From: Thermoplasmata archaeon
Lineage (GTDB): Archaea; Thermoplasmatota; Thermoplasmata; Lutacidiplasmatales; UBA184
Length of the DNA: 64,000 bases
Reading direction: 5' to 3'
Assembly: GCA_049300255.1 (NCBI GenBank)
Contig: JBAQJJ010000040.1
Coordinates: forward strand, 74,978-138,977
Positions within the stretch are counted from its first letter, which is position 1, and each line of letters begins with the position of its first letter. The position numbers and the translations under genes are program-made. A model generated the notes under the pieces. That model did not search any database. It was not told the DNA's origin and saw nothing but the letters and a program-made list of their open reading frames with translations. Shown here piece by piece: positions 1-64,000 of this stretch.

Positions 1-408
1 CGAGACCACGACGTCGTGGATGGCGCACAGGTGGAGATACCAGAGCATGTGGCAGGCCGATAAGGAGGCGACTAGCAACTCATCGGGGTTGTACCGGGTT
101 CGATCCGTGAGGGGCGCGATGTCGGAAGACCCTGCTAGATCGGGCTTGCCCGAGAATTGGATAACATGATTGCGGGAGTAGGTTCGATACCCACTCGTAC
201 CGCTTCCCAAATTTCCGGTCCAGCGCACAACGGTGGAATACCGGTGCTCGCTCATGCGGAGGGGCCGATACTTCGAAGGGGGATAGGGCTGACGTGTGAC
301 GGGGGCAACCGGCTCCGCAATGCCGGAGGACTAACTCGTGGGCGAACAAGGCTTTAGCGCGAGTGGGCGTTCCGTCGTGAGCTACGGAATAATGCCCGAG
401 AGGTCGCG

Positions 409-1974
409 GTGACCGACTCAACCCCACCACATCGCTTCGATCATATGGTGGTGTTGATGTTCGAGAACCGCTCCTTCGACAATCTCCTTGGCTACTTGTA
501 TCAACCAGGCGAAGTGCCGGCATTCGAGGGGCTGGAGGGCCGGAACCTTTCCAACCCGATCCCCGAGTACGCCCGAGACGCCGAGCAGGGAACGGTCCCC
601 GTCCACCCGTCGCTGAGAATGGATACTCCCGACCCGGATCCCGGGGAGGAGCATCCGCACACGAACACGCAACTTTTTGGGACTGTCGCTCCGCCGGAAA
701 ACCGATTCAAGCCGGTCGAGCAGATGCAACCTCCATTCAACGCCCCGGGGGACCCTACGACAACTCCCCCGATGGACGGCTTCGTTGTGGACTATATCAA
801 CACCTTTCGGGTGGAGCGCGGTCGGCTCCCACGGTACGAAGAGTATGCACAGATCATGTCCTGCTTCCGGCCCGATCAGATGCCCGTCATGTCTACGCTC
901 GCCAAGGGATTCGCATGTTTCGACCACTGGTTTTGTGAGGTCCCCTCCCAGACATTTCCTAATCGCTCGTTCTTCCACGCGGCCACCTCCTCCGGGTTCG
1001 TCATCAATCGACCAGTTGAAAACTTCCCACTGCACAATGACGCCGAGACGATCTTTGAACGCTTGGAAGCTGCCGGCCTGAGCTGGCGCGTGTACTTCGA
1101 TCCGCTGCAGTGTGTCTCGATCACGGGGATGCTGCACGCGGCCCGGCTGGGCCCGTACTTCGCCACTCGCTTTGCCCCGATCGATGATTTCTACCGCGAT
1201 GCGGCGGCCGGCACCCTGCCCGCTTACGCGTTCATCGAGCCCTCGCTAATCCCACCCCACAGCGATATGCACCCGCCGGGCGGCGCACGGATACGACGTC
1301 TCCTGTTCTTTCTCCCGCGCCCCTCTGCCCTGAAAGCGGGCGACGCGCTGCTGGGGCGAGTATACAATGCTGTGCGCGCGTCGGCGACTGAGGGCGGTTC
1401 GAATTTTTCGAACACTCTGCTGATCGTTACGTTCGACGAGCACGGAGGCACCTACGATCACGTGCCGCCCCCGAAGGCCCCCTCACCGGACTCTTCGGCT
1501 CCTGCGGGGCAGCTGGGATTTCGGTTTGATCGATCTGGCGTTCGTATCCCCACTCTCGCAATCTCTGCTTGGATCGACGCTCATACGGTGGTCCAGTCGG
1601 AATATCGCAGCACTTCGGTCATCCGAACGCTTCGAGAACGCTGGCAGCTCGGCCCACCGCTCACTCAACGAGACGCGGTCGCCGCGGATGTCGCCCCGAC
1701 ATTGTCTCGGACAACTCCTCGCCCTCGCGAGGATTGGCCCATTGTAGAAGCTGGACCCGAACCCAAGCCGCCGGGTTTGTGGGAAGAGCTAATGAGACCC
1801 CTCCCGACGTTAGGTCGCCACCTGTTCACCGCGGCATTGGCGTACGAGGCTCACAAGACGGGTACGGAAACTTCCTTGGATCTCTCTCGAACGTCCCGAT
1901 GGCGAGCCCGACGCCGGATGAGAAAGCTGACGGCGGCGGCGTTCCCGAAAGTGACTCGCCGTCGGGGGGCATAA
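409..1974 (+). CDS. Phosphoesterase / phospholipase C–acid phosphatase family protein (521 aa) with a Pro/Arg-rich low-complexity C-terminus.
   Basis: The N-terminus 'HMVVLMFENRSFDNLLGYL' and the internal 'LLIVTFDEHGGTYDHVPPP' are the conserved blocks of the phosphoesterase (non-haemolytic PLC / AcpA) family. Long ORF in the listed frame. Confidence 0.55.
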   Translation: MTDSTPPHRFDHMVVLMFENRSFDNLLGYLYQPGEVPAFEGLEGRNLSNPIPEYARDAEQGTVPVHPSLRMDTPDPDPGEEHPHTNTQLFGTVAPPENRFKPVEQMQPPFNAPGDPTTTPPMDGFVVDYINTFRVERGRLPRYEEYAQIMSCFRPDQMPVMSTLAKGFACFDHWFCEVPSQTFPNRSFFHAATSSGFVINRPVENFPLHNDAETIFERLEAAGLSWRVYFDPLQCVSITGMLHAARLGPYFATRFAPIDDFYRDAAAGTLPAYAFIEPSLIPPHSDMHPPGGARIRRLLFFLPRPSALKAGDALLGRVYNAVRASATEGGSNFSNTLLIVTFDEHGGTYDHVPPPKAPSPDSSAPAGQLGFRFDRSGVRIPTLAISAWIDAHTVVQSEYRSTSVIRTLRERWQLGPPLTQRDAVAADVAPTLSRTTPRPREDWPIVEAGPEPKPPGLWEELMRPLPTLGRHLFTAALAYEAHKTGTETSLDLSRTSRWRARRRMRKLTAAAFPKVTRRRGA

Positions 1975-2138
1975 TATTCCCCGCGAGATTCGGACGACGG
2001 TGACGAAGATCTCGAGCCCAAGATAATGCACGCCGAGCCTGGATCCACGTGTGGACACGTTAGTGGCTAGAGGTCCCGACGGCTGAACAGAACCTGCCTC
2101 TCGTAAGGTTTATCTCCCGCGAAGCTCATCAGTCACTT

Positions 2139-2167
2139 GTCAGACAAAGAAACCAATATTGTCTGAC
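2139..2167. promoter_or_regulatory. Perfect 8-bp inverted repeat GTCAGACA–13 nt–TGTCTGAC ending 6 bp before the RHH start codon. Candidate operator.
   Basis: Read directly: 2139–2146 gtcagaca and 2160–2167 tgtctgac are exact reverse complements. An AT-rich 'gtttatct' at 2108–2115 sits about 60 bp upstream of the ATG at 2173. Confidence 0.35.
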
Positions 2168-2172
2168 GGAAA

Positions 2173-2541
2173 ATGGTCGACACATCAGAGCGGGTGACGG
2201 TCCGAATCCCTCAGGACCTCCTGGAGAAATTGAAGCTCATTCAACAGCGCAAGGAAACGCCGACGATCTCCGACACGATTCGAGAAGGCCTCGAGCAATA
2301 CGTCGAGATGAACTTGCCTCCTTCCAATATCCGCAAGGTGATCGTCGACCTTTCTCGACAGGACAACAGCCAGCTCGAGGAGTTCGTCCACGAAGGTAAC
2401 TCGGTCTCGGTGGATGATGCGGTCCGATCGGCAGTCCGAGAGTACATCCGTTTACGGCTCGAACATGTGGGGAACTTGTCTCGGCACCCCCGACGGGAGG
2501 GGGAGACCGTCGTGACCGCGGAGGACACCCCGCCTCGGTAA
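2173..2541 (+). CDS. Ribbon-helix-helix (CopG/Arc/MetJ-like) DNA-binding protein of 122 aa with a C-terminal extension.
   Basis: 'ERVTVRIPQDLLEKLKLIQQRKETPTISDTIREGLEQYV' is a typical RHH β-strand followed by two helices. The stop lies 19 bp before the next gene. Confidence 0.6.
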   Translation: MVDTSERVTVRIPQDLLEKLKLIQQRKETPTISDTIREGLEQYVEMNLPPSNIRKVIVDLSRQDNSQLEEFVHEGNSVSVDDAVRSAVREYIRLRLEHVGNLSRHPRREGETVVTAEDTPPR

Positions 2542-2560
2542 GCCGAACGGCAGGGGTGTC

Positions 2561-3583
2561 ATGGACGATTCGATCGAGCACTGGGCGCGCCTCAGTCAGA
2601 AAGATTCCTTCGCGATCGTCGGGCTCGGCGGCGCTGGCGGCGAAGCGGTGCACGACCTCGTGGATCTCGGCGTTCCGGGGGTGCGGGCGTTCGCGGTGAA
2701 CACCGACGCGAAGCATTTGCTCCGCATGCGGGTCGAGGAGCGGATTCTCATCGGCCAGCGCCAACTGCGAGGGCGCGGCAGCGGAGGGAATCGGAACCTG
2801 GTACTCGAAGCCGCTGAGGAGAGCAAAGAGGAGCTCCTTCGCCGCTTGCGAGGATTCGAAATCGTCTTCCTGTTCGCCGGCTTAGGAGGAGGGACGGGGA
2901 GCGCGCTGCTCCCCTTTCTCGCCTCGGAGCTCCGGGCGACCGACGCGTTGCCGATACCGGTAGTCTTTCTCCCCTTTCAGGTCGAATTGGAGACGAACGC
3001 TGAGCGACGCGCGAACGTTGAGGACACAATCGGCGACCTCGAGGAGATGGGGGGCCTGCTGCTCGCGCTTGCGAACGAGAAGCTTCGCCGCTTCGAACGA
3101 TTGCCATTGAATCGAGTCTTCCAGTTCCGGAACGCGTACCTGCACTCGATGGTCATGAGCCTCGTGGATATGGTGGAAAACCCGTCGCAGCTCAACGTCG
3201 ACCTCGCGAGTCTGAAGGGCCACTTGCGGGACGCCGGCCTCTCCACGCTGCTCTGTGGGGAATACCACATCTCAGAACCGGAACGCCTCGTAGAGCAAGC
3301 GATTCGCGAAACTCTTCTCGACGTCCATCTCGCCGAGTCTCCGTCCGCCCTGGTGCACCTGGACGGCGGCTCGAATCTCACCCTAAAGACGCTCAACCTC
3401 GTGCTGCATCATTTGCGAGCCGCGCTGGGGGAGCCCCGGCAATTGATCTTTGGAACCCGATTGCATCCTGAGCCCCTGGAAGTGGTGCGCCTCACGGCAG
3501 TGGTGGGAGGTCTCCGATTACGAACCGTCCGGGATGCGATCCGCCCTGCGCCCGATTCGCGGATCCCGCTCGTCAGCTCGTAA
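2561..3583 (+). CDS. Divergent FtsZ/tubulin-superfamily GTPase of 340 aa. It lacks the long C-terminal tail of canonical FtsZ.
   Basis: N-terminal glycine loop 'IVGLGGAGGEAV'. 'AVNTDAKHL' resembles FtsZ 'INTDAQAL'. Tubulin signature 'GLGGGTGSA' (GGGTG[ST]G-like). T7-loop-like 'NPSQLNVDLASL' resembles FtsZ 'NxDFADV'. Confidence 0.6.
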   Translation: MDDSIEHWARLSQKDSFAIVGLGGAGGEAVHDLVDLGVPGVRAFAVNTDAKHLLRMRVEERILIGQRQLRGRGSGGNRNLVLEAAEESKEELLRRLRGFEIVFLFAGLGGGTGSALLPFLASELRATDALPIPVVFLPFQVELETNAERRANVEDTIGDLEEMGGLLLALANEKLRRFERLPLNRVFQFRNAYLHSMVMSLVDMVENPSQLNVDLASLKGHLRDAGLSTLLCGEYHISEPERLVEQAIRETLLDVHLAESPSALVHLDGGSNLTLKTLNLVLHHLRAALGEPRQLIFGTRLHPEPLEVVRLTAVVGGLRLRTVRDAIRPAPDSRIPLVSS

Positions 3584-4202
3584 CGGGGTCGACGGCCAGC
3601 TTCTTCGCCAGGCGAAGGTCGCATTCGTTGTGCAGAATATCCACGACCTGGGACGTTCGAAGGGAGTGGGGACCGACCGAGAGCCGTGGAACGCCGCTTC
3701 GTTCCAGCAGTTCCTGCTCTTGGACGGTCGGGTCGATCGGATCGCTCAGAACCGCCACGATCCCTTGTTCTGGAGGCTCGTAAGATCGTAGCGGCATTCC
3801 CGATTCGGCCAACCAGACCGCTCCCGGCAGCCGAAGTACTCGCTCGAGCTCGGCGTTTGGCTCGATCGGGCCGACCCAGATGCCAGGCGAGGACTCGATG
3901 TCGTGGTCTAAAGACGACGAACGAACCAGCGCGTTCTTGAGCAATGCGGCGGTGGATCGTTCGTCTGGATTCAGATGCCGGAGCCGGGCCCCCTCGATCC
4001 GTATTCGGCGGGGCGCATGGGGTTCCATCCCGGCGAATAGGAGGGTCATCTCCGTATCCCGCCGGAGGTCGTTCGAGAGGGTGAAGCCGGTCGAAACGGC
4101 CCGCGCCACCTCATCCATCCGACCGCCGCCGCCCGCGAGGTCATTCAGGGTAAACTCCCCTTGTACCGGCACCCGGTGGATCAACAGGAGAATTCGACGC
4201 AC
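3573..4202 (-). CDS. trmY: tRNA (pseudouridine54-N1)-methyltransferase TrmY (SPOUT, COG1901/DUF358).
   Basis: Motif-by-motif similarity to archaeal TrmY (MJ1640 type). 'DLAGGGGRMDEVARAVSTGFTLSNDLRRD' compares with '[29 protein letters not shown]'. 'NPDERSTAALLKNAL' and the C-terminal 'LSVGPHSLRTSQVVDILHNECD' also align. Length 209 aa. Confidence 0.6.
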   Translation of the reverse strand: MRRILLLIHRVPVQGEFTLNDLAGGGGRMDEVARAVSTGFTLSNDLRRDTEMTLLFAGMEPHAPRRIRIEGARLRHLNPDERSTAALLKNALVRSSSLDHDIESSPGIWVGPIEPNAELERVLRLPGAVWLAESGMPLRSYEPPEQGIVAVLSDPIDPTVQEQELLERSGVPRLSVGPHSLRTSQVVDILHNECDLRLAKKLAVDPVTS

Positions 4203-4261
4203 GGGCGAGCGTTACCGCTGGTCAGGGATACCCTTAACGACCATCGGCTACAGGGGGGGCT

Positions 4262-4924
4262 TTAGGGCCCGGTCTTTCGGCGGGGCTTGGGGCCCGCGGG
4301 GGGAGGGCTCGGCGTCGAGGAAGGCGCCTGGCGGCGTTCCAACCAGATCTCGTCCCCCAGCTCGTGGTAGACGGCGTGCGCCGCCATCCCGGTCCCATGC
4401 TCCCCGTGGGGCAGCCGGAACCCTGCGGATCGGCCCGCACCGGACGAGTAGACTACATCCTTTTCGCCCGCTTCGGCCATCGCCTGCGACTCCTCGCGGG
4501 CTAGGTCAAAGATGCGGTCCTTGCGGAACATCCAGTAGTGGATGCGCCATTCGCGACCGTCGTAGAGCGTTGTCTCGTCCCGTTCGGTCTCCAGGATACC
4601 AGTATCTTCCAGCATGTAGAACGTGTCCCGGTCATCCGGTTCGAGCACATTGTCAATGATCCGCTCGTTGAAACCAAAGAAGTTCAGGACATGCGCGGCG
4701 ATCGTCCGCGCATCCTCGGGCCGCATGCCATCATGGCCCACGGACCTTCGGATGGCTTTCGCCAGGGAATCGTGATCCACGGGTCCCGCAGCCGCCAGAA
4801 CCGCGTCCACCGGAATCCCGGCTCGGGTAGTGGTGATGTCGGCTTCGGTTCGAAGCGGAACCGGGTTGCGAAGGGTGTAGCCCTTTCTGGCCTCCCGGCG
4901 GTTCCCGGATCCACTATGTTCCAT
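4262..4924 (-). CDS. Hypothetical protein of 220 aa with a Pro-rich C-terminus.
   Basis: Long ORF with no recognised family. A plausible operon position upstream would end within 75 bp of the next minus-strand gene. Confidence 0.35.
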   Translation of the reverse strand: MEHSGSGNRREARKGYTLRNPVPLRTEADITTTRAGIPVDAVLAAAGPVDHDSLAKAIRRSVGHDGMRPEDARTIAAHVLNFFGFNERIIDNVLEPDDRDTFYMLEDTGILETERDETTLYDGREWRIHYWMFRKDRIFDLAREESQAMAEAGEKDVVYSSGAGRSAGFRLPHGEHGTGMAAHAVYHELGDEIWLERRQAPSSTPSPPPAGPKPRRKTGP

Positions 4925-4998
4925 GGTGTAAGAACATCGAAGGGTGCTGTATTAATAATTTCCCGAGCCCCCCAGTTGGGCCTCTGACGGTGGCCCCG

Positions 4999-5643
4999 TC
5001 AGGCGGCTCGCCGGACCCGTCCGACCCGCTGGAGCGCGGCCACCCCGGGAGCCCATTCTTCCTCCTCAATCTGGTATTCGACGTCCGAAAGTCGCTCGAT
5101 CTCCTTTGGTAGCGGTAGGAGCGACTTCGTGAGGTAAACATGGGCAAATCCACCCGAGGAAGGACCTGCCCAATCCTCCCCGCGATCGAGGGTGGCCCGG
5201 TACTCGTAATACTCGGGTGCGGGGACCATCCAGAGAAGCGCGTCGGTCGTCCCCCGACCGGCCTTCGGCCCGCGGGAGTACACCTGGATTCCCAGATGCT
5301 TGAGGATCGGAGCAGGAATGTTGAATAACAGTCGATCCCCGGGACGCGCCAGCGCCAGGAGCCGGTTGCGCACCGTTTCCACTGCGAGCACTTCGCGCGC
5401 TGGATGCGCGGACAGGACGCGAACGACCCCAACCCCTCGGGCAAAGAAGGCGATGGTGCGACTGGGGGTTCGGTCCTTGCCTCCCGCGGGATGATATTGG
5501 ATCAGCTCCGCCACTTCCTGAGGAAGTTGCATGGTGAGCCACGAGGGGTGAACGGCCCTCACCGCGACGTATTCCATGGAAGACGAGTGCCGGACCGAAA
5601 CGCCGGTATAATAATCCTCAGACGAGGCGCTAGCATCGTTCAT
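4999..5643 (-). CDS. Hypothetical protein of 214 aa.
   Basis: Long ORF. Its stop overlaps the start of the upstream HAD gene (ATGA overlap at 5640–5643), which suggests translational coupling. Confidence 0.4.
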   Translation of the reverse strand: MNDASASSEDYYTGVSVRHSSSMEYVAVRAVHPSWLTMQLPQEVAELIQYHPAGGKDRTPSRTIAFFARGVGVVRVLSAHPAREVLAVETVRNRLLALARPGDRLLFNIPAPILKHLGIQVYSRGPKAGRGTTDALLWMVPAPEYYEYRATLDRGEDWAGPSSGGFAHVYLTKSLLPLPKEIERLSDVEYQIEEEEWAPGVAALQRVGRVRRAA

Positions 5644-6293
5644 CCCGGGCGAGGGGAGAGTTCCAGGAGCACCTGAACCACTTCGCGCAGGTCGGTCGCT
5701 CGGACGGCTCGATCTGCCCGGTCATTTACGCGCGGGTCCGAGCTGTTCAGCGCGATCCCCCCTCCGATGTGAGGAAAAATGTCCGCATCAGATATCTGAT
5801 CGCCCACGTGAATCGCAGCGCGCGGGGGGATTCCGTGCCGCACCAGGAGGCGGCGTAAGCCTCCCGGCTTGTCGGCGTGGACCCCCCGAGGCGCCCCGAT
5901 CCGACCCCCGACCATGGATTGGCCGGTGGTGCCCTCGAAATCGTCGAACCCGAACCGCCGGACGTACCACGCGCACACGTAGGGCGGATTGTGAGTCAGC
6001 AGCGCGACGCACGCTCCGCGCGACCGAAGCGATGCGACCGCCTCTGAAATCCCGGCAAGCCTCGGGGTGTCTTCGAGAATCGATTCCACCTCCGGAACCG
6101 TACGTCCCTCGGCGATCTGCATCAAATTGGTCAAGTGCGCGTCTTCCCCGATTTCGCCCGCCACGAAGCGACGGCTCGTGGATTCGAAGTCGGCGACGCG
6201 CCCGAAGCGCTCAGCGATGCGGCGCCACCCGTGGACCGTGGTTAACGTGCCGTCGATATCGAACGTCACGAGCTGCCACGGGAACGGAGCCAA
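5640..6293 (-). CDS. HAD-superfamily hydrolase (phosphoserine-phosphatase-like).
   Basis: HAD motif I 'LVTFDIDGTLT' near the N-terminus. 'GDQISDADIF' is a motif-IV-like DxxxD near the C-terminus. Confidence 0.6.
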   Translation of the reverse strand: MAPFPWQLVTFDIDGTLTTVHGWRRIAERFGRVADFESTSRRFVAGEIGEDAHLTNLMQIAEGRTVPEVESILEDTPRLAGISEAVASLRSRGACVALLTHNPPYVCAWYVRRFGFDDFEGTTGQSMVGGRIGAPRGVHADKPGGLRRLLVRHGIPPRAAIHVGDQISDADIFPHIGGGIALNSSDPRVNDRADRAVRATDLREVVQVLLELSPRPG

Positions 6294-6307
6294 GGTTAGG
6301 ATTCCCT

Positions 6308-6481
6308 TCAGCTTCGACTGCCGACTCCCATGAGAATTCCCCCGACCCAGAGCAGGAGAATCCCGGCCCCGACGGTGGCGAGGAAGCTGCCGGAGGGGGC
6401 CGAGGGAAGGAGGCGCAGCATCAGAAAGAGCCCGACGAGCGTGAACAATAATCCGAGTCCGATCTTCGTCGCCTTGCTCAT
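6308..6481 (-). CDS. Small two-helix membrane protein (about 58 aa from the internal Met).
   Basis: 'MSKATKIGLGLLFTLVGLFLMLRLL...ATVGAGILLLWVGGILMGV' gives two hydrophobic helices. The start was chosen at the internal Met. Weak call. Confidence 0.3.
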   Translation of the reverse strand: MSKATKIGLGLLFTLVGLFLMLRLLPSAPSGSFLATVGAGILLLWVGGILMGVGSRS

Positions 6482-6645
6482 TCGCGGCCGAGAACGGAGA
6501 GGAGACCTTGCCGCAGGGGGTGCCGAGGTCGATTCCATCTGGGGGGCAATCTAGGACCTGCGGATAACCATACCCGGAGGCAAGCGTACGAGGGGCGGGT
6601 CCGGCTGCGTCAGAAGAGAAATAGCGTCGGCGCGTAGACCTTTCG

Positions 6646-7119
6646 ATGAATCGCCGTAATCGCCCGAGTTCGAAGTCGGCTCCACCGAAAGCGCGCTCCG
6701 CTAGCGACGAGTCGGCCGCTTCGCGGGAGCGTCAACTTCGGGCGCTGGTAGAGCCGTTTGATGTGCATCGACGCCCTCGAACCTTCTATCCGATCCTCGA
6801 GGTCCGCAATCCGATCCACCGGACGGTCTATACGGTGTTGTTCCCCGAGTTTCCGTCGCGCGCCAGAGCGATGTGTTCCTGCCCCGACTTCGGACGACGG
6901 GGCCTCGGAACTTGCAAACATATCGAGGCATCGCTCTTGTGGCTGGAAGACCATCCGTCCGAGGCTGCCCCGGACCCGCGAGCGGGCGATCGGAGCCGGG
7001 TGGAGGAATGCTGGAAGGAGGTCGACCGCCGGATCGGTCGTTGGAGTTCGGGAGTCCCTCTCACTCCCCTAGGCATCCGAGCCCCCGGCTCGGTCCTCTA
7101 CTGGAGATCGACCTCGTAG
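6646..7119 (+). CDS. SWIM-type zinc-finger protein of 157 aa.
   Basis: 'CSCPDFGRRGLGTCKHIEASLLWL' matches the SWIM CxCxnCxH pattern. Confidence 0.45.
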   Translation: MNRRNRPSSKSAPPKARSASDESAASRERQLRALVEPFDVHRRPRTFYPILEVRNPIHRTVYTVLFPEFPSRARAMCSCPDFGRRGLGTCKHIEASLLWLEDHPSEAAPDPRAGDRSRVEECWKEVDRRIGRWSSGVPLTPLGIRAPGSVLYWRSTS

Positions 7120-7439
7120 GGGTAGTAGTCCCACTCGAGCCGCTTAGATGAGCGGGGAGTCTTCGACGTCCGGAAGAACGAACGGCGGCGGGCCATCTTC
7201 GGGATCGGGAGCCGCGTTGAATTCCCCCGTGGAGGGTCGATCGAGGGCCGAGGCACGGATCAACGGACGAGCCCCCAGGGGCGAGAGATGGTCGTCGTGA
7301 CCAGTCCCACTCCGGCCACGATCGTAAGGACGGCGGCCGTGAAAATCTGGATCTCCAGCTAGATGACCGCCATCGCGGAATGATCGACGAAAAGGAAGAG
7401 GGGGAAAAGGTTGCGGGAGGGGAGAGATGGGACGACCGT

Positions 7440-9149
7440 CTAGGCCGACATCCCCGGGGCGCCCTTCAAGGCCTTCACCTTGTAGTACTCGGGGTCGACG
7501 ATGACCTCGCCGTTGATTCCCATCGTTTCGATGGTCTTCAGCGTCTGTCCGCTCTGCGCCTTCGCCTTCTGCCAGTCGGGAATGGGGATCGAGAACTTCT
7601 TCTCGACTTCCGTCCGGTAGATCGGGCCCGAGTTATACGAACAGAACGGAATGACCCGTCCGTCGGGAACCGCGTAGTGGATATCGCAGCGCATCAGGCG
7701 CTGGATATCGTAGTCGTACGCGTCCTGGAAGTGCATGTTACCCAGGTACAGTGTACGCCACGTGAACTTCGCCAAGGCTTCCTTGTTCCCCTCGGTAAAG
7801 ATCCCCGCGATCACGCGCACGCAGTTCTTTTCGTTGAGCCCTTCCGGCGCCTTGGAGAAGTCGAAGTACTTCGCCACATCGTGGAGCAAGCGCGCACCCG
7901 CGACCGCGGTGCGGACGCGAGCAAAGCGGGCGTCTCGGTACTTCTCGATCATCGCTTCGACGTTCTCGAAGAACCCGTCGACGTCCATGAAGCGCGGCAG
8001 CGGCGTGATCGTCTTGCCATCCTTGGAGATGAAGGCAAACGTCGCGCACCCGCAGCCGGGGTGCGTCGTGAGCGTCATCTTCTCTTCGCCATGGATGATC
8101 GAGACGAGCTCCGAAATCGGCGCCACGGACGGTACCGGGAAGAAGTCCGATTTCTCGAACGGACCCTCGGTACACAGAATCCGAACCAGGTCCGACTGCG
8201 TGAACCGCATCTTGAACCGGTCCTTGTCCGGAATTCGAGCCGTCAACGCGACCGGCTGGAAGTTGACGCCGCGGACCACATCGATGTTGTCGATCGCGAA
8301 CTTGACCGTCGGCCAGATTTCCTTCTCGTTGAATCCCCCGACCAGTGTCGGCACGAGGACCACCGAGAGCGGCTTGTCCGGCTTGCCGGCGGCGAGCTCG
8401 GCTTGAGAGGAGTGGGTCTCCCGCGCCGCCTGAATCGCCTTTTGCTTTACCTTGAGCAGGGGAACGCCACGTACCTTTCGGTAGATTTCGTCGTCCAGCC
8501 CGTCAAATTGCAGATACAATGTGTGCAATCCCGAGTCCCGGCACGCTTGCGCGAAACCCGGCTCGTTGGCGACCCGGATCCCGTTCGTAGCGACCTGAAT
8601 CTGCTTGAATCCGAGGTCACGGGCCATGCTGCACGCATCCAGGAAGAGCGGGCTCAACGTCGGCTCGCCTCCCGAAAACTGCACAGCGACCGTACCCACC
8701 GGCTTCTGCTCCCGGAGCGTCTTCAACATGAAGTGAATCTGCTCCCGGGTGGGTTCGTAGACGTATCCGGCGGCGTTCGCATTCGCGAAGCAGACCGGAC
8801 ACTTCAGATTGCAACGGTTGGTCAAGTCGATCAGCGCGAGTCCCGTGTGGGACTTGTGGTGACTGCACATTCCGCACGTGGTCGGGCAGCCGCGGAACTT
8901 ATCGTAGTAGGGGTTTTCGTATCCGACCCCGTCATGAGCATAGACCTCCATCCGGAGATAGAAGTCCACATCATTCGAAATGATGTCCCAGAAATAACCA
9001 TGGTTGCGACACGTCTTTTCCATGATCACACGGCCATCCTTCTCTCGGACGACCGCTGGGATGACCTTGATGCACTCCGGACAGACCGACGCGGTCTTCC
9101 GCGGCAGTCCTCGCGGGGCTTGGAACTCTTTCATTACCCTTGCCGGCAT
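7440..9149 (-). CDS. Large radical-SAM protein of 569 aa, likely of the tetraether lipid synthase (Tes / GDGT-MAS) family.
   Basis: Radical-SAM cluster motif 'CNLKCPVCF' (CxxxCxxC) with the glycine-rich 'VQFSGGEPTL'. N-terminal Cys4 'CPECIK...CRNHG...CPTTCGMCSHH', a rubredoxin-like metal site as reported for GDGT-MAS synthase. The size of about 570 aa fits Tes homologues. A GAGGAG Shine-Dalgarno sits 7 nt upstream on the coding strand. Confidence 0.5.
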   Translation of the reverse strand: MPARVMKEFQAPRGLPRKTASVCPECIKVIPAVVREKDGRVIMEKTCRNHGYFWDIISNDVDFYLRMEVYAHDGVGYENPYYDKFRGCPTTCGMCSHHKSHTGLALIDLTNRCNLKCPVCFANANAAGYVYEPTREQIHFMLKTLREQKPVGTVAVQFSGGEPTLSPLFLDACSMARDLGFKQIQVATNGIRVANEPGFAQACRDSGLHTLYLQFDGLDDEIYRKVRGVPLLKVKQKAIQAARETHSSQAELAAGKPDKPLSVVLVPTLVGGFNEKEIWPTVKFAIDNIDVVRGVNFQPVALTARIPDKDRFKMRFTQSDLVRILCTEGPFEKSDFFPVPSVAPISELVSIIHGEEKMTLTTHPGCGCATFAFISKDGKTITPLPRFMDVDGFFENVEAMIEKYRDARFARVRTAVAGARLLHDVAKYFDFSKAPEGLNEKNCVRVIAGIFTEGNKEALAKFTWRTLYLGNMHFQDAYDYDIQRLMRCDIHYAVPDGRVIPFCSYNSGPIYRTEVEKKFSIPIPDWQKAKAQSGQTLKTIETMGINGEVIVDPEYYKVKALKGAPGMSA

Positions 9150-9391
9150 TGTTTCTCCTCTGTCCAGGTCCTACCCGTAGGTCCAGGACCTAACCGCCTC
9201 ACCCACTGTGGGCTACATAATCCATCTGTCGTCGAGGCAGCGACAGAATTCGCGTGCCGTGACGTGTGGTGGCACGGTTCGCAGCGCGACAAACATTCCA
9301 AAACTACGGTTTTACATCACCCTTTAACCCGGCCCCGCGGCGCCGATTCCTCCGGTTTCTTAATCCGCACGAGTCACATCTTGGGATTTGT

Positions 9392-9955
9392 ATGACCGCT
9401 GCAAAACCGGTTCGCAATCGCAACAAGTCGTTGAGGCGCCGGCCCCGCAAATCTGGGTCTAAGATTCCGAAGGGATTCGTCGGCCGCTCGGGGTCGCCCG
9501 TGTTGGATCGCTATCCGGCGAAAGACCCGAGCCTCGGAGTCAAGGGTCCTCCGCCCCGCACGTCTACCGCCCCTCCGGCTTTGCGCCCGAGCCCTTCCGC
9601 GTCGTCCGTCGCTCCGCCGGAGTCGGGATCCGACACCTCGACTCCTCCATTGAGTCTCATCTCCTTGGAGCGGCCGTTCGATATCGATGAGTTTTCTCAA
9701 CTGCTAGGCGAGACAGCGATTCGGGTAACGGTGCCCCGAGAAGACCTGGCCGACGCCCTCAAGCGTGTCTCGGAGTTCATGGGATTCGGGATCTACATCT
9801 ATTCGATCAAGGTCCGTCCGGGAGCCTCGGACTTGTTGAAGGAGTTCGTAGTCGAACTCCAGCGTGTGGACTTCAATTCACAGAAGGGAGACTGGGTACC
9901 CTTCGAAGACAAGGGCGCTTCGGACTCCCCCTTTGGTCCGACCGGGCGGCGTTAG
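9392..9955 (+). CDS. Hypothetical protein with a Lys/Arg-rich N-terminus, a Pro/Ser-rich linker and a C-terminal globular domain.
   Basis: ORF 9266–9955. The internal ATG at 9392 (MTAAKPVRNRNK...) avoids overlap with the upstream divergent promoter region. No family recognised. Confidence 0.35.
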   Translation: MTAAKPVRNRNKSLRRRPRKSGSKIPKGFVGRSGSPVLDRYPAKDPSLGVKGPPPRTSTAPPALRPSPSASSVAPPESGSDTSTPPLSLISLERPFDIDEFSQLLGETAIRVTVPREDLADALKRVSEFMGFGIYIYSIKVRPGASDLLKEFVVELQRVDFNSQKGDWVPFEDKGASDSPFGPTGRR

Positions 9956-10046
9956 GGCCTCTCGCGACGTTGCGGGTCGCAGCCGCGGGGCATCACCTAA
10001 GTAGTTCGGACCTGTCCACCCCCCCATCCGTAGGAAGGTTCGGAGT

Positions 10047-10265
10047 ATGACCGATACAGCGGCGATGGAATCGGAAATCCGGGCGTTGCGCGAAGAGATG
10101 CGGCAGATGCGCGAAGAACAACGCGAGCTTGTACGCGCCGTCGAGCAGTTGACCCAGACATTCCGTAACCTGGCCGTTCATCTCGGGATCGCGGCCGAGC
10201 CGTACGCCAAATCCGGTAAAGGGGAGAAGGGGAAGACGGACCACGAGATCCCCGGCTTTGCGTAA
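10047..10265 (+). CDS. Small coiled-coil protein of 72 aa.
   Basis: 'ESEIRALREEMRQMREEQRELVRAVEQL' is a heptad-like charged helix, followed by a Gly/Lys tail. Weak call. Confidence 0.3.
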   Translation: MTDTAAMESEIRALREEMRQMREEQRELVRAVEQLTQTFRNLAVHLGIAAEPYAKSGKGEKGKTDHEIPGFA

Positions 10266-10350
10266 AGCGGTCGGCTTCCGTCATCGCAGTGGGTATCGTT
10301 ATGGTTCCCGCCCACTCTCCGAGCGCTCGATAAATATCCGGTGAGGTAGT

Positions 10351-12147
10351 TTGCACTCAGTTGGGATTCGCTACGGAGTCGCCGTCGAGGACCCGAAGTC
10401 CCATATCGCGCAGTTTACCATCGATATTTCGGGGATTGCCAGCGACTCCGTCGACCTCGTCCTTCCATCGTGGATTCCGGGTTCGTATCATATCGTCGAC
10501 CCGGCGCGCCAGGTCCTCGAGCTGACCGCTGCGACGGATCCCGGCGGCGAATCCCTCCAAGTGGAGCGGCGGGACAAGGCGCGGTGGCGCATTCCCTTGG
10601 TCGGCAACCCCCAGGTCCACGTCCGCTACTCGGTGTACGGGCGCCGCCCGGAGACCGATGCCCTCGACGTCACGGATGAGCATCTCTTCCTCAACGCCGG
10701 TCGATTCCTCCCGTACGTGGACGGTCGCAAGGAAGAGCCCGTGGAGGTGGCGATCCACGTCCCCGACGATTGGAAGATCATCACAGAACTTCGCGAGGTG
10801 GGCAAGCAACCGTTCCGATGCCGAGCCGATAACTACGACGACCTGGTCGATAACCCGATCGACTGCGGTACGCCCGTGCTACTCGAGACTCGTCCGCTCG
10901 GGATCCCGCATCGGATCGTCCTGTGCGGTCACGGCGGGAATTACGAGCCGCATCGACTGGAGGAAGACATCGGCAAGATGGTTGAGGCTACTATCAAACT
11001 GTTCGGCGACTCCCCGATCTCACACTACACCTTCTTCTATCACCTCAACGACGTTTCCGATGGCGGCCTGGAGCATCGGTTTTCCACCTCCATCGTCCTG
11101 CCGCGCTCGACGTTCAAGCCGGAGGCAAGCTACCTGCGATTCCTCTCGGTCACGGCGCATGAGTACTTTCATCTCTACAACGTGAAACGGATCCGGCCCA
11201 CGGTGCTCGGCCCGTTCGATTACACGCGCGAGAACTACACGAAGCTCCTCTGGGCCATGGAGGGGACCACCGACTACTTCAGCGATCTGATCCTCCGGCG
11301 AGCGGGCCTCGTCTCCAACTCGAAGTTTCTCGATCGATGCGCGGAGAGCATCCGAGTCTATCAGACGATCCCGGGCCGCCGCCTCCGCAGCCTCGAAGAG
11401 GCATCGTTGCTCTCGTGGATCGATCTGTACGGGCCGGACGAGGATACGATCAATCGTAGCGTCTCCTACTATCGAAAGGGTGCGCTCGTCTCGATGTGTC
11501 TGGACCTCGAGATCCGGACGCGGACCGAGAACCGATCCTCGCTGGAGCAGGTATTCCGCCACTTGTGGGAAGAATATGGCAAACGTGACCGCGGGATCGG
11601 AGAGGATGACCTCCTCCCCATCATGAATCACGTCACGGGACTCGACCTGGGAACTTTCTTTGCGCGGTACGTAGCGGGAACGGACGAGGTCGATTTCGAC
11701 CACTTTGCCCGGATGGCCGGTCTTTCGTTTGCGCCCAAGCCGAAGCCCCCGGACGCCGACGAGGAGGGAGAGGCCGGTTACCTAGGGGTGCTCTTCGAGG
11801 AGCACGATCGACGCCCCCGATTGACTCACGTTCTCTCAGACGGCCCCGGTCGGCGGGCCGGCCTTTCCCCTCGCGATGAGATCGTCGCCATGAACGGCGA
11901 GCGGGTCTCGCATGACGGGTTCGCGAAACTCCTCCGGCGCTTCCCGCCGGGCGCCTCAGTCGAGGTTACCCTCTTTCGCCGAGGCTGGCTCATGTCTCGC
12001 ACCGTCACCATGGGAAAGAGCCCGCCGGAGAAGTATTCGTTCGTTCCGGTCGGCGAGGCGACCGCGCTCCAGAAGAGCGTCTACGAGGCGTGGACCGGAA
12101 CCCGTTGGGAGCCGTCGAAGCCCCCCGGGAATGAGATCCCTCACTGA
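10351..12147 (+). CDS. M61 family glycyl aminopeptidase with a C-terminal PDZ domain.
   Basis: Zinc motif 'HEYFHLYNVKR' (HExxH). 'GGLEHRFSTS' and 'MEGTTDYFSDL' are blocks typical of peptidase M61. C-terminal 'DGPGRRAGLSPRDEIVAMNGERV' is PDZ-like. A TTG start is implied by the ORF track. Confidence 0.6.
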   Translation: MHSVGIRYGVAVEDPKSHIAQFTIDISGIASDSVDLVLPSWIPGSYHIVDPARQVLELTAATDPGGESLQVERRDKARWRIPLVGNPQVHVRYSVYGRRPETDALDVTDEHLFLNAGRFLPYVDGRKEEPVEVAIHVPDDWKIITELREVGKQPFRCRADNYDDLVDNPIDCGTPVLLETRPLGIPHRIVLCGHGGNYEPHRLEEDIGKMVEATIKLFGDSPISHYTFFYHLNDVSDGGLEHRFSTSIVLPRSTFKPEASYLRFLSVTAHEYFHLYNVKRIRPTVLGPFDYTRENYTKLLWAMEGTTDYFSDLILRRAGLVSNSKFLDRCAESIRVYQTIPGRRLRSLEEASLLSWIDLYGPDEDTINRSVSYYRKGALVSMCLDLEIRTRTENRSSLEQVFRHLWEEYGKRDRGIGEDDLLPIMNHVTGLDLGTFFARYVAGTDEVDFDHFARMAGLSFAPKPKPPDADEEGEAGYLGVLFEEHDRRPRLTHVLSDGPGRRAGLSPRDEIVAMNGERVSHDGFAKLLRRFPPGASVEVTLFRRGWLMSRTVTMGKSPPEKYSFVPVGEATALQKSVYEAWTGTRWEPSKPPGNEIPH

Positions 12148-13406
12148 GGCGGCGCCCACCGTTCCAACGACGGTTGCGTGCCGGCGTCGGAACGCGAATC
12201 GAACGGGACCGCTTTTCGGCCGTACCGCCACTCGCCTTCCATCGCATACAGGCGGCGCAGCCGACTCCCAACCTGATCCCCGATCTCCAACCTACCGGGT
12301 GGGGCATCCGATACCTGTAGGGTCACTCGAATGCCGGGGGCGAGTTCGACCAGTACCACTTGATAGCCTCCTGTTAGCTCCACTTGGGAGTCAAACTCCG
12401 TGGGCTGGCCACCGGGACCGATCGTGGTCGAGGCGACGATCGTTCCTCCGTCGCGCGGGAGTCCTTCGGGCACCATGCCGTGCGCGTCGTAGCATCGTGG
12501 GCAGATCGTTCGCGGTGGCAAGGCGTACGCCCCACAAGCCGAGCATCGTGAGGCTTCGAATTTCCAACGGCTGGGAAGGTTCTCGATATAGCGAGCGCGG
12601 GGCACGTACGCTCCTTCGGAGACGGAGTGGGTGGGTCGATCGAACGACCGGCGCCACACATCGTCCGTTACCATCACGCCCGCTCCGGGAATCTCTCCGA
12701 AGGCGCCGAGCCATGCGACCTCACCATCTCGTTGGAGAGTCAGTCGGTTGGTGGAGCGCGTTGTGCGATCCTCCAGCCCTCCCGTCGCTCCGTTTGCAAG
12801 TTTTCGACCGAGTCGGTGAATTCCGAGACCCGGGCCCAGGGTCGGCGCGTTGCCCCAACCGGGAAGAGCTCGGGATGCGTCCTCCTGGTTGGACGAGGCT
12901 CGGCCGGGGGAGGCAGGAATGGAATCCATCAGTCGCAGCGTAGCCTGATCGCTATCACTAGACGCCGAACCCAAGGGGACATTCGTCGTTTCGAGGGGCA
13001 GAATTCCGGCGCCCTCGGCTAGGTGGAAGGCGAGCGCTCCCCCGCCGAACGACGGGAGGATGAGATCCTGGGTGGGGGTCGCCACCTCTGCCGCTACAAC
13101 GACGGTAGGGGCGGGATCGGACGTCGTCTGCGCCGCCGCGACAAGGGCGCGGAATAGCCCCTCGCTCCCCGACGGATACCGTTCTAGGACCAACCCCTCT
13201 GAATCGAGATACGACTGAAATCCCCAGTCGGCGACGGGGGAAAATTCCCCGATCAGATAGAGTCGCGAGGGAGGCGTGGCAGACCGAGCTAGACCCTCCA
13301 GCGCGGCGATCGCCAGCGTGAAAGTATCTTCGTCGGGACCAGGCACCCGAAGATCCCCCAGCTGGTAGGCGGGGAGGATAGCTATTGCCCGATTGATCGA
13401 CCGCAT
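12141..13406 (-). CDS. DUF35 (Zn-ribbon + OB-fold) scaffold protein fused to an N-terminal degenerate thiolase-fold / HMG-CoA-synthase-like region.
   Basis: C-terminal 'CSACGAYALPPRTICPRCYD' zinc ribbon followed by an OB-like 'GGYQVVLVELAPGIRVTLQV'. This is the DUF35 architecture that partners archaeal thiolase/HMGCS. The N-terminal approximately 240 aa ('AIAILPAYQLGDLRV', 'DEDTFTLAIAALEGLA', 'RLYLIGEF') resemble the start of condensing enzymes, but no catalytic Cys is visible ('PSGSEG'). Confidence 0.45.
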   Translation of the reverse strand: MRSINRAIAILPAYQLGDLRVPGPDEDTFTLAIAALEGLARSATPPSRLYLIGEFSPVADWGFQSYLDSEGLVLERYPSGSEGLFRALVAAAQTTSDPAPTVVVAAEVATPTQDLILPSFGGGALAFHLAEGAGILPLETTNVPLGSASSDSDQATLRLMDSIPASPGRASSNQEDASRALPGWGNAPTLGPGLGIHRLGRKLANGATGGLEDRTTRSTNRLTLQRDGEVAWLGAFGEIPGAGVMVTDDVWRRSFDRPTHSVSEGAYVPRARYIENLPSRWKFEASRCSACGAYALPPRTICPRCYDAHGMVPEGLPRDGGTIVASTTIGPGGQPTEFDSQVELTGGYQVVLVELAPGIRVTLQVSDAPPGRLEIGDQVGSRLRRLYAMEGEWRYGRKAVPFDSRSDAGTQPSLERWAPPQ

Positions 13407-13411
13407 CGGCG

Positions 13412-14578
13412 CTACTCGCGGGAGAACAGCGTGACGGTCGCGCTCGCTCCCGCACCTCCGACGTTGTGGGTAAGCGCCCGCTCGGCCCCCGCGATCTGAC
13501 GCGGCCCGGCGGCGGCTCGGAGCTGGACGAACGCTTCGTACGCTTGGCTGGCCCCGGTCGCACCGATCGGGTGACCCTTGGACTTGAGCCCTCCGTCCGG
13601 GTTGACGGGGAGCGCTCCTTCCCGACGCGTCGCACCCTGCAGCGTCAGGTCGGCCGCGCCACCGGGGGCTGCGAAACCCAGGTCCTCTATCGCGATCAGC
13701 TCGGCAATCGTGAAGCAGTCGTGTACCTCCAGGAACGAAACGGACTTCCGTTCGAACGGCGCCGATCGGAACGCGGCCTCCGCCGCCCGGCGGGTCGCCC
13801 GGAAGCTGGTCAGGCGCTCACGCTCTTGGACGGCCAGGGAATCCGAGGCTGCACCGGTCCCGACGATTGACACCGGCGAGTCCGTAAATTGGTGAGCACG
13901 CTCCGCCCCGGTGATCAGCAACGCGACCGCCCCATCCGAGACCGGACAGCAATCGAGCAATCCCAGCGGGTCCGCCACGCGCGGAGCGCGCAGAACCTCC
14001 TCGCGTCGGATCCGCTTCTGGAACTGCGCATTTGGATTCAGCGCCCCGTTGTCGTGATTCTTTACCGCAACCTCGGCCAACGCTTCGCGGGAAACTCCGA
14101 ACTCTTCGAGGTAACGAGACGCGATGAGTCCATAGACGCCCGCAAAGGTGAGACCCGCTAACCGCTCCCACTCGGTGTCGCCGGAAACGCCCAGCCAATA
14201 GCGTCGCCGAGCCGACGACACATCCGTCATCTTCTCCAGACCGACGACCAGCGCGACCCGGCATCGGCCCGTTGCCACCGCGGCCACCGCTGCGCGCAAC
14301 GCGTAGCCAGCGGAGGCACACGCGTTCTCGATCCGCGTGACGGGAATCCCGGGCAGTTGGGCTTCTTCCGCCAAGATGGCGGACGCGTTCCCGATCTGCC
14401 ATCCCGAAAATCCCAGCGTGGCCAGAAATCCTTCGTCGATCTCCGATCGGTCGATTCCTTTGTCCACGCTCGCAAACGCGGCCTCCACCGAAGCTCGGAT
14501 CAGCGCCCGAGGTCCCTCCGCCAGGACTCCGAACTTGGTATGTCCCGCTCCGATCAACGCCGCTTGTCGCGCCCGCAT
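13412..14578 (-). CDS. Acetyl-CoA C-acetyltransferase (archaeal thiolase).
   Basis: 'NACASAGYALRAAVAAVATG' is the active-site Cys region. The C-terminal 'GHPIGATGASQAYE' and 'NVGGAGASATVTLFSRE' match the thiolase C-terminal domain. 5 bp upstream of the DUF35 gene. Confidence 0.7.
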   Translation of the reverse strand: MRARQAALIGAGHTKFGVLAEGPRALIRASVEAAFASVDKGIDRSEIDEGFLATLGFSGWQIGNASAILAEEAQLPGIPVTRIENACASAGYALRAAVAAVATGRCRVALVVGLEKMTDVSSARRRYWLGVSGDTEWERLAGLTFAGVYGLIASRYLEEFGVSREALAEVAVKNHDNGALNPNAQFQKRIRREEVLRAPRVADPLGLLDCCPVSDGAVALLITGAERAHQFTDSPVSIVGTGAASDSLAVQERERLTSFRATRRAAEAAFRSAPFERKSVSFLEVHDCFTIAELIAIEDLGFAAPGGAADLTLQGATRREGALPVNPDGGLKSKGHPIGATGASQAYEAFVQLRAAAGPRQIAGAERALTHNVGGAGASATVTLFSRE

Positions 14579-14614
14579 TCTATCGCTTCCCGAACGTTCT
14601 TAACGGGCCTACGG

Positions 14615-15220
14615 TTGAACTCTATTAAGCCCGGGGGAAGAAAATTGCCCAAAGCCCTCCCCATCGTCGTCGGCGTGTCGGGAGCCAGTGGGGCCCCGAT
14701 CGCACTGGCCGTGCTTCGGGGGTTACATAACGCCCACGTGCCCGTCTCCCTAGTGATCTCTCACGGGGCCGCGGCCGTCCTGAAGGAAGAGTGCGGGATG
14801 CAACCGTCGGACCTCGAACGCTATGCCCGGCGTACGTTCGCTGACGACGATCTCGGAGCCCCCCTCGCCAGTGGCTCGAACCTCACGCGCGGGATGGTAA
14901 TCGTCCCTTGCTCGTCCAATACGCTCGCACGGGTCGCGCTCGGCCTGGGGGACACGTTGTTGACTCGGGCCGCCCAAGTGCATCTTAAGGAACACCGCCC
15001 CTTGGTCGTCGTGCCGCGGGAGACCCCGTTGAATCCTCTCCTCCTGCGGCACATGACCACCCTCGCGGAGCTGGGAGTCGTCGTGCTCATCGCGTCCCCG
15101 GGTTACTACACCCACCCCCGGAGTGTGGACGAGATGACCAATTTCGTGGCGGGGCGCGTGCTGGACCAGTGGGGAATCACCCATCACCTGTACCCTCGGT
15201 GGAAGGCAGGGGAATCGTGA
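14615..15220 (+). CDS. ubiX: UbiX-family flavin prenyltransferase (prenylated-FMN synthase).
   Basis: 'LPIVVGVSGASGAPIALAVLRGL' is the flavoprotein P-loop. 'MVIVPCSSNTLARVALG' is the conserved UbiX/Pad1 block. Start taken at an in-frame TTG (14615 or 14645) downstream of the thiolase stop on the other strand. Confidence 0.65.
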   Translation: MNSIKPGGRKLPKALPIVVGVSGASGAPIALAVLRGLHNAHVPVSLVISHGAAAVLKEECGMQPSDLERYARRTFADDDLGAPLASGSNLTRGMVIVPCSSNTLARVALGLGDTLLTRAAQVHLKEHRPLVVVPRETPLNPLLLRHMTTLAELGVVVLIASPGYYTHPRSVDEMTNFVAGRVLDQWGITHHLYPRWKAGES

Positions 15221-15762
15221 CGAGCGATCGAACGCGTCGGATTCGAGAGTGGTTCCCGACCCCGTTGGTCGGCATCGTGGCGTTGCTCGTCGCCCTGATC
15301 CTGCTGACGCCCAATCTGCTGACCAATGGATCGCCTCCGGCCGGATCGATCCTGGCTCAGGCCGAGCTGATCGTCGACCGTGCCCCGCAGAGCCACGTCC
15401 CGCTGAGCTTCTATGTGCGGGGACTCTCGCTCGTACGCTACTCCAGCATTAACGTGAGCCTGGCTACGAACTACAACTGGTCCCAATCGACTCCCGTCTC
15501 GGATCTCCGTTGGACGAACTGGACGAACGAAAGTTACACGCTGATCCTGGCCGCCTCGACCTTCTCCAATCCGGTCGTCCTCAACCTAACCGTGACGTAC
15601 ACTTCTTCCGGGTACGAGGTGTTCACGGGTTTGATCGCGTTCTGGGTGAGCGGTTCGAATCTGTTAGCCCGATCGCTCAGTTCGGAAGTCGCAGCGCCGG
15701 GCTCGACGGCGCTTTCCGCGCTACCGCTCACGCTTCTTTTAGGGATCGTTACGGTGGTCTGA
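15217..15762 (+). CDS. Membrane-anchored/secreted hypothetical protein. N-terminal TM helix, an Asn/Ser/Thr-rich ectodomain with several N-x-S/T sequons, and a C-terminal hydrophobic segment.
   Basis: ORF 15169–15762. The GTG at 15217 overlaps the UbiX stop (GTGA). 'LVGIVALLVALILL' TM helix. 'NVSLATNYNWSQSTPVSDLRWTNWTNESYT' carries the sequons. Confidence 0.35.
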   Translation: MTSDRTRRIREWFPTPLVGIVALLVALILLTPNLLTNGSPPAGSILAQAELIVDRAPQSHVPLSFYVRGLSLVRYSSINVSLATNYNWSQSTPVSDLRWTNWTNESYTLILAASTFSNPVVLNLTVTYTSSGYEVFTGLIAFWVSGSNLLARSLSSEVAAPGSTALSALPLTLLLGIVTVV

Positions 15763-15767
15763 CGAAC

Positions 15768-16139
15768 ATGAAGGCGTCTCGGGTCGCGCTCGTACTCTGG
15801 GCGGCATTGATCGTCATCCTGCTGCTCGTGGAGATCGCGGAGATCACCCACACCTTTACGCTGCCGATCGCCTCAGCGATCGGCGATCCGTTGGCGTTCG
15901 TTTTTGCGCTCGTCTTCACGACCATTCTCGCCATGGTCGGAGCCATTTTTATTGGCGTGTACGTCTCGCAGCGCATGCAGTACGTGTCCGGATTCACTCC
16001 GTTCGAAGAAGAGATGCTGAAGATGCGCTCCGATGTCCGCGAGGTCAAGAACGAGCTCGCCGAACTGCGAACCGAATTCGGGAACGGAACGGCGAAGCAC
16101 GCCCCGCCCGCCCAAACGGAGACCCCTGGACGGCCATGA
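15768..16139 (+). CDS. Small membrane protein (2–3 TM helices) with a C-terminal coiled segment.
   Basis: ATG at 15768 within the longer ORF. 'VALVLWAALIVILLLV' and 'LAFVFALVFTTILAMVGAIFIGV' are the helices. Stop overlaps the next gene's start (ATGA). Confidence 0.35.
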   Translation: MKASRVALVLWAALIVILLLVEIAEITHTFTLPIASAIGDPLAFVFALVFTTILAMVGAIFIGVYVSQRMQYVSGFTPFEEEMLKMRSDVREVKNELAELRTEFGNGTAKHAPPAQTETPGRP

Positions 16140-16702
16140 AGATCCCGGTGCTCGATAATGGGGGTCAGTGGACCCACCGCGAATATCGGGTGCTCCGCGA
16201 CCTGGACGTGGAGACCCGGATCCTACCGAACACGACGCCGCTCGAGGAGCTCGATGCCGATGGGGTCGTGCTCTCCGGTGGAGCGCTGTCGATGGAAGGG
16301 GCGGACCACGACCTCGGCCGAGTCGCCGACTGGATCGACAAGGCCCCGTTTCCTGTGCTCGGAATATGCGTCGGGCATCAGTTCTTGGGACGACATTTTG
16401 GGGGCCGCGTAGCGCACGCGGCGGCTCCCGAATTCGGACGCGTGGCCCTTACGGTCGACCGCTCGGATCACCCGCTCTTCCAGGGACTTCCTCCGCAGTT
16501 GCAGGTATGGGCGAGCCACAACGACGCCGTGGTCGAGTTACCCCCCGGCTGGACTACGCTCGCGCATTCCGCCGCCTGCCCGATCGAAGCGATGGCCCAC
16601 CCCACTCGACCCATCTTCGGCGTCCAGTTTCACCCGGAAGTAGAGCACACCGAAGGAGGACGGGAAATCCTGCGTCACTTTGCCGAGCTTTGCCAGCGAT
16701 GA
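16136..16702 (+). CDS. guaA: GMP synthase, glutamine amidotransferase subunit (archaeal split GuaA subunit A).
   Basis: Class-I GATase triad context 'VLGICVGHQFL' and 'GVQFHPEVEHT'. Length 188 aa is typical of the stand-alone archaeal subunit. Confidence 0.7.
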   Translation: MKIPVLDNGGQWTHREYRVLRDLDVETRILPNTTPLEELDADGVVLSGGALSMEGADHDLGRVADWIDKAPFPVLGICVGHQFLGRHFGGRVAHAAAPEFGRVALTVDRSDHPLFQGLPPQLQVWASHNDAVVELPPGWTTLAHSAACPIEAMAHPTRPIFGVQFHPEVEHTEGGREILRHFAELCQR

Positions 16703-16741
16703 GCCGCACGGGCGAACGATAAGTAGAGTCTCCCGCTCCGT

Positions 16742-18319
16742 TTGGGGGGGGCGAACGAATTGCGGTCGCGGCGCGCCTCCGGGGTCCGGGAAGGAGACCT
16801 GATCCGTCGGGCCAAGGCGCTGCGCCAGTCGGTCGATTCGTTACTGCCCACGTTGACCCCGGAGTGCGAGACCGACCGTTTCGACCGATTGCGGGGAGCG
16901 CTCGAAAAAGTCCGCGACGCCAAAGACGACGCGAAGCAACTCGAGCGCATGAGCCGTTGGGGAGATCCGATGGCACGCTCGTATGCCGGATTGCTCAAGT
17001 TCCAACTCGACCCGCCCGAGACTCCCGGAATGCTGGTCGCGCGTTTCCCGATGGGGGACATCCCGTTCGCCCCGCTCGCCCGGTCCCCGAAGGAGATCGA
17101 GATTGCGGTCCAAGAATCCGACGATCCGCATCGGCTCCTGCTCGGGTATCTGGGATGGGCGCGTAAGGGGTTCCACTTTTTCGCGACCAACACGACCCTC
17201 TATTGCACGGGTCGCTCTCCGAAACCTCCCGCCGAGTTCGTTCGATCGCAGCTCGCGATCCTCCCGTATCGACTCACAGAAGATTCAGCCCATCACCGGT
17301 ACGAATGCGGGCACCTCCGGGCGGGGGAAGCCCGGCCATACGTCGAAGTCGACTGGGTCGGGGCGGGCTCCGCGATCCGCGTCTGTCGCAAGTGTACGAA
17401 AGAGGACCGCCAGCTCCTCGCGAGCTTGACCGATGGAATCGCGGTTCCAAAACCCGACCGCGCCTTTCCCGCCACCGCTTCGCTCAACGTGCACTGTCAT
17501 GGCGGGCCGAACTGCGTGCATCAACAGCTGCCCGATCCGTCCCGCGGCCTCCGAAAGCGGTACCTCTTCGGCCGACTTTCGGACGCCCAGTTCATCGATG
17601 CGTATCGCAACGAACTCAAGCCGAGGATCGAGGGTACCCGCACGCCCACCTTCGTGGCCGCAGGCGTGTGCTACGGGGCCGAGCTGGAGAAATTCCTCGA
17701 TGCACTAGGCCCCACGGTCGTCGAGCGGAAGGCGCTCGAGGAAGTGCTCGGCCAGCGTGATGGGCTGTTCGAGATCGATGAACCGTCCGCCAGCCGGGCA
17801 TTGGAGAAGCTTTGGCACGACCACGCGGAGACCATCGTGGCGGCGATCGTTCCCGACCCCGAAGCTGCCCAGCGGCTCGTCCGGGAGGCCAAGGCGGCGC
17901 CGGGCCGGATCGCAGAGATCTTGAAGCGCGCACAGAAACAGAACGTCGACCGCGCGGTTCTGGATGCCCTCCCCCGGTACAGTCATCTCGTTCCCGAGGC
18001 TGCTTACGTCGACCGCGTGGCCCGGATGTATCGAACTCACGGCGGGGCGGCGGCGGAGAAGCAATTGATCCAGACCCTTCCCAAGGAAGGTAAGGAGCGA
18101 GGACTCGCCTTTGGACTGCTGGCTGCGCTGGGTCGAGAACCGGCCCACTCTTGGCAGTTCACGGATACCGAGCGAGAGTTCGGTACGGCCCTCGCCGCGA
18201 AGTCTCGGGAGGTGCTCAATGGCCCTGCGGAGAGCTATCACGACGCACTCGGACGCTTGTTCGCGGCCGCCGGTGTCACCGATTGGGGGGTCGAAGTCCC
18301 CTCGTCGGCCGCTGCCTGA
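16742..18319 (+). CDS. Large hypothetical protein of 525 aa with Cys/His clusters.
   Basis: Long ORF. 'HRYECGHLRAG...AIRVCRKCTKE...LNVHCHGGPNCVHQQ' suggests metal-binding clusters. No family recognised. Confidence 0.4.
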   Translation: MGGANELRSRRASGVREGDLIRRAKALRQSVDSLLPTLTPECETDRFDRLRGALEKVRDAKDDAKQLERMSRWGDPMARSYAGLLKFQLDPPETPGMLVARFPMGDIPFAPLARSPKEIEIAVQESDDPHRLLLGYLGWARKGFHFFATNTTLYCTGRSPKPPAEFVRSQLAILPYRLTEDSAHHRYECGHLRAGEARPYVEVDWVGAGSAIRVCRKCTKEDRQLLASLTDGIAVPKPDRAFPATASLNVHCHGGPNCVHQQLPDPSRGLRKRYLFGRLSDAQFIDAYRNELKPRIEGTRTPTFVAAGVCYGAELEKFLDALGPTVVERKALEEVLGQRDGLFEIDEPSASRALEKLWHDHAETIVAAIVPDPEAAQRLVREAKAAPGRIAEILKRAQKQNVDRAVLDALPRYSHLVPEAAYVDRVARMYRTHGGAAAEKQLIQTLPKEGKERGLAFGLLAALGREPAHSWQFTDTEREFGTALAAKSREVLNGPAESYHDALGRLFAAAGVTDWGVEVPSSAAA

Positions 18320-18436
18320 GGACGATTCGGCCGTGGCGCGGCTCACACAAATGAGACGCAGTCGGAAATAGGAGGAGAATCATCCTCACACGGGGGGACG
18401 AGCCTCCGGGTCCTTGGCGAAGCCCCCACGGTCCTC

Positions 18437-18835
18437 ATGCCGGATTCCGACGCACTTGCGGACGCCACGGCGGTAGTCGTCGCCGGCGACGAGGAGACGC
18501 GGGTCCTCTTGCGGGGGCTCCTTCGGCTCCACCACTTTCGGGTCCTGGGCGAGGCGGAAGGGTGCTCGCAAGCGGTCCAGTTGATCCAAGAGCGACGCCC
18601 TTCGTTACTCATGGCCGACGTCAGTCTCTCCGAAGGCAGTATTCAGAGCTTGATCCGAGACGCGCGCGCTATAACCCCGACGCTCCGCATCGTCGTGGTC
18701 GCGCCGGCTTCACGGCCTCCCCCGGTCAGTGACGCGCAGACCCGCCCGGATGCCGTATTACTCCGGCCGTTCCGGATCCACCAATTTGCGGACGCGCTCT
18801 CCCCCCGATCGGGGAGCCCCTCGCCCCCAACCTAG
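18437..18835 (+). CDS. Stand-alone response-regulator receiver (REC, CheY-like) domain protein.
   Basis: 'VVVAGDEETRVLLRGLL...RRPSLLMADVSL...IVVVAP' matches the REC (βα)5 pattern, with the phospho-acceptor Asp in 'LLMADV'. No output domain. Confidence 0.5.
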   Translation: MPDSDALADATAVVVAGDEETRVLLRGLLRLHHFRVLGEAEGCSQAVQLIQERRPSLLMADVSLSEGSIQSLIRDARAITPTLRIVVVAPASRPPPVSDAQTRPDAVLLRPFRIHQFADALSPRSGSPSPPT

Positions 18836-19620
18836 GACGACCCTACCCCCTCGGGTACCTCGTAGCGCTGCAGCGCGGCGACCTCCTCGAAATGCAGCTC
18901 GGCGGCAAGCACTACGAGGGCATGAAGCGGGGACCCGAAATCGACCCTCTGCAACGATCGTCGCGTACCGACCCAACCTTGGGCCGACGCGCTCCCCACC
19001 CGCGCCACGACGGCGATCCGCGCTCCCAAGGGAAGGACCGTGCCTTCGGGGTCCTGGGCCTCGATCAGCTTCAACGCCACCTCCGCTGTGAGGAACGACG
19101 CCTCGTCCGGGCGAAGGTCGAGAAGGACCAGGGTGTGCAGGTTCTGGGATCGGTTCTGCCCCATGACATCCAGCGGCGAGCGTGGGGCGAAGCCGGGACT
19201 CGGGAACGGGAGGGAGACCGTTCGACCGAATCGATAGTGAATGAGGCCGAGAAAGCTCGCCGCGGCGGTGAGGATGCTTGCGTTCGGAAGATACCGCCAG
19301 GTGTGACCCGCGCGCTCGGCCGCCAGACGGAGCGCGACGTGGGTCGTCGCGGCAAACGGATCTCCAACGACCAGCAAGGCGACCTTCGGATGGGCCGCCA
19401 AGGCCTCCAGAACCACCTGCTCCCCCTCGACCTCGAGGCGGGCGAGGACCTGGATGGGTCGTCCGATCTCGCGCGACAGCCGGGCGATCGACCCCTCGGC
19501 AAGAATCGCGGTATACGTTTCGGCAAAGACCAGGTCGCAGCCCTTGAGCTCGTTCAACGCGCGTCGCGAGAGGTCTTGGTCATCTCCCAGGCCGGCGCCC
19601 ACGAACCACAGCTCTCCCAT
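18832..19620 (-). CDS. dph5: Diphthine synthase (Dph5/DphB).
   Basis: 'MGELWFVGAGLGDDQDLSRRALNELKGCDLVFAETYT' is the tetrapyrrole-methylase-fold N-terminus typical of diphthine synthase. About 260 aa. Confidence 0.7.
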   Translation of the reverse strand: MGELWFVGAGLGDDQDLSRRALNELKGCDLVFAETYTAILAEGSIARLSREIGRPIQVLARLEVEGEQVVLEALAAHPKVALLVVGDPFAATTHVALRLAAERAGHTWRYLPNASILTAAASFLGLIHYRFGRTVSLPFPSPGFAPRSPLDVMGQNRSQNLHTLVLLDLRPDEASFLTAEVALKLIEAQDPEGTVLPLGARIAVVARVGSASAQGWVGTRRSLQRVDFGSPLHALVVLAAELHFEEVAALQRYEVPEGVGSS

Positions 19621-19642
19621 CTCTTCGGGGTCCCGGGGCCGT

Positions 19643-20452
19643 TCAACTGCGGAGCGCCATCACCGGTCCGGGCGCCGCGCGGAACAACTGCTCGATGAAT
19701 CGCCGGGTGAGGAGCGGCCCTTCCGGCTGAACTGTCTCCTCTCCGACCAGCAGCAGCCCGTAGCCCTCGCGGGTCGCGTGGCGGACGATCAGATCAGGCA
19801 GCTGCGTCCGGCGTCCGAGCAACGCCCGCGAAATGAAGGAGTATTTGTGGGTCATGGGAACCCCCCGGGGGGTGCGTTCCGACCGCTCGCGGGACTCGGA
19901 GTCCTCTTCTCCCCGGACAGCAATCGAGAACGTCACGATCGGAGCTCCCCCGTTGTGGAGGGCAATCTCCTCCGCGACGCGCATCGTTTGGGGGGCGGGA
20001 TTCTCGGCGAACGTCGGCAGCAAGATCCTCGGAATGGCGTTGGCCACCATCGCGAGCCGGTTGATGATGAGTACGTCGCATCGGGCGTGCTGCAGGATGG
20101 CGCTCGCGGTGTGACCGACGAAGGGATTCCGACTTCGCTTGTCGCCGCGAAGCGTCATCAGGATCGCATCGACCCCATGCGACTCTTGGCTGTCGAGGAT
20201 CTCCCCGGAGACGTCCGTGGAGGCGCGGATCGACGGATCGACGCGTACATCCAACGCGGCGCCGGCCTCATGCGCCGGAATCGCCAGCTTGACCGACTCC
20301 CGCCACTCCCGGGTCACTTGCGGTAAGCTCCGCGTTTGGATGACATGGAGGACGCGGATCTCCCCGTCGGCCTCGAGCAACATCGCGGCGAACCGGACCA
20401 GGGGCTCGACTTCCGACGCTTCCTGGACCGGAATCAGGATCTGCCGATACAT
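19643..20452 (-). CDS. Tandem universal stress protein (UspA) domain protein directly downstream of kdpC. KdpQ-like.
   Basis: Two USP-like halves ('MYRQILIPVQEASE...RVLHVIQ' and 'RILLPTFAENP...LLLVGE'). Start moved to the internal ATG at 20452, 3 bp after the kdpC stop. The full ORF would overlap kdpC. Confidence 0.5.
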   Translation of the reverse strand: MYRQILIPVQEASEVEPLVRFAAMLLEADGEIRVLHVIQTRSLPQVTREWRESVKLAIPAHEAGAALDVRVDPSIRASTDVSGEILDSQESHGVDAILMTLRGDKRSRNPFVGHTASAILQHARCDVLIINRLAMVANAIPRILLPTFAENPAPQTMRVAEEIALHNGGAPIVTFSIAVRGEEDSESRERSERTPRGVPMTHKYSFISRALLGRRTQLPDLIVRHATREGYGLLLVGEETVQPEGPLLTRRFIEQLFRAAPGPVMALRS

Positions 20453-20454
20453 CC

Positions 20455-21105
20455 CTACCTCCCAATCAGCGGTAGTAGGTTGAGATCGAGCTGCAGCACG
20501 TCGACGTACGCCACGCCTAAGAACGGAAGCGGAGGATTGTCGATCGCCGCATTGACGAAGTTCTGAAGAAAGGCGATCGAGAGGTTGGTGGCGAGCGAAA
20601 CGCGCGGCACCTGAACGAGGACGGCTTCCGGGGCGAGGTCCGGGTCGACCGAGGACGCCGAGGGCGATGCGTAGGAGAAGGGAATGACCGTCGTCGTATT
20701 GTTCCCATACTCCCGCATGTACTGGATGGTTTCGTTGAACAGCGCAGCTAGCTCGGGATCGTCGTACCCGTATGGGAACGTCGTACCGAGTGTCGTGTTG
20801 TAGTCCGTCGCCGACGGGCGCTCCCAGAACAGCCACGGCGCGCTCGTATTTTGCGCGATCAGCGAAGAGCCGACCACCGTGCCGTTCGGGGCGGTCAGAA
20901 GCGATCCATCGGCGCCGTAGGGATTCACGACCTGCCCGATCGCGTATACGGCGATCGGATAGACTCCTCCGCCGATGAGGATCGTCAGGACGATGAGGAC
21001 CAGGGTGGCCCGCACGTGGGTTCCCATTCCATGGGCGGACGGGGGCCGCGCCGATTCCGGCGAACCCACGGACTGCGGGAAGGAGGCCGATGGAGGCGTG
21101 CTCAT
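20455..21105 (-). CDS. kdpC: Potassium-transporting ATPase subunit C (KdpC).
   Basis: Single N-terminal TM 'LVLIVLTILIGGGVYPIAVY' then 'GSLLTAPNGTVVGSSLIAQ' and 'WLFWERPSA', the conserved KdpC blocks. Overlaps the kdpB stop. Confidence 0.65.
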   Translation of the reverse strand: MSTPPSASFPQSVGSPESARPPSAHGMGTHVRATLVLIVLTILIGGGVYPIAVYAIGQVVNPYGADGSLLTAPNGTVVGSSLIAQNTSAPWLFWERPSATDYNTTLGTTFPYGYDDPELAALFNETIQYMREYGNNTTTVIPFSYASPSASSVDPDLAPEAVLVQVPRVSLATNLSIAFLQNFVNAAIDNPPLPFLGVAYVDVLQLDLNLLPLIGR

Positions 21106-23267
21106 AGCCCTCCCAACGGCAGGAGATGCGAGATGATCATGTCCAGATGTTGGAAGACCGGGATCGCGGCCAGCCAGGCGAGGAGGATGTAGACGAGCTT
21201 GATCCCCAAGAACGCGCTCACGAGCCCGCCGAAGCCGTAGTACAACAGATTCCGACGGAGCAGATCGATCGCGCTGCGGGGCCGGAACGGTACGCCTGCG
21301 AGCGCGAGCGGGATGAGCAGGGGGATCACGAGAGCGTTGAACAGCAGCGTGGCGAGCACCGCTAGCCGCGGATCCGCCAGATCGAGTACGTTGAGCTCGC
21401 TGATCGCAGGGAGCCCCGCCGCGCCGGCAGCGATGAAGATCGCGGGTATGACCGCGAAATACTTCGCGACGTCGTTCGTGACCGTGAACGTCGTGAGCGC
21501 CCCGCGCGTGATGAGCAGTTGTTTGCCAATCGAGACGATCTCGATGAGCTTGGTCGGATCGCTGTCCAGGTCCACCATGTTACCCGCTTCTTTGGCAGCG
21601 CTGGTTCCGCTGTTCATCGCGAGCCCCACGTCCGCCCGGGCGAGCGCCGGTGCGTCATTGGTCCCGTCGCCGGTCATCGCGACGAGGCGCCCTTGCGCCT
21701 TTTCTCGGTCGATGACGATCAACTTCGTCTCTGGTTTCGCTTCGGCGATGAATTCGTCAACGCCACTCTCCTCGGCGATTGCCGCGGCGGTCAACCGGTT
21801 ATCGCCGGTGCACATGACCGTGTGGATGCCCATCGTCTTCAACTCGTGAATTCGGTCGCGTATGCCGGGCTTCACGACGTCCTTCAGATAGACGAGGCCA
21901 AGGACGTGCTTGTCCCGGGCGATAGCGAGCACGGTCATCCCCTGACGGGACGCTTCGTCCGCTGATTTTTGGAGCGCCATCGGCAACCGTCCGGCGTAGC
22001 TCGTCATCGCTTGGAGCGAGCCTTTGTAGATCTCGGTACCGCTTTGCAGGACGATCCCGCTCATCCGTCGCTCCGGGGTGAATGGCAGGACCTTGAACGT
22101 CCCGGGGTCGAGCCGGGTCGTGGGGGCGTGAAGCCGAGCTCCCAGGCGGATGATCGAACGACCTTCGGGAGTGTCGTCCAGGCTCGAGCAGAGCATCGCG
22201 CCTTCCAGCAGCTGCTCGATGGGGACCTCGGGCGCTTGGACGAACTGAACGGCGAGCCGGTTCCCAACCGTGATCGTGCCCGTCTTGTCGAGGATCAGGG
22301 TGTCCAAGTCGCCGGCGGCTTCGACCGCTTTTCCGGATTTGGCAATCACATTGGCCCGGGAGACTCGGTTGATCCCCGAGATGCCGATCGCGGGCAAGAG
22401 CGCCCCGATTGTGGTCGGCATCAGACAAACGAACAGCGCGACAATCGTCGCCAAATCCACGTAGACGATCGAAGTGAAATTGGCGAGATAAATGAATGTC
22501 ATGACTACGATCAGAAGCGAAATCGTCAACGCCGAAAGGAGGACCGTCAGCGCGAGCTCGTTGGGAGTGGGCTCTCGCGCGGTACCCTCTACCAGCCGGA
22601 TCAACCGGTCGAGGAACGAAGCGCCTTGGACCGCGGTGACGCGAATTCGAATCGTCCCCTGCAACACTTTCGTGGCCCCGAGCACGCTTGTCTTGTCCCC
22701 GCCGCTCTCCCGCGTGACGGCGGCGGACTCCCCCGTCATCATCGACTCGTCGATCAGCGCCGCGCCTTGGATCACGTCACCGTCCAAGGGGATGGTCTCC
22801 CCGGCCTCGACCTCAACCGTGTCCCCGACGCGCAGGACGTCCGCGCCTACCCAGCGGCTGGTGTCGTCCGGCATGATCTGTCGGGCGCGAATCCCGCTCT
22901 GGATCTCACGCAGGCTGTCCGCTTGGGCGCGTCCCTGCGCCTCCGCAATCGCTTCGGAGATATGCGAGAACCAGAGGGTGAGGAAGAGGATGATCGTGAC
23001 GCCCACGTAGTAGCCCGCGTTGTACGTGCGGGCGATATCCGGAAACGCCCGCGGATAGATCGTTAGAACGACCAGCAGGAAGAACAGTACGTAGACCGTG
23101 AACATTACCGGATGCCGGACCTCGCGTCTCGGATCGAAAAGCCGGAAGGAGTCGACGAGTACCCGCTGCACTGAGGTGTGCGGCACGCGCCGGACCGACA
23201 CTTGCGCCCCGGCTTCGATGATTTCGGACAACTCAAAGACCCCCCACCATTTGGGCGAGCGGACCAA
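21102..23267 (-). CDS. kdpB: Potassium-transporting P-type ATPase subunit B (KdpB).
   Basis: P-type motifs 'LDKTGTITVGN' (DKTGT) and 'MTGDGTNDAPALARADVG' (GDGxNDxP). 721 aa. Confidence 0.8.
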   Translation of the reverse strand: MVRSPKWWGVFELSEIIEAGAQVSVRRVPHTSVQRVLVDSFRLFDPRREVRHPVMFTVYVLFFLLVVLTIYPRAFPDIARTYNAGYYVGVTIILFLTLWFSHISEAIAEAQGRAQADSLREIQSGIRARQIMPDDTSRWVGADVLRVGDTVEVEAGETIPLDGDVIQGAALIDESMMTGESAAVTRESGGDKTSVLGATKVLQGTIRIRVTAVQGASFLDRLIRLVEGTAREPTPNELALTVLLSALTISLLIVVMTFIYLANFTSIVYVDLATIVALFVCLMPTTIGALLPAIGISGINRVSRANVIAKSGKAVEAAGDLDTLILDKTGTITVGNRLAVQFVQAPEVPIEQLLEGAMLCSSLDDTPEGRSIIRLGARLHAPTTRLDPGTFKVLPFTPERRMSGIVLQSGTEIYKGSLQAMTSYAGRLPMALQKSADEASRQGMTVLAIARDKHVLGLVYLKDVVKPGIRDRIHELKTMGIHTVMCTGDNRLTAAAIAEESGVDEFIAEAKPETKLIVIDREKAQGRLVAMTGDGTNDAPALARADVGLAMNSGTSAAKEAGNMVDLDSDPTKLIEIVSIGKQLLITRGALTTFTVTNDVAKYFAVIPAIFIAAGAAGLPAISELNVLDLADPRLAVLATLLFNALVIPLLIPLALAGVPFRPRSAIDLLRRNLLYYGFGGLVSAFLGIKLVYILLAWLAAIPVFQHLDMIISHLLPLGGL

Positions 23268-24942
23268 TGGCCATCACCGGCAGGAAGAACAGCGCCGAGA
23301 TGATGATCAAAATCAGGGTTAGGTAGATCGTAAACGTCGCGCTGGCGGTGCGCAACGTGCCGGGTCCGGGAGGGAGAGTCCCCTGGCGGGCAAACAGTCC
23401 GCCCACCTGCAGCATGGCATAGATCGGTAGGAATCGGCCGATCATCATGATCAACGCCCCCGTGACGTTGAAGAACAGCGTGGTATCGGTGTAGGTGGGC
23501 GGGGACATCGCGCTGCCGTTGTTGGCCGCTTCGGAAGTGAATTCGTACAACACGACGGTGAAATTGTACGCCGAAAGGTGCGTGGGGGCGGCGGCGAAGC
23601 CAGTAAAGTTACCGAGAATCGCTACGACGAAGGGGACTAGGATGACGGCGGGATGGATCAGAAGCGCCAGGGCGGCCCATTTCACCTGATCCGTGCCGAT
23701 CTTCTTGCCGAGGTACTCCGGGCTCCGGCCCACCAACAGTCCGGCGAGGAAGATCGCCAGTACGGCGAACAGGAGCAGCGTTCCAAAACCGGTTCCCTCC
23801 CCGCCCGGGGTGCTCTGCGTGAACATGCCGAAGAGCAGGACGAGTTGCGCTCCCGGCGATATCGCTGAGAGCGCCATATTGTTCGCGCCGACGTTCGAGT
23901 AGACGCTGACGACCTGGAAGAAGGACGCCTCGGGAAGCGAGAATCGCGTCTCCTGGCCGACCGTATACCCGCCCGTTTGCGCCCCGAGGTTGGGCACGGT
24001 CGCCAGCGTGGGGTTCGTCGCGGATTGGAAAATGATGAACAAGGCCAGTGCGACGACGAAAATGATCAGAATCGTGCCCAAGTAGGGCCATGCTTCGTTT
24101 CGTCGACGAATGATCTGGCCGAAAGCGAACGGTGTGGAGAAGGGGATCAGCATCATCACGCCGGATTCAAACAGATTCGAGATTGCACTCGGGTTTGCAA
24201 ACGGGTCGGCCGCGTTGGCGGAGTACCATCCACCGCCATTCGTTCCCAGGATTGAGATGGATTGAAACGATGCGACTGGGCCGAGGAAGATCGTTTGGGT
24301 CCCGCCGATGATGGGATGGACGACGATCGTATCCGTAAGGGTCTGCGGCACTCCGAGGAGGATCATGACAACCGCGCTCAGGGTCGCGATCGGGAAGAGA
24401 ATCCGCGTCAGGCTGCGGACCATGTCGACGTAGAAGTTGCCGATCGTTCCATCCTTGCGGACGAATCCTCGGATCATCGCCGCCGCCACGGCTAGACCGG
24501 TGGCGGCGGAGAGAAACAGGGCGAGTTGCCAAGCGATAACGGCCGATCCAAGACTGATCTGACTCTCGTTTACAAAGTGGGTGAAGTTCGTGTTCGTGGT
24601 GAAACTCATCGAAGAATGGAACGCAAGGGACCACGACATGTCGGGGACGCCGCGACCGTCAAAGGGGAGGCTAGCCTGAAAATAGAAGAAGAAGAACATC
24701 CAGGCAAACATCGCCCCGTTGACGAGCACCAGGGCGAGCATGTACTCCCTGACGCCCATGGAGCGCCGGGGCGAAGTGCCGAGCAAACGGTAGATCCCGT
24801 TCTCGATCGGCGAGATAATGAAGTCCCCGAACAGGGGTCGATTCATGTAAACTCGGCCCAGATAGCTCCCGAACCATGGGGCGATCGCGATGACCAGGCC
24901 CATGACGAGAATGATGTCCCAGAGCGAGCGAATGTCTACCAC
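23233..24942 (-). CDS. kdpA: Potassium-transporting ATPase subunit A (KdpA).
   Basis: 569-aa polytopic membrane protein with repeated 'GTNGGG'-type selectivity-filter-like segments ('ILGTNGGGWYSANAADPFANP'). Sits 5' of kdpB. Confidence 0.75.
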   Translation of the reverse strand: MVDIRSLWDIILVMGLVIAIAPWFGSYLGRVYMNRPLFGDFIISPIENGIYRLLGTSPRRSMGVREYMLALVLVNGAMFAWMFFFFYFQASLPFDGRGVPDMSWSLAFHSSMSFTTNTNFTHFVNESQISLGSAVIAWQLALFLSAATGLAVAAAMIRGFVRKDGTIGNFYVDMVRSLTRILFPIATLSAVVMILLGVPQTLTDTIVVHPIIGGTQTIFLGPVASFQSISILGTNGGGWYSANAADPFANPSAISNLFESGVMMLIPFSTPFAFGQIIRRRNEAWPYLGTILIIFVVALALFIIFQSATNPTLATVPNLGAQTGGYTVGQETRFSLPEASFFQVVSVYSNVGANNMALSAISPGAQLVLLFGMFTQSTPGGEGTGFGTLLLFAVLAIFLAGLLVGRSPEYLGKKIGTDQVKWAALALLIHPAVILVPFVVAILGNFTGFAAAPTHLSAYNFTVVLYEFTSEAANNGSAMSPPTYTDTTLFFNVTGALIMMIGRFLPIYAMLQVGGLFARQGTLPPGPGTLRTASATFTIYLTLILIIISALFFLPVMAIGPLAQMVGGL

Positions 24943-24957
24943 AGAGTGGGACCCGCC

Positions 24958-25071
24958 TCAGAAATGTTCGGGATGGATCATGGAATAGCCGAGATAGATC
25001 GTGAGTATGACGGAAATTACCGTCAGGGATACCAGACCAAGATTTTGCGAGATCCAGTCGAAGGGGCTCAT
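24958..25071 (-). CDS. kdpF: KdpF-like small hydrophobic subunit (about 37 aa).
   Basis: Internal ATG at 25071 yields 'MSPFDWISQNLGLVSLTVISVILTIYLGYSMIHPEHF', a single TM helix ending 'PExF' like KdpF. Sits 16 bp upstream of kdpA. Confidence 0.4.
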   Translation of the reverse strand: MSPFDWISQNLGLVSLTVISVILTIYLGYSMIHPEHF

Positions 25072-25151
25072 GGCCCTCCGGGCGGTTCGAGCAAAATTCC
25101 TGTATTTAGGCTCGAGGTTCGGGGGGCATTTTTGCCACGTGAGGACCATCC

Positions 25152-26888
25152 TTATACGGGGGCCCGACTCCGCGGTTTTCGGATCGCGCGCCCCTCGGCG
25201 GGCGCATCGGGACTCGCTTCGCGGCGACGACGGGCCTCGGCAGAGAGCCGACGAACGATCTTGCCCATCGACTTTTCGCGTCGGACCTCCGCCCGTTGGT
25301 AGCCGACATCTCGAGTTTCTCGCGTCAACAAAACCACGACCCGCCCGAGCGAGGTGCGTCCGGTTCGACCACGCCGTTGGATCGCTCGGATTTCACTCGG
25401 AACTGATTCAAAGAATACCACGAGGTCGACGTCAGGGACGTCCAACCCTTCCTCAGCGACGCTGCTGGCGACCAGCACGGGGAACCGACCGTCGCGGAAC
25501 GCGGTGAGAATCTGGGCTTGTTCGCGTTGATTCATCCCGCGATCCTCCCGATCCCGCGTGGCTTGGCCGACGAATCGACCGATGGTCCAATTTTGGGCTT
25601 CGAGGACGCCTTGGATCGATTGGATCGTGTCCCGATATTGCGCAAATATCAGAATGCGAGGGGGATGGCCGGTGGGGCGGGTCATTTGTTCGCGCACGAG
25701 TTCGATCAGCGCATCGAGCTTGGGGTGCGAGGCGGTCCTTCCTTCGCGAAGGAAGAGGCGCGCCTCTTCCCGCGCCTGGACGACCTGCGAGATTTTGAGG
25801 ACCGCGCGGTCGCCGCGGCTTGGCTTCTCCTTCCCACCGACCCGGTCCAGGTATTGTAGAAACGGTTCGATCCCTTGCGTCTCGAGCCGCTCCTGAGCGT
25901 GATGCAGATGCAGCAGCACGAGCTGGTGAAACAAGGGACCGAATTTCCGGGTCATCGGACCCGGTCGCGCGAAGATCTCCGCGCGCAACGCGATGAGATC
26001 TTTGACGGATAGCGACGTGATTGGTTTCTTTCTTAGATACCCCATCTTCTGGAGTTTTCGAGCGACTTCGTGGGACGCTCGCGTGAGGAGCTCTTGGATT
26101 CGTTTCGACTCGGGCGGTAGGTCGACCCAGCTGTATTCAATGTCGACCGGCTGGACGTATTCTCGGACGCCCTCATCTTCGCGCGAGCGAGCTTCGATGC
26201 GGGCCACTCCCAACGCGCCCACGACTTCCTCGATCCGCTCGTCACGCCCCCCCGGCGACGCGGTGAGCCCGAGCAGCCGCGCATCGTGCCTCCGATCGAA
26301 GCGGAACCGGGCGGCGATCGGTACGTACGCATACCTTCCGACGGCGTGATGGGCCTCGTCGACGACCAGCAGCGCCACACTGCGAAGGTCGTACCTCTCG
26401 GCGGCTAGGTCGTTCGCGACGATCTCGGGGGTGGCGAAGACCGCGTCTGCCGTTTCCCACGCCCCCTCTCGGACCGGGTGTCGAATCGTTCCCGTAAATC
26501 GACTCCGTCGGATATCGCTGAACCACCGGTGAAAAGAATCCGCATGCTGCTGGACCAGCGGGCGGGTCGGCGCGAGAAAGAGCACTTTGCCGTCCTGGCG
26601 GCGGAGCACTTCGGCCGCGACGAGCGCCGCGATGACGGTCTTCCCCAATCCGGTCGGCAGGACCACGAGCAGATCCTCCGTCAGGCCGATGCGCGCGAGG
26701 TCGATCTGGAAGGGAAGGGCACGAAGCGTCTGAGGACGTAAGAGGGGATGGACAATGAATCCCTCCTCGACATTCCACACTCCGGCAAGCGGGGGCGGTC
26801 GAAGGCGAGCCGCTAGGACCGGCACCCGCGGAGCTTCGGTGAGGGGTTCGCCGGTAGTGAACTCTTCGAGAGACCTCTGCTTCGGCAC
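25152..26888 (-). CDS. Hef/FANCM/RIG-I-like superfamily-2 helicase (helicase module only, 578 aa).
   Basis: Walker A 'VLPTGLGKT'. DEAH box 'LVVDEAHHAVGRYAYV' resembles Hef 'DEAHRAVGNYAY'. C-terminal helicase motifs 'VLVASSVAEEGLDVPDVDLVVFFE' and 'QRRGRTGR'. No ERCC4 nuclease domain. Confidence 0.6.
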   Translation of the reverse strand: MPKQRSLEEFTTGEPLTEAPRVPVLAARLRPPPLAGVWNVEEGFIVHPLLRPQTLRALPFQIDLARIGLTEDLLVVLPTGLGKTVIAALVAAEVLRRQDGKVLFLAPTRPLVQQHADSFHRWFSDIRRSRFTGTIRHPVREGAWETADAVFATPEIVANDLAAERYDLRSVALLVVDEAHHAVGRYAYVPIAARFRFDRRHDARLLGLTASPGGRDERIEEVVGALGVARIEARSREDEGVREYVQPVDIEYSWVDLPPESKRIQELLTRASHEVARKLQKMGYLRKKPITSLSVKDLIALRAEIFARPGPMTRKFGPLFHQLVLLHLHHAQERLETQGIEPFLQYLDRVGGKEKPSRGDRAVLKISQVVQAREEARLFLREGRTASHPKLDALIELVREQMTRPTGHPPRILIFAQYRDTIQSIQGVLEAQNWTIGRFVGQATRDREDRGMNQREQAQILTAFRDGRFPVLVASSVAEEGLDVPDVDLVVFFESVPSEIRAIQRRGRTGRTSLGRVVVLLTRETRDVGYQRAEVRREKSMGKIVRRLSAEARRRREASPDAPAEGRAIRKPRSRAPV

Positions 26889-26953
26889 GATTCACTAACT
26901 CGTAGGCCCGAACCCGAGCTCCGCTTAGTCGCTTTCCTGCAGCACGGGATTGA

Positions 26954-28582
26954 TCAGAGGAAATGGACGTCGGGGGGAAGTTCCCCCGTGTAGCGTCGGA
27001 ACGCGTCCGGCCAATCCTGGGGGTCGAGCCCCTTCTGCGCCAGGAACGACGTCAACCAACGCTCGAGGCCGATCCCCGAACACCCGGACCAAAGCTCCCC
27101 CTTCTGGGCTCGGATCGTAAAGGGCCGGGTGTACTTGTCCCCGACGATCGACAGGTTCTGGAACTCCAGCCACTCGGAGTCGGTCCGGCTCCCCCGATAG
27201 GGGAGATAGGCTTCGAAATCGATCGTTCCCTTGATCTGGCGCTCCGCGTCGTCAACCCCGACGCCCCCGCTTTGCTGCATGTAGAAGGGGGTGACCCAGG
27301 CCGTCCTCCACTCTAGCTCGAGGATTGAGTCGAAGACTCGGGTATAGCGGTCGAGCAGCGCGGCGCGAAGCGAGACGAGGTCGTCCGGCGCTCCGACGAA
27401 CACCGGCTCGATCCGATGGAATTCATCGACCCGTTCTAGGCCGTGTCGCCCCCCGCTCTCGTAGCGGTTCGAGATCGCCGCTCGATCGTAGATCTTTAGC
27501 GGAAGGCTCTCGGTGGCAATCGTCCGGCCCGAGAGCCACCAGTAGATCATGGGACACTGGGCGTAATTTAGTACCGCGGTGGGCCCGGTCACGAGTCTTT
27601 CGAGCTCCTCGCGCGGCACTTGCCGCGTGATCTTCACCAGGTCGGTGAAGCGTTCCCATTCTGCCGGGTCTCGGCTCTTCGGCTCGACGACGTAGTAGAA
27701 CTCCCCGGGGAGCCCTTCGAGGTGACCGGTCTTGAGAAGGGTGTCGAAGGCGTCGAAGTGGGAGGCGACCACCTCTTGGAATCCCAGCGGGTGGAGCACC
27801 TCTTCTCGGGCGATCCGTTCCATCGTCCGCAATAGGTGTGCGGCGGTCGGTCCGAGGAACCACTTGCCTTTCGTCGGGCCATTGCGGACCCAATGACGCC
27901 GGAGCATCGCTTCTGTCGGGTCTTCCATGTGGAGCTGGTCGCGCGGAGGTCGTTGAGTGAGGAGTGCCCAGTACTGTTCTTTCCCGGCGTAACTCTGACG
28001 CCGGGCCTTCTCCTGAACAAGGGACGCGACTCGATCCATCCAGTTGTCGCGGATCGCCTCCTCGGGAAGGTCGTACAGCTCCAATTCGGCCGATCGTTCG
28101 AGGACCCTTAGTTCGTGGGGGAGCGGCAAGGAGATCGGTCCCTTGGGAAGGGGGTCGAGCGGGAGCTGGATTCGATATCGGGGTACTCGGAGCGACCGAA
28201 TTCCAGTCTTTTCGGATTTTCCGAACTCCTCGCCAAAACGCCGTGCAAAAGCGAGGAGCGCCTGATGGGGCCGCGTTCCCGTAGATTCCAGTACGAGCAT
28301 GAGCCGATCACCTTGCAGCGACCAGTCCGCCAACCGGGCCTCCCCTCGCTGACCCATCGACCGATGGAGGACTTCCGCGACCAAGGAAGGAAGCCGCGCC
28401 TGGATCACGGGCGGATTCGGTGGCGCACCGCTGAGGACGAATTCTGCCTCGATTCGGTGCTCCATCGGGCTCGCGACCGGGGGGCGTGTTATAATCTTGT
28501 GCTCAACGTAGGTCGGGGAACTGTAGTTGCCCCCGGTTACGCTTTTGAAGGGTTCCCGTGTCCGCTGCTCGAATCGGATCAA
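26954..28582 (-). CDS. Class-II aminoacyl-tRNA synthetase, probably methanogen-type (atypical, zinc-dependent) seryl-tRNA synthetase.
   Basis: Class-II motif-2-like 'GLERVDEFHRIEPVF'. Candidate zinc ligands Cys343 ('YAQCPM'), Glu392 ('HRIEP') and Cys501 ('WSGCSG'), with spacings 49 and 109. This compares with the Cys306/Glu355/Cys461 triad (spacings 49 and 106) of Methanosarcina barkeri mSerRS. The real start may be Met40 (coordinate 28465). Confidence 0.45.
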   Translation of the reverse strand: MIRFEQRTREPFKSVTGGNYSSPTYVEHKIITRPPVASPMEHRIEAEFVLSGAPPNPPVIQARLPSLVAEVLHRSMGQRGEARLADWSLQGDRLMLVLESTGTRPHQALLAFARRFGEEFGKSEKTGIRSLRVPRYRIQLPLDPLPKGPISLPLPHELRVLERSAELELYDLPEEAIRDNWMDRVASLVQEKARRQSYAGKEQYWALLTQRPPRDQLHMEDPTEAMLRRHWVRNGPTKGKWFLGPTAAHLLRTMERIAREEVLHPLGFQEVVASHFDAFDTLLKTGHLEGLPGEFYYVVEPKSRDPAEWERFTDLVKITRQVPREELERLVTGPTAVLNYAQCPMIYWWLSGRTIATESLPLKIYDRAAISNRYESGGRHGLERVDEFHRIEPVFVGAPDDLVSLRAALLDRYTRVFDSILELEWRTAWVTPFYMQQSGGVGVDDAERQIKGTIDFEAYLPYRGSRTDSEWLEFQNLSIVGDKYTRPFTIRAQKGELWSGCSGIGLERWLTSFLAQKGLDPQDWPDAFRRYTGELPPDVHFL

Positions 28583-30081
28583 CTATGGCGCACGAGGTAC
28601 CTGCACACGGACTCTTCATCGACGGAAAGTGGCTCTCTCCGCCTGACGCAAAGCGCTTCACAACGACCAATCCCACCACGCGGGAACCGATCGCCTCCTT
28701 CGTTTCGGGAACCGCTCGCGACGTGGACAACGCCATCGGAGCGGCCGCGCGGGCGTTCCCACGATGGCGCGACACGCCCGCCCCCATACGTGGAGAGATT
28801 CTCCTGACGGCGGCGACGGTTTTGAAACGTCGGAAGGAGGAACTCGGACGCACCGTGTCCCAGGAAATGGGGAAGGTGATCGCCGAGGGTCTCGGCGATG
28901 TCCAGGAGTCCATCGACTTCGTCGAATACATGGCGGGCGAGGGAAGGCGAATGTTCGGCGAAACGGTGCCTTCCGAGCTGCAATCCAAGTTTTGCATGAC
29001 GATCCGACAACCAAAGGGGGTCGTCGCGTGCATCACCCCTTGGAACTTTCCGACGGCGATTCCTAATTGGAAGATTGCCGCCGCGTTGATTTGCGGGAAC
29101 ACCGTCGTGTTCAAACCCGCTTCGAATACCGCGCTATGCGCAACCGAGGTCGTCAAAGCGTACGAGGAAGCTGGGATCCCCCCCGGGGTACTGAATCTCG
29201 TAACCGGCCCCGGATCGGTGGTTGGCGATTCCCTGATCAGCGACCCGCGCGTCCGGCTCATTTCGTTCACCGGCGGGATCGACACCGGGCGCGAGGTCTA
29301 TGTGCGCGGTGCTCAGAGCCTCAAGATGGTACATCTTGAGCTCGGAGGCAAGAACCCCGTGATCGTGATGGACGACGCCAATCTCGACCTCGCGTTCGAG
29401 GGGGTGCTCTTCGGGGCATTTGGCACCGCCGGGCAGCGATGCACCGCGACGAGCCGACTCATTTTACACGAGAAGGTCTACGACGACTTCCTCGGCCGAC
29501 TCGTCGCGAGATTGGAGAAGTTCAAGATCGGAGACCCACTCGATCCAACGACGGACATGGGTCCCGTCGCCTCGTCCGATCAGGAAAAGAAGATTCTCCA
29601 GTACATTGAGGTCGGTCGCTCCGAAGCGCGATTGCGAACCGGTGGAAAGAAACTCACGGGAGGGGCGTGGGATCGAGGGTTTTTCATTGCACCCACGATC
29701 TTCGAGACGGAGCACGGGACGCGTATCTCGAAGGAGGAGATCTTCGGGCCGGTCTTGTCCGTGATCAAGGTCGGGAGCTACGACGAAGCGATTCGCGTGG
29801 CGAACGACGTCGAATACGGACTCTCCTCTTCAATCTACACGCGCGACGTCAATCTTGCGTTTCGCGCTTTGCGCGAACTGGAAGCAGGCATCACCTACGT
29901 CAACGCGCCGACGATCGGGGCAGAAGTACAGCTCCCGTTCGGCGGGGTCAAACACACCGGGAACGGTGGACGTGAGGCGGGCAGTACCGCGATCGAAGAA
30001 TTTACGGATATCAAGACGGTCTTCATCGACTTCTCGAATCGCCTTCAAAAGGCCCAGATCGATACCCCGTTCACTGTATGA
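28558..30081 (+). CDS. NAD(P)-dependent aldehyde dehydrogenase.
   Basis: 'ELGGKNPVIVMDDANLD' and the catalytic-Cys block 'FGTAGQRCTATSRLILHE'. Glycine motif 'GPGSVVG'. About 500 aa. Confidence 0.7.
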   Translation: MSAARIGSTMAHEVPAHGLFIDGKWLSPPDAKRFTTTNPTTREPIASFVSGTARDVDNAIGAAARAFPRWRDTPAPIRGEILLTAATVLKRRKEELGRTVSQEMGKVIAEGLGDVQESIDFVEYMAGEGRRMFGETVPSELQSKFCMTIRQPKGVVACITPWNFPTAIPNWKIAAALICGNTVVFKPASNTALCATEVVKAYEEAGIPPGVLNLVTGPGSVVGDSLISDPRVRLISFTGGIDTGREVYVRGAQSLKMVHLELGGKNPVIVMDDANLDLAFEGVLFGAFGTAGQRCTATSRLILHEKVYDDFLGRLVARLEKFKIGDPLDPTTDMGPVASSDQEKKILQYIEVGRSEARLRTGGKKLTGGAWDRGFFIAPTIFETEHGTRISKEEIFGPVLSVIKVGSYDEAIRVANDVEYGLSSSIYTRDVNLAFRALRELEAGITYVNAPTIGAEVQLPFGGVKHTGNGGREAGSTAIEEFTDIKTVFIDFSNRLQKAQIDTPFTV

Positions 30082-30281
30082 GCGCGTTTCGTGGATCGGA
30101 CGAAGCCCTCGATCGGGAGATCGAGACCTTGGAGTGGATCGCGCGCCAGCGCGTACGCCGGTACGCGAGCGAGCTCAAGAACCTCGACCAAGAGCTCCGC
30201 GAACTGCGCCGCTTGAGGACCCAGAGAAGGGTGGAAACCGAGGTCGTCGCTACCGAGATGGAAGCGATTCCCGACGTGTAA
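30078..30281 (+). CDS. Small charged coiled-coil protein of 67 aa.
   Basis: ORF overlapping the ALDH stop (ATGA). 'LKNLDQELRELRRLRTQRRVE'. Weak call. Confidence 0.3.
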   Translation: MSAFRGSDEALDREIETLEWIARQRVRRYASELKNLDQELRELRRLRTQRRVETEVVATEMEAIPDV

Positions 30282-30336
30282 CGCTACCCGCGGGGCCTAC
30301 CGTGGACGCGACGGGATAAGCGCAGTGGAACGACAT

Positions 30337-31773
30337 TCAGAACGTGGGGCCGGTGCGGTCCGGATTATCGAAGTTGGTAAGCAGCGTTTGATTGCGGAAA
30401 CGCGGCCGCGCGAGTGGGGAGAGGAGCGGATCCTCTTCGAGGGCGGGCAGGGTGTCTTGGATAGGTACGTCGATCAGAATTTCCCGCGTTCGTCCGCCTC
30501 GGCCGCGCGATACGATCGTAGCTTGGATGAGCCCAAGAGATTCGAGCTCGGAAAGATAATTCGAGATGCTCCGGTTGTGCAGTGGCTGGAGACCCAAGCG
30601 CTGCGCGAGCTTCGTATAGCCGGTATAGACCTCGCCCGTGAGGACGCCGCCCCTCCGGCGTTCATACGCGAGCAGGATCGCATAGAGCAGGACCTTGCAG
30701 TGCGAGGGCAACGTGCGGCAGCAGTCGACGATTATGTCCTGCTCCACCCGATTCTTGGCCTTGACCACGTGGTCCGGTGTGATCCGCCGAGCGTGATCGC
30801 GCTCGGCCATTTCTGCCGAGAGGCGGAGCAGGGTGAGGGCACGGCGAGCATCCCCATTCTCGAGTGCGGCGTACGCGGCACACCGCTCGATCACGCCGGC
30901 GTCCAGCACGCCCTCTCGGAACACCTCGACAGCGCGATCGCGCAAGATGTCCTGCAATTGAGGCGCGTCGTAGGGGGGAAAGAGGATCTTCTCCTCGTTC
31001 AACCGACTGCGGACCCGCGCGTCGAGATTGTTGGTGAACTTGAGGTCGTTCGAGATCCCGACCAGCACGATGCGGGCGACGTTCAATTCGGTGTTGAGCT
31101 GGCTCAATGTGTAGAGCACGCCATCGCCGCTACGCGCCACGAGGCGATCGATCTCGTCGAGCACCAGGATCACCAACCCCTTGCGCGCGTCGATCATTTG
31201 GCGCATGAGCGATTGCACCCGGTCGAGGGACCATCCGGTCGGGATGCGATCCGATTCAGTCGCCGCGAACGTGTTTCCGATCGTCTGCAAAAGGCTGTAC
31301 GGCGTATCGATATTGCCGCAGTTGATCGTGATGAACGTCAGGTGACGGCTCTGCTCCGCGCGTCGCTCCATGTCCTGACGGACTTGGGCGACGACGGCCG
31401 TCTTGCCGGTCCCGATCTTTCCGTAGATCAGAAGATTGGATGGAATCTCGCTCTGCAGTGCGGGAGCCAGGACTTCGGCGACCTGGCGGATCTGATGCTC
31501 GCGATGTGGTAACCGGCTCGGAATATACGAATCTCGGAGGATTTCCCGGCTCCCCTTGAACAGCTCTCCCTTGGTCTCGAGGATCGCATCGAAGAACTGG
31601 CTCGCGGTGCTCTTCGGGAGGGAGGGCGGAGTCGAGGCCGGCCCGTTGCTGGTCGGCAATCCACCTCCTCCCCCTATGCGCTCTCCTCCGGCGATGGCCG
31701 GCTCATTCGACAGTTCGTTCGATTTGGGCTCCGTCGGTAGATCCGACGGCTGGCCGATGGGAGTAGAGGGCAC
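30337..31773 (-). CDS. orc1: Orc1/Cdc6 replication initiator (AAA+ with C-terminal winged helix), with an approximately 55-aa low-complexity N-terminal extension.
   Basis: Walker A 'LLIYGKIGTGKT'. Walker B 'VILVLDEIDRLV'. 'VLVGISNDLKF' sensor region. C-terminal 'LSELESLGLIQATIVSRGRGGRTREIL' winged helix. Confidence 0.75.
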   Translation of the reverse strand: MPSTPIGQPSDLPTEPKSNELSNEPAIAGGERIGGGGGLPTSNGPASTPPSLPKSTASQFFDAILETKGELFKGSREILRDSYIPSRLPHREHQIRQVAEVLAPALQSEIPSNLLIYGKIGTGKTAVVAQVRQDMERRAEQSRHLTFITINCGNIDTPYSLLQTIGNTFAATESDRIPTGWSLDRVQSLMRQMIDARKGLVILVLDEIDRLVARSGDGVLYTLSQLNTELNVARIVLVGISNDLKFTNNLDARVRSRLNEEKILFPPYDAPQLQDILRDRAVEVFREGVLDAGVIERCAAYAALENGDARRALTLLRLSAEMAERDHARRITPDHVVKAKNRVEQDIIVDCCRTLPSHCKVLLYAILLAYERRRGGVLTGEVYTGYTKLAQRLGLQPLHNRSISNYLSELESLGLIQATIVSRGRGGRTREILIDVPIQDTLPALEEDPLLSPLARPRFRNQTLLTNFDNPDRTGPTF

Positions 31774-31983
31774 CGCTTACGCCTACCCGGGCCTCGGGCG
31801 AAGGTTCGCAGGCGAGCGCTCCATATCTATCTTTGCACAAATTCGCAACCGTCGGGCTCCGACGCGACGCGGAATCGACAGAGTCACTCTCCGGAACTAG
31901 ATTTTCCGTCAGTCCGAGCCCTCGGTCCGATTTTTTTCATTCGGCGACCGCCGAGGTCGGCTCCCGAGTACGAGCCAAGCCAT

Positions 31984-32229
31984 TTGAAGGGGCGCGCCCT
32001 CGTCATACGCGTGTCGGATTACGGAGCGACCCACTCGGATTCCCCCTCGCAGCGGGGCTCGATCTCAGTGCCGTTCGTGATCGCGGCGGCGGTTCTCATT
32101 GGAGTAGGAGTGTTCACCATTTCGTATGCGTTGACGATCTTCGATGGCTGGTATCTCGTTGGGATCGCCCCGCTTTTCTTGGGAGCCATCCTGCTCTTCA
32201 GTCCGCGTACCGGCCTCGACCGAGCCTGA
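31984..32229 (+). CDS. Small two-TM membrane protein of 81 aa.
   Basis: 'VPFVIAAAVLIGVGVFTISYALTIFDGWYLVGIAPLFLGAILLF'. Lies between the candidate origin region and ipk. Confidence 0.3.
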   Translation: MKGRALVIRVSDYGATHSDSPSQRGSISVPFVIAAAVLIGVGVFTISYALTIFDGWYLVGIAPLFLGAILLFSPRTGLDRA

Positions 32230-32237
32230 GCGCTCGA

Positions 32238-33089
32238 ATGCCTGGGCCGGTCGCGACCAAGTCTTCCGCAGGGGCTTCCGTGCCCGAAGTCGCTCTCACC
32301 ATCGTCAAGCTCGGCGGGAGCGTCATAACTCGGAAAAAGGAGGTGGAGCGCGTCCGCTTGAAAGTTCTCAACCGACTGGCCACCGAGGTGGCGGCGAGTC
32401 ACCCGAGCCGGTTGATACTCCTCCATGGGGCGGGCTCGTTCGGGCATCCCGGCGCTCATCGATTTGGGCTGGCGGTCCCACCGAGCCCAACGGAGTCACG
32501 GAGCGCCGAAACGCGTCGGCGAGGTGCGGCGATCGTCAGCGCCGAGGTGCGGCGGCTGCACCTCGTGGTTCTTTCAGCGTTGCTACGAGCGGGAATTAGC
32601 CCCTGGTCGGTCCCCATCGCGCTACACGCGCGCAGCCGGGCGGGGGTGCTCACCAAATTGGATTCGGCCCCCTTCGTGGACGCACTGACCCGATTGATGA
32701 TCCCCGTCTCCTTCGGCGACGTAGTCCCCGACGACGAGTGGGGATTTTCGATTCTCTCGGCGGATACGATCGCCCGGGAACTGACCGCTCAACTCCACGC
32801 GCGGCGGGTGATCTTTGTAAGCGATGTGGAGGGAATCCTCCGTACCGAGCCCGGCGGTCGACGGCGCGCGATTCCCGACGTGTCGCCGGAAGTGCGGGAT
32901 TCACTTCGCCCTTCGGCGGGAGCGTCGGACGTTACCGGAGGGATTCGCGGGAAGGCCGATGCGATGTTGGCCATCTCGAAGCTCGGCGCGGACGCAGGAC
33001 TTATTAGCGGACTGACGGATGGGGCGCTCTCGCGAGCGATCCGAGGGGAGGCGGTCTACGGAAGCTGGGCCAAATCCGAGTCCCCCTGA
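32238..33089 (+). CDS. ipk: Isopentenyl phosphate kinase (amino-acid-kinase fold).
   Basis: 'VKLGGSVITRKK' and 'ILLHGAGSFGHPGA' are the IPK glycine-rich signatures. Start at the internal ATG 32238. The longer ORF from 31833 would run over the Orc1 intergenic region. Confidence 0.65.
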   Translation: MPGPVATKSSAGASVPEVALTIVKLGGSVITRKKEVERVRLKVLNRLATEVAASHPSRLILLHGAGSFGHPGAHRFGLAVPPSPTESRSAETRRRGAAIVSAEVRRLHLVVLSALLRAGISPWSVPIALHARSRAGVLTKLDSAPFVDALTRLMIPVSFGDVVPDDEWGFSILSADTIARELTAQLHARRVIFVSDVEGILRTEPGGRRRAIPDVSPEVRDSLRPSAGASDVTGGIRGKADAMLAISKLGADAGLISGLTDGALSRAIRGEAVYGSWAKSESP

Positions 33090-34167
33090 CCCCAAGCCCG
33101 ATGTTTCTGGGATCGATCTAAGCCATCGGAAGGCGGAACACGTCAAGGTGGTTCTCGGCCAGGAAGTCGAGGGACGCTACCGTTACTGGGACGATATCCA
33201 GATCGTCCATAATGCGCTCCCCGAGATCGATTTCGATGAGATCGACACCTCGCTGACGCTCTTTGGGAAGAAGCTGGAAGCGCCTTTGATGATCACCGGC
33301 ATGACCGGCGGATTCCCTGACGCCGTCAAGATCAATGGCAACTTGGCGCAAGCCGCGGCCGACGTGGGGATCGCGATGGGTGTCGGCAGCGAGCGCGCTG
33401 CGATCTTGAAGGGACAGTTTCCCGACAGCTACTCGTGCGTCGCTCAGTATGCGGTGCCCCTTAAATTTGCGAATATCGGAGCCCCTCAGATCATCTCCCA
33501 ATCGCCGGGGGACCGTGTCCTCGGGGTGGAGGAGGCACGCGCCGCGATGGAGCTCATCGGGGCTCACGTACTGGCGATCCACCTCAACTTTCTCCAAGAA
33601 ATGGTCCAACCGGAAGGCGATCGTCGAGCGCGAGGGTGTCTCGAACGGATCGGAGATTTGGCGGCGCAACTTCCGGTCCTCGCAAAGGAGACGGGCACCG
33701 GACTCTCGCAATCGGTCGGCGAGCGTTTGAAAGCGCAAGGGGTACGAGGGTTCGACGCCAGCGGGACGGGAGGAACTTCTTTCGCGGCCGTCGAATATTA
33801 CCGGGCGCAAGCTCAGGGGGCCGAACGCCAAGCCCGAGTGGGCAAGACCTTCTGGGATTGGGGGATCCCTTCCCCGGTATCCGTCCGAGAGCTCGTCCCG
33901 CTGGGCCTTCCGGTGATCGCGAGCGGCGGGATCCGCTCCGGCCTGGATGTCGCCCGCGCGCTCACCCTTGGAGCGACCGCCGCCGGCACCGCCGGAGGTG
34001 TCCTGCGGGCGGCCTCCACGGGGTATGCGGAGACCCGCCGTGAGCTCGACCAGCTCATTCACGAACTCAAAGTGGCCATGTTTCTAACCGGAAGTCGGTC
34101 CGTAGAGGAACTGCGCAAGGCGCCCTACTTGGTGACCGGGGAGACTCGCGCGTGGCTGCACCGGTAG
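33019..34167 (+). CDS. fni: Type-2 isopentenyl-diphosphate delta-isomerase (FMN-dependent IDI-2).
   Basis: 'SHRKAEHVKVV' resembles the IDI-2 N-terminal 'NRKVEHVEI'. 'MITGMTGG', 'GVGSERAAI', 'HLNFLQEMVQPEGD', 'DASGTGGTSFAAVE' and 'ASGGIRSGLDVARAL' are hallmark IDI-2 blocks. The only in-frame ATG is 33019, overlapping the ipk end by 71 nt. The true start may be non-canonical nearer 33100. Confidence 0.7.
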   Translation: MGRSRERSEGRRSTEAGPNPSPPDPKPDVSGIDLSHRKAEHVKVVLGQEVEGRYRYWDDIQIVHNALPEIDFDEIDTSLTLFGKKLEAPLMITGMTGGFPDAVKINGNLAQAAADVGIAMGVGSERAAILKGQFPDSYSCVAQYAVPLKFANIGAPQIISQSPGDRVLGVEEARAAMELIGAHVLAIHLNFLQEMVQPEGDRRARGCLERIGDLAAQLPVLAKETGTGLSQSVGERLKAQGVRGFDASGTGGTSFAAVEYYRAQAQGAERQARVGKTFWDWGIPSPVSVRELVPLGLPVIASGGIRSGLDVARALTLGATAAGTAGGVLRAASTGYAETRRELDQLIHELKVAMFLTGSRSVEELRKAPYLVTGETRAWLHR

Positions 34168-35729
34168 GCGGGAATTCCACCGACCCAGCCCCCTCGCCGA
34201 CCGTCTCCGACCCCGAGCGCATTCATCGGGCGAAGCTCCAGTGGATGCGGCAGGGACATCTCGGCTCCCTCCCCTCGAATGTCGATTGGATCGAGCAACT
34301 CGAGGCAGGTGAGCGCGCCCGGTACGACTCAGTTATTCGTCGCAAGCCCTCGCGGACGCTATCGGGCGTCGCGATCGTAGCGGTCATGACGGCCCCCGCG
34401 CGGTGCCCGCACGGTCGCTGCACGTACTGCCCGGGCGGAGTCGACAACAACAGCCCCCAAAGTTACACCGGGGAAGAGCCGTCCGCCCTTCGGGGAGCCC
34501 AGTTCCAATTCGATTCCCGAGTGATCACGGAGCACCGGATCCAGACCCTGGAGGCGATCGGCCATCCGACCTCCAAAGTAGAGGTCATCGTGATGGGCGG
34601 AACGTTTCCCGCCCGGCCGCGATCCTATCAGTCGACCGTGTTCCAGGGCGTGTTCGATGGGCTGAATGGGGCGCGGGCATCCAGTCTACTCGAAGCACAA
34701 CAGTCGAACGAGACCGCTCGGCATCGGTGCGTCAGTCTCACGGTCGAGACACGCCCGGATTGGTGCGACGGACGAATTCTGCCGTTCCTACTCGACGCGG
34801 GCGTGACTCGAGTCGAGATCGGCGTCGAATGCCTCCAGCCCGACGTCCTCGCCGCGGTCAACCGAGCCCACGGAGTACACGACGTGGCCATAGCGACCCG
34901 GGAAGCTCGGGACCGCGGGCTCAAGGTGTGCTACCATCTGATGTTGGGCCTCCCGGGGATGGATCCGGGGAAGGATCGCGCCGATTTCGACCGGCTCTTC
35001 CAAGATTCCGACTTTCGCCCGGACATGATCAAGATCTATCCTACGCTAGTGCTACCCGGGACTCCTCTCTTCGAGGATTGGAAAGCGGGGCGGTACACCC
35101 CCTATGACCTCGAAACCGCCGCCAGCGTGCTCGCGGATGTCAAGCGTAGCTTGCCCCCCTGGGTCCGTATCCAGCGGATCCAACGCGATATTCCCGCTCG
35201 ATTGATCGCAGCCGGGGTCCGGACGAGTAACATCCGTCAAGTGGCCCTTCGGTTGCTCGCGCAACGGGGAGAGCACTGCCGATGCCTGCGCTGTCGGGAG
35301 GTGGGAAGAGGAGCTTCCCCTCCTGCTGACTCGTTTGCGCTCACAGAGACCTGGTATGCCGCCTCCGAGGGGCGCGAACTATTCCTCGCGTGGGAAGAGC
35401 CCGTGAGTGATACAATCGCCGGTTTCCTGCGGTTGCGATTCCCATCGGATAAGACCGACGGGGGCCTTACGGCGCCGGTCGTCCGCGAGCTGAAGGTGCT
35501 GGGGGCCGAAGTGGCCGTGGGGGCGGACGCTGGAGGCCCGACCGAGTACCAGCACCGGGGATTCGGTCGACTGCTGATGGAGCGCGCCATCGAACACAGC
35601 CGAACCCAGGGATTCGATCGAATTCACGTTCTCAGTGCGGTCGGTACCCGCCCCTATTATCGCAAGCTCGGCTTTGGGGCGGATGGACCCCATATGACGA
35701 AACCCCTTTTCGCGGAGCGCAATTCCTGA
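34152..35729 (+). CDS. elp3: Elp3-family tRNA uridine-34 modification enzyme (radical SAM + GNAT).
   Basis: Radical-SAM 'CPHGRCTYCPGG'. C-terminal GNAT 'QHRGFGRLLMERAIEHSRTQGFDRIHVLSAVGTRPYYRKLGF'. 525 aa, typical of archaeal Elp3. Confidence 0.7.
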   Translation: MAAPVGGNSTDPAPSPTVSDPERIHRAKLQWMRQGHLGSLPSNVDWIEQLEAGERARYDSVIRRKPSRTLSGVAIVAVMTAPARCPHGRCTYCPGGVDNNSPQSYTGEEPSALRGAQFQFDSRVITEHRIQTLEAIGHPTSKVEVIVMGGTFPARPRSYQSTVFQGVFDGLNGARASSLLEAQQSNETARHRCVSLTVETRPDWCDGRILPFLLDAGVTRVEIGVECLQPDVLAAVNRAHGVHDVAIATREARDRGLKVCYHLMLGLPGMDPGKDRADFDRLFQDSDFRPDMIKIYPTLVLPGTPLFEDWKAGRYTPYDLETAASVLADVKRSLPPWVRIQRIQRDIPARLIAAGVRTSNIRQVALRLLAQRGEHCRCLRCREVGRGASPPADSFALTETWYAASEGRELFLAWEEPVSDTIAGFLRLRFPSDKTDGGLTAPVVRELKVLGAEVAVGADAGGPTEYQHRGFGRLLMERAIEHSRTQGFDRIHVLSAVGTRPYYRKLGFGADGPHMTKPLFAERNS

Positions 35730-35810
35730 GGAGAGTTCCCTGCTCCGCGGGGGAGTTTCAGGTCGCAAGGGTTAAACCCACCCCAGTCTCGGCCGAGCCC
35801 AGAGACCTCT

Positions 35811-37007
35811 ATGGTCCGAAATATCCACGTCGAGCCCCTGCGGACGGTCCCGATCGAACAACAGGATGTCGAGCTCGTCGAGCGGAAAGGACTCGGGCAC
35901 CCCGATTCGATCGCCGACGGCGTTGCCGAATCCGTTAGCCGGGCGCTTTGTCGGCTTTATCTGGATGAGTTCGGGCGGATCTTGCACCACAACACGGATG
36001 AGACCCAGGTAGTCGGCGGAGCATCCGAGCCCAAATTCGGTGGTGGCAAGGTAACCGCACCGATCTACATCCTGATGGTCGGACGCGCTACGACGGAGGT
36101 CAACGGAGAAAAGCTCCCCTATCGCCAAACGGCCATTGATGCCGCGCGGAAATACGTGGGATCGGTTTGCGACCATCTCGACGCCGAAAAGCAGGTCGAG
36201 TTCGATTGCAAGATCGGACAGGGGTCGGTCGACCTCCGCGGGGTCTTCGAGCATGCAAAGGTCCTCTCGAACGATACGTCGTTCGGGGTGGGATTCGCTC
36301 CGTTCTCGGACACCGAGCGGCTCGTCCTCGAGTCTGAGCGGTATCTGACGCTGAAGCTGAAGAAGAAGGTCCGAGCGCTAGGGGAGGATGTCAAGGTCAT
36401 GGGTTATCGGGCGGGGGAAAAGATCCGCCTTACGGTGGCCGCCGCTTTGGTCGATAGCGAGGTCGACGACGCCGATGCCTACCAGAACGTCTGTACGGAG
36501 ATTCGGGAACGGCTCGCAGACCACGCCTCCAAGATCACGAACCGAGAGGTCCAGATCGACGTGAACACCGCCGACGATCCTGAGCTCGGTCGCTACTACC
36601 TCACGGTCACGGGTCTTTCGATGGAAGCCGGCGATGACGGTTCCGTGGGCCGCGGGAATCGGGCCAATGGCATCATCACGCCGTGCCGGCCCATGAGTCT
36701 GGAAGCCACGGCCGGAAAGAACCCGATCAACCATGTCGGCAAAATTTACAACCTGCTCGGGAATCTGATCGCCCAGGACATTGTCAAGGAGACCGGCGGC
36801 AACGTGCAAGAGGTCCAGGTCCGCATCCTTTCGCAAATCGGTAAGCCGGTCGACGAACCCCAAGTCGCGAGCCTCCAGATCTTGCCCTCGAATGGCCTGA
36901 AACTTGCCCAGGTCAAATCCAAGGCCGAAGCGGTGGCGAACGGATGGTTCGATAGCATCGACACCATCCCGCAAAAGCTACTCACAGGGAAGCTGTCGGT
37001 GTTCTGA
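35811..37007 (+). CDS. mat: Archaeal-type S-adenosylmethionine synthetase.
   Basis: '[25 protein letters not shown]' matches the archaeal MAT N-terminus. About 400 aa. Confidence 0.75.
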
Positions 37008-37052
37008 GGAACGCCTCCTCCTCGGGTGGCGATCCTTTGGTAGGGTTTCCCC

Positions 37053-38330
37053 GTGCGCGTCTACGTTGAATCCTACGGCTGCGCCCAAAACCAAGGAGAG
37101 GGTCGCGGCCTCACTCGTGACCTCGCCGCCGCGGGGCATTCGATCGCCGAGGACCCGTCCCATGCGGATGTCGGGGTGCTTGTGACGTGCGGGGTCATCG
37201 GACCCACCGAAATGCGAATGGTCCGTCGGTGGGAGGAACTCAGCCGGCGGGTCCCCCGCATGGTGGTTACAGGGTGTCTGGTACCCCTACGAACCGATCT
37301 ACTCCAAGGGCCCGGCCTCGACCGAACGACGTTTCTGCCGATCCGGGAGCAATCCCGCCTTTCGAGCATGCTCGCGGAATGGGCGTCCGACGATGCTGAG
37401 CCGGTTCGACCCACGCTCGACCCGACCCTGCCGATTCCCCCTGCCCTCTCCGTGGCCGAGGAGGTCGTCATCGCTCAGGGGTGTACGAGCCACTGCTCCT
37501 ACTGTTACAGCCGATTAGCGCGTGGGCGGCTCACGAGCGTGCCCATGGGGGAACTCTTGGAACGCGTGCGCGACGCGTTGGCGCGCGGTGCGAAAGAGAT
37601 CCGGTTGACCTCGCTCGATACTTCCTGTTGGGGAGAAGACCTCGCGGGCGAAGCACGACTTCCGGACCTCGTCACGGCCGTGGCGCAATTGAGCGGCGAT
37701 TTTCAGTTTCGGATTGGAATGATGAGCCCTCAAAGCCTGCGACGGATCGGCGACCGCCTGCTCGACGCGTTAGTAGGCGAGAAGGCCTTCCATTTCCTGC
37801 ACATCCCAATCCAGAGCGGGTCAGACCGGATCCTGCAGGAGATGCGACGGGGATACACCATCCGAGAGTTTCGGCAGTGGGTCGACCGCGCTCGCAGTCG
37901 ATTCCCAGATCTGATGCTTGCCACGGACGTCATTGTCGGCTTCCCGGGAGAAACCGAGGACGACTTCCGCGCGACGACGGAACTGATCGAGGAAGTGGAA
38001 CCGGAGATCGTCAACGTGACGCGTTTCTCCGCTCGGCCTTTGACTCCCGCCGCCCGCCTGCCCCGCCTTCCACCCCGCGTCGCGAAGCGACGGTCCCGCG
38101 AACTGACCGCCCTCCGCATGCGGGTGGCGCGACGTCGGTTCGAGCGATGGATCGGCTGGCACGGGTCCGCCCGCGTCGTGGAGTGGGGAGCGGAAGGCAG
38201 CTCCGTCGGACGCCTCCCGAACTATATTCCGGTAGTTCTCGAGGGCCGATATGCCTTGGGCACTGTCGTTCCGATTCGGATCGAAGGGGCACGCTCGACG
38301 TACCTGCTAGGCGCAGCCGTCGGTTCGTGA
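37053..38330 (+). CDS. MiaB-like tRNA methylthiotransferase (archaeal e-MtaB / CDKAL1-like, radical SAM).
   Basis: MTTase N-terminal 'VYVESYGCAQNQGEG'. Radical-SAM 'GCTSHCSYCYSRLARG'. C-terminal TRAM-like region. Confidence 0.7.
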   Translation: MRVYVESYGCAQNQGEGRGLTRDLAAAGHSIAEDPSHADVGVLVTCGVIGPTEMRMVRRWEELSRRVPRMVVTGCLVPLRTDLLQGPGLDRTTFLPIREQSRLSSMLAEWASDDAEPVRPTLDPTLPIPPALSVAEEVVIAQGCTSHCSYCYSRLARGRLTSVPMGELLERVRDALARGAKEIRLTSLDTSCWGEDLAGEARLPDLVTAVAQLSGDFQFRIGMMSPQSLRRIGDRLLDALVGEKAFHFLHIPIQSGSDRILQEMRRGYTIREFRQWVDRARSRFPDLMLATDVIVGFPGETEDDFRATTELIEEVEPEIVNVTRFSARPLTPAARLPRLPPRVAKRRSRELTALRMRVARRRFERWIGWHGSARVVEWGAEGSSVGRLPNYIPVVLEGRYALGTVVPIRIEGARSTYLLGAAVGS

Positions 38331-38529
38331 ACAAATCCCACCCCACCTACCCGGAGACGACGCACTCCGCGGGCTAGGGTTGCGGGGTCTCGAGACCTGT
38401 CGAACGACGCGGCCCCAAGAGGCCCCCGCGCCCTAAGGGGGTGCCGGCCCCAGCGGGGCGAATAAATACTCCCCCTCGCCCTAGTATGGACGACCCGGGG
38501 CTCCAACGAGCCGCGGAAATGAGCTGCTC

Positions 38530-39510
38530 GTGGCCGACTTGAACACGCTGATCGTCCCACTACTGATCATCGTCATCCTTGTCGCGGTGGCGCTGGGAGT
38601 GATGTTGTACGCCATCCGCCGCTTGAAGGCGCGGCGCGCCCATCTGCTCTCGCAGCTCCAAGACTCCCCCGACCTGGTCGAGGACCGGGCGTATAACCGA
38701 CTCCGTATGGCGAAGTCGGAAGTCGATATCCTGGAGCGACAGGGGACTGACGTCACTCGTGCACAGGCGCTCCTGCAATCCGCCCAGGAGGCGTTCGACC
38801 AGCACAATTATCCCAGTGCGCTATCGAGGGCGCAGTCGGCTCACGAGACCATGATCGCGTTACGCCAAGGTGCGGGATCGGGTGGATCCCGTTTACCGGA
38901 CCGATCTAGCTCCAGCCTGCGGCTGGATGATCCGGGGCTTTGGTCCGGCGCATCCTCTCTCCGACCCGCGGTCGATCTGACCCAATCCTCACCTGCGGCA
39001 GGCAGATTTGACGACTCCGGAGCGAGCCTGGGATTGCAGAACGCACCTCCCAGGAATCGCGCCGAATCGCGCTTTCAGATCTCGGTTCTGACGGATGAGA
39101 TCGCGCAGGCCCGCCAGACCCGCCCGAAGGATTCCGCGGTCGCCGAATCCGATGCGATCCGCGTCCAGGCCTCCGCGGCTTACGACCGAGCGGAGTACAC
39201 CGAGGCGCTCCGATTAGCTCTGAAAGCCCGGCGACGCATCGGCGGCCACCTCGAGACACTTCCTCCGCCCACCCCCACGGGACGCAGGGTCGCGGATGCG
39301 CTGGGCAGCGCGTCCAGCTCCGCGATGGATGTGGCGGTGCGGACGGCGGAATCAGTCCGATGCCCCCAGTGTGGCGCCCCGATGACCTCGGCAGACAAGT
39401 TCTGCCGAGGATGCGGCGCTCCGCGCTCAGAAGGGAACTGCCCTCGATGCCATCAGATCGCGCAGCCCGGCGACACCTTCTGCGGGAACTGCGGATCCGC
39501 GCTTCCGTAG
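38530..39510 (+). CDS. Membrane-anchored protein with a C-terminal double zinc ribbon.
   Basis: GTG start. N-terminal TM 'LIVPLLIIVILVAVALGVMLYAI'. C-terminal 'RCPQCGAPMTSADKFCRGCGAP...CPRCHQIAQPGDTFCGNCGS' gives two CxxC...CxxC ribbons. Confidence 0.4.
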   Translation: MADLNTLIVPLLIIVILVAVALGVMLYAIRRLKARRAHLLSQLQDSPDLVEDRAYNRLRMAKSEVDILERQGTDVTRAQALLQSAQEAFDQHNYPSALSRAQSAHETMIALRQGAGSGGSRLPDRSSSSLRLDDPGLWSGASSLRPAVDLTQSSPAAGRFDDSGASLGLQNAPPRNRAESRFQISVLTDEIAQARQTRPKDSAVAESDAIRVQASAAYDRAEYTEALRLALKARRRIGGHLETLPPPTPTGRRVADALGSASSSAMDVAVRTAESVRCPQCGAPMTSADKFCRGCGAPRSEGNCPRCHQIAQPGDTFCGNCGSALP

Positions 39511-39537
39511 GCGAGCCCGGCGGCCGGCTCGGGATAC

Positions 39538-40869
39538 TTAGGAAACGTACTGATCCAGCCGCCGTTGGGTGCGCGCTTCGTGGAGCAGGGCACTCTGCCG
39601 GAGCCACCGCTCGGCCGGTATCGCGAAGGCGGTGGCAATGCGTTGGGATAGATCTTGAAGGGTCGCCAGCCGTTCGGGGCGTTGCAGCAGCGCGGCCCGA
39701 ACGTGTTCCCGAACGTTCCAGACGCCGAGCGGTAGAATCTCCCCGGGATGGACCTCTCGGAGCACGAGTGTTCCCGCTTGGCGGCCACTCCGCAGCAACA
39801 TCTCCGAGGTGGCAAGACGGGCTGCGTAGTAACACCCTCCGATCGATGCGTAGGTGGTCCTTCCGTGGAATCCCTCGTGATCCCCGGCTATCACGATATT
39901 TTCCGAACTCGGATTCCACAGAGTGTTCGGATACCACGCCTCGATGGATTCGTAGCGATACGAACCCGGGAGGAAGACCAGGAGCCATCGATTGTCGAGT
40001 GCCGTATAGGAATAGACCAAGATCTCCGATAGTTCGGGCAAGTACCGAATCCGCTCCAGATTCGCCTTACTCAGAAGATCGTCGACCGCGGTGATGCTCC
40101 ATCGAGTCGGAACAAGCCGGCGTCGACCTCGACGACCCAAGGTTCCCGCACTGAACGCGCGCTGGATCCGGCTCACTCGGACACCCCGACCGTAGAGTTC
40201 GCCGACTGCGATACGAGCGTTCGCGTCCGTGTCGGAGGTGAGGCGCTCGAGATGCTGGTCCACGTGACGGACATCCAAGCGAACGCGCTCGATCGGGGCC
40301 GAAGGACCGTACGGGGGTAGAGTGTCGGAAAGTCCGATGTTGCCCCGAGGGGGCCGAGTGAAGCGCGCCTCGATTTCCACCGATTCTCGTGCAATGGCCA
40401 ATATCTGAAGATCGGAAAGCAACGGGATCGGTTTCTCGGCGTCCGTAACGCGGATGGGGTGGGTGCCCCGCACCAGTCCGGTCCGGAAGCCTACGACCTC
40501 CTGGACCGTTCGGCCAACCCAATCTTCCGGCGTGTCAAACAGGAGCGTGTCCCCGTGCAGGGGCGATACGAGCGGGCCGATGGAAACCTTCGGATAACCG
40601 AACCGCCCAACGAAGACCCCGGGAGGAGCGGTCCCTTCTAAGTCCACCCCTTCCAGCAGCGGCATCGTACGCGCAAAGGCCTGGTACTTTACGAGAATCG
40701 GGCAGACGGGCTTCCCGCAGAGCAACTGCGCCGATCGGCAGCGCAGACACATCGTAGGGTCCTCTCGAAGCCCGGGGATGCTCCAGGAGAGCGACTGAAT
40801 CGGATCGAGGCCAGGGATTGGAGGAGTTCCGCCGGTAACGGCCATACATCTTCCATACTTGGGAGCCAA
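39538..40869 (-). CDS. Nre-family archaeal DNA-repair-associated protein (COG1602-like).
   Basis: N-terminal 'MCLRCRSAQLLCGKPVCPIL' four-Cys finger, then an approximately 420-aa conserved body. Size and finger resemble NreA/NreB. Called from memory of the family, not a search. Confidence 0.4.
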   Translation of the reverse strand: MAPKYGRCMAVTGGTPPIPGLDPIQSLSWSIPGLREDPTMCLRCRSAQLLCGKPVCPILVKYQAFARTMPLLEGVDLEGTAPPGVFVGRFGYPKVSIGPLVSPLHGDTLLFDTPEDWVGRTVQEVVGFRTGLVRGTHPIRVTDAEKPIPLLSDLQILAIARESVEIEARFTRPPRGNIGLSDTLPPYGPSAPIERVRLDVRHVDQHLERLTSDTDANARIAVGELYGRGVRVSRIQRAFSAGTLGRRGRRRLVPTRWSITAVDDLLSKANLERIRYLPELSEILVYSYTALDNRWLLVFLPGSYRYESIEAWYPNTLWNPSSENIVIAGDHEGFHGRTTYASIGGCYYAARLATSEMLLRSGRQAGTLVLREVHPGEILPLGVWNVREHVRAALLQRPERLATLQDLSQRIATAFAIPAERWLRQSALLHEARTQRRLDQYVS

Positions 40870-40989
40870 TACTTACTGTCCCGGGAAGGGGATGAAACAC
40901 CCCGTCTCCCCTCTCGCGCACGCGTTTCGTTCGGCTGGCTTTACGTTTGTGCCGATGGGCGAATCTACCCCCAACCTGAGGTTCGTAGA

Positions 40990-42268
40990 CCTCCCGTTGT
41001 CGAAGACCCCTCAACTTGATGTGTGAAAGACGCCAACGAAGTCGACAACGACTTGTAAACACCGAGTATGACGCGGGGGGCAACCGATGCGGACAGTGCT
41101 GGTTCGGCTGGAGGTGGGAGTCGAGGACCGGCCTGCCCTCCTTCGCACAATTGAGGCGATGAACCGTGCCTCCGCCGCTATAAGCGAGGTCGCGTTCCGC
41201 GAAAGGGCCCGGCGCCGCACCCACCTCCACCATCTGACCTACCGCATGGTCCGTGAGAGATTCGGCCTCTCCGCCCAAATGGCGGTCCGGGCAATTGGCA
41301 AGGTCGGGGGCGCGTACGTGCGAGATTCTTCGCGCAGACCGACCTTCCGTCTTCGAGGCGCAGTTCCCTACGATCCCCGCATCCTGTCGTGGAAGGGAAA
41401 ACGTCGGCAGCGGGTTTCGCTGCTGACCCTCGACGGGAGACAGGAATTCCGCGTCCGCTGGTCCGAATACGGGCGGCACGCCGTGGCCCATCATCGCCTA
41501 CGAGGGGAGGCCGACCTGATCTACCGCGACAGCGCCTTCTATCTTGCGCTCGTCGTGAAAACGAAGGACCGGAAGCCCTACACTCCCAAGGGCGTACTAG
41601 GAGTTGATGTCGGCGTCGTGAACATCGCCACGGACTCAGACGGCGCGAACTACAAAGCTGATGGGATCGATCAGTTTCGCCTCCGTATGGACCGGCTACG
41701 CGGGCGACTCCAACGCGCCGGCACGAAGAGCGCGAAGCGGCACCTGAAGGCGCTCGGCCATCGAGAAGCCGGCTCCCGTCGGCAGATTAACCACTACGTC
41801 TCCAAGCAGATCGTCGCGCGGGCCGAAGGCACGGCGCGCGCGGTTGCCCTCGAAGACCTCGGGGGCATCCGCGAGCGGACCACGGTTCGGCGCTCCCAGC
41901 GGCGGCGACACTACTCTTGGAGCTTTCGCCAGTTGCGCGTCTTTGTGGAGTACAAGGCCGCGGCGAAGGGCGTCCCGGTTTTCATCGTGGATCCGCGGAA
42001 TACGTCGCTCACCTGCCCCTCATGCGGGGCCGTGGACAAGAAGAACCGACCGACGAGGGACGAATTCCGATGCGTGTCGTGCGGCCTCGCTGGGCCGGCC
42101 GACCGCATCGCCGCGATCAACATCGCGGCGAGGGCCGGAGTCGACCGGCCCATCGTGGCGGGAAGTGAAGAGGCGTGGGTTACACGTTTCCGACCTCAGC
42201 CACAAGCCACCGATTTAAGTCGGTGGTAGTTGACATATCGCGGAACGATGGTGACCTTGTTTTGACAT
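40990..42268 (+). mobile_element. IS200/IS605-family element carrying only tnpB (IS1341-like). Boundaries are approximate.
   Basis: TnpB ORF 41087–42229. There is a 9-bp inverted repeat CGTTGTCGA/TCGACAACG at about 40995–41053 upstream, a possible subterminal hairpin. tRNA-Pro begins at 42269. Confidence 0.35.
41087..42229 (+). CDS. tnpB: TnpB (OrfB) RNA-guided-endonuclease-family protein with intact RuvC-like D-E-D residues and zinc finger.
   Basis: RuvC-I 'GVDVGVVNIATDSDG'. RuvC-II 'AVALEDLGGIRE'. Zinc finger 'CPSCG...CVSCG'. RuvC-III 'ADRIAAINIAARAG'. 380 aa. Confidence 0.75.
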   Translation: MRTVLVRLEVGVEDRPALLRTIEAMNRASAAISEVAFRERARRRTHLHHLTYRMVRERFGLSAQMAVRAIGKVGGAYVRDSSRRPTFRLRGAVPYDPRILSWKGKRRQRVSLLTLDGRQEFRVRWSEYGRHAVAHHRLRGEADLIYRDSAFYLALVVKTKDRKPYTPKGVLGVDVGVVNIATDSDGANYKADGIDQFRLRMDRLRGRLQRAGTKSAKRHLKALGHREAGSRRQINHYVSKQIVARAEGTARAVALEDLGGIRERTTVRRSQRRRHYSWSFRQLRVFVEYKAAAKGVPVFIVDPRNTSLTCPSCGAVDKKNRPTRDEFRCVSCGLAGPADRIAAINIAARAGVDRPIVAGSEEAWVTRFRPQPQATDLSRW

Positions 42269-42343
42269 GGGACTGTGGGGTAGCTTGGTCCATCCTTCGG
42301 GGTTCGGGACTCCGAAACGCCAGTTCAAATCTGGCCAGTCCCA
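42269..42343 (+). tRNA. tRNA-Pro (anticodon CGG).
   Basis: Hand-folded. Acceptor GGGACTG/CAGTCCC (7 bp, perfect). T-arm GCCAG-TTCAAAT-CTGGC. Anticodon arm CGGGG-TTCGGGA-CTCCG with U33 and G37. Discriminator A, no encoded CCA. The D-arm region carries an extra nucleotide or irregular pairing (GGGT...ATCC/TCCT). Confidence 0.55.
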
Positions 42344-42437
42344 TCGCCCGACAACGCCTGCTGCGGCCTCGTCCCGGGACCGGGTGGCGGCCGCCCTCTC
42401 CGAGGCGCGTGTGTGACGCCACCCGAGAAGGCGTTCT

Positions 42438-43808
42438 TCAGACGGATTCCTCGATCTCCCCCGCGTGCGGAGTGCCTGCAAGTTGGTCGGCCATCTCCGC
42501 TACGACAGCAATGTACTGGTCGACGTCTCCGTCAGTGTGAGCGACCGATACCGTCCACTGCTCATCCGGTCCGTTGCCCGAAGGGATTAATCCTCGATTA
42601 AGGCAGAGGAACTGAAACAGGAGCGACCGGTCGGGATCGACCTCGAGGAAGCTTCGCCAATTCCGCACCGGCTGGTCGGCAAACAGGATGGCGCCTGACG
42701 GACCATCCGACGGCAGGAACCCCCGCACGTGTCGATCGTGAAAGATCTCCGCAAGTCCCTTCGCCAAGTGCTGGCTCAAGCGCGCGGACCGCTCCAGACC
42801 TTCTTCTGTCAGTACGTGTTCAAGGGTCGCCCGGCAAGCCGCAATCGAGATTGGATTTGCGTTGAACGTCCCGGCATGGGCGATCCGCTTGGGTCCCACG
42901 TTGTCGAGCAGCCCCTTCCGAGCTGCAATGGCGGAGAGCGGCGCGCCACAGGCGATCGACTTGCCCAGGAGTATGATGTCGGGGGCCACGCCAAATCGGC
43001 CCGCGGCTCCGTGCAGGTACTTGCCACCTGTCTTGATCTCATCGAAGATCAAGAGCGCCCCAACTTCCTGACAGAGCTCTCGTAGGCCCTCGAGAAATCC
43101 CGCCTCAGGGAGGACCAGCCCCATGTTCATGGCGATCGGCTCGAGGATTACCGCAGCGACATCGCCTCGATGCTCGTCCACGATCTTGCGCGTAGATTCC
43201 AAATCGTTGTACGGGGCCACCCGAGTCCGGTCGGCGACCTCCTTCAGAATCCCGGGTCCAGCGGGGACGGAGTTGGGACGCTGCGCGGGTCCGCTCGCAT
43301 CGGCGCGGGGCTTGACGCCGACCAGGAGAGTATCGTGCGACCCATGGTACCCCCCCTCGAATTTCACGACATATCGATGGCCTGTCACCGCGCGCGCAAA
43401 TCGGATCGCGTGGTGAGTCGCCTCGAGCCCGGTCGAACTGAATCGAAGCTGCCCCATCCCGAACCGCCGGCACAGCTTCTCCGCGACTTCGGGAGTGCCT
43501 TCCCACTCGTAGCCATAGACGTAGCCCCGCGCGAGCTGTTCTTGCAGCGCGCGCACGATCTTCGGATGGGCATGACCGCTGGCCAGCGCCCCGTAGGCCA
43601 TGTTGAAATCGAGATACGAATTCCCATCCGTATCCCAGAGATGGACCCCCTCCCCTCGTTGCGCGTAGAAGGGGTACGGTTCGAGAAATCGGTAATTGCT
43701 GTGTACTCCCAGAGGGGACCAGCTCCGCGCCCGTTCCCACAATCGCGCTGAGCCGGGGGTCCGACGCGCATATTCCTGTTGGGCGGCCAACAGCTTTGGA
43801 TCGGCCAT
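42438..43808 (-). CDS. Class-III PLP aminotransferase (glutamate-1-semialdehyde aminomutase-like / ω-transaminase).
   Basis: 'VHLWDTDGNSYLDFNMAYGALASGHAHP'. 'FEGGYHGSHD'. 'LIFDEIKTGGKYL'. 'PDIILLGKSIACGAPL' is the PLP-lysine region (EVKTG-like). Start at internal Met 43808. Confidence 0.65.
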   Translation of the reverse strand: MADPKLLAAQQEYARRTPGSARLWERARSWSPLGVHSNYRFLEPYPFYAQRGEGVHLWDTDGNSYLDFNMAYGALASGHAHPKIVRALQEQLARGYVYGYEWEGTPEVAEKLCRRFGMGQLRFSSTGLEATHHAIRFARAVTGHRYVVKFEGGYHGSHDTLLVGVKPRADASGPAQRPNSVPAGPGILKEVADRTRVAPYNDLESTRKIVDEHRGDVAAVILEPIAMNMGLVLPEAGFLEGLRELCQEVGALLIFDEIKTGGKYLHGAAGRFGVAPDIILLGKSIACGAPLSAIAARKGLLDNVGPKRIAHAGTFNANPISIAACRATLEHVLTEEGLERSARLSQHLAKGLAEIFHDRHVRGFLPSDGPSGAILFADQPVRNWRSFLEVDPDRSLLFQFLCLNRGLIPSGNGPDEQWTVSVAHTDGDVDQYIAVVAEMADQLAGTPHAGEIEESV

Positions 43809-43979
43809 GACCTGAACCTGGAGTCGACCTCGCTGCTCGACCGAACCGAGATGGCCGAGCCTGGCGACCCCGCCACCCGGCAACCGCTACATTAACCCTC
43901 GGGAAAAAAAGGCGACCCCGCCGACTTCGGCGTCGGCGACATCCTATATCTTCGAGCGCCTCGGACCGGACGGTTCTCG

Positions 43980-45434
43980 ATGGCTTCGGAATTGCCGGTT
44001 CTTCCTAACTTTGTCGATGGCCAATGGGTGAGCGCAGCGAATTGCGACCTCCTCGACGTTCCCGACCCCTCCTCGGGAGAGATTCTCGCGCGCGTGCCGC
44101 TATCGGGCTCCGAGGAGGTGGACCGGGCGGTGGCGGCCGCACGACACGCGTTCCCCTCGTGGCGAAATACGCCGGCTGCGGAGCGGGCACGACTCCTTGC
44201 CCGTGTCCGGGAATTGCTCGACCAACGCGCCGAAGATCTCGCCGCGAGCATTACCCTCGAAAACGGCAAGATATTGGAGGAAGCACGTGGCAGCGTACGG
44301 CGCGGGATCGAGGCGGTCGAGTTCGCGATCTCGGCTCCGACGCTTCTGCAAGGATCGCTTCTGCAGAACGTGTCCCCAGGAGTAGACGCAGAACTGTACC
44401 GGGAACCCGTCGGCGTCGCCGCGGGTATCACTCCGTTCAATTTTCCGGTCATGGTCCCTCTCTGGATGGCCCCGATCGCGATTGCGTGCGGGAACTGTTT
44501 CATCCTCAAACCTTCGGAGCGGGTTCCGATCTCCGCAGGCCTGTTGGGTCGATGCTTCTCGCAGGCCGGCCTGCCACCGGGGGTCTTCAACCTGATTCAT
44601 GGTGGCCGTGCGACGGTCGAAACCTTGCTCCACCATCCGCAGATCGACGCCATTGCCTTCGTCGGCTCGGCCCCCGTCGCGAGATCGGTCTACACGATCG
44701 CGGCGGCGGAAGGGAAGCGGGTGCTCGCCCTCGCCGGCGCGAAGAACTACTTGATCGTCCTACCGGATGCGGACCTCGCGCGGACCGTCGACGCGATCAT
44801 GTCAAGTGCGTTCGGCTCCGCCGGCGAACGGTGCCTGGCGGGGAGCGTGGTCGTAGCGGTCTCGTCGGTAGGGGAGCCGCTGGTCGAGGCGCTCACCGAG
44901 CGCATTCGGTCGCTCAAGTTGGGCAGCGGGCTTCGTTCCGACGTCGAGATGGGGCCGGTCATTCGCACCGACCATCGCGCCCGCGTTGAATCCTATATCG
45001 AAAAGGGGCAGGCCGAAGGCGCCCGGCTCGCCGCCCGTGGGACTTCTCCGAAGCCCGAGCAAAGCGGATTCTACGTCGCGCCAGCCCTATTCGACCATGT
45101 ACGGCCCGAAATGACGATCGCGCAAGAGGAGATCTTCGGACCCGTTCTGTCGGTGATCCGAGTCGCCTCGCTGGACGAGGCGATCGACGTGGCGAACCGT
45201 TCACGGTTTGGCAACGCCTCGGCCATCTTCACCCGCGATGGGGGGAGCGCCCGCGAATTTCGACAGCGCATCGAGGCAGGCATGGTGGGGATCAACATCG
45301 GCGTGCCAGCCCCCGCCGCCTACTTCCCGTTCGTGGGTTGGAAAGGCTCCGTCTACGGGGACTTGGCTGCGACCGGGCGCGATGCAATCTCCTTCTACAC
45401 GCGTCCGAAGACCGTGACGACGCGCTGGTTCTAG
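43980..45434 (+). CDS. Aldehyde dehydrogenase of the methylmalonate/malonate-semialdehyde dehydrogenase (MmsA-like) family.
   Basis: 'ITPFNFPVMVPLWMAPIAIACGNCFILKPSERVP' closely follows the MMSDH signature. 'GSAGERCLAGSVVV' is the catalytic Cys. 484 aa. Confidence 0.65.
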   Translation: MASELPVLPNFVDGQWVSAANCDLLDVPDPSSGEILARVPLSGSEEVDRAVAAARHAFPSWRNTPAAERARLLARVRELLDQRAEDLAASITLENGKILEEARGSVRRGIEAVEFAISAPTLLQGSLLQNVSPGVDAELYREPVGVAAGITPFNFPVMVPLWMAPIAIACGNCFILKPSERVPISAGLLGRCFSQAGLPPGVFNLIHGGRATVETLLHHPQIDAIAFVGSAPVARSVYTIAAAEGKRVLALAGAKNYLIVLPDADLARTVDAIMSSAFGSAGERCLAGSVVVAVSSVGEPLVEALTERIRSLKLGSGLRSDVEMGPVIRTDHRARVESYIEKGQAEGARLAARGTSPKPEQSGFYVAPALFDHVRPEMTIAQEEIFGPVLSVIRVASLDEAIDVANRSRFGNASAIFTRDGGSAREFRQRIEAGMVGINIGVPAPAAYFPFVGWKGSVYGDLAATGRDAISFYTRPKTVTTRWF

Positions 45435-46771
45435 CGCGCCGCCTCCACCTTCTCGTCAGCGACCTGGAGGGCTCGGTCGAGGACCTCCAGTCCGCGGTCG
45501 AGTTCCTCGCGCGTGATGATCAGCGGAGGAGCGAGAATCAGGTGCTGGACCCACGCAAACGCGTAAACGCCCTCCTTCATCATCGCGCGAGTGACCTCCT
45601 CGGTCACGAGCAGTCGGCCGGCGATTTTGTCGGCATCCGTGTTGAACGACGCTTTGGTCGCCCGGTCGCGGACCAGTTCGACAGCGGCGAACAGTCCCAA
45701 CCCTCGGACGTCCCCAACCGACGGGTGACGGGAGGCGATGTCTTGCAAACGACCGAGCATGTACTCCCCTTCGCGGCGCGATCGTTCGATGAGTCCCAAC
45801 CGGCGGTACTCCTCGATCGCGGCCACGCCCGGAGCGAGCGTGAGCGGGTGGGCTTCGTACGTGTGACCATGCGGAAAATATCGATCCCGGAACGCATCAT
45901 GGATCTCCGAAGTGGTCGCCGTGATTCCGAGGGGAGCGTACGCGCCGGTCACTCCCTTCGCCGTCGTCAATATGTCCGGAACGACCTGGTAGTGATCGAC
46001 CCCGAACCAGGCGCCCGTCCGACCCCAGCCGCTCATCACCTCATCGGCGATCAAGAGAACGTGGTGCTTCTGCGTGATTGCCCGGATCCGCGGAAGGTAC
46101 TCGGGGACGGGAACGAGCACGCCATTCGTACCGACAATCGGCTCGACGATCATCGCGGCGACGTCGCCCTCCGTCTCAATCTGCTCGTCCACGTACTCGG
46201 CACACTCGACGTGGCAGGAGGGATACGTCAGCCCGAACGGGCACCGATAGCAATAGCAGTCCGGCGCGAAGACGGTGCCCGAAACTCGCTGATGGGGCTC
46301 GATCTCCTTCCGTCGGAAATCACCCGTGACGGAGATCGACGCTGCGGTGGCTCCGTGATACGAATGGGGGCGGGCAAGGACCTTCGACCGGCCGGTCACG
46401 AGCCGAGCGATCTTGAGCGCCGCCTCGTTGGCCTCGGTGCCGGACGTGCTGAAGAAATAGCGGCGTAACCCGGCCGGCATGACCTGGTCGAGGGCGGCAC
46501 TGAGTTGCGCGCGGACTTCCGTCGCGAATCCGGGCGCGACGAATGGGAGCGACTGTGCTTGGGCCACAATCGCGTTCTGGACGGCCTTATTGCCGTGTCC
46601 CAGGTTCGAGGCCATCAACTGGGAAGCAAAGTCGAGATAGCCGCGGCCCTGGCTATCCCAGAAGGTCGATCCTTCGGCCCGCGTGATCAGGAGGGGTTCC
46701 CATCCTCCCTGGCGACGCCAGGTCACATAGGTGGACTCGACTACCTTCCGTCGCGCGGCCTCAAGGTCCAC
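45431..46771 (-). CDS. Class-III PLP aminotransferase (ω-amino acid:pyruvate / GABA-type transaminase).
   Basis: 'LLIADEVMSGWGRTGAWFGVDHYQVVPDILTTAKG'. 'FSTSGTEANEAALKIAR'. 446 aa. Confidence 0.7.
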   Translation of the reverse strand: MDLEAARRKVVESTYVTWRRQGGWEPLLITRAEGSTFWDSQGRGYLDFASQLMASNLGHGNKAVQNAIVAQAQSLPFVAPGFATEVRAQLSAALDQVMPAGLRRYFFSTSGTEANEAALKIARLVTGRSKVLARPHSYHGATAASISVTGDFRRKEIEPHQRVSGTVFAPDCYCYRCPFGLTYPSCHVECAEYVDEQIETEGDVAAMIVEPIVGTNGVLVPVPEYLPRIRAITQKHHVLLIADEVMSGWGRTGAWFGVDHYQVVPDILTTAKGVTGAYAPLGITATTSEIHDAFRDRYFPHGHTYEAHPLTLAPGVAAIEEYRRLGLIERSRREGEYMLGRLQDIASRHPSVGDVRGLGLFAAVELVRDRATKASFNTDADKIAGRLLVTEEVTRAMMKEGVYAFAWVQHLILAPPLIITREELDRGLEVLDRALQVADEKVEAAR

Positions 46772-46783
46772 GACGCGTCGACC

Positions 46784-47464
46784 TCAGAGCTTCTGCACGA
46801 GGGATCGAACCCGCGCACCGCCATTCTTCGGATGGGGAGGACAATGGTAGCCGAGCAGCGAATCGACGCTCAGTTGAGCCATGCGCCGAGCCGAGATCAT
46901 CGCGGTAGGTACATCCTGGGTGAACTCCTTGGGCGTGAGACTGACCTCGTCGGCTCCCTCCGGAAAAAAGAGGTCCCCGGAGAAGAGGATCTTGCGCTCG
47001 GGGTGATAGTAGGCGGCGTGGCCCGGCGTATGGCCAGGAGTGTGATAGATGCGAAGGCCCCCGGCGACGTCGATGGAATCGCCGTCTTTGAGGGGTTCAT
47101 CGATCGTCACCGCCTCCTTGGGAGGGGATCCGGGTCCGACGTAAGGAGGGTGCTGGGCAATGTAAGCGGCTTCTATCCAGTGCGAGAAGGTCTTGGCTTG
47201 GGTCAACTCGATCATGTGCTTCAGATTCCCGGTATGATCCAGGTGGAGATGCGTGATCAGGATCTTCTTGATCGACGTCGGGGCGATCTTCTCTTTCTGG
47301 AGGTAGGCCTCTATCACGGGGCTTTGTCCGGGCATCCCGGTGTCTAGGAGCGCCCAATTCGATCCCTTGTCCTTGATCAACATCACATTAGTCAGAAAAT
47401 CCGGATAGGGGCTGGCTCCGTCAATGACGTGGATTCCGGGTAGTATTTCGGTCACAGGGCACAC
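46784..47464 (-). CDS. MBL-fold metallo-hydrolase.
   Basis: 'ILITHLHLDHTGN' (HxHxDH motif). 'YHTPGHTPGHAAY'. 226 aa. Confidence 0.65.
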   Translation of the reverse strand: MCPVTEILPGIHVIDGASPYPDFLTNVMLIKDKGSNWALLDTGMPGQSPVIEAYLQKEKIAPTSIKKILITHLHLDHTGNLKHMIELTQAKTFSHWIEAAYIAQHPPYVGPGSPPKEAVTIDEPLKDGDSIDVAGGLRIYHTPGHTPGHAAYYHPERKILFSGDLFFPEGADEVSLTPKEFTQDVPTAMISARRMAQLSVDSLLGYHCPPHPKNGGARVRSLVQKL

Positions 47465-47574
47465 CGTCCTACCGACACTCCTCGGGGTTTAATTCGGTTC
47501 GGTATTCTCGCGGAGAAGACACACTTCTCGAAGCGGGTCAAATCCCTCCGGAGGCTACCCGATGGGGGAGGCGT

Positions 47575-48351
47575 TCAGGACTCCGGCCGCGAAGGACGAC
47601 CCCCCGTTCGCGTCGAGGGTCCGCCCGATTCAAAGGCCAGGAACTCGTTTCCATCCGGATCCTGGAATCGGATCTGCCGCCCGCCCCAGGGTTCCGCCTG
47701 CGCGGACTGCGTCACTTGGGCTCCGGCATTTCGCAATCGAAGCTCTAGCGCCGCCACACTATCGGTCTGGAAGGCGATCCCGGTACGAATACCGATTCGG
47801 GCTCGAGTTTCGGAATAGTGCGGCTCGCCCCACTCGGGACGTGGGGTGATGAGTGATAGGGCGACGGTTCCCGTTCCCAGAGCGAGCTCCACGTAGCCGC
47901 TGTCGGGATCTTGCACCCGCACTACGAAGCCTAACACATCGCGATACCATCGAACGGACTGGGTCTGGTCGCTGACCACGACGGCGACGCGCTGGACCAG
48001 GGTCAATCGACCCGACCCCCGAGCGGGAGGAGGGTCTAGATTGACGCCGCTCCCGAAGGTGGTGGGGTCCCACTCTACGACTTCGTACTGGATATTCGGA
48101 ACATTCCGGATTGGGTCGGTGCGGAGGACCCGGTTCGCTTCGGCCGAGTCCACCGCTCGGATGATGAGGAGGTCTCCCGGAGGCTGGTCGAGTGGACCAT
48201 GAGCCACCAATCGACCGACGCGTTCGAGATTCTCGAGTGTTTCCCGGATCGCTCGTCGGCTCGGGAGCTCGGTCGGATCAGCCGAGGGCCACCGGGCGAC
48301 GCGGATGAACAACCGCTTCGGTTTAGGCCCCGGCCTCCGGTTTTCGGACAT
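47575..48351 (-). CDS. Two-domain protein: N-terminal YciI-like domain fused to a C-terminal VOC (glyoxalase/bleomycin-resistance) domain.
   Basis: N-terminal 'LFIRVARW...AHGPLDQPPGDLLIIRAVDSAEANRVLRTDPI' is YciI-like. C-terminal 'VRWYRDVLGFVV...IRFQDPDGNEFLAF' is the VOC βαβββ signature. Confidence 0.45.
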   Translation of the reverse strand: MSENRRPGPKPKRLFIRVARWPSADPTELPSRRAIRETLENLERVGRLVAHGPLDQPPGDLLIIRAVDSAEANRVLRTDPIRNVPNIQYEVVEWDPTTFGSGVNLDPPPARGSGRLTLVQRVAVVVSDQTQSVRWYRDVLGFVVRVQDPDSGYVELALGTGTVALSLITPRPEWGEPHYSETRARIGIRTGIAFQTDSVAALELRLRNAGAQVTQSAQAEPWGGRQIRFQDPDGNEFLAFESGGPSTRTGGRPSRPES

Positions 48352-48433
48352 CGCGGAATCACGGATAGAATGCCGGAGCTGGTAGATAGCCCACTACCCG
48401 CAGATACCGGAACGTTTCGCGCGCTCCCACTGG

Positions 48434-48442
48434 TTTAAATAT
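48434..48442 (+). promoter_or_regulatory. TATA-box-like element (tttaaatat) for the surface glycoprotein gene.
   Basis: Read directly. It lies 3 bp upstream of the first ATG (48445) but about 24–32 bp upstream of the second in-frame ATG (48466). This is the expected archaeal TATA spacing if the transcript is leaderless from 48466. Confidence 0.35.
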
Positions 48443-48444
48443 CA

Positions 48445-50862
48445 ATGCCAACGCATCGATGGCTAATGCGTCTAAATGGATTGGCTCTGGCCACGGTTCT
48501 CTTCATTGTTCTGACGGCCTTTGTGGTGTTTCCCGGAACGGTCCGGGGTCTTCCCAGCGTCGCGCCGTCCCCCGCCCACCCCGCCGCCACCATCACCATC
48601 CAGACCCTGGACGCGGACGGCATCCCGCAGACTCATTTCTACAGCGAGACCGGATTCGAAGGCAGCGTCTACTTCCAAGTCGAAGACTCTTCTCCCGATA
48701 CTTCGGCCACCATCACGATCACCGATCAAAATGCGACTCGCGATACGGTCGCGTCGCCTGCGATCGCTTGGACAGTCACCCTCCCCGCGGGGGGGATGTA
48801 TGACAGCGTGAACTACGCCCAGTACTATCAGATCCCCGTCACGGTCCCATACGGGGGCGACTGGAACATCTCGGTCACCGCCGCGCTGGGAGGAACGTTC
48901 TCCACGGTGTTCTCCGTCCAGACGTACGCCGTCTCGATGTTCATCGCCCCCGAGCTGATTCTACCGGCCCATACCGCCACGGTTTCGTTCCTGGTGGAGT
49001 CCGCGTCGAATGCGGGCCCCTACACGAAGGTAACCTCAGTCGTCTTCGGCGGCACGTTCCTCAATACCTCGTTCGAAGAACAACCCCTTACTCCCGTCGT
49101 GAAGACGTTCCCCGCCGGAACGGCTTCGGGTACCTTCGAAATCACCATTCCGAAGAATGCCGAGCCCAACTCCTTCTCCGAGACGTGGATCTACGCCAAT
49201 GTCAGTATTCCCGGAAGCGTGAACACTACCTCGACCGAAACGTATGGGATCGGGGTTGCCGCGCTCGACACCCCCACCACACTGTTCCAATGCCTCGAGT
49301 GTTCCGGGAACGCCGCTCCGGCCAACGCCCAGGTCTTGGTCGGAATCGACGCAACGGAGTTCTACGACACGTATACGCAGCCAGCGATAGGCCTCCAGGC
49401 GGCCTTCCACTTCCAGAGCGGCACCACTCCGCTCACGTCCGTCCCCGGGAACCCGCCGACCACTCTCACGACGAACTCGCAGGGAATCGCCGAGGTTCTC
49501 TTCAACGCCTCCCCCTCGGTCTTCTTGACGAACGCAACCAACCACGTGATCATCAACGTCACAGACCCGCTCAATCCCGCCGTGTCGTTCAACTTCTCCA
49601 TCTCCTTTACCGTGATCGCGTCGAGCGTGGCAGGTGTCTACCTTAACGCGCAGCTTTCCCAATTGTTCTACTACGCCGGTGACGTCGTAACGGTCAACTG
49701 GGAGTTGGGTGGCGACACCAGCGGGGTCACCAACGGGTGGACGACCTTCCAGTATCTGGCGGTCATCTTCAGCCCGCAGAGCGACCTTCTGACGAATATC
49801 ACCGGATCAAGCGCTCTCACCAGTACCGGCTTGACGGGTTCCTTTACGGTGCAGTTGCCGGTGGGGCTCAGCGGCGAGCTCGAGATCCTGGTCTTCGCCC
49901 ACAACGCAACCCAGGCCATCGCCGTCGAGGTGGTGGCCACGGTGACTCCAGCCTTGATCATCCTGTATCCCAGCGTGAATGCCTACAACCCCGGGCAGAC
50001 GGTCACCTTCACGGTCGTTACCGATGGTTCCGTCTTTACCGGCGCTACCCTCACGTATGCTCTGTACTCAGCCTCCGGCTTCACGCTCGAATCGGGAATC
50101 CTGAGCGGTACGTCGTTCTCGTATACGGTCTCCTCGACGGCGCCGACCGACTTCTTGCTGGCGACGGTAATCGCCCAAAGCCCCACGCTCGGAGTCGTCG
50201 GGGTAGGCGAGACCGAAATCAACGAGAACATCGGCTATCAGATCACCGCCGGTATTCAGACCAAGTCGAACTACGCGGACAACAGCTACCAACCCGGGCA
50301 ATCGCTGACCCTGAGCTACAATGTGCAGGGGATCAACGGCGCAGCGCTTCCGTCCTTGATCGAAGTGGGGGCCGCCCCTTCCGGGCTCCTGATCGGTAGC
50401 CCGACGATGTACTTCGTCACGAGCCAGACCTCCGGTACCTTCCAGTACACCATACCCTCCAACACCCCTACGGGGACCATCTCGGTCGAGGTCGGTGCCT
50501 ACCTGCCCGACTGCCCCTACGCGTCGTGTTTCGTTACGACGAACCTGACGGTCTACGTCAATTCGAACCCGTCCGTCTTGAACATGGAACTGGGCGCGGG
50601 CTCCGGCTTGACGGTCGGTTGGCTGATCCTGCTGATTGTGGCCGTTCTGTTGTTTTTGATCGCGCTCTTTTTCGCGCGCCGTTGGAGCCGCCGTTCCGGG
50701 CCGCCGGGGCCCCCGATCGCCTACATCCCGCCGACGCCCGGCGAGGCCAGCTCCACGTCTACCGCACCCCCCGGGGCTACGGCAGGCGGAGGAGTCGGTC
50801 CCTCGTCCTACGGCGAGGCCACCGACAACTCTCCTCCTCCTCTTCCCCCACCGAGCTCGTAA
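48445..50862 (+). CDS. Large secreted cell-surface (S-layer-like) glycoprotein with a signal peptide, many N-glycosylation sequons, a C-terminal TM anchor and a short Pro-rich cytoplasmic tail.
   Basis: N-terminal 'MRLNGLALATVLFIVLTAFVVFPGTVRG' is signal-like. The approximately 730-aa Thr/Ser/Asn-rich body has more than 25 N-x-S/T sequons (NAT, NIS, NTS, NVS, NTT, NAS, NVT, NFS ...). C-terminal 'LTVGWLILLIVAVLLFLIALFFARRWSRR' is a TM helix followed by 'GPPGPP...PPPLPPPSS'. Confidence 0.5.
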   Translation: MPTHRWLMRLNGLALATVLFIVLTAFVVFPGTVRGLPSVAPSPAHPAATITIQTLDADGIPQTHFYSETGFEGSVYFQVEDSSPDTSATITITDQNATRDTVASPAIAWTVTLPAGGMYDSVNYAQYYQIPVTVPYGGDWNISVTAALGGTFSTVFSVQTYAVSMFIAPELILPAHTATVSFLVESASNAGPYTKVTSVVFGGTFLNTSFEEQPLTPVVKTFPAGTASGTFEITIPKNAEPNSFSETWIYANVSIPGSVNTTSTETYGIGVAALDTPTTLFQCLECSGNAAPANAQVLVGIDATEFYDTYTQPAIGLQAAFHFQSGTTPLTSVPGNPPTTLTTNSQGIAEVLFNASPSVFLTNATNHVIINVTDPLNPAVSFNFSISFTVIASSVAGVYLNAQLSQLFYYAGDVVTVNWELGGDTSGVTNGWTTFQYLAVIFSPQSDLLTNITGSSALTSTGLTGSFTVQLPVGLSGELEILVFAHNATQAIAVEVVATVTPALIILYPSVNAYNPGQTVTFTVVTDGSVFTGATLTYALYSASGFTLESGILSGTSFSYTVSSTAPTDFLLATVIAQSPTLGVVGVGETEINENIGYQITAGIQTKSNYADNSYQPGQSLTLSYNVQGINGAALPSLIEVGAAPSGLLIGSPTMYFVTSQTSGTFQYTIPSNTPTGTISVEVGAYLPDCPYASCFVTTNLTVYVNSNPSVLNMELGAGSGLTVGWLILLIVAVLLFLIALFFARRWSRRSGPPGPPIAYIPPTPGEASSTSTAPPGATAGGGVGPSSYGEATDNSPPPLPPPSS

Positions 50863-50930
50863 GCTGATCCAAGTTGGTCTCTCGACCAACCCCCCCGCTC
50901 GTCAACGGGGGTGGAGCGGGGTTCTAAGGG

Positions 50931-51911
50931 CTACTGAGCGCCCAGTGACTCGACGGTTTCCTGCACGTATTCGAACCGTAGACCGCCAAAGTCGAGGATC
51001 CCCAGAATCTCGTCGACGCCGATCGCTCGGTACGCTTCGAGCCCCTTGCGAACCTCGGGCGGGCTTCCGATCAACGCCAAGCCGCTCTGCTCGATGGTTT
51101 CCGCTGAGGCGTGGCGGGGGTCGTGTTGCACCTTCTGCTGGTAGAACGTGGACTGGGTCGTCAATCGCCCGTCCAGGTACTTCTGCAGGCTGGCGTGGGC
51201 TTCCGCAACGTGGGGTCCGGCGTAGAGGTGAACGGCGACCGCGACCTCAGCGCGGCCCCCGGCCGGTACGTGTCGGCGGAACTCGCGGATCTGCTCTGCA
51301 AGTTCGTCCAAGCCAGCGACCGTCGCATATGGGATGAGTGCGACCGACAATCCCTTCTGCGCAACGAACGGCAGCGCCTCCCGACGCTGCACGGCGATCC
51401 AGACCGGCGGATGCGGTTGCTGGATGGGCCGAATATTCAAACGGACGCCGGTCGAGGAGGCTCCCTCGCGAGCGATCTCCTCGCCTTTCAACGCGGAGAG
51501 AAAGAGCGCAAGCGATCGATCGAACCGTTCCCGCTTGGTCGATGGATCGATCCCGAACCCTTCGAATTCGACCGGAATGTAGCCGCTTCCTAATCCCAGA
51601 TTGACGCGGCCCTGCACCATCCGATCGAGAAGCGCATACTGCTCGGCTAATCGGATCGGGTCGTGGAAGGCAAGAACGCTCACCATCGAACCGAGGCGAA
51701 TCCGTTCGGTTCGCTGGCCGCACGCCGCCAGGAGTACTGGCGCCGAGGGGCACGTCCCCCCTGGATGAAAATGGTGTTCGGCAACCCAGAATCCATTCCA
51801 TGCGAACCGATCGGCGTGCGAGGCCAAACGTACGACCTCCTCGTGCCGATCTCGGGCCGGATCCGTGCCGGGGGGGAAGGCGTCAACGATTGTGAACGCG
51901 CTGAGCTTCAA
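50931..51911 (-). CDS. LLM-class (luciferase-like) flavin/F420-dependent oxidoreductase.
   Basis: 'FWVAEHHFHPGGTCPSAPVLLAA...RIRLGSMVSVLAFHDPIRLAEQYALLDRMVQGRVNLGLGSG' is the LLM TIM-barrel signature. Start set at the in-frame TTG 51911 ('MKLSAFTIV'). The ORF-track start 52181 would overlap tRNA-Ala on the other strand. Confidence 0.55.
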   Translation of the reverse strand: MKLSAFTIVDAFPPGTDPARDRHEEVVRLASHADRFAWNGFWVAEHHFHPGGTCPSAPVLLAACGQRTERIRLGSMVSVLAFHDPIRLAEQYALLDRMVQGRVNLGLGSGYIPVEFEGFGIDPSTKRERFDRSLALFLSALKGEEIAREGASSTGVRLNIRPIQQPHPPVWIAVQRREALPFVAQKGLSVALIPYATVAGLDELAEQIREFRRHVPAGGRAEVAVAVHLYAGPHVAEAHASLQKYLDGRLTTQSTFYQQKVQHDPRHASAETIEQSGLALIGSPPEVRKGLEAYRAIGVDEILGILDFGGLRFEYVQETVESLGAQ

Positions 51912-52060
51912 GGGGCGGGACCACACGGGGAGGGTAGATTTGCTTTGGCCCGCGTCGCCTCCCGCGGCATCCTCCCCGGTGCGGGCGTTCGGAATTTCGC
52001 GAATACAGCACTGGTCCGAGCGGCGCCCAGAAATAGGGGCCGGCACGTGGCGTCTGCTGT

Positions 52061-52132
52061 GGGCTGGTAGATCAGCGGAAGATCGCCGGTTTTGCAAACC
52101 GGAGGTCTCGGGTTCAAATCCCGACCAGTCCA
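52061..52132 (+). tRNA. tRNA-Ala (anticodon UGC).
   Basis: Hand-folded. Acceptor GGGCTGG/CCAGTCC with the G3:U70 wobble (the alanine identity element). D-arm GATC-AGCGGAA-GATC. Anticodon arm CCGGT-TTTGCAA-ACCGG. Variable loop AGGTC. T-arm TCGGG-TTCAAAT-CCCGA. Discriminator A. Confidence 0.8.
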
Positions 52133-52324
52133 TTTCGACTGGTAAGGCTTCCGGCACGGAGTCCAGAATTTCTTCGGCCACACGCCAGGACGAGTACCAC
52201 TGAGGGGGCGCTTATCACCCTCCACGCGTCGTCTCGATAGTTCCAAGTCGGGTATCGGGGGACCTTCGATCGTGAGAGACCTAAGGCCGCTGTCCGGATC
52301 GACGTCGCCAAGTTCCTGAGATGA

Positions 52325-53866
52325 GTGACACTGTCCGGAAGCACTGATTGGAACGCCCTGGGCAAACGATGGTGGGCTCACGTTCAATTTCTCGCCGCCG
52401 ACCGGCTCGAGGGCCGAGATACGGGGAGCCGTGGTCACGAAGCGGCCGTCGACTACATGGCCGACCAGTTTCGGGCCGCGGGTCTACAACCCGCGGGCGT
52501 CACTGACTATCGACAACCGATAGACTTCGATGTCACCCGGGTCGACGAGACTCGCTGTGCTCTCGACCTCATCCTCGATGGCAAGACAGTGCCAATCAAA
52601 ATCGGGGAGGAAGCCCTGCTCGGCGTCAGCTCCCGATCGACCGAGAGCCTCGAAGCCGGAGCCGTGTTTGTCGGGTATGGCCTCAAAGTCCCAGAACTGC
52701 ATCACGACGATTTGGCAGGGCAGAGCCTCAAGGGGAAGATCGCAGTTTTTGTGACCGGCGGTCCCGCCGAGATGCCCGGCACGATAAAATCGCACTACCA
52801 AGCGGACGAAAGAACACGAGCCCTCCGAGAGGCCGGTGTTCTTGGAATCGTAGTCCTACTGAACCCGAAAGGGGTTCCACTTCCTTGGTCGCGTCTTGCA
52901 TCGTCGCGCTTGGAGCCGAGCATGGAACTGCGTGACCCCGGGGACGACGTTCCTGTCCCCCTCCCATTCGGGGCGCTATTCAATAGCGACCACGCCGAGC
53001 TGCTCTTTGCCGGCAGTGACCATACGTATCAGGACGTTTTGACGGCCCTACGCGACGAGGCGCCTCTTCCCCATTTCCCGCTGGCGGTGAGCATCCGGGC
53101 GCGCGTCGGAACCACTCGATCGGCCGCGAGGTCGGACAACGTGATGGGCATTCTTCCTGGGAGCGACCCGGTCCTCAAGAGCGAGTATGTGATCGTAAGC
53201 GCGCACTTGGATCACGTCGGGGTCGGCGAACCGATTGAAGGCGACCGCATCTACAGCGGCGCTATGGACAACGCGTCCGGCGATGCGTCGTTGATTGAAG
53301 TCGCCCGCAGCATCCGGGACTCCGGCGCCCGGACCCGACGTTCGATCGTCTTCCTCTCGGTCACCCGGGAAGAGAAGGGCTTGCTGGGTTCCCAATATTT
53401 CACGACCCACCCGACGGTGTCGGGGCGGATCGTCGCGGATCTGAACATGGACATGTTCCTCCCGCTCTTTCCACTCAAGTACCTGGAAGTCCAGGGACTC
53501 GCCGAGTCCACCTTAGGCGATGACATTCGCGCCACCGCCGAGCTCGCGGGGGTGCAAGTGCAAGCCGACAAGGAACCGGAACTGAACCGCTTCATTCGCA
53601 GTGATCAGTACAGCTTCATTCGGAGAGGGACGCCCGCGCTCGCGTTCAAGTTCGGTTACATGCCCGGCACTCCGGAAGAAGAGATCTTCAAGGGCTGGTA
53701 CGCCAAGCGGTACCATGCCCCCTCGGATGATCTCGAGCAGCCGGTCAACTTAGCGGGGGCCGCACAATTCAATGCGATCCTTGAGAATCTGATACTTCGG
53801 ATTGCCGACGCGGACGAGCGCCCTCAGTGGAAGCCCGACAGCTTCTTCCGCCGTTTCGCCCGATAA
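52325..53866 (+). CDS. M28-family aminopeptidase with a PA (protease-associated) domain.
   Basis: 'LAADRLEGRDTGSRGHEAAVDYMADQFRAAG' is the M28 N-terminal block. 'VSAHLDHVGVG...YSGAMDNASGDASLIEVAR' are the zinc-ligand His/Asp blocks. 'EEKGLLGSQYF' is the catalytic EE. Confidence 0.65.
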   Translation: MTLSGSTDWNALGKRWWAHVQFLAADRLEGRDTGSRGHEAAVDYMADQFRAAGLQPAGVTDYRQPIDFDVTRVDETRCALDLILDGKTVPIKIGEEALLGVSSRSTESLEAGAVFVGYGLKVPELHHDDLAGQSLKGKIAVFVTGGPAEMPGTIKSHYQADERTRALREAGVLGIVVLLNPKGVPLPWSRLASSRLEPSMELRDPGDDVPVPLPFGALFNSDHAELLFAGSDHTYQDVLTALRDEAPLPHFPLAVSIRARVGTTRSAARSDNVMGILPGSDPVLKSEYVIVSAHLDHVGVGEPIEGDRIYSGAMDNASGDASLIEVARSIRDSGARTRRSIVFLSVTREEKGLLGSQYFTTHPTVSGRIVADLNMDMFLPLFPLKYLEVQGLAESTLGDDIRATAELAGVQVQADKEPELNRFIRSDQYSFIRRGTPALAFKFGYMPGTPEEEIFKGWYAKRYHAPSDDLEQPVNLAGAAQFNAILENLILRIADADERPQWKPDSFFRRFAR

Positions 53867-54018
53867 CGGCAGATTGCCGGCGGGCGTCAGGCCGCCTCCG
53901 GTGGATCTTCCCAACCGAAAAACGGTGCGGGGGCTCTGAATCGGACCCTCGAGGGGCGAGACTCCATCCAGTCCGACTTCTAGCAAACCCGCGCGGGCGA
54001 GTCCGGTGGGTCTGGGGA

Positions 54019-55509
54019 TCAGGTCGAAGCGCTCAGCAGGCTCGCCGGCGGAGACCCGCGGGCGAGCGCGCGACGGTAGCCGAGGAAGGAAAATGCGTTC
54101 CCCAGGACCGGGAATACCATGAGGATCGCCCCGGTGCGGAGCGTGCTCTCCTGGTATCGCTGACCAACGCGCCAACTGCCGACCGCTTGGCCGAACAGCC
54201 CCACAATGGAGAGGATCATTCCCAGGAGGAGCAACGGGACTCCGAAGAGAACGGCCACCGGCGCCAGGGCGTACGAGGTCGATGTCAAGGCGACTCCCGT
54301 GAGGAGAAGGCCGAGTCCGCTCGCGGTCATCGCGACGCCGAGAATCCCCACGAGGGTGAGGAACGCCGGGGTCGTGAAGTCCCGCGAGGACGTTGCCAAC
54401 TTCCGGAAGCCGGAGAAATACAAGAGGAACGACACCGCCCCCGCGACGGCCGCCGGCACGAGCAGTAGGACCGCGAGGAAAGCGTGATGGTAAAGTCCGA
54501 CGGGATTCCACGCCGCACCCGGATAGGCCAGCAGGCTCTGAGTGAGAAGGAGGGCGCCCCCAAGAAAGAGAATCTGCGCGAGAGAACCGGATAGCGAGGC
54601 GGCCCGCAGGGCCCGTACCCCCTCCCGTTCCGGGGCATCTACGGCTTGCAATAGAGCTGTCTCGCGGAGAACCCCCATTCCCCGAATGCAGACATACTCA
54701 ACGAAGACAATCCCCACGATGAAGAAGCTCACCGGGTACGGCTCGTACCAGCCGATGAACAGCCCCGCCCAGGTCGCCGTCACCGCCACCACGATCGAGA
54801 CCAGGACCGCGCTCGCCGTGCGTCTGGTCAACCGCACCGCGATAGCGGCCGGTGTCACCATCAGAGCGAAAATGAGGAAGACCCCAATGATCTGAACGGC
54901 GATCGAGATCGTCACGGCGAGGAGAATCATGAACGAGAGGTTGAGGAATCCCATCGGCAGTCCCTTGGCCTCGGCTACATCTTCGTCCAACGATGCAAAC
55001 AGGAGTGGGCGATAGATCATCGCAACTACCCCGAGGACGATCAGGCCGGTCCAGATGGTGAACGTCACTCCGGCAGAACTAATGCCCAACACCTCCCCAA
55101 AGAGAATGGAGTAGGCCTCGGTGGCGTACCCTTGATAGAGGCTGAGAAACAGCAGTCCCAACGCCAAGGCAAACGCCAGCACGGTCCCGGTCTCTACATC
55201 CCGGCTCGATGCTTTGTTTCCGAGAAAGGCCATGCCGCTGGCCGTCGCGATGGTGAAAAGTAGTAGCCCGTACACGGGATCGACCCCCACGAGGACCGCG
55301 GCCGCCGCGCCCGAAAAGCCGGTGTGACCGAGTGCGTGGCTGGCGAACGAAGAACGTCGTAGCACGACAAAGTAGCCGACTATGCCGGCCACAATGGCGA
55401 TCATCGTACCCGCCATGAACGCGTTGCGCATGAACTCGAATTGCAGCATCGCGCGCAGATCGGTGATCAGGTTCCAGCTGAAGGGCGGCCCGGCCGCTGG
55501 ACCGCTCAT
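54019..55509 (-). CDS. Metal (Zn/Mn) ABC transporter permease, ZnuB/MntB-like, with a C-terminal extra membrane domain (496 aa).
   Basis: ABC-3 permease pattern of 8–9 TM helices in the first approximately 280 aa ('LQFEFMRNAFMAGTMIAIVAGIVGYFVVLRR'), followed by an additional approximately 200-aa polytopic segment. Confidence 0.6.
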   Translation of the reverse strand: MSGPAAGPPFSWNLITDLRAMLQFEFMRNAFMAGTMIAIVAGIVGYFVVLRRSSFASHALGHTGFSGAAAAVLVGVDPVYGLLLFTIATASGMAFLGNKASSRDVETGTVLAFALALGLLFLSLYQGYATEAYSILFGEVLGISSAGVTFTIWTGLIVLGVVAMIYRPLLFASLDEDVAEAKGLPMGFLNLSFMILLAVTISIAVQIIGVFLIFALMVTPAAIAVRLTRRTASAVLVSIVVAVTATWAGLFIGWYEPYPVSFFIVGIVFVEYVCIRGMGVLRETALLQAVDAPEREGVRALRAASLSGSLAQILFLGGALLLTQSLLAYPGAAWNPVGLYHHAFLAVLLLVPAAVAGAVSFLLYFSGFRKLATSSRDFTTPAFLTLVGILGVAMTASGLGLLLTGVALTSTSYALAPVAVLFGVPLLLLGMILSIVGLFGQAVGSWRVGQRYQESTLRTGAILMVFPVLGNAFSFLGYRRALARGSPPASLLSAST

Positions 55510-56393
55510 GCCCCCTCCTCGCCTCGATCGTCTTCTCCCCCGACGATTACGATATTATTCCGGGAATCGCGTAGTACTTCGACGTGCACTCCGTAAAGCG
55601 CCGTAAGGCTTTCCGAGGTGAGAACCTCGTTCGGTGTGCCGGTCGCGACTTTGCCGTTGGCGATGTAGATCACTTTGTTCAGGCACTTGATCATGGGATT
55701 GATGTCGTGCGCCACGAGCAGGGTGGTGACGCCACGAGCCTGGACCAGACCGTGAATGGTCTCGACTAACTCCCGACTTCTGCGAAGATCGAGATTCGAC
55801 AAGGGTTCATCCAGCAGCAGCATCTCCGGATTCCCGACGAGGGCCTCGGCGAGGAAGACTCGTTGCAATTCGCCGCCGGACAATGCCCCTAGGGACTTGG
55901 AAGCCAGATCCGAAGCTCCCACATCCTCCAGTGCTTTGGCCGCCGCATCTCGCTCCGCTCCGAGACGAAATCGCGGACCCCACGGGCTGGGGCGGAAGCG
56001 TAGCCCTGGACCCCATCGATTCCCCGGGAAACCCAACCGAACGAGCTTGTCGCACTCGAGATGGGTATCGCGGTCGATGGTGTGCCGCTGCGGTACGTAA
56101 CCGATTCGAGGGTTGCCTCGGTGGGGGGGGCCACCGAGTACCGAGAGTTTACCCGTCGATGGCCAGTGGAGACCCAGTAGCATTCGGAAGAGGGTGGTCT
56201 TGCCTGCTCCATTGGGGCCGATCACCGCGACGAATTCTCCACGTTGGACGTCAAACGTGGCGTTCTTCCAGACGACCTTGTTTCGATACCTTACCTCGAC
56301 CCGTTCGGCCTGGATCGCCGGCGGGCCGTCGTGACGGGGGGGGCCCACGCCGTGGTACGAGAATATTGAAGGGGAGGGACTGCTAGCTTCCAC
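55506..56393 (-). CDS. Metal ABC transporter ATP-binding protein (ZnuC-like).
   Basis: Walker A 'GPNGAGKTT'. Signature 'LSGGELQRV'. Walker B 'LLLDEP'. A His/Gly-rich insertion region is typical of ZnuC. Overlaps the permease start. Confidence 0.75.
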   Translation of the reverse strand: MEASSPSPSIFSYHGVGPPRHDGPPAIQAERVEVRYRNKVVWKNATFDVQRGEFVAVIGPNGAGKTTLFRMLLGLHWPSTGKLSVLGGPPHRGNPRIGYVPQRHTIDRDTHLECDKLVRLGFPGNRWGPGLRFRPSPWGPRFRLGAERDAAAKALEDVGASDLASKSLGALSGGELQRVFLAEALVGNPEMLLLDEPLSNLDLRRSRELVETIHGLVQARGVTTLLVAHDINPMIKCLNKVIYIANGKVATGTPNEVLTSESLTALYGVHVEVLRDSRNNIVIVGGEDDRGEEGA

Positions 56394-56399
56394 GCGCCA

Positions 56400-57530
56400 T
56401 CATTGTCCTAGCTTGTAGGCGTTCAGCGCATTTTCGAGGTTGTTGTACTCCCCGTACATCCAATCCTGGAAGGTTGTGTCCGGAGGTTGAATGGTCTCGC
56501 TGACGAACGTGACCGTCACATTATGTTGCGGGGCCAGCGCCTCCATGGTAGTCGTGATCGGAGTCACGGTCTGCACGTTGTAGACCAAGACCCGCACATT
56601 TCCGCTCTCGAGCTGACATTCAAAGAGCGACACGCTCTGGGCAGGTGGGTCATTCCCTTCCGCGATCGCCTCCATGAACGGTTGCGGCGAAATCAGCGCG
56701 AGCCCCGTATAGTTCGCCAAATAGACGAATATACTCTCGGTCGAGGCAACGACGGTACCTGCGAATTCGTCTCGAATCTGATTGGCCCGGCTGTAAAGCT
56801 GGTCAATCGAGACGCCTCCGGAACTTCCTCCGGTGGATGAGTTCAGATTCGCGAAGTTATGCTGGAAGATGCTGGCCGATGCGGGCTGGAGAGCGACGAG
56901 GTCGCCGTACATCGCGAGGAGCGTGTGATTGACGTAGATCGGGTTGTACCACTGGTGGGGATTGCCGGTGACGATCCCTCCCGTAACACTGACACCGTTC
57001 AAATTGCCAATGTTCAGGATTTCCTGGCCGGGCGTGTTCGAGGCCGTGATCAACTGAGTCGCCCAGTCGTCATAGCCCACCCCGTTAACGACCACGAGGT
57101 TGGCGTCTGCAATCGCAGCGGCGTCGGACGCATTCGCTTCGTATTCATGAGGATCCGCGTTCGGATCGCTCACGATGCTGAGCACCGAGGTAAGATTCCC
57201 ACCCAACTGGCTGATCAGACTACCCCAGAAGTTCTCGGCGGCCACGACTTGGATCGTCTGGCCGGTGGGCACCGGTGCAATGGGCCCGTTGGTCGTTGTG
57301 CCCGCGGCGAAGTTGGGCGTTGTGTCGCCAGATACCTGACCCGCGGTCGCATTCGCCCCCAGCTCCGCGGGAGTAAAACTGGCACAAGGGTTGCCCGGGG
57401 CCTGGCTCGTGACCACTTCATAGGCGAGGGCGCCCCCCGCGACGAGCACCACCGCTACGATGGCGAAGTACTTCAGAGTCCATTGTCCAGATCGGCGTGG
57501 CTTCTTCGCACCCGTCGAGCTCGACTCCAT
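56400..57530 (-). CDS. Metal ABC transporter substrate-binding protein (ZnuA/TroA cluster-9 SBP), membrane-anchored.
   Basis: N-terminal TM 'LKYFAIVAVVLVAGGALAY' after the internal Met at 57530. 'DPNADPHEYEANASDAAAIADANLVVVNGVGYDDWA' and 'NPHQWYNP' are the metal-ligand His blocks of cluster-9 SBPs. Confidence 0.6.
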   Translation of the reverse strand: MESSSTGAKKPRRSGQWTLKYFAIVAVVLVAGGALAYEVVTSQAPGNPCASFTPAELGANATAGQVSGDTTPNFAAGTTTNGPIAPVPTGQTIQVVAAENFWGSLISQLGGNLTSVLSIVSDPNADPHEYEANASDAAAIADANLVVVNGVGYDDWATQLITASNTPGQEILNIGNLNGVSVTGGIVTGNPHQWYNPIYVNHTLLAMYGDLVALQPASASIFQHNFANLNSSTGGSSGGVSIDQLYSRANQIRDEFAGTVVASTESIFVYLANYTGLALISPQPFMEAIAEGNDPPAQSVSLFECQLESGNVRVLVYNVQTVTPITTTMEALAPQHNVTVTFVSETIQPPDTTFQDWMYGEYNNLENALNAYKLGQ

Positions 57531-57624
57531 CGTATCGTTCGGCCGTCGTTGGGAACCTGTACTCGACCGCGAGTCGTACCCACGGGTCGGCGTATTGGGG
57601 GAACTCATTTCTTGCAAACCCCGT

Positions 57625-58047
57625 TCAATTTTGGTCCGCACAGGGGGTAATCGGCTCGCCGTGAGGGCACACAGAGGGATGGCCCTCGGCGGCGCACACT
57701 TTTTCGACCGTTTTGTGCGAAAGGGAGAGGTCGACCTCTCGCGCCGCCACGCAAGTCGCTTCGGGTGTTAGGCCTAGTTGGCTGAAGAGTGTCTCTGCCA
57801 CTCGGTGATGACGTTGATACTCGAGGAGGGTCGCACGGCCACGGTTCGTCAAGCGAGACTTTCCCCGGTATCGCTCGAGGAGCCCCAGCTGCTCGAGAGG
57901 AGTGATGTGAGCGAGCGCCGATGGGGGACTCACCTTCAGGGACGCGGCGATGAGCTTGAGCGACACTCCACGCTGGGCAGTCTCGTGAGGGGCGATTGCG
58001 CGGAGCGTATCGACCTGACGGCGAGTCAGCCGCTCCAGGGTCTCCAT
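57625..58047 (-). CDS. DtxR/MntR-family metal-dependent transcriptional repressor.
   Basis: N-terminal wHTH ('LKLIAASLKVSPPSALAHITPLEQLGLLE') and metal-binding/dimerisation helix 'LLEYQRHHRVAETLF'. It is the first gene of the znu-like operon and overlaps the SBP start. Confidence 0.6.
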   Translation of the reverse strand: METLERLTRRQVDTLRAIAPHETAQRGVSLKLIAASLKVSPPSALAHITPLEQLGLLERYRGKSRLTNRGRATLLEYQRHHRVAETLFSQLGLTPEATCVAAREVDLSLSHKTVEKVCAAEGHPSVCPHGEPITPCADQN

Positions 58048-58066
58048 GCCCTACCCTACCCAGTGG

Positions 58067-58101
58067 CCATATAAATGGTATACTCTAATAATTAGTACTA
58101 A
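58067..58101. promoter_or_regulatory. Divergent promoter region: a strong TATA box (ccatataaatgg) about 25 bp upstream of the regulator ATG, plus a perfect 10-bp palindrome TTAGTACTAA.
   Basis: Read directly. atataaat at 58069–58076. ttagtactaa at 58092–58101 is its own reverse complement, a candidate DtxR-family operator. Confidence 0.3.
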
Positions 58102-58244
58102 GGAAACAATTGCCATATTTAGACACCTCTCCGACGCTTGCTGCCTGGGGAGCCGCCGGCCGAATCGTCGATGCGGACCACGGTCGAAATCCTCTGAATC
58201 GCTCCACGGAACGGCTTACTAGCCGCGCTCGATTACGTGCGGGG

Positions 58245-58673
58245 ATGGCCCGCAATCTGCGCGCCGAAATCTGCGTCGGTGCCGCGATCTTTCGAGAGGG
58301 CCGAATGCTCCTCTTGCGCCGGTCCGAAGCGCTCACCGCGTTCCCCGGAACGTGGGACATTCCCGGCGGCCACGTAGAAGAGGGTGAGGATCTCCGCGCC
58401 GCGCTCATGAGGGAAGTACGCGAAGAAACGGGTTATGCTCTGATCGTCGGGCGACCCTTCTACGCCGGAACGCTCGATTATCCGCTGGCCAACGGCCGAA
58501 GCGCTCGGACCGTCGAGGTCGAATTCCTTTGCACGCTCCCTACGGGTCGACCCCCCAGGCTTGACCCAGCCGAGCACACCGAATTTGCTTGGATTCGACG
58601 ATACAACGCACGAACTCATCCGGCCCCTCCAGTTCTACGCGAAATCATCCGAAGGGCGTTCGACGCAGTGTAA
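58245..58673 (+). CDS. NUDIX hydrolase.
   Basis: Nudix box '[23 protein letters not shown]' (Gx5Ex7REUxEExGU). Start at the internal Met 58245. A TTG at 58110 would add 45 aa. Confidence 0.6.
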
Positions 58674-58775
58674 CGTCAGGCGACTGAACCAAGGTGCGAA
58701 ATGTTGGTGAGTAATTGATGAAGTCACAATCGAGAGTGGGACCCACTTGACGAGGCAAGAACAGGGAGCGTTTCG

Positions 58776-60104
58776 TCACTCGTTCCTTGGAGAGGGTCGC
58801 TTCGGGTGACGACCCCGGGCGAGTTCCCGTTCCCCCAGGAACGGGTTCGCTCGGAGCGTTCGCTGATCGGCCATCAAGGGGCGGAGGACCTTCGGAATCT
58901 CGATCTCCCCTTCCGCGGTTTGGTAGTTTTCCATCAAGGAGACCACTAGGCGGGGTAGCGCCACCCCCGACGCGTTCAAGGTATGGAGGGGCTCGGCCTT
59001 GACTCCCTGCGAGCGGCGCCATCGAATATTCGCTCGGGATGATTGGAAGGCCTCGAAATTCGAGATGGAACTGACCTCCAACCAACGTCGAGATCCCGGC
59101 GCCCAGAGTTCCAGATCGTAACACTTCGCCGCTTTGTCCGGAAGATCCCCCGTGCAGAGACTTACAATCCGATACGGCAGTTCGAGTCCTTGGAGAACCA
59201 ATTCGGCCTCCTCCCGGAGCGCTTCCAACTGCGCGTAGGAATCTTCGGGCGTGGAGAAGACGACTAGTTCTACTTTGTCGAATTGATGGACCCGGGCGAT
59301 CCCCCGCGTCTCCACTCCGTGACCCCCGGCCTCGCGTCGAAAGCAGGGCGTGTAGGCCATCAGCTTCAATGGAAGGTCGTCGGGAAGCAGTATTTCATCG
59401 CGGAACAAATTCGTAACGGGAACTTCGGCAGTCGGCGCCAGCCAAAGGTCGTCGAGCTTGACTTGATAGGAGTCCTCGGCGAACTTTGGCAGTTGGCCGG
59501 TTCCGATCATCGATTGGGAGTTGATCAAGATCGGAGGAACGACTTCGACAAATTCCCGCGCGGCATGGAGCTCGCGCATGTACCGGATCAGGGCATGTTC
59601 CAGACGGGCCAGGTCCCCCCAAAGGACAAAGAATCCTTCCCCCGCGACTTTCGCCCCCCGTTCTTCGTCCAAAAGGTTGAGGGCGTGACCGATGTCGTCG
59701 TGCGTGCGTAGGGCAAACGTCGGTTCCGGACGCGCGCGACGTTCCGCCAGGACCACGTTGTCGGCCGCAGTCGTACCACGGGGGACAGACGTATGAGGGG
59801 CCACGGGAAGCAGGAGGAGGGCGTGGGCGCGTTCCGCCTCCAAGCGACGAGCCTCCCCCTCCAGTTCTCGAATCTCCTCGCGGAGGGCGGCGAATGTATC
59901 GTCGGAGGCACCTTCGGCAGCGGTTGGACGATCAGCTCCGCGTCGCGCCGCCGAGTTGCGCTGGGCGCGCAAGCGGTTGATCCGCTGATCGATCTCCTTC
60001 CAGCGGGCATCGAGTGCCAAGAGTCGGTCGACCTCTTCCGGGTCACGGTTCCGCGCGACCAGGCCGTCCTTCACGAGCTCCGGATGCTCCCGAAGAAAGC
60101 TCAT
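58776..60104 (-). CDS. serS: Seryl-tRNA synthetase, canonical (bacterial/eukaryal-type) form.
   Basis: N-terminal coiled-coil start 'MSFLREHPELVKDGLVARNRD'. Motif 2 'TPCFRREAGGHGVETRGIARVHQFDKVELVVF'. Motif 3 region near the C-terminus. 443 aa from the internal ATG at 60104. Confidence 0.8.
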   Translation of the reverse strand: MSFLREHPELVKDGLVARNRDPEEVDRLLALDARWKEIDQRINRLRAQRNSAARRGADRPTAAEGASDDTFAALREEIRELEGEARRLEAERAHALLLLPVAPHTSVPRGTTAADNVVLAERRARPEPTFALRTHDDIGHALNLLDEERGAKVAGEGFFVLWGDLARLEHALIRYMRELHAAREFVEVVPPILINSQSMIGTGQLPKFAEDSYQVKLDDLWLAPTAEVPVTNLFRDEILLPDDLPLKLMAYTPCFRREAGGHGVETRGIARVHQFDKVELVVFSTPEDSYAQLEALREEAELVLQGLELPYRIVSLCTGDLPDKAAKCYDLELWAPGSRRWLEVSSISNFEAFQSSRANIRWRRSQGVKAEPLHTLNASGVALPRLVVSLMENYQTAEGEIEIPKVLRPLMADQRTLRANPFLGERELARGRHPKRPSPRNE

Positions 60105-60285
60105 CGCGCACACGGGAACCCCCACAAGCCCCTGCGCATTAGTGCTTCGCGGTTCCACCGCCAGCTCGCCACCAATTGGCACATCCGACAAAAGTTCGCT
60201 TCGGCTACGGTGCCTGCCGCTGGGTCGGCCACGACGCAGCGCGACCTTCGAAATCCTTTTGCCCGGCACCGATACGAGTGCGTTG

Positions 60286-60783
60286 ATGGAGACGTTCCCG
60301 TTGCGATTCCGAGTCGCCACCGCGAGCGACGTGGCTACAGCGTGTCAAATTCTCACGGAGGCAACCGATTGGGAGGAGTCCAAAGGATTTCCGGCCCCCT
60401 GGCCCCGACCGTTTCCCCCGGAATCGCTCCTCGCCGCATCCGCTGGGGGCGATCTCTTTCTGGTGGAGGATCCCGCCGGCTCGCCCGTAGGAACCATCAC
60501 TCTTCAGTGGGCAGACGTTCGGTTTTGGGGAGAGCGGCCCCCGGACGCCGGCTACGTGCATCGATTCGCGATTCGACGGAACTACGGCGGCCAAGGAATC
60601 GGACGTCAGATGATCGAGTGGGCCGGAGTACGGACAAAAGAGCGCGGTCGATTCAAATTGCGACTCGACTGCCTTACTGCCAGCAAACCCCTTCACGAGT
60701 ACTATCGGTCGTTGGGATTTCGACGCGTGGGGAAAGTCATACAGGGTGGCTTTCCTTGTACCTTGTTCGAGAAGTCACTTTGA
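60286..60783 (+). CDS. GNAT-family N-acetyltransferase.
   Basis: 'VHRFAIRRNYGGQGIGRQMIEWA' is the acetyl-CoA-binding motif A (Q/RxxGxG/A). Start at the internal ATG 60286. Confidence 0.55.
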   Translation: METFPLRFRVATASDVATACQILTEATDWEESKGFPAPWPRPFPPESLLAASAGGDLFLVEDPAGSPVGTITLQWADVRFWGERPPDAGYVHRFAIRRNYGGQGIGRQMIEWAGVRTKERGRFKLRLDCLTASKPLHEYYRSLGFRRVGKVIQGGFPCTLFEKSL

Positions 60784-60801
60784 CGGCGCTTCAGTGGCCC
60801 T

Positions 60802-61464
60802 CTAACGCTGACTGCCTTTACGAGCACTAGACCGGCGACCCCGAGTGCCGCGAATACTCCGCTTTCCGGTGAGGTCCAGCCGCATCTCGCGACCGAGCAC
60901 GAATCCCAGCCGCTCGTACACGGGCATGCCCATTTTCGACGCGTGAAGTACGAGGCGCGGGTAGCGGTGGCGCTTCCCCCACTCGATGCATGCCTGCACG
61001 ATCGCCGTTGCGACCCCGTGACGTCGCCCTCGGGGTTCGGTGTACATCGAGAGGATGTACGGGAGTTCACGCGTGAATCGCTGAACCCGAGGGTGAGTCG
61101 GGAAGAGCCAGATTGCTCCGCTACCCAGGGCTCTCCCGTCCCGATCAATGGCGAGGAAGGCGAGGAATTTGCCCCGACGCCATTCGGCGCGCACCCATCT
61201 TCGGTAGGCGGGGAGGCTACTGCGGAGCTGCGAATCCCTCCAGCCGCCGATATCCCGCCACATCTTCTGGCGGTGCTCTAAGAGCAGGGGAAGGTCGTCG
61301 GGGCGCGCCCGTCGGAGGTGGAACTCTACCTCCGGCCCTCCGCGGCGCGCGCGACGGTCCGATCGGCCCGCCCGTCGGGGGGTCTTCATGCGGGGCCCGA
61401 GGCGCCGTTCATCAAAAGCTTTCAACGACGGTCCTCTCGATTCTGGGACGACAGGAATCGCCAC
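60802..61464 (-). CDS. GNAT-family N-acetyltransferase.
   Basis: 'ILSMYTEPRGRRHGVATAIVQACIEWGK' is motif A. The start is uncertain within the first approximately 25 codons. Confidence 0.55.
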   Translation of the reverse strand: MAIPVVPESRGPSLKAFDERRLGPRMKTPRRAGRSDRRARRGGPEVEFHLRRARPDDLPLLLEHRQKMWRDIGGWRDSQLRSSLPAYRRWVRAEWRRGKFLAFLAIDRDGRALGSGAIWLFPTHPRVQRFTRELPYILSMYTEPRGRRHGVATAIVQACIEWGKRHRYPRLVLHASKMGMPVYERLGFVLGREMRLDLTGKRSIRGTRGRRSSARKGSQR

Positions 61465-61972
61465 TTCGTCCTACGACGCAAAGCCTTTAGCGCTCATTCG
61501 TGACACGCCGATCGTGCTCGACGAGGCGCTCGACCCGATCTTGATTCAAGTGACGATCCCACTCCCGATTCCCATGATCTTCTCGGCCTTCCTCGATCCG
61601 ACTCACCTCCAGGGTTGGTTGTGCGATCGCGCCGTCGTCGAGCCGACGGTGGGTGGTCGTTACGAACTGACCTGGAAGGACGGCACGGAATTCACGTCCC
61701 ATGGGAAAGTCACGCGGTTGACCCCGGATGTCGACCTCGGATTCACGTGGACCGCGCCCCCCGAATTCACCGCGCTCATGAACGAGCCCACGCCCAAGAC
61801 GCACCTATACGTTCGGCTCGCCGAATCGCCGGAGGGAATCGACATCACCCTTGAACACGCCGGATGGGAGTCAGGACCGGAGTGGGAAGAGGCCCGCTCT
61901 TGGCACTTCCATCTCTGGGACGACCGACTCCATCGCTTGAAGGACTACCTCATCCACGTCGCGTACGGTTGA
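61388..61972 (+). CDS. SRPBCC-superfamily protein (AHSA1 / activator-of-Hsp90-ATPase-like domain).
   Basis: 'IFSAFLDPTHLQGWLCDRAVVEPTVGGRYELTWKDGTEFTSHGKVTRLTP' follows the AHSA1/SRPBCC pattern. The true start is probably internal, near 61490–61580. Confidence 0.5.
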   Translation: MRGPRRRSSKAFNDGPLDSGTTGIATSSYDAKPLALIRDTPIVLDEALDPILIQVTIPLPIPMIFSAFLDPTHLQGWLCDRAVVEPTVGGRYELTWKDGTEFTSHGKVTRLTPDVDLGFTWTAPPEFTALMNEPTPKTHLYVRLAESPEGIDITLEHAGWESGPEWEEARSWHFHLWDDRLHRLKDYLIHVAYG

Positions 61973-62306
61973 CGGTCCGTCGCGAGGACTCGCTCGCCAA
62001 TCGAATGTCACGTTCCGGCTCCGCCGGGAGAAAATCGCTTGCAAACCGATTCTCCGCAGAGCGAGCAAGGCCCCGCGGGAACCAACCGGAAGCTTCCGCC
62101 GGTCGCGGCCGGTCGTACGACCATGTGATGGGTGGGTAGATGGCCGCACCGGCATCGGGTCCGCGAGAACGCCGGGGCGGACGAAACTCCACCGGATCGT
62201 TCGGCCATAGCGCGGCCGGACGTGCGAACCATGCGATAATGACTTCGGGATTCGCGGATGGAACTTCGTCACCAAGCGGTAAATCCCCGGAGACGTTCTC
62301 GCGTCA

Positions 62307-62999
62307 GTGGACGTCGAGGGATGCTTCCTCCCAGAGGATCGGCTCTACGACCTCGACGCCGGGGTCTGGCTGAAAACCGAGGGAGAGGCCGATGCCGCGT
62401 TGGGGCTCATGGCCAGCTTCGCGTCGTTCGTCGGGCGCGTGCTCGCGGTCACATACCGGCCCCCGGGGATTCCGATCGAGCGGGGACGGAGCGTGGCTAT
62501 GCTGGAGAGCTTGCGGTTTACCGGACCGGTACGGACCCCGGTCCCCGGAACCGTTACGGAACAGAATCCAGCGTTACGCTCGACACCGAAGCTCATCAAT
62601 AACGCCCCCTACGATCAGGGCTGGATCGTACGCCTCCGCCTCGCGGAACCTGGAGCCACTTCCCCCACGCTCGAGCCCGCCGTGGTTGTTGAGCCACTGC
62701 TCCGCGAACAGATCCGAACCCAACGCATCCGCTGCTTTCCCGCGGTACCTGATGGCGAACTGATCGAGATCGGAGCGGAATGTGCCGCCATCCTGGCACG
62801 ATTAGATGAGGAGCTCGCGCCGCGCGCCCCCGGCGACGTCCTCTTGCTCGTGACCGACGACCCGACGAGTCCGATCGAGATGGTGCGCTGGTCGGATCGG
62901 ACCGGCAACGAGGTGCTGCACCATCGGACCGAGGGGAACCTACATCAGTTTCTCGTGCGGCGCGCTCGCGAGCCCAAGGACCGCTCGACGAGGCGATAG
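62307..62999 (+). CDS. Fusion of a GcvH-like (glycine-cleavage H-protein fold) domain lacking the lipoyl-lysine and a C-terminal TusA-like sulfur-carrier domain.
   Basis: The GcvH-like N-terminal half ends 'NAPYDQGWIVRLRLAEP', which compares with 'SDPYGEGWLFKLK'. At the lipoylation site 'ESVKAAS' this protein reads 'ESLRFTG' (Lys→Arg). The C-terminal 'CFPAVPDGE...GDVLLLVTDDPTSPIEMVRWSDRTGNEVL...GNLHQFLVRR' compares with TusA 'CPxP...GEVLEVLATDPGSKRDIPAWCRLTGHELL...GVYRFLIRK'. Confidence 0.5.
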   Translation: MDVEGCFLPEDRLYDLDAGVWLKTEGEADAALGLMASFASFVGRVLAVTYRPPGIPIERGRSVAMLESLRFTGPVRTPVPGTVTEQNPALRSTPKLINNAPYDQGWIVRLRLAEPGATSPTLEPAVVVEPLLREQIRTQRIRCFPAVPDGELIEIGAECAAILARLDEELAPRAPGDVLLLVTDDPTSPIEMVRWSDRTGNEVLHHRTEGNLHQFLVRRAREPKDRSTRR

Positions 63000-63032
63000 C
63001 CCGGCGCTGGCCTTCACGCGGTCGCGGTGGTT

Positions 63033-63890
<858 letters not shown>

Positions 63891-64000
63891 GATTCGACTC
63901 CGCGTCGTTCTATTTCGGCCGCTTATAGGGTCTGCGCCCCGCAGGATTGACGCCGAATCCGTCCACATTCCCGCGCAGTTCATCGAAGGGGGGGGCGCCG

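Follow-up and report, generated by a model that had tools for sequence, protein, structure and literature searches.

The window analysed here, a stretch of 64,000 nucleotides on one contig of a Thermoplasmata genome, carries two predicted seryl-tRNA synthetase (SerRS) genes of different families, around 30 kb apart and both intact (Table 1). One encodes a protein of the common, zinc-independent type (type 1), and the other a protein that we assign to the methanogen type (type 2). The only tRNA genes in the window are those for tRNA-Pro and tRNA-Ala; tRNA-Ser, tRNA-Sec and the selenocysteine machinery were not found within it. The host is a Thermoplasmata metagenome-assembled genome (MAG) related to the Lutacidiplasmatales, a soil lineage. 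Related MAGs derive from the Lutacidiplasmatales study, which reports an order without methanogenesis genes and has no SerRS entries in its supplements. The host is probably not a methanogen, its order and lifestyle being judged from its relatives.

Table 1. Positions of the two SerRS genes, their predicted functional elements and neighbouring genes in the window
Feature	Positions	Strand	Basis or remark
DEAD/ResIII helicase gene, Hef-like; one flank of the SerRS position	25152–26888	−	Pfam; synteny
Type-2 (methanogen-type) SerRS CDS	26954–28465	−	503 aa + stop; match to 2cim, NF002120, homologue length, TM of model
Class II catalytic core with motifs 2 and 3 (predicted)	26957–27985	−	Alignment A2 of 35 family sequences
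Motif 3 (G464, G466, R469); R469 codon	27059–27061	−	All but G466 invariant in family alignment
Cys462 codon (Cys501 in 542-aa numbering), zinc ligand 3 by alignment	27080–27082	−	2cim chain C481, native Cys461
Glu353 codon (Glu392 in 542-aa numbering), zinc ligand 2 by alignment	27407–27409	−	2cim chain E375, native Glu355
Motif 2, R334 / E336 codons	27464–27466 / 27458–27460	−	Invariant in family alignment A2 (35 sequences)
Cys304 codon (Cys343 in 542-aa numbering), zinc ligand 1 by alignment	27554–27556	−	2cim chain C326, native Cys306
N-terminal tRNA-binding domain (predicted), around residues 1–160	27986–28465	−	PF18490, model pLDDT, superposition; boundary approximate
39-codon upstream extension from TTG start, probably untranslated	28466–28582	−	Overlaps divergent ORF; contains TATA-like box
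TATA-like box ATTATAA	28489–28495	−	24–30 nt upstream of ATG 28465; direct sequence reading
Aldehyde dehydrogenase gene; other flank of the SerRS position	28585–30081	+	Pfam, synteny; ORF from GTG 28558, ATG 28585 fits homologues of 497–498 aa
Cdc6/Orc1 gene, conserved neighbourhood, archaeal marker	30337–31773	−	Pfam; synteny
DtxR-like repressor gene and znuA, znuC, znuB metal-uptake cassette	54019–58047	−	Pfam; around 730 nt from type-1 SerRS gene
Type-1 (common, zinc-independent) SerRS CDS	58776–60104	−	442 aa; TIGR00414, PF02403, PF00587, motifs

The open reading frame of the type-2 gene extends over positions 26954–28582 of the minus strand and could encode 542 amino acids if translated from a TTG, or 503 if translation begins with the ATG at 28465. 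The ATG is almost certainly the true start, because nearly all listed homologues have 502–504 amino acids and lack the 39-codon extension, because a TATA-like box lies just upstream of it, and because the extension from the TTG would pass through the promoter region between the divergent genes and enter the aldehyde dehydrogenase ORF. This archaeal promoter geometry suggests a leaderless or near-leaderless transcript of the type-2 gene.

By homology, the predicted 503-residue product is a full-length type-2 SerRS, as the preliminary description of this DNA had proposed for what it called a class II synthetase-like protein. In a phmmer search, residues 41–542 (542-aa numbering) aligned with residues 24–522 of the Methanosarcina barkeri SerRS chain (PDB 2cim) at an E-value of 1e-128 and around 41% identity, with a few gaps of 1–2 residues each, and the PDB search also returned the Methanopyrus kandleri SerRS (E-value 1e-62, around 30% identity). 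The best profile matches are NF002120 (8.9e-133) and TIGR00415 (1.1e-66), followed at a great distance by the amino acid:[carrier protein] ligases (6e-11) and threonyl-tRNA synthetase (ThrRS; 5e-3); no signal of SepRS or PylRS was found for the type-2 protein in the profile and PDB searches. The profile comparison thus places the protein among the methanogen-type SerRSs rather than in the SepRS, PylRS or any other class II family. At its N-terminus the protein has the tRNA_bind_4 domain (PF18490, 4.5e-16 in Pfam), which is unrelated to the coiled coil of type-1 enzymes and is the family-specific domain to be expected of a methanogen-type SerRS. The scores do not reach the NCBIfam equivalog cut-offs (443.6 against 611 for NF002120; 225.3 against 489.55 for TIGR00415), these being a database criterion and not a biochemical one. 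In PGAP annotation most Thermoplasmata members of the family are serine--tRNA ligases, and one cluster is labelled merely 'aminoacyl--tRNA ligase-related protein'.

An AlphaFold model of the type-2 protein built from a diverse alignment has a pLDDT of 90.3. It replaced an earlier model from a shallow alignment (pLDDT 64), in which the catalytic domain was unusable; the N-terminal 160 residues have a pLDDT of around 90 in both models. In Foldseek comparisons the predicted fold matched M. barkeri SerRS over around 505 columns with TM-scores of 0.86–0.89 (rmsd 3.1–3.5 Å) and M. kandleri SerRS (3w3s) with a TM-score of 0.83, the N-terminal domain being included in the superpositions on both 2cim and 3w3s, and the next fold class followed at a TM-score of around 0.5. 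Type-2 SerRSs have idiosyncratic insertions, a helix-turn-helix and a flexible serine-ordering loop; the sole stretch of low confidence in the model, residues 391–410, may correspond to this loop of the M. barkeri enzyme. In the family tree the type-2 enzymes of the Thermoplasmata group together (100% bootstrap) as a divergent branch. Their sister is the Methanofastidiosa group (72%) and not M. barkeri, and the SerRSs of M. kandleri and the class I methanogens constitute a separate branch.

Two cysteines and a glutamate of the type-2 protein had been singled out, from their spacing, as candidate equivalents of the zinc ligands Cys306, Glu355 and Cys461 of M. barkeri SerRS. In the phmmer alignment the three residues correspond to these ligands column for column, giving a predicted zinc site. 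Native numbers were obtained from the 2cim chain by a shift of 20 residues, judged from chain length; the 2cim chain has 522 residues and native M. barkeri SerRS 502. All 22 close homologues keep the triad, as do the 35 sequences of family alignment A2 and 25 of 25 full-length representatives of the family, down to 24% identity. Since the alignment is full-length (E-value 1e-128) and the triad invariant across homologues and family, its predicted match to the M. barkeri zinc site is not due to chance. N437 and S439, which pair with Asn435 and Ser437 of M. barkeri, are likewise invariant in the 22 close homologues. M. barkeri Trp396 is replaced by Phe in the window protein, as it is in M. kandleri.

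The type-1 protein, described beforehand as a standard SerRS, has all the marks of one. It scores 417.8 bits against TIGR00414, above the cut-off of 301.65, and contains the Seryl_tRNA_N coiled coil (PF02403, 5.6e-14), the class II core (PF00587, 1.1e-34), motif 2 (FRRE) at residue 255 and motif 3 (GVALPR...ENYQ) at residues 380–395. A protein from a Thermoplasmata MAG (P0121) is 100% identical to it, and a 93% identical gene lies on a JGI contig of 699,666 bp. The gene context extends to a relative at 69% identity. The 93% relative (L086) keeps the znu cassette beside its type-1 gene, and the 84% (L003) and 69% (L176) relatives lack it there. The znu promoter contains the palindrome CTAATTATTAG at 58085–58095, a putative operator that occurs once in the window; no copies were found upstream of either SerRS gene, even with two mismatches. 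Zinc-sparing regulation via znu was considered and rejected, since the cassette is not conserved and the promoter palindrome is unique within the window.

The type-2 gene occupies a conserved chromosomal position, in which the order of genes is Cdc6, aldehyde dehydrogenase, SerRS, Hef-like helicase, Kdp. Around 36 related loci have a type-2 SerRS gene flanked by those for aldehyde dehydrogenase and helicase (type-2 identity 66–93%), and six loci (L004, L005, L168–170 and L175) have a type-1 SerRS gene between the same two flanks; in related loci of sufficient length the helicase gene adjoins the SerRS gene, whichever its type. A query of genome contigs with concatenated type-2 and type-1 sequences had three Thermoplasmata loci among the matches listed, including L004 and L005. 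The two SerRS types alternate at one conserved position in relatives of the host. In neighbour-joining trees of the flanking genes, the type-1 loci are interleaved with type-2 loci, with moderate support for their placement (65% and 49%); L004 and L175 were monophyletic in none of 200 bootstraps, and both have closer relatives among the type-2 loci than in one another. Type-2 identity correlates with helicase identity (r = 0.80), and the type-1 SerRSs of the clade are monophyletic against those of haloarchaea and bacteria. We infer that SerRS genes have been swapped by recombination through the conserved flanks. A peptide of the type-1 protein, VHQFDKVE, is conserved and matched many bacteria in the contig search.

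Carriage of both types is not confined to the window's assembly, in which the GenBank proteins MFZ3356619 and MFZ3356645 have numbers 26 apart. Another assembly of this species has both types (MFZ1022947 and MFZ1024160), and in a relative with 85% (type 2) and 84% (type 1) identity the two genes lie 25 kb apart on a single 1.0-Mb contig (1,000,091 bp). Dual occurrence is seen in two assemblies besides the window's, and it is proven within the window's sub-clade alone (type-1 identity of at least 84%). Pairing of GenBank numbers across 10 type-2 and 10 type-1 clusters established co-occurrence for the window's species only; one apparent type-2/type-1 pair (MCI43xxxxx) was discarded because its genes belong to different MAGs. 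When the type-2 and type-1 match lists were compared by the longest contig of each match, only the 1,000,091-bp contig was shared, a comparison of low sensitivity in an incomplete collection (the L098 protein has no 100% match), and in 80 metagenome loci the 10 kb on either side of each type-2 gene held no type-1 gene.

Both SerRS genes are under strong purifying selection. Against relatives at 93% identity, dN/dS is 0.042 for type 2, 0.056 for type 1 and 0.049 for flanking genes, and neither SerRS gene has any frameshift or stop codon. Between the window and the 84–85% relative that carries both genes, dS is saturated.

M. barkeri is the example of both SerRS types in one genome (PMC3191353, 2011), and a 2024 review restricts the atypical SerRS to methanogenic archaea (PMC10817482). 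The statement in the preliminary description that coexistence is known essentially only from M. barkeri agrees with this literature. However, it has to be qualified in that around 120 to 140 Thermoplasmata type-2 clusters are already named 'serine--tRNA ligase' in public MAG annotation; the type-2 gene of Thermoplasmata is known to databases, even if without discussion in papers. The suggested serylation of tRNA-Sec, in turn, finds no support in the window.

The M. barkeri enzyme (2cim, 2cj9, 2cja, 2cjb) resembles the type-2 protein of the window in domain order, zinc triad, motif 2 and 3 residues and the equivalents of Asn435 and Ser437, and its genome, the classic case, likewise carries both SerRS types. 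In contrast, the host here is a soil Thermoplasmata, probably a non-methanogen, and its enzyme has the Trp396 to Phe substitution and belongs to a different clade of the family tree. M. kandleri SerRS (3w3s) and those of class I methanogens (TIGR00415, serS_MJ) share the family, the fold (TM-score 0.83) and the zinc triad, but these organisms have the type-2 enzyme only. Andam and Gogarten (2011) described rare and common forms of SerRS, ThrRS and TyrRS that are exchanged among relatives as homeoalleles (PMC3191353). As in those cases, one taxonomic group shows a patchy distribution of two forms that share a function but have diverged deeply. In the present case, however, the evidence is positional, the group lies outside the methanogens, and both copies look stable rather than transitional. 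Two synthetases for one amino acid, one of them zinc-dependent, are also found in Anabaena (ThrRS T2, low zinc) and Streptomyces (SerRS2, albomycin) (PMC9437257), whereas the SerRSs of the window belong to different families and are not recent paralogues, and no link to regulation or resistance was found for them.

We consider it reasonably likely that both proteins are working SerRSs and represent a retained homeoallele pair like that of M. barkeri, swapped at one position in the clade. By homology, the type-2 enzyme would have a dimeric class II core that binds serine via an active-site zinc on Cys304, Glu353 and Cys462, and its family-specific N-terminal domain would dock tRNA-Ser. The host would have two non-orthologous enzymes for one reaction, encoded 30 kb apart. 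Within the clade the SerRS types would act as interchangeable 'homeoalleles', with type 2 at the position in most lineages and type 1 in others; in the window lineage, type 2 would have stayed in the conserved position and type 1 at a second site, selection maintaining both. We infer that both genes are expressed and that both products charge tRNA-Ser. That the type-2 gene fills a position held by a type-1 SerRS gene in other lineages fits a working SerRS in the relatives.

Other readings differ in how well they accommodate these data. Instead of a SerRS for translation, the type-2 protein could be a paralogue with a different role, for instance that of an amino acid:[carrier protein] ligase, SepRS or PylRS: its scores lie under the equivalog cut-offs, and the carrier-protein ligases (Bll0957, PDB 3mey) are known homologues with a similar zinc-containing catalytic core. 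These ligases, however, do not charge tRNA and are without the N-terminal tRNA-binding domain, which is complete in the window protein; they match it weakly (E-values of 1e-4 to 6e-11, around 120 orders behind NF002120), in the core only and with a TM-score of around 0.5. With no SepRS or PylRS signal in the profile and PDB searches, and with a type-2 gene in many related loci where others have type-1 SerRS, a paralogue of this kind is very improbable. Still harder to credit is an artefact of assembly or binning, by which a chimeric contig or MAG would combine SerRS genes from different organisms. The window is indeed part of a metagenome-assembled genome, but both genes lie on one contig of uniform G+C content (0.60–0.67) and in conserved synteny, the arrangement recurs on the independent 1.0-Mb contig of the 85% relative, and the second assembly of the species has both genes.

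A genome midway through replacement of one SerRS type by the other, with one copy neutral and soon to be lost, is the transition state earlier proposed for M. barkeri (PMC3191353). The presence of either type at the same position in related lineages would agree with it, as would the excess of type-2 over type-1 clusters in the clade (around 2:1) and the top type-2 protein (P0020, on 90 contigs), which has no equally prevalent type-1 counterpart and suggests many single-type genomes. Yet we regard this as improbable, given that neither copy is relaxed relative to the flanking genes or disrupted, that the pair persists across the split from the 84–85% relative, and that the type-1 context reaches the 69% relative. 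The same strength of selection on both genes and the same persistence of the pair are hard to square with pure redundancy and would favour a division of labour, in which zinc-independent type 1 may serve as a low-zinc back-up, one of the two enzymes may resist a natural antibiotic that mimics seryl-adenylate, or the two may act on different tRNA-Ser isoacceptors or on tRNA-Sec. Precedents are the second ThrRS of Anabaena, which is induced at low zinc, and the albomycin-resistant SerRS2 (PMC9437257). In the window and the 93% relative, moreover, the type-1 gene adjoins the DtxR-like repressor gene and znuACB. The absence of znuACB from this place in the 84% and 69% relatives, the lack of the CTAATTATTAG palindrome upstream of the SerRS genes, and the absence of tRNA-Ser, tRNA-Sec and selenocysteine machinery from the window argue against such a division, as does the reported ability of both M. 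barkeri SerRSs to charge tRNA-Ser (Korencic et al. 2004); it is possible but doubtful. A broader proposal joins it to the positional data: the SerRS position flanked by aldehyde dehydrogenase and helicase may be a recombination cassette with repeated type-2/type-1 swaps in acidic-soil Thermoplasmata, in which some lineages, the window's among them, long keep both enzymes as a selected system and not as a transition state, the labour being divided, for instance, according to metal supply, resistance to inhibitors or the tRNA isoacceptors preferred. We put this forward tentatively, as a possibility that is on balance unlikely.

With the window's lineage, M. barkeri is joined by a second, independent case of both SerRS types in one genome, in a probable non-methanogen. 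What is new is the gene position, a single chromosomal site holding either type across around 40 related loci, which is unavailable from M. barkeri. The homeoallele idea, that an essential synthetase can be replaced by a non-orthologous one via transfer among relatives, thus becomes testable on existing genomes, and the clade would offer a natural enzyme pair for asking why cells retain both zinc-dependent and zinc-independent routes to Ser-tRNA.

The protein encoded on the minus strand beside the aldehyde dehydrogenase gene, proposed from the sequence alone to be a zinc-dependent, methanogen-type (type 2) seryl-tRNA synthetase (SerRS), gave NF002120 (8.9e-133) and TIGR00415 (1.1e-66) in an NCBIfam search, with the next families far behind (amino acid:[carrier protein] ligase, 6e-11; ThrRS, 5e-3) and no SepRS or PylRS signal. 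Pfam detects PF18490, the N-terminal tRNA-binding domain peculiar to this family (4.5e-16), and a PDB sequence search aligned the protein from end to end with the SerRSs of M. barkeri (2cim, 1e-128) and M. kandleri (3w3s, 1e-62). The candidate zinc ligands of the preliminary description, Cys343, Glu392 and Cys501 in a 542-residue numbering (Cys304, Glu353 and Cys462 in a 503-residue one; codons checked), align with C326, E375 and C481 of the 2cim chain, which we take to carry a 20-residue tag and hence to correspond to native Cys306, Glu355 and Cys461. This triad is invariant in all 22 close homologues and in 25 of 25 full-length family representatives (lowest identity 24%), as are R334 and E336 of motif 2 and G464 and R469 of motif 3 family-wide. 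N437 and S439 show no variation in the 22 close homologues and align with M. barkeri Asn435 and Ser437, to which we presume functional roles belong. Such residue conservation supports the view that the type-2 protein is probably functional.

Of two structure models, the first drew on a shallow alignment and scored poorly (pLDDT 64), whereas the second, built on diverse aligned sequences, scored pLDDT 90.3 and pTM 0.80, its sole dip in confidence lying at residues 391–410, presumably where M. barkeri has the flexible serine-ordering loop. In Foldseek, the second model matched the M. barkeri SerRS structure across some 505 columns (TM 0.86–0.89, rmsd 3.1–3.5 A, E 2e-55) and that of M. kandleri SerRS at TM 0.83; amino acid:[carrier protein] ligases, like type-1 SerRSs, matched the catalytic core alone, at TM of about 0.5. 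The comparisons that had been named as able to overturn the assignment thus all favour a type-2 SerRS, and by every structural criterion tested the protein is an ordinary family member. It falls short only of the curated NCBIfam score cut-offs, which appear to be tuned to classical methanogen sequences, because the divergent Thermoplasmata clade scores well under them. Some type-2 homologues, P0306 and P0023, from an Altiarchaeota metagenome-assembled genome (MAG) and one Thermoplasmata MAG, are named by PGAP just 'aminoacyl--tRNA ligase-related protein' despite an intact zinc triad, likely because the equivalog cut-offs (611 and 489 bits) shut out divergent branches, the window protein included. 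Annotation across the type-2 family is therefore inconsistent.

The open reading frame of the preliminary description is real and lies on the minus strand; of the 503–542 residues given there, the lower figure is almost certainly right, with the ATG as the true start. Nearly all listed type-2 homologues have 502–504 residues, the GenBank entry for this protein (P0241, on a 246,547-bp contig) has 503, and an ATTATAA box lies 24–30 nt 5' of this ATG, whereas the longer version would cross the divergent promoter region and enter the aldehyde dehydrogenase ORF (GTG start at 28558).

Features of the window, with coordinates
Feature	Coordinates	Strand	Details
KdpFABC operon, universal stress protein gene and Hef-like helicase gene	21102-26888		helicase gene at 25152-26888
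Type-2 SerRS CDS, short form	26954-28465	minus	503 aa, ATG at 28465
Type-2 SerRS ORF, long form	26954-28582	minus	542 aa, TTG start
tRNA-Pro(CGG)	42268-42345		ARAGORN match
DtxR-like repressor gene and znuA-znuC-znuB cassette	54019-58110		AT-rich promoter with perfect palindrome CTAATTATTAG at 58085-58095
Type-1 SerRS CDS	58776-60104	minus	442 aa; TIGR00414 417.8 bits

The second synthetase, described earlier as a standard SerRS, is indeed of the common zinc-independent type 1, scoring well over the TIGR00414 cut-off (301.65 bits), with an N-terminal coiled coil and a class II core. The coexistence of the two forms was borne out: they lie on a single contig in the window (GenBank protein numbers 26 apart), both recur in another assembly of this species, and both are found 25 kb apart on a single 1.0-Mb contig of the 85%/84% relative (relatives are named by SerRS identity to the window, type 2/type 1 where paired). 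Neither gene shows signs of decay. Comparison with the 93% relatives gives a dN/dS of 0.042 for the type-2 gene and 0.056 for the type-1 gene; the two flanking genes, helicase and aldehyde dehydrogenase, each give 0.049. Type-2 clusters outnumber type-1 clusters roughly 2:1 (about 135 and 65), and the most widespread type-2 protein (P0020, 90 contigs) has no similarly prevalent type-1 counterpart, which suggests, from incomplete data, that type 2 is the sole SerRS in many genomes. On a 699,666-bp contig (L086; JGI Ga0669127_0000003), a type-1 SerRS 93% identical to that of the window stands in an identical context, and the protein collection records no type-2 cluster on a contig of that length; either this close relative has lost its type-2 gene or the collection is incomplete.

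The window is archaeal, with Cdc6/Orc1, archaeal-type SAM synthetase, an Elp3-like enzyme, a Hef-like helicase and a GC content of 60–67%. The nearest relatives of both SerRSs are 'Thermoplasmata archaeon' MAGs. Accessions of related MAGs (GCA_022750155.1, GCA_022750255.1, GCA_022750305.1 and GCA_022750415.1) neighbour that of the 'Ca. Lutacidiplasma silvani' type genome (GCA_022750295.1), and one related member bears the NCBI name Lutacidiplasmatales. We infer the order of the window MAG from flanking-gene identity of 73–77% and common synteny. Lutacidiplasmatales are described as acidic-soil heterotrophs, aerobic or facultatively anaerobic, without methanogenesis genes (PMC9287336), and the host group is probably non-methanogenic.

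The order Cdc6, aldehyde dehydrogenase, type-2 SerRS, helicase and KdpFABC is common to the window, the loci of its three closest type-2 relatives (L002, L084 and L085), one locus from a Lutacidiplasmatales MAG (L167) and some 30 loci from metagenomes with 66–71% type-2 identity. At six other related loci, a type-1 SerRS occupies the same position, with tight intergenic spacers: L004 (68% type-1 identity), L005 (65%), L168-170 (Lutacidiplasmatales MAGs, 57%) and L175 (59%). It is oriented as the type-2 gene in L005 and inverted in the others. In a concatenated-flank tree, L004 and L175 were monophyletic in none of 200 bootstraps, the nodes placing them having support of just 65% and 49%; their flanks are 78–79% and 75% identical to type-2 loci, compared with 71.7% to each other. 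Type-2 identity correlates with helicase identity (r = 0.80), and the type-1 SerRSs of the clade are monophyletic relative to haloarchaeal and bacterial sequences. They form four sub-clades in three contexts: between AHSA1/GNAT and NUDIX/luciferase-like genes (the window; kept to the 69% relative), in the helicase/aldehyde dehydrogenase position (two sub-clades), and adjoining an A-type ATPase operon. In the window lineage, type 2 holds the conserved position and type 1 lies elsewhere. Given the shared position, flank tree, helicase correlation and type-1 monophyly, both forms look like long-term residents of the clade that substitute for one another at one locus. The large ATPase-associated type-1 sub-clade (L171-L174; GCA_049585555.1 and JGI contigs of about 398 kb; 64–65% identity) has the order DUF72, SerRS, small ferredoxin gene, A-type ATPase operon. 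The Kdp potassium pump operon and universal stress protein gene are tightly conserved beside the helicase throughout the clade, so the Cdc6-to-Kdp block can serve to anchor synteny comparisons of these MAGs.

The type-2 family is small, since a search of representatives clustered at 50% gave just 59 matches with E <= 1e-30; named members outside the classical methanogens include Methanofastidiosa (43–46% identity) and an Altiarchaeota MAG (35–36%). Neighbour-joining groups the soil Thermoplasmata enzymes in one clade (100% bootstrap), joined at 99.5% by a tier from sediments with about 50% identity, with Methanofastidiosa as sister (72%); M. barkeri lies elsewhere on this side, and the other branch comprises M. 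kandleri and class I methanogens. From this placement, the Thermoplasmata enzyme looks like an old resident of the clade rather than a recent import from methanogens. A second tier of type-2 genes (L119-L166 and L006; 49–55% identity), about 47 mostly sediment or freshwater metagenome contigs plus Thermoplasmata MAG PMV_4.75, differs in context, as none of the window's neighbouring genes was found at its loci.

The best-supported reading is that both enzymes would be working SerRSs, type 2 recognising serine via zinc, and that together they would form a retained homeoallele pair. The two-SerRS situation of M. barkeri, described as homeoalleles by Andam and Gogarten (PMC3191353), is the same in kind; the present pair differs in lying outside the methanogens, in its positional evidence for replacement and in appearing stable rather than fleeting. 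A non-translational SerRS paralogue is effectively excluded by the database matches and the Foldseek result, and an assembly artefact by the uniform GC and the 1.0-Mb contig carrying both genes.

The main rival is a division of labour between the two SerRSs, for which zinc supply offers a conceivable basis: duplicated synthetases adapted to low zinc or antibiotic resistance are known (PMC9437257), and the type-1 gene of the window adjoins the DtxR-like repressor gene and znuACB cassette. However, this adjacency recurs in the 93% relative only, being missing in the 84% and 69% relatives, and the znu-promoter palindrome is not repeated close to the SerRS genes, so that a zinc link is speculation. 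Compared with the 84% relative, the DtxR/znu block appears to have been inserted between the NUDIX gene and the luciferase-like one, and also holds a peptidase M28 gene and tRNA-Ala. The only tRNA genes in the window are this one and tRNA-Pro, which lends no support to the suggested serylation of tRNA-Sec. The tRNA-Pro gene, not reported when Rfam was run on the whole window at the gathering threshold, is real (50.9 bits in a local scan), the miss being a filter artefact.

Type-2 proteins of this clade are already annotated in databases; what is new relative to the literature searched is a host group that is probably non-methanogenic, and evidence of swapping at the level of gene position. The result is worthwhile for researchers of synthetase evolution, and existing genomes allow a direct test.

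Follow-up and report, generated by a model that had tools for sequence, protein, structure and literature searches.

Within the window, by which we mean the whole 64,000-nucleotide stretch of Thermoplasmata archaeon DNA that was analysed, a solo tnpB gene lies between recognisable transposon ends close upstream of a tRNA-Pro(CGG) gene. The features at this locus, all on the forward strand, and the evidence that defines each of them are as follows.

40982 to 40986, + strand: TAM remnant TTCGT (TTCAT in the empty site of sister genome G011; family consensus TCA[CT])
40987 to 41086, + strand: left end (LE) of the element, 100 nt, adjoining the tnpB start (alignment to the left ends of relatives)
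40996 to 41051, + strand: degenerate LE hairpin (ssDNA folds and LE alignment)
41087 to 42229, + strand: tnpB open reading frame, 380 aa, P0001 (Pfam, PDB alignments, family alignment)
42099 to 42234, + strand: omega-RNA 3' scaffold, 135 nt as modelled, five helices (RNAalifold, covariance model R1)
42179 to 42183, + strand: +1 nt indel relative to all relatives (protein, nucleotide and RNA alignments)
42206 to 42227, + strand: subterminal hairpin of the right end (RE), which is the last omega-RNA stem, CCACCGA / TCGGTGG with loop TTTAAG (fold and covariation)
42230 to 42234, + strand: TTGAC, terminus of RE and right cleavage site (conservation across more than 30 loci)
42230 to 42240, + strand: hybrid box, TTGAC joined to ATATCG, replacing TTCAT joined to ATATCG (comparison with relatives)
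42235 to 42250, + strand: guide-encoding flank, 16 nt, or 20 nt if taken to 42254 (host DNA, formerly the right half of the empty site)
42269 to 42343, + strand: tRNA-Pro(CGG), intact (ARAGORN; Rfam RF00005, 50.9 bits)

Evaluating the protein, we found a Pfam match to Cas12f1-like_TNB (PF07282) at 6.9e-19, together with a weak OrfB_IS605 match (PF01385) that at 21 bits lies under the cut-off. The RuvC residues D174, E256 and D339 and the zinc-finger cysteines C310, C313, C329 and C332 are invariant in the 28 family members aligned, and they align with their RuvC and zinc-finger counterparts in Cas12f/TnpB chains of solved structure, while across 75 near-invariant family columns the protein deviates at just 2. 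The first-pass annotation, made from the sequence alone, had described a solo 380-aa TnpB with an intact D/E/D triad, a CxxC finger and no tnpA partner, and this description is borne out by the reading frame, the Pfam match, the 28-member alignment (in which the RuvC-III Asp aligns) and the lack of any Y1_Tnp match. From the intact motifs we infer a protein that would be an active RNA-guided nuclease. Its dN/dS against the nearest relatives is 0.146-0.175, a ratio of about 0.15 that covers the whole path between two elements, much of it maybe predating the stranding that we argue for below, and that is therefore not proof of present maintenance. The +1 nt indel frameshifts the last 16 codons and so gives the tail VTRFRPQPQATDLSRW in place of the family tail GHVSDLSYKPPISIGGR; its site falls in an unpaired loop of the RNA scaffold, and the frameshift could be a first step of decay or could impair the protein.

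We set the ends of the element from more than 80 related loci and from the empty site in G011. A metagenome scan with alignment A1 yielded the 80 loci used, and a single-protein scan of genome contigs yielded one locus only (L051). DNA common to the relatives runs only from the start of the open reading frame to ...GTTGAC. The G011 order is uninterrupted, from Nre through GGTTCAT and directly adjoining ATATCGCGGAACG to tRNA-Pro, such that its empty site reads TTCAT followed immediately by ATATCGCGG, where the window reads TTCGT, the element from LE to RE, and then ATATCGCGG; homology to G011 ends at 40986 (the BLAST alignment ends at 40913, and the remainder was judged by eye). The element so delimited spans 40987 to 42234 (1,248 bp), belongs to the IS200/IS605 family, and by the comparison with G011, whose empty site is seamless, was inserted 3' of a short TAM without target-site duplication. 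Its entry would have followed the usual route of the family, 3' of a TCAT TAM and without target duplication. Around tRNA-Pro(CGG) the site is empty in 29 of the 29 genus relatives examined, a distribution that shows one past insertion and not current mobility, and the junctions are found with 100% identity in a Logan contig and in an NCBI MAG, two records that may come from the same or related samples.

The 3' end of tnpB overlaps a structured RNA that coincides with RE and ends at the transposon boundary. The RNAalifold consensus predicts 44 pairs, with compensatory changes in 18, and covariance model R1 matches the window over its full length at 143.4 bits; of its 86 matches across the family loci to which it was applied, almost every one falls at the tnpB 3' end, with a second match elsewhere in a few of these loci, and in this genome it matches the locus alone. 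Paired cells reach 90.9% as against 68.8% in shuffles, two-sided changes occur in 34 of 35 pairs, and the covariation score of 0.543 is attained by none of 500 shuffles, which give 0.166, and sliding the partners yields 0.082 at most, all read with the caveat that the alignment used in this test (A4) is fitted to the model. Helix 4 shows an A-U to G-C double change in the window itself, the single-sequence fold of the scaffold is -101 kcal/mol (z = -5.4), and over codons 301-364, the final 64 of the alignment, synonymous divergence is about 3-fold lower. An Rfam search over 38000-46000 at E <= 1 returned the tRNA only and no omega-RNA family. The 135-nt scaffold is complete and probably reaches 5' to about 42060, and these features together are consistent with an omega-RNA that would be expressed from the 3' end of the open reading frame into the flank, as had been proposed at first sight. 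Its last stem, the RE hairpin, is intact (ssDNA fold z = -3.4) and shows covariation among family members, 9 pairs occurring as CG, GC, AU and UA. Beyond the terminal TTGAC, inside which the tnpB stop codon TGA of the relatives falls, the sequence is unrelated between loci.

At its 3' end the scaffold would run into host DNA, and the guide that it would thereby acquire (42235 to about 42250) spells what follows the TAM in the empty site: the guide flank matches G011 immediately 3' of its TTCAT, and the predicted target with the ancestral TAM is TTCAT-ATATCGCGGAACGATG. This layout would be the standard TnpB arrangement for cutting the vacated site and being copied back. Directly 5' of the guide's own flank there is no TAM: the sequence is TTGAC, not TCAY. 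Among the matches listed, the only exact match to the guide in the genome is its own locus, and none of the listed close matches is preceded by a TAM. A 10-nt perfect complement between 41193-41202 and 42238-42247 was considered and set aside as too short for targeting, without a TAM, and of a length that GC-rich DNA would produce by chance.

The left side of the element is less well preserved than this right side. The LE, which we aligned to those of L051, L055, L015 and L059 and of the full elements L135-L138, L003, L053 and L004, is a decayed, tnpA-deleted form of the family LE, and it carries a TATA-like GTAAACA about 30 nt upstream of the tnpB ATG. The family hairpin has two tiers, of which the window retains the outer 9-bp stem (40996-41004 / 41043-41051) and has lost the 3' arm of the inner 8-bp hairpin (CCCCCCAA/TTGGGGGG). 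As ssDNA, the window's LE folds at -8.3 kcal/mol (z = -1.06), with 27 of 200 shuffles folding as well, whereas the relatives' left ends fold at -15.5 to -16.2 kcal/mol (z = -3.1 to -4.1). A 9-bp inverted repeat had been noticed upstream of tnpB as a possible left-end hairpin; it does lie in the LE and is the outer tier, and it forms no convincing hairpin. L051, at 83% the nearest copy, sits at another genomic site and its LE is similarly weak, so that elements with such left ends may have moved, or both copies may have decayed independently. At the adjoining TAM, the left-end junctions of 24 relatives, 17 of them solo and 7 full-length, read TCAC or TCAT without exception, and the window alone has a G where these have A (an A-to-G change).

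No tnpA is present at the locus, and the Y1_Tnp profile (PF01797) found no match in this MAG (96% complete, 53 contigs), while the positive controls were found in 6 of 14 genomes. Among the relatives, four that we fetched (L135-L138, 75-79% identity) have a called, divergently oriented Y1_Tnp gene 37 nt upstream of tnpB, and in L003, L052, L053 and L004 a tnpA could be read directly in the DNA (YHIVWCPKYRK motif). Since relatives have a TnpA and neither the locus nor the assembled genome does, we regard the element as a defective derivative and not as an autonomous member of its family. The element, its LE and its RE (blastn, nhmmer) and the RNA covariance model each match this locus only, making it single-copy in this genome; the first look at the sequence had envisaged further copies that would define the ends, and although this genome contains none, comparison with other genomes makes the ends clearly recognisable.

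We interpret 40987 to 42234, with a probability of roughly 80%, as a single tnpA-less (IS1341-like, tnpB only) copy of an IS200/IS605-family insertion sequence that is probably immobile. It looks stranded on the combined grounds of the missing transposase in the assembly, the broken LE hairpin, the mutated TAM and the single copy, and from these we would expect its mobility to have been lost. That it is instead a still mobile, non-autonomous tnpB element served in trans by a TnpA from an unassembled copy, a plasmid or a virus is, in our estimate, very unlikely. Such a supply would fit the intact RE hairpin and terminus, the LE of L051, which is of this type and lies at a different site in a different genome, and the report (PMC10691335) that solo TnpBs flanked by IS200/IS605-like ends can move, presumably by mobilisation in trans; the MAG is also incomplete, which leaves room for a missing TnpA source, and a tnpA or extra copies could reside in unassembled repeats or an unbinned plasmid or virus. 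Against it stand the genome without a Y1_Tnp match, the single copy, an inner LE hairpin destroyed to the point that the fold is no better than that of shuffles, and a TAM mutated at a position invariant in the 24 other junctions.

The neighbouring tRNA bears on the remaining alternatives. The gene, accepted by both ARAGORN and Rfam, begins at 42269, and the TAG stop of tnpB ends at 42229, confirming the 39-nt spacing first noted. That annotation had placed the insertion directly 5' of the tRNA, which is more exactly put, from G011 and the 29 relatives, as inside the tRNA's TATA-like promoter box: a TCA[AT]ATA box lies about 41 to 33 nt upstream of tRNA-Pro(CGG) in nearly all 29 relatives checked, other tRNA genes of the genome have A/T boxes at the same distance, and the insertion point falls within the box, with the TAM as its left half. 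Because the TAM that was hit is the left half of this box, the element now separates TTCGT (40982-86) from ATATCGCGG (42235 onward). By its position the box would act as the promoter of tRNA-Pro(CGG), and the element may influence transcription of the tRNA; its terminal TTGAC partly rebuilds the split box. A TTGACAT repeat (42230-36 and 42262-68) was considered as a duplication, for which no support was seen in the relatives. It had also been suggested that the guide is, or enters, the tRNA 5' region, making the nuclease tRNA-directed, and that a D-arm irregularity in the tRNA is a scar of the insertion; we consider this extremely improbable. What speaks for a tRNA-directed guide is the proximity of stop codon and tRNA, whereas RE stops at 42234, so that a guide of 16-20 nt ends at least 14 nt before the tRNA, and one of 16 nt ends 18 nt before it. 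The scar fails on comparison, since the 75-nt tRNA is identical in 3 relatives without the element at the site (G011, G019 and G067) and in the 26 others a single base of the variable loop, position 48, is different, and its G-rich D stem is the form common to this tRNA across the genus.

Two further readings would link expression of the tRNA to the element. The element may have been kept since the tRNA now relies on it for expression, through the RE half-box or through read-through; in the read-through variant, an RNase P cut at the tRNA 5' end would also set the omega-RNA 3' end and yield an omega-RNA-tRNA dicistron. We think this unlikely. It is in keeping with an insertion exactly inside the conserved TCA[AT]ATA box, with an RE, scaffold and open reading frame that are well kept while the LE decays, and with the mere 34 nt that separate RE from the tRNA on the same strand, and it can draw on reports that the 5' end of the omega-RNA arises when TnpB processes the mRNA that encodes it (PMC10278001, which does not extend to 3'-end formation) and that archaeal IS1341-type tnpB genes express sense-overlapping omega-RNAs (work cited in PMC12558985). 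Yet the hybrid box keeps ATAT at the usual distance and resembles TCATATGG of tRNA-Leu(CAG), such that the tRNA may keep its own promoter; a TTTT run (42260-42263) could end read-through ahead of the tRNA; for the promoter roughly the final 10 nt of the element would suffice, which leaves the intact 1.1-kb open reading frame unexplained; and the genome has tRNA-Pro(GGG) and an intron-bearing tRNA-Pro(UGG), with which the CGG isoacceptor may be dispensable. Quite unlikely, in turn, is the fuller version in which the stranded element has become part of a tRNA expression unit, combining the RE half-box, co-transcription and RNase P trimming of the omega-RNA 3' end. If true, engineered tRNA-guide RNA arrays would have in it a natural equivalent, and the host would have a reason to retain RE and the open reading frame.

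As an insertion sequence, the element is of an ordinary kind, common in archaea. Like IS200/IS605 elements (IS1341-type and IS605-type), it encodes a TnpB that has the RuvC D/E/D triad and a C4 zinc finger, it sits 3' of a short TAM with the target not duplicated, and its omega-RNA scaffold overlaps the 3' end of tnpB and continues into the flanking DNA. Such elements carry subterminal hairpins at both ends in place of terminal inverted repeats; here the RE hairpin is intact and the LE keeps only its outer stem. The relatives nearest to it, at 75-80% identity, are complete IS605-type elements that have a Y1 TnpA, with tnpA and tnpB divergent; unlike these, the window's copy has its tnpA deleted with none in the genome, a decayed inner LE hairpin, the TAM TCGT, a single copy and 16 frameshifted C-terminal residues. 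ISDra2 TnpB (PDB 8exa, 8h1j; TAM TTGAT) and AmaTnpB (TAM TCAC, PMC10278001) have the same domain order and catalytic motifs (phmmer 3e-6 to 8exa over residues 163-352, with other Cas12f/TnpB chains matching better, 9nzq at 1e-19), the family TAM TCA[CT] is close to that of AmaTnpB, and in both systems, as here, the guide begins right after RE; the window's TnpB differs from them in its archaeal (Thermoplasmata) lineage, with distant sequence similarity only, and in an omega-RNA without an Rfam family match. The arrangement also recalls TldR as described in PMC10705468, in that a TnpB-derived protein and an adjacent guide RNA lie near a promoter without a transposase. TldRs, however, are nuclease-dead repressors, whereas the present protein retains its catalytic D/E/D, among the matches listed the guide has its own flank as the single exact one, with TTGAC and not TCAY 5' of it, and the arrangement is confined to one lineage and not conserved; close TnpB homologues occur in only 3 of 40 related genomes, at other sites.

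TnpB has been reported in 63% of archaeal genomes, many of them with solo copies (PMC10691335). With solo TnpBs in IS200/IS605-like ends so common in archaea, this element matters little alone. Its analysis does define the ends, the TAM TCA[CT], an empty site and a covariation-backed omega-RNA model for a Thermoplasmata TnpB clade without an Rfam family, and the TAM and scaffold may prove useful for mining compact archaeal TnpBs. The locus would further illustrate stranding as a stepwise process, in which tnpA is deleted and the LE hairpin and TAM have decayed while the nuclease and guide scaffold are still intact. For the biology of the clade, it means that the TAM can coincide with an archaeal TATA-like box, so that an insertion can split a promoter and yet partly rebuild it.

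We assessed the locus in the archaeal MAG whose contig C40 includes the window (2.07 Mb in 53 contigs, 62% GC, 96% complete); those homologues that have named records all belong to 'Thermoplasmata archaeon'. The features are as follows.

Upstream of the element, ending at 40869, minus strand: archaeal Nre gene
40987-42234: IS200/IS605-family element
41087-42229, plus strand: tnpB ORF, 380 aa (P0001)
42235-42250/54: predicted guide, 16-20 nt of host DNA directly after 42234
42269-42343: tRNA-Pro(CGG), called by ARAGORN and Rfam (50.9 bits; gathering score 29)
Downstream of the element: class-III aminotransferase

The first-pass annotation had looked to further copies for the element's ends; the element, its left end (LE), its right end (RE) and the RNA model each match this locus only in the genome, and the ends were defined from relatives' loci instead. 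Copies in two related genomes (G005, G002) align with the window only from ~41085 to 42234 (BLAST), and in all copies the RE consists of a hairpin and then T[AC][GA]TTGAC, beyond which similarity ends, placing the terminus at 42234. Upstream of the ATG, the window aligns to the tnpB-only relatives L051, L055, L015 and L059, whose LE starts immediately 3' of TTCAT or TTCAC, and the window LE starts at 40987, preceded by TTCGT. [quoted passage not shown] A chimeric assembly junction at the element is unlikely, since 5.9-7.1 kb around the locus are 100% identical in Logan assembly SRR28041794 and NCBI MAG GCA_049279275.1, both of which may share a sample, or related samples, with the window's MAG.

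Evaluating the protein, we found that the complete D/E/D triad and four-cysteine finger read earlier from the sequence hold, with D174, E256, D339, C310, C313, C329 and C332 invariant across the 28-member family alignment. Pfam matched P0001 to Cas12f1-like_TNB (6.9e-19), with OrfB_IS605 below threshold, and phmmer against the PDB matched chains of Cas12f and TnpB at E-values as low as 1e-19, aligning their RuvC-I, RuvC-II and RuvC-III motifs to GVDVG, ALEDL and PADRIAAINIA (the RuvC-III aspartate, flagged as possibly misaligned, is in register) and their zinc ribbon to CPSC and CVSC. P0001 deviates at 2 of 75 near-invariant family columns (F230S, I238V), which is typical for the family, and dN/dS over the whole tnpB is 0.15-0.17 between the window and its nearest copies. 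Its one anomaly is the tail, which after W364 reads VTRFRPQPQATDLSRW, where all close relatives align GHVSDLSYKPPISIGGR instead, the cause being a +1-nt indel near 42179-42183; the relatives stop at TGA within the terminal GTTGAC and the window's shifted frame at a TAG 5 bases earlier. This frameshift would be tolerable, because the altered tail lies beyond the last residue aligning to ISDra2 TnpB (phmmer) and the C-terminal tail is variable among more distant family members. The nuclease is predicted to be intact.

For the TnpB guide RNA (omega-RNA), no Rfam family matches the region, and RNAalifold of 15 diverse copies gave a multi-helix scaffold over the final ~180 nt of the element, with compensatory changes at 18 of its 44 pairs. 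Searched against the family loci, our covariance model of the 3' scaffold (R1; last 135 nt, 35 pairs) matched 86 times, in nearly every case at the tnpB 3' end; in this covariance search, of the kind that had been suggested, the window ranks among the best, aligning to the whole model at 143.4 bits. Across 84 distinct sequences, in an alignment whose fitting to R1 somewhat inflates pairing while the margin stays large, standard pairs fill 90.9% of cells versus 68.8% in shuffles, two-sided changes occur at 34 of the 35 pairs, and the covariation score is 0.543 (shuffles 0.166, 0 of 500 reaching 0.543; slid partners at most 0.082). In the window, helix 4 carries an A-U to G-C double substitution and the +1 indel lies within a loop that the scaffold leaves unpaired. 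Against L051, dS falls ~3-fold, from 0.86 over the first 300 codons to 0.26 over the final 64 that align (301-364), as expected where a functional RNA or DNA element overlaps the gene. Expression of omega-RNA is known for archaeal IS1341-type genes, as cited in PMC12558985, and the guide-RNA scaffold here appears intact.

A few family loci have a second R1 match elsewhere than the tnpB 3' end (L069:3573-3708, L074:403-513, L100:287-428), which could be stand-alone omega-RNA or RE copies, or neighbouring elements. Within G005, tnpB copies L003 (C19) and L015 (C13) are diverged over codons 1-300 (dS 0.64, dN 0.29) and near-identical over the last 62 aligned codons (dS 0.06, dN 0), which suggests that the omega-RNA/RE module recombined or was gene-converted between them.

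Mobility was assessed against relatives that retain a transposase. All four loci at 75-79% identity whose contigs were fetched (L135-L138) have an annotated divergent Y1_Tnp gene of 153-156 aa, 37 nt 5' of tnpB, and the gene was also read directly in the DNA of L003, L052, L053 and L004 (YHIVWCPKYRK motif). The LE of tnpA-bearing relatives is (T/G)TCAT followed by AATCTCACGCGGGCGGAGA-CCCCCCAACTTGTTGGGGGG-AGGAAGCCCGCC, a two-tier hairpin, and 17 further solo copies have TCAC or TCAT at the junction, ~20 nt 5' of the hairpin, which gives TCA[CT] as the family TAM, a motif similar to AmaTnpB's reported TCAC (PMC10278001). The window LE follows the family consensus, but the 3' arm of its inner hairpin is lost (TTGGGGGG to roughly TGTGTGAA). 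The 9-bp inverted repeat proposed as a left-end hairpin is the outer stem, the only one surviving. Folded as ssDNA, the LE reaches -8.3 kcal/mol (z = -1.06), whereas intact relatives reach about -16 kcal/mol with z between -3.1 and -4.1; at the RE the hairpin is preserved (z = -3.4). In the window TAM, G replaces an A invariant in 24 other junctions. The reported lack of a tnpA partner extends to the whole 96%-complete MAG, in which no Y1 transposase was detectable. Because the LE hairpin is broken, the TAM mutated, the transposase absent and the copy single, the element is best read as a stranded, non-autonomous copy whose transposition apparatus appears lost or decayed, a reading tempered by the incompleteness of the MAG and by L051, which likewise has a weak LE at another site.

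A second, distant TnpB-like frame lies at G000:C14:84642-85055 in the window's genome (L002; 34% identity over residues 212-349), in a 420-aa open frame with a weak nhmmer match to the RE alignment (E 0.0011). TnpB load varies widely among relatives, with at least 33 matches in G026 and 14 in G033 (same order and same class) versus 0-7 in genomes of the window's genus.

The tRNA call and the 39-nt gap from the tnpB stop codon both stood, whereas the D-arm irregularity taken for an insertion scar did not: the 75-nt tRNA-Pro(CGG) is identical in G011, G019 and G067, and 26 further members of the genus depart from it at a single base, variable-loop position 48. No relative in either group carries the element here, which makes the D-arm ancestral. 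In nearly all relatives checked, TCA[AT]ATA stands ~41 to 33 nt 5' of the tRNA, where an archaeal TATA box would be expected if the leader is short, and A/T boxes lie at equal distance from other tRNA genes in the window's genome. The insertion point, between TTCAT and ATATCG, is inside this box, and the TTGAC terminus abutting ATATCG would form a weaker hybrid putative promoter box. The tRNA may now be transcribed from that box or by read-through, or less well than before the insertion. Two further proline tRNAs in the genome are tRNA-Pro(GGG) and tRNA-Pro(UGG), the second of which bears an intron; it (contig C49, ~75168-75268, outside the window) was read by eye, escapes ARAGORN even when introns are permitted, and has a D-loop apparently interrupted by a ~34-nt insert that appears to be an intron at a non-canonical position. 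Directly 5' of tRNA-Pro(CGG), the 12 nt at 42257-42268 read TTGTTTTGACAT, where G011 is GC-rich; read-through from the element could end at their TTTT run, a possible archaeal terminator, and the TTGACAT before the tRNA repeats the RE/flank junction 42230-42236.

With the RE at 42234, the guide does not run into, or constitute, the tRNA 5' region as had been proposed, its predicted end falling at least 14 nt short of the tRNA. Joined to the TAM, the guide sequence would restore the uninterrupted site, in keeping with the established model of TnpB homing (bioRxiv 10.1101/2023.11.20.567912; PMC8612924). Where the element now sits, TTGAC rather than TCAY stands 5' of the guide match, which would protect the locus against self-cleavage, and no TAM-flanked guide match elsewhere in the genome was seen among the matches listed. 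A 10-nt perfect reverse complement joins 41193-41202 (tnpB coding) and 42238-42247 (guide-encoding flank), and the omega-RNA MFE fold pairs the guide region with 42061-42072; the complementarity to tnpB is probably chance, although for AmaTnpB an mRNA region inhibiting cleavage in cis is described in PMC10278001.

Solo TnpBs in IS200/IS605-like ends are well documented (PMC10691335), and this locus is an ordinary IS200/IS605-family tnpB element that lies within the putative promoter box of a tRNA gene and has left the tRNA itself unharmed.
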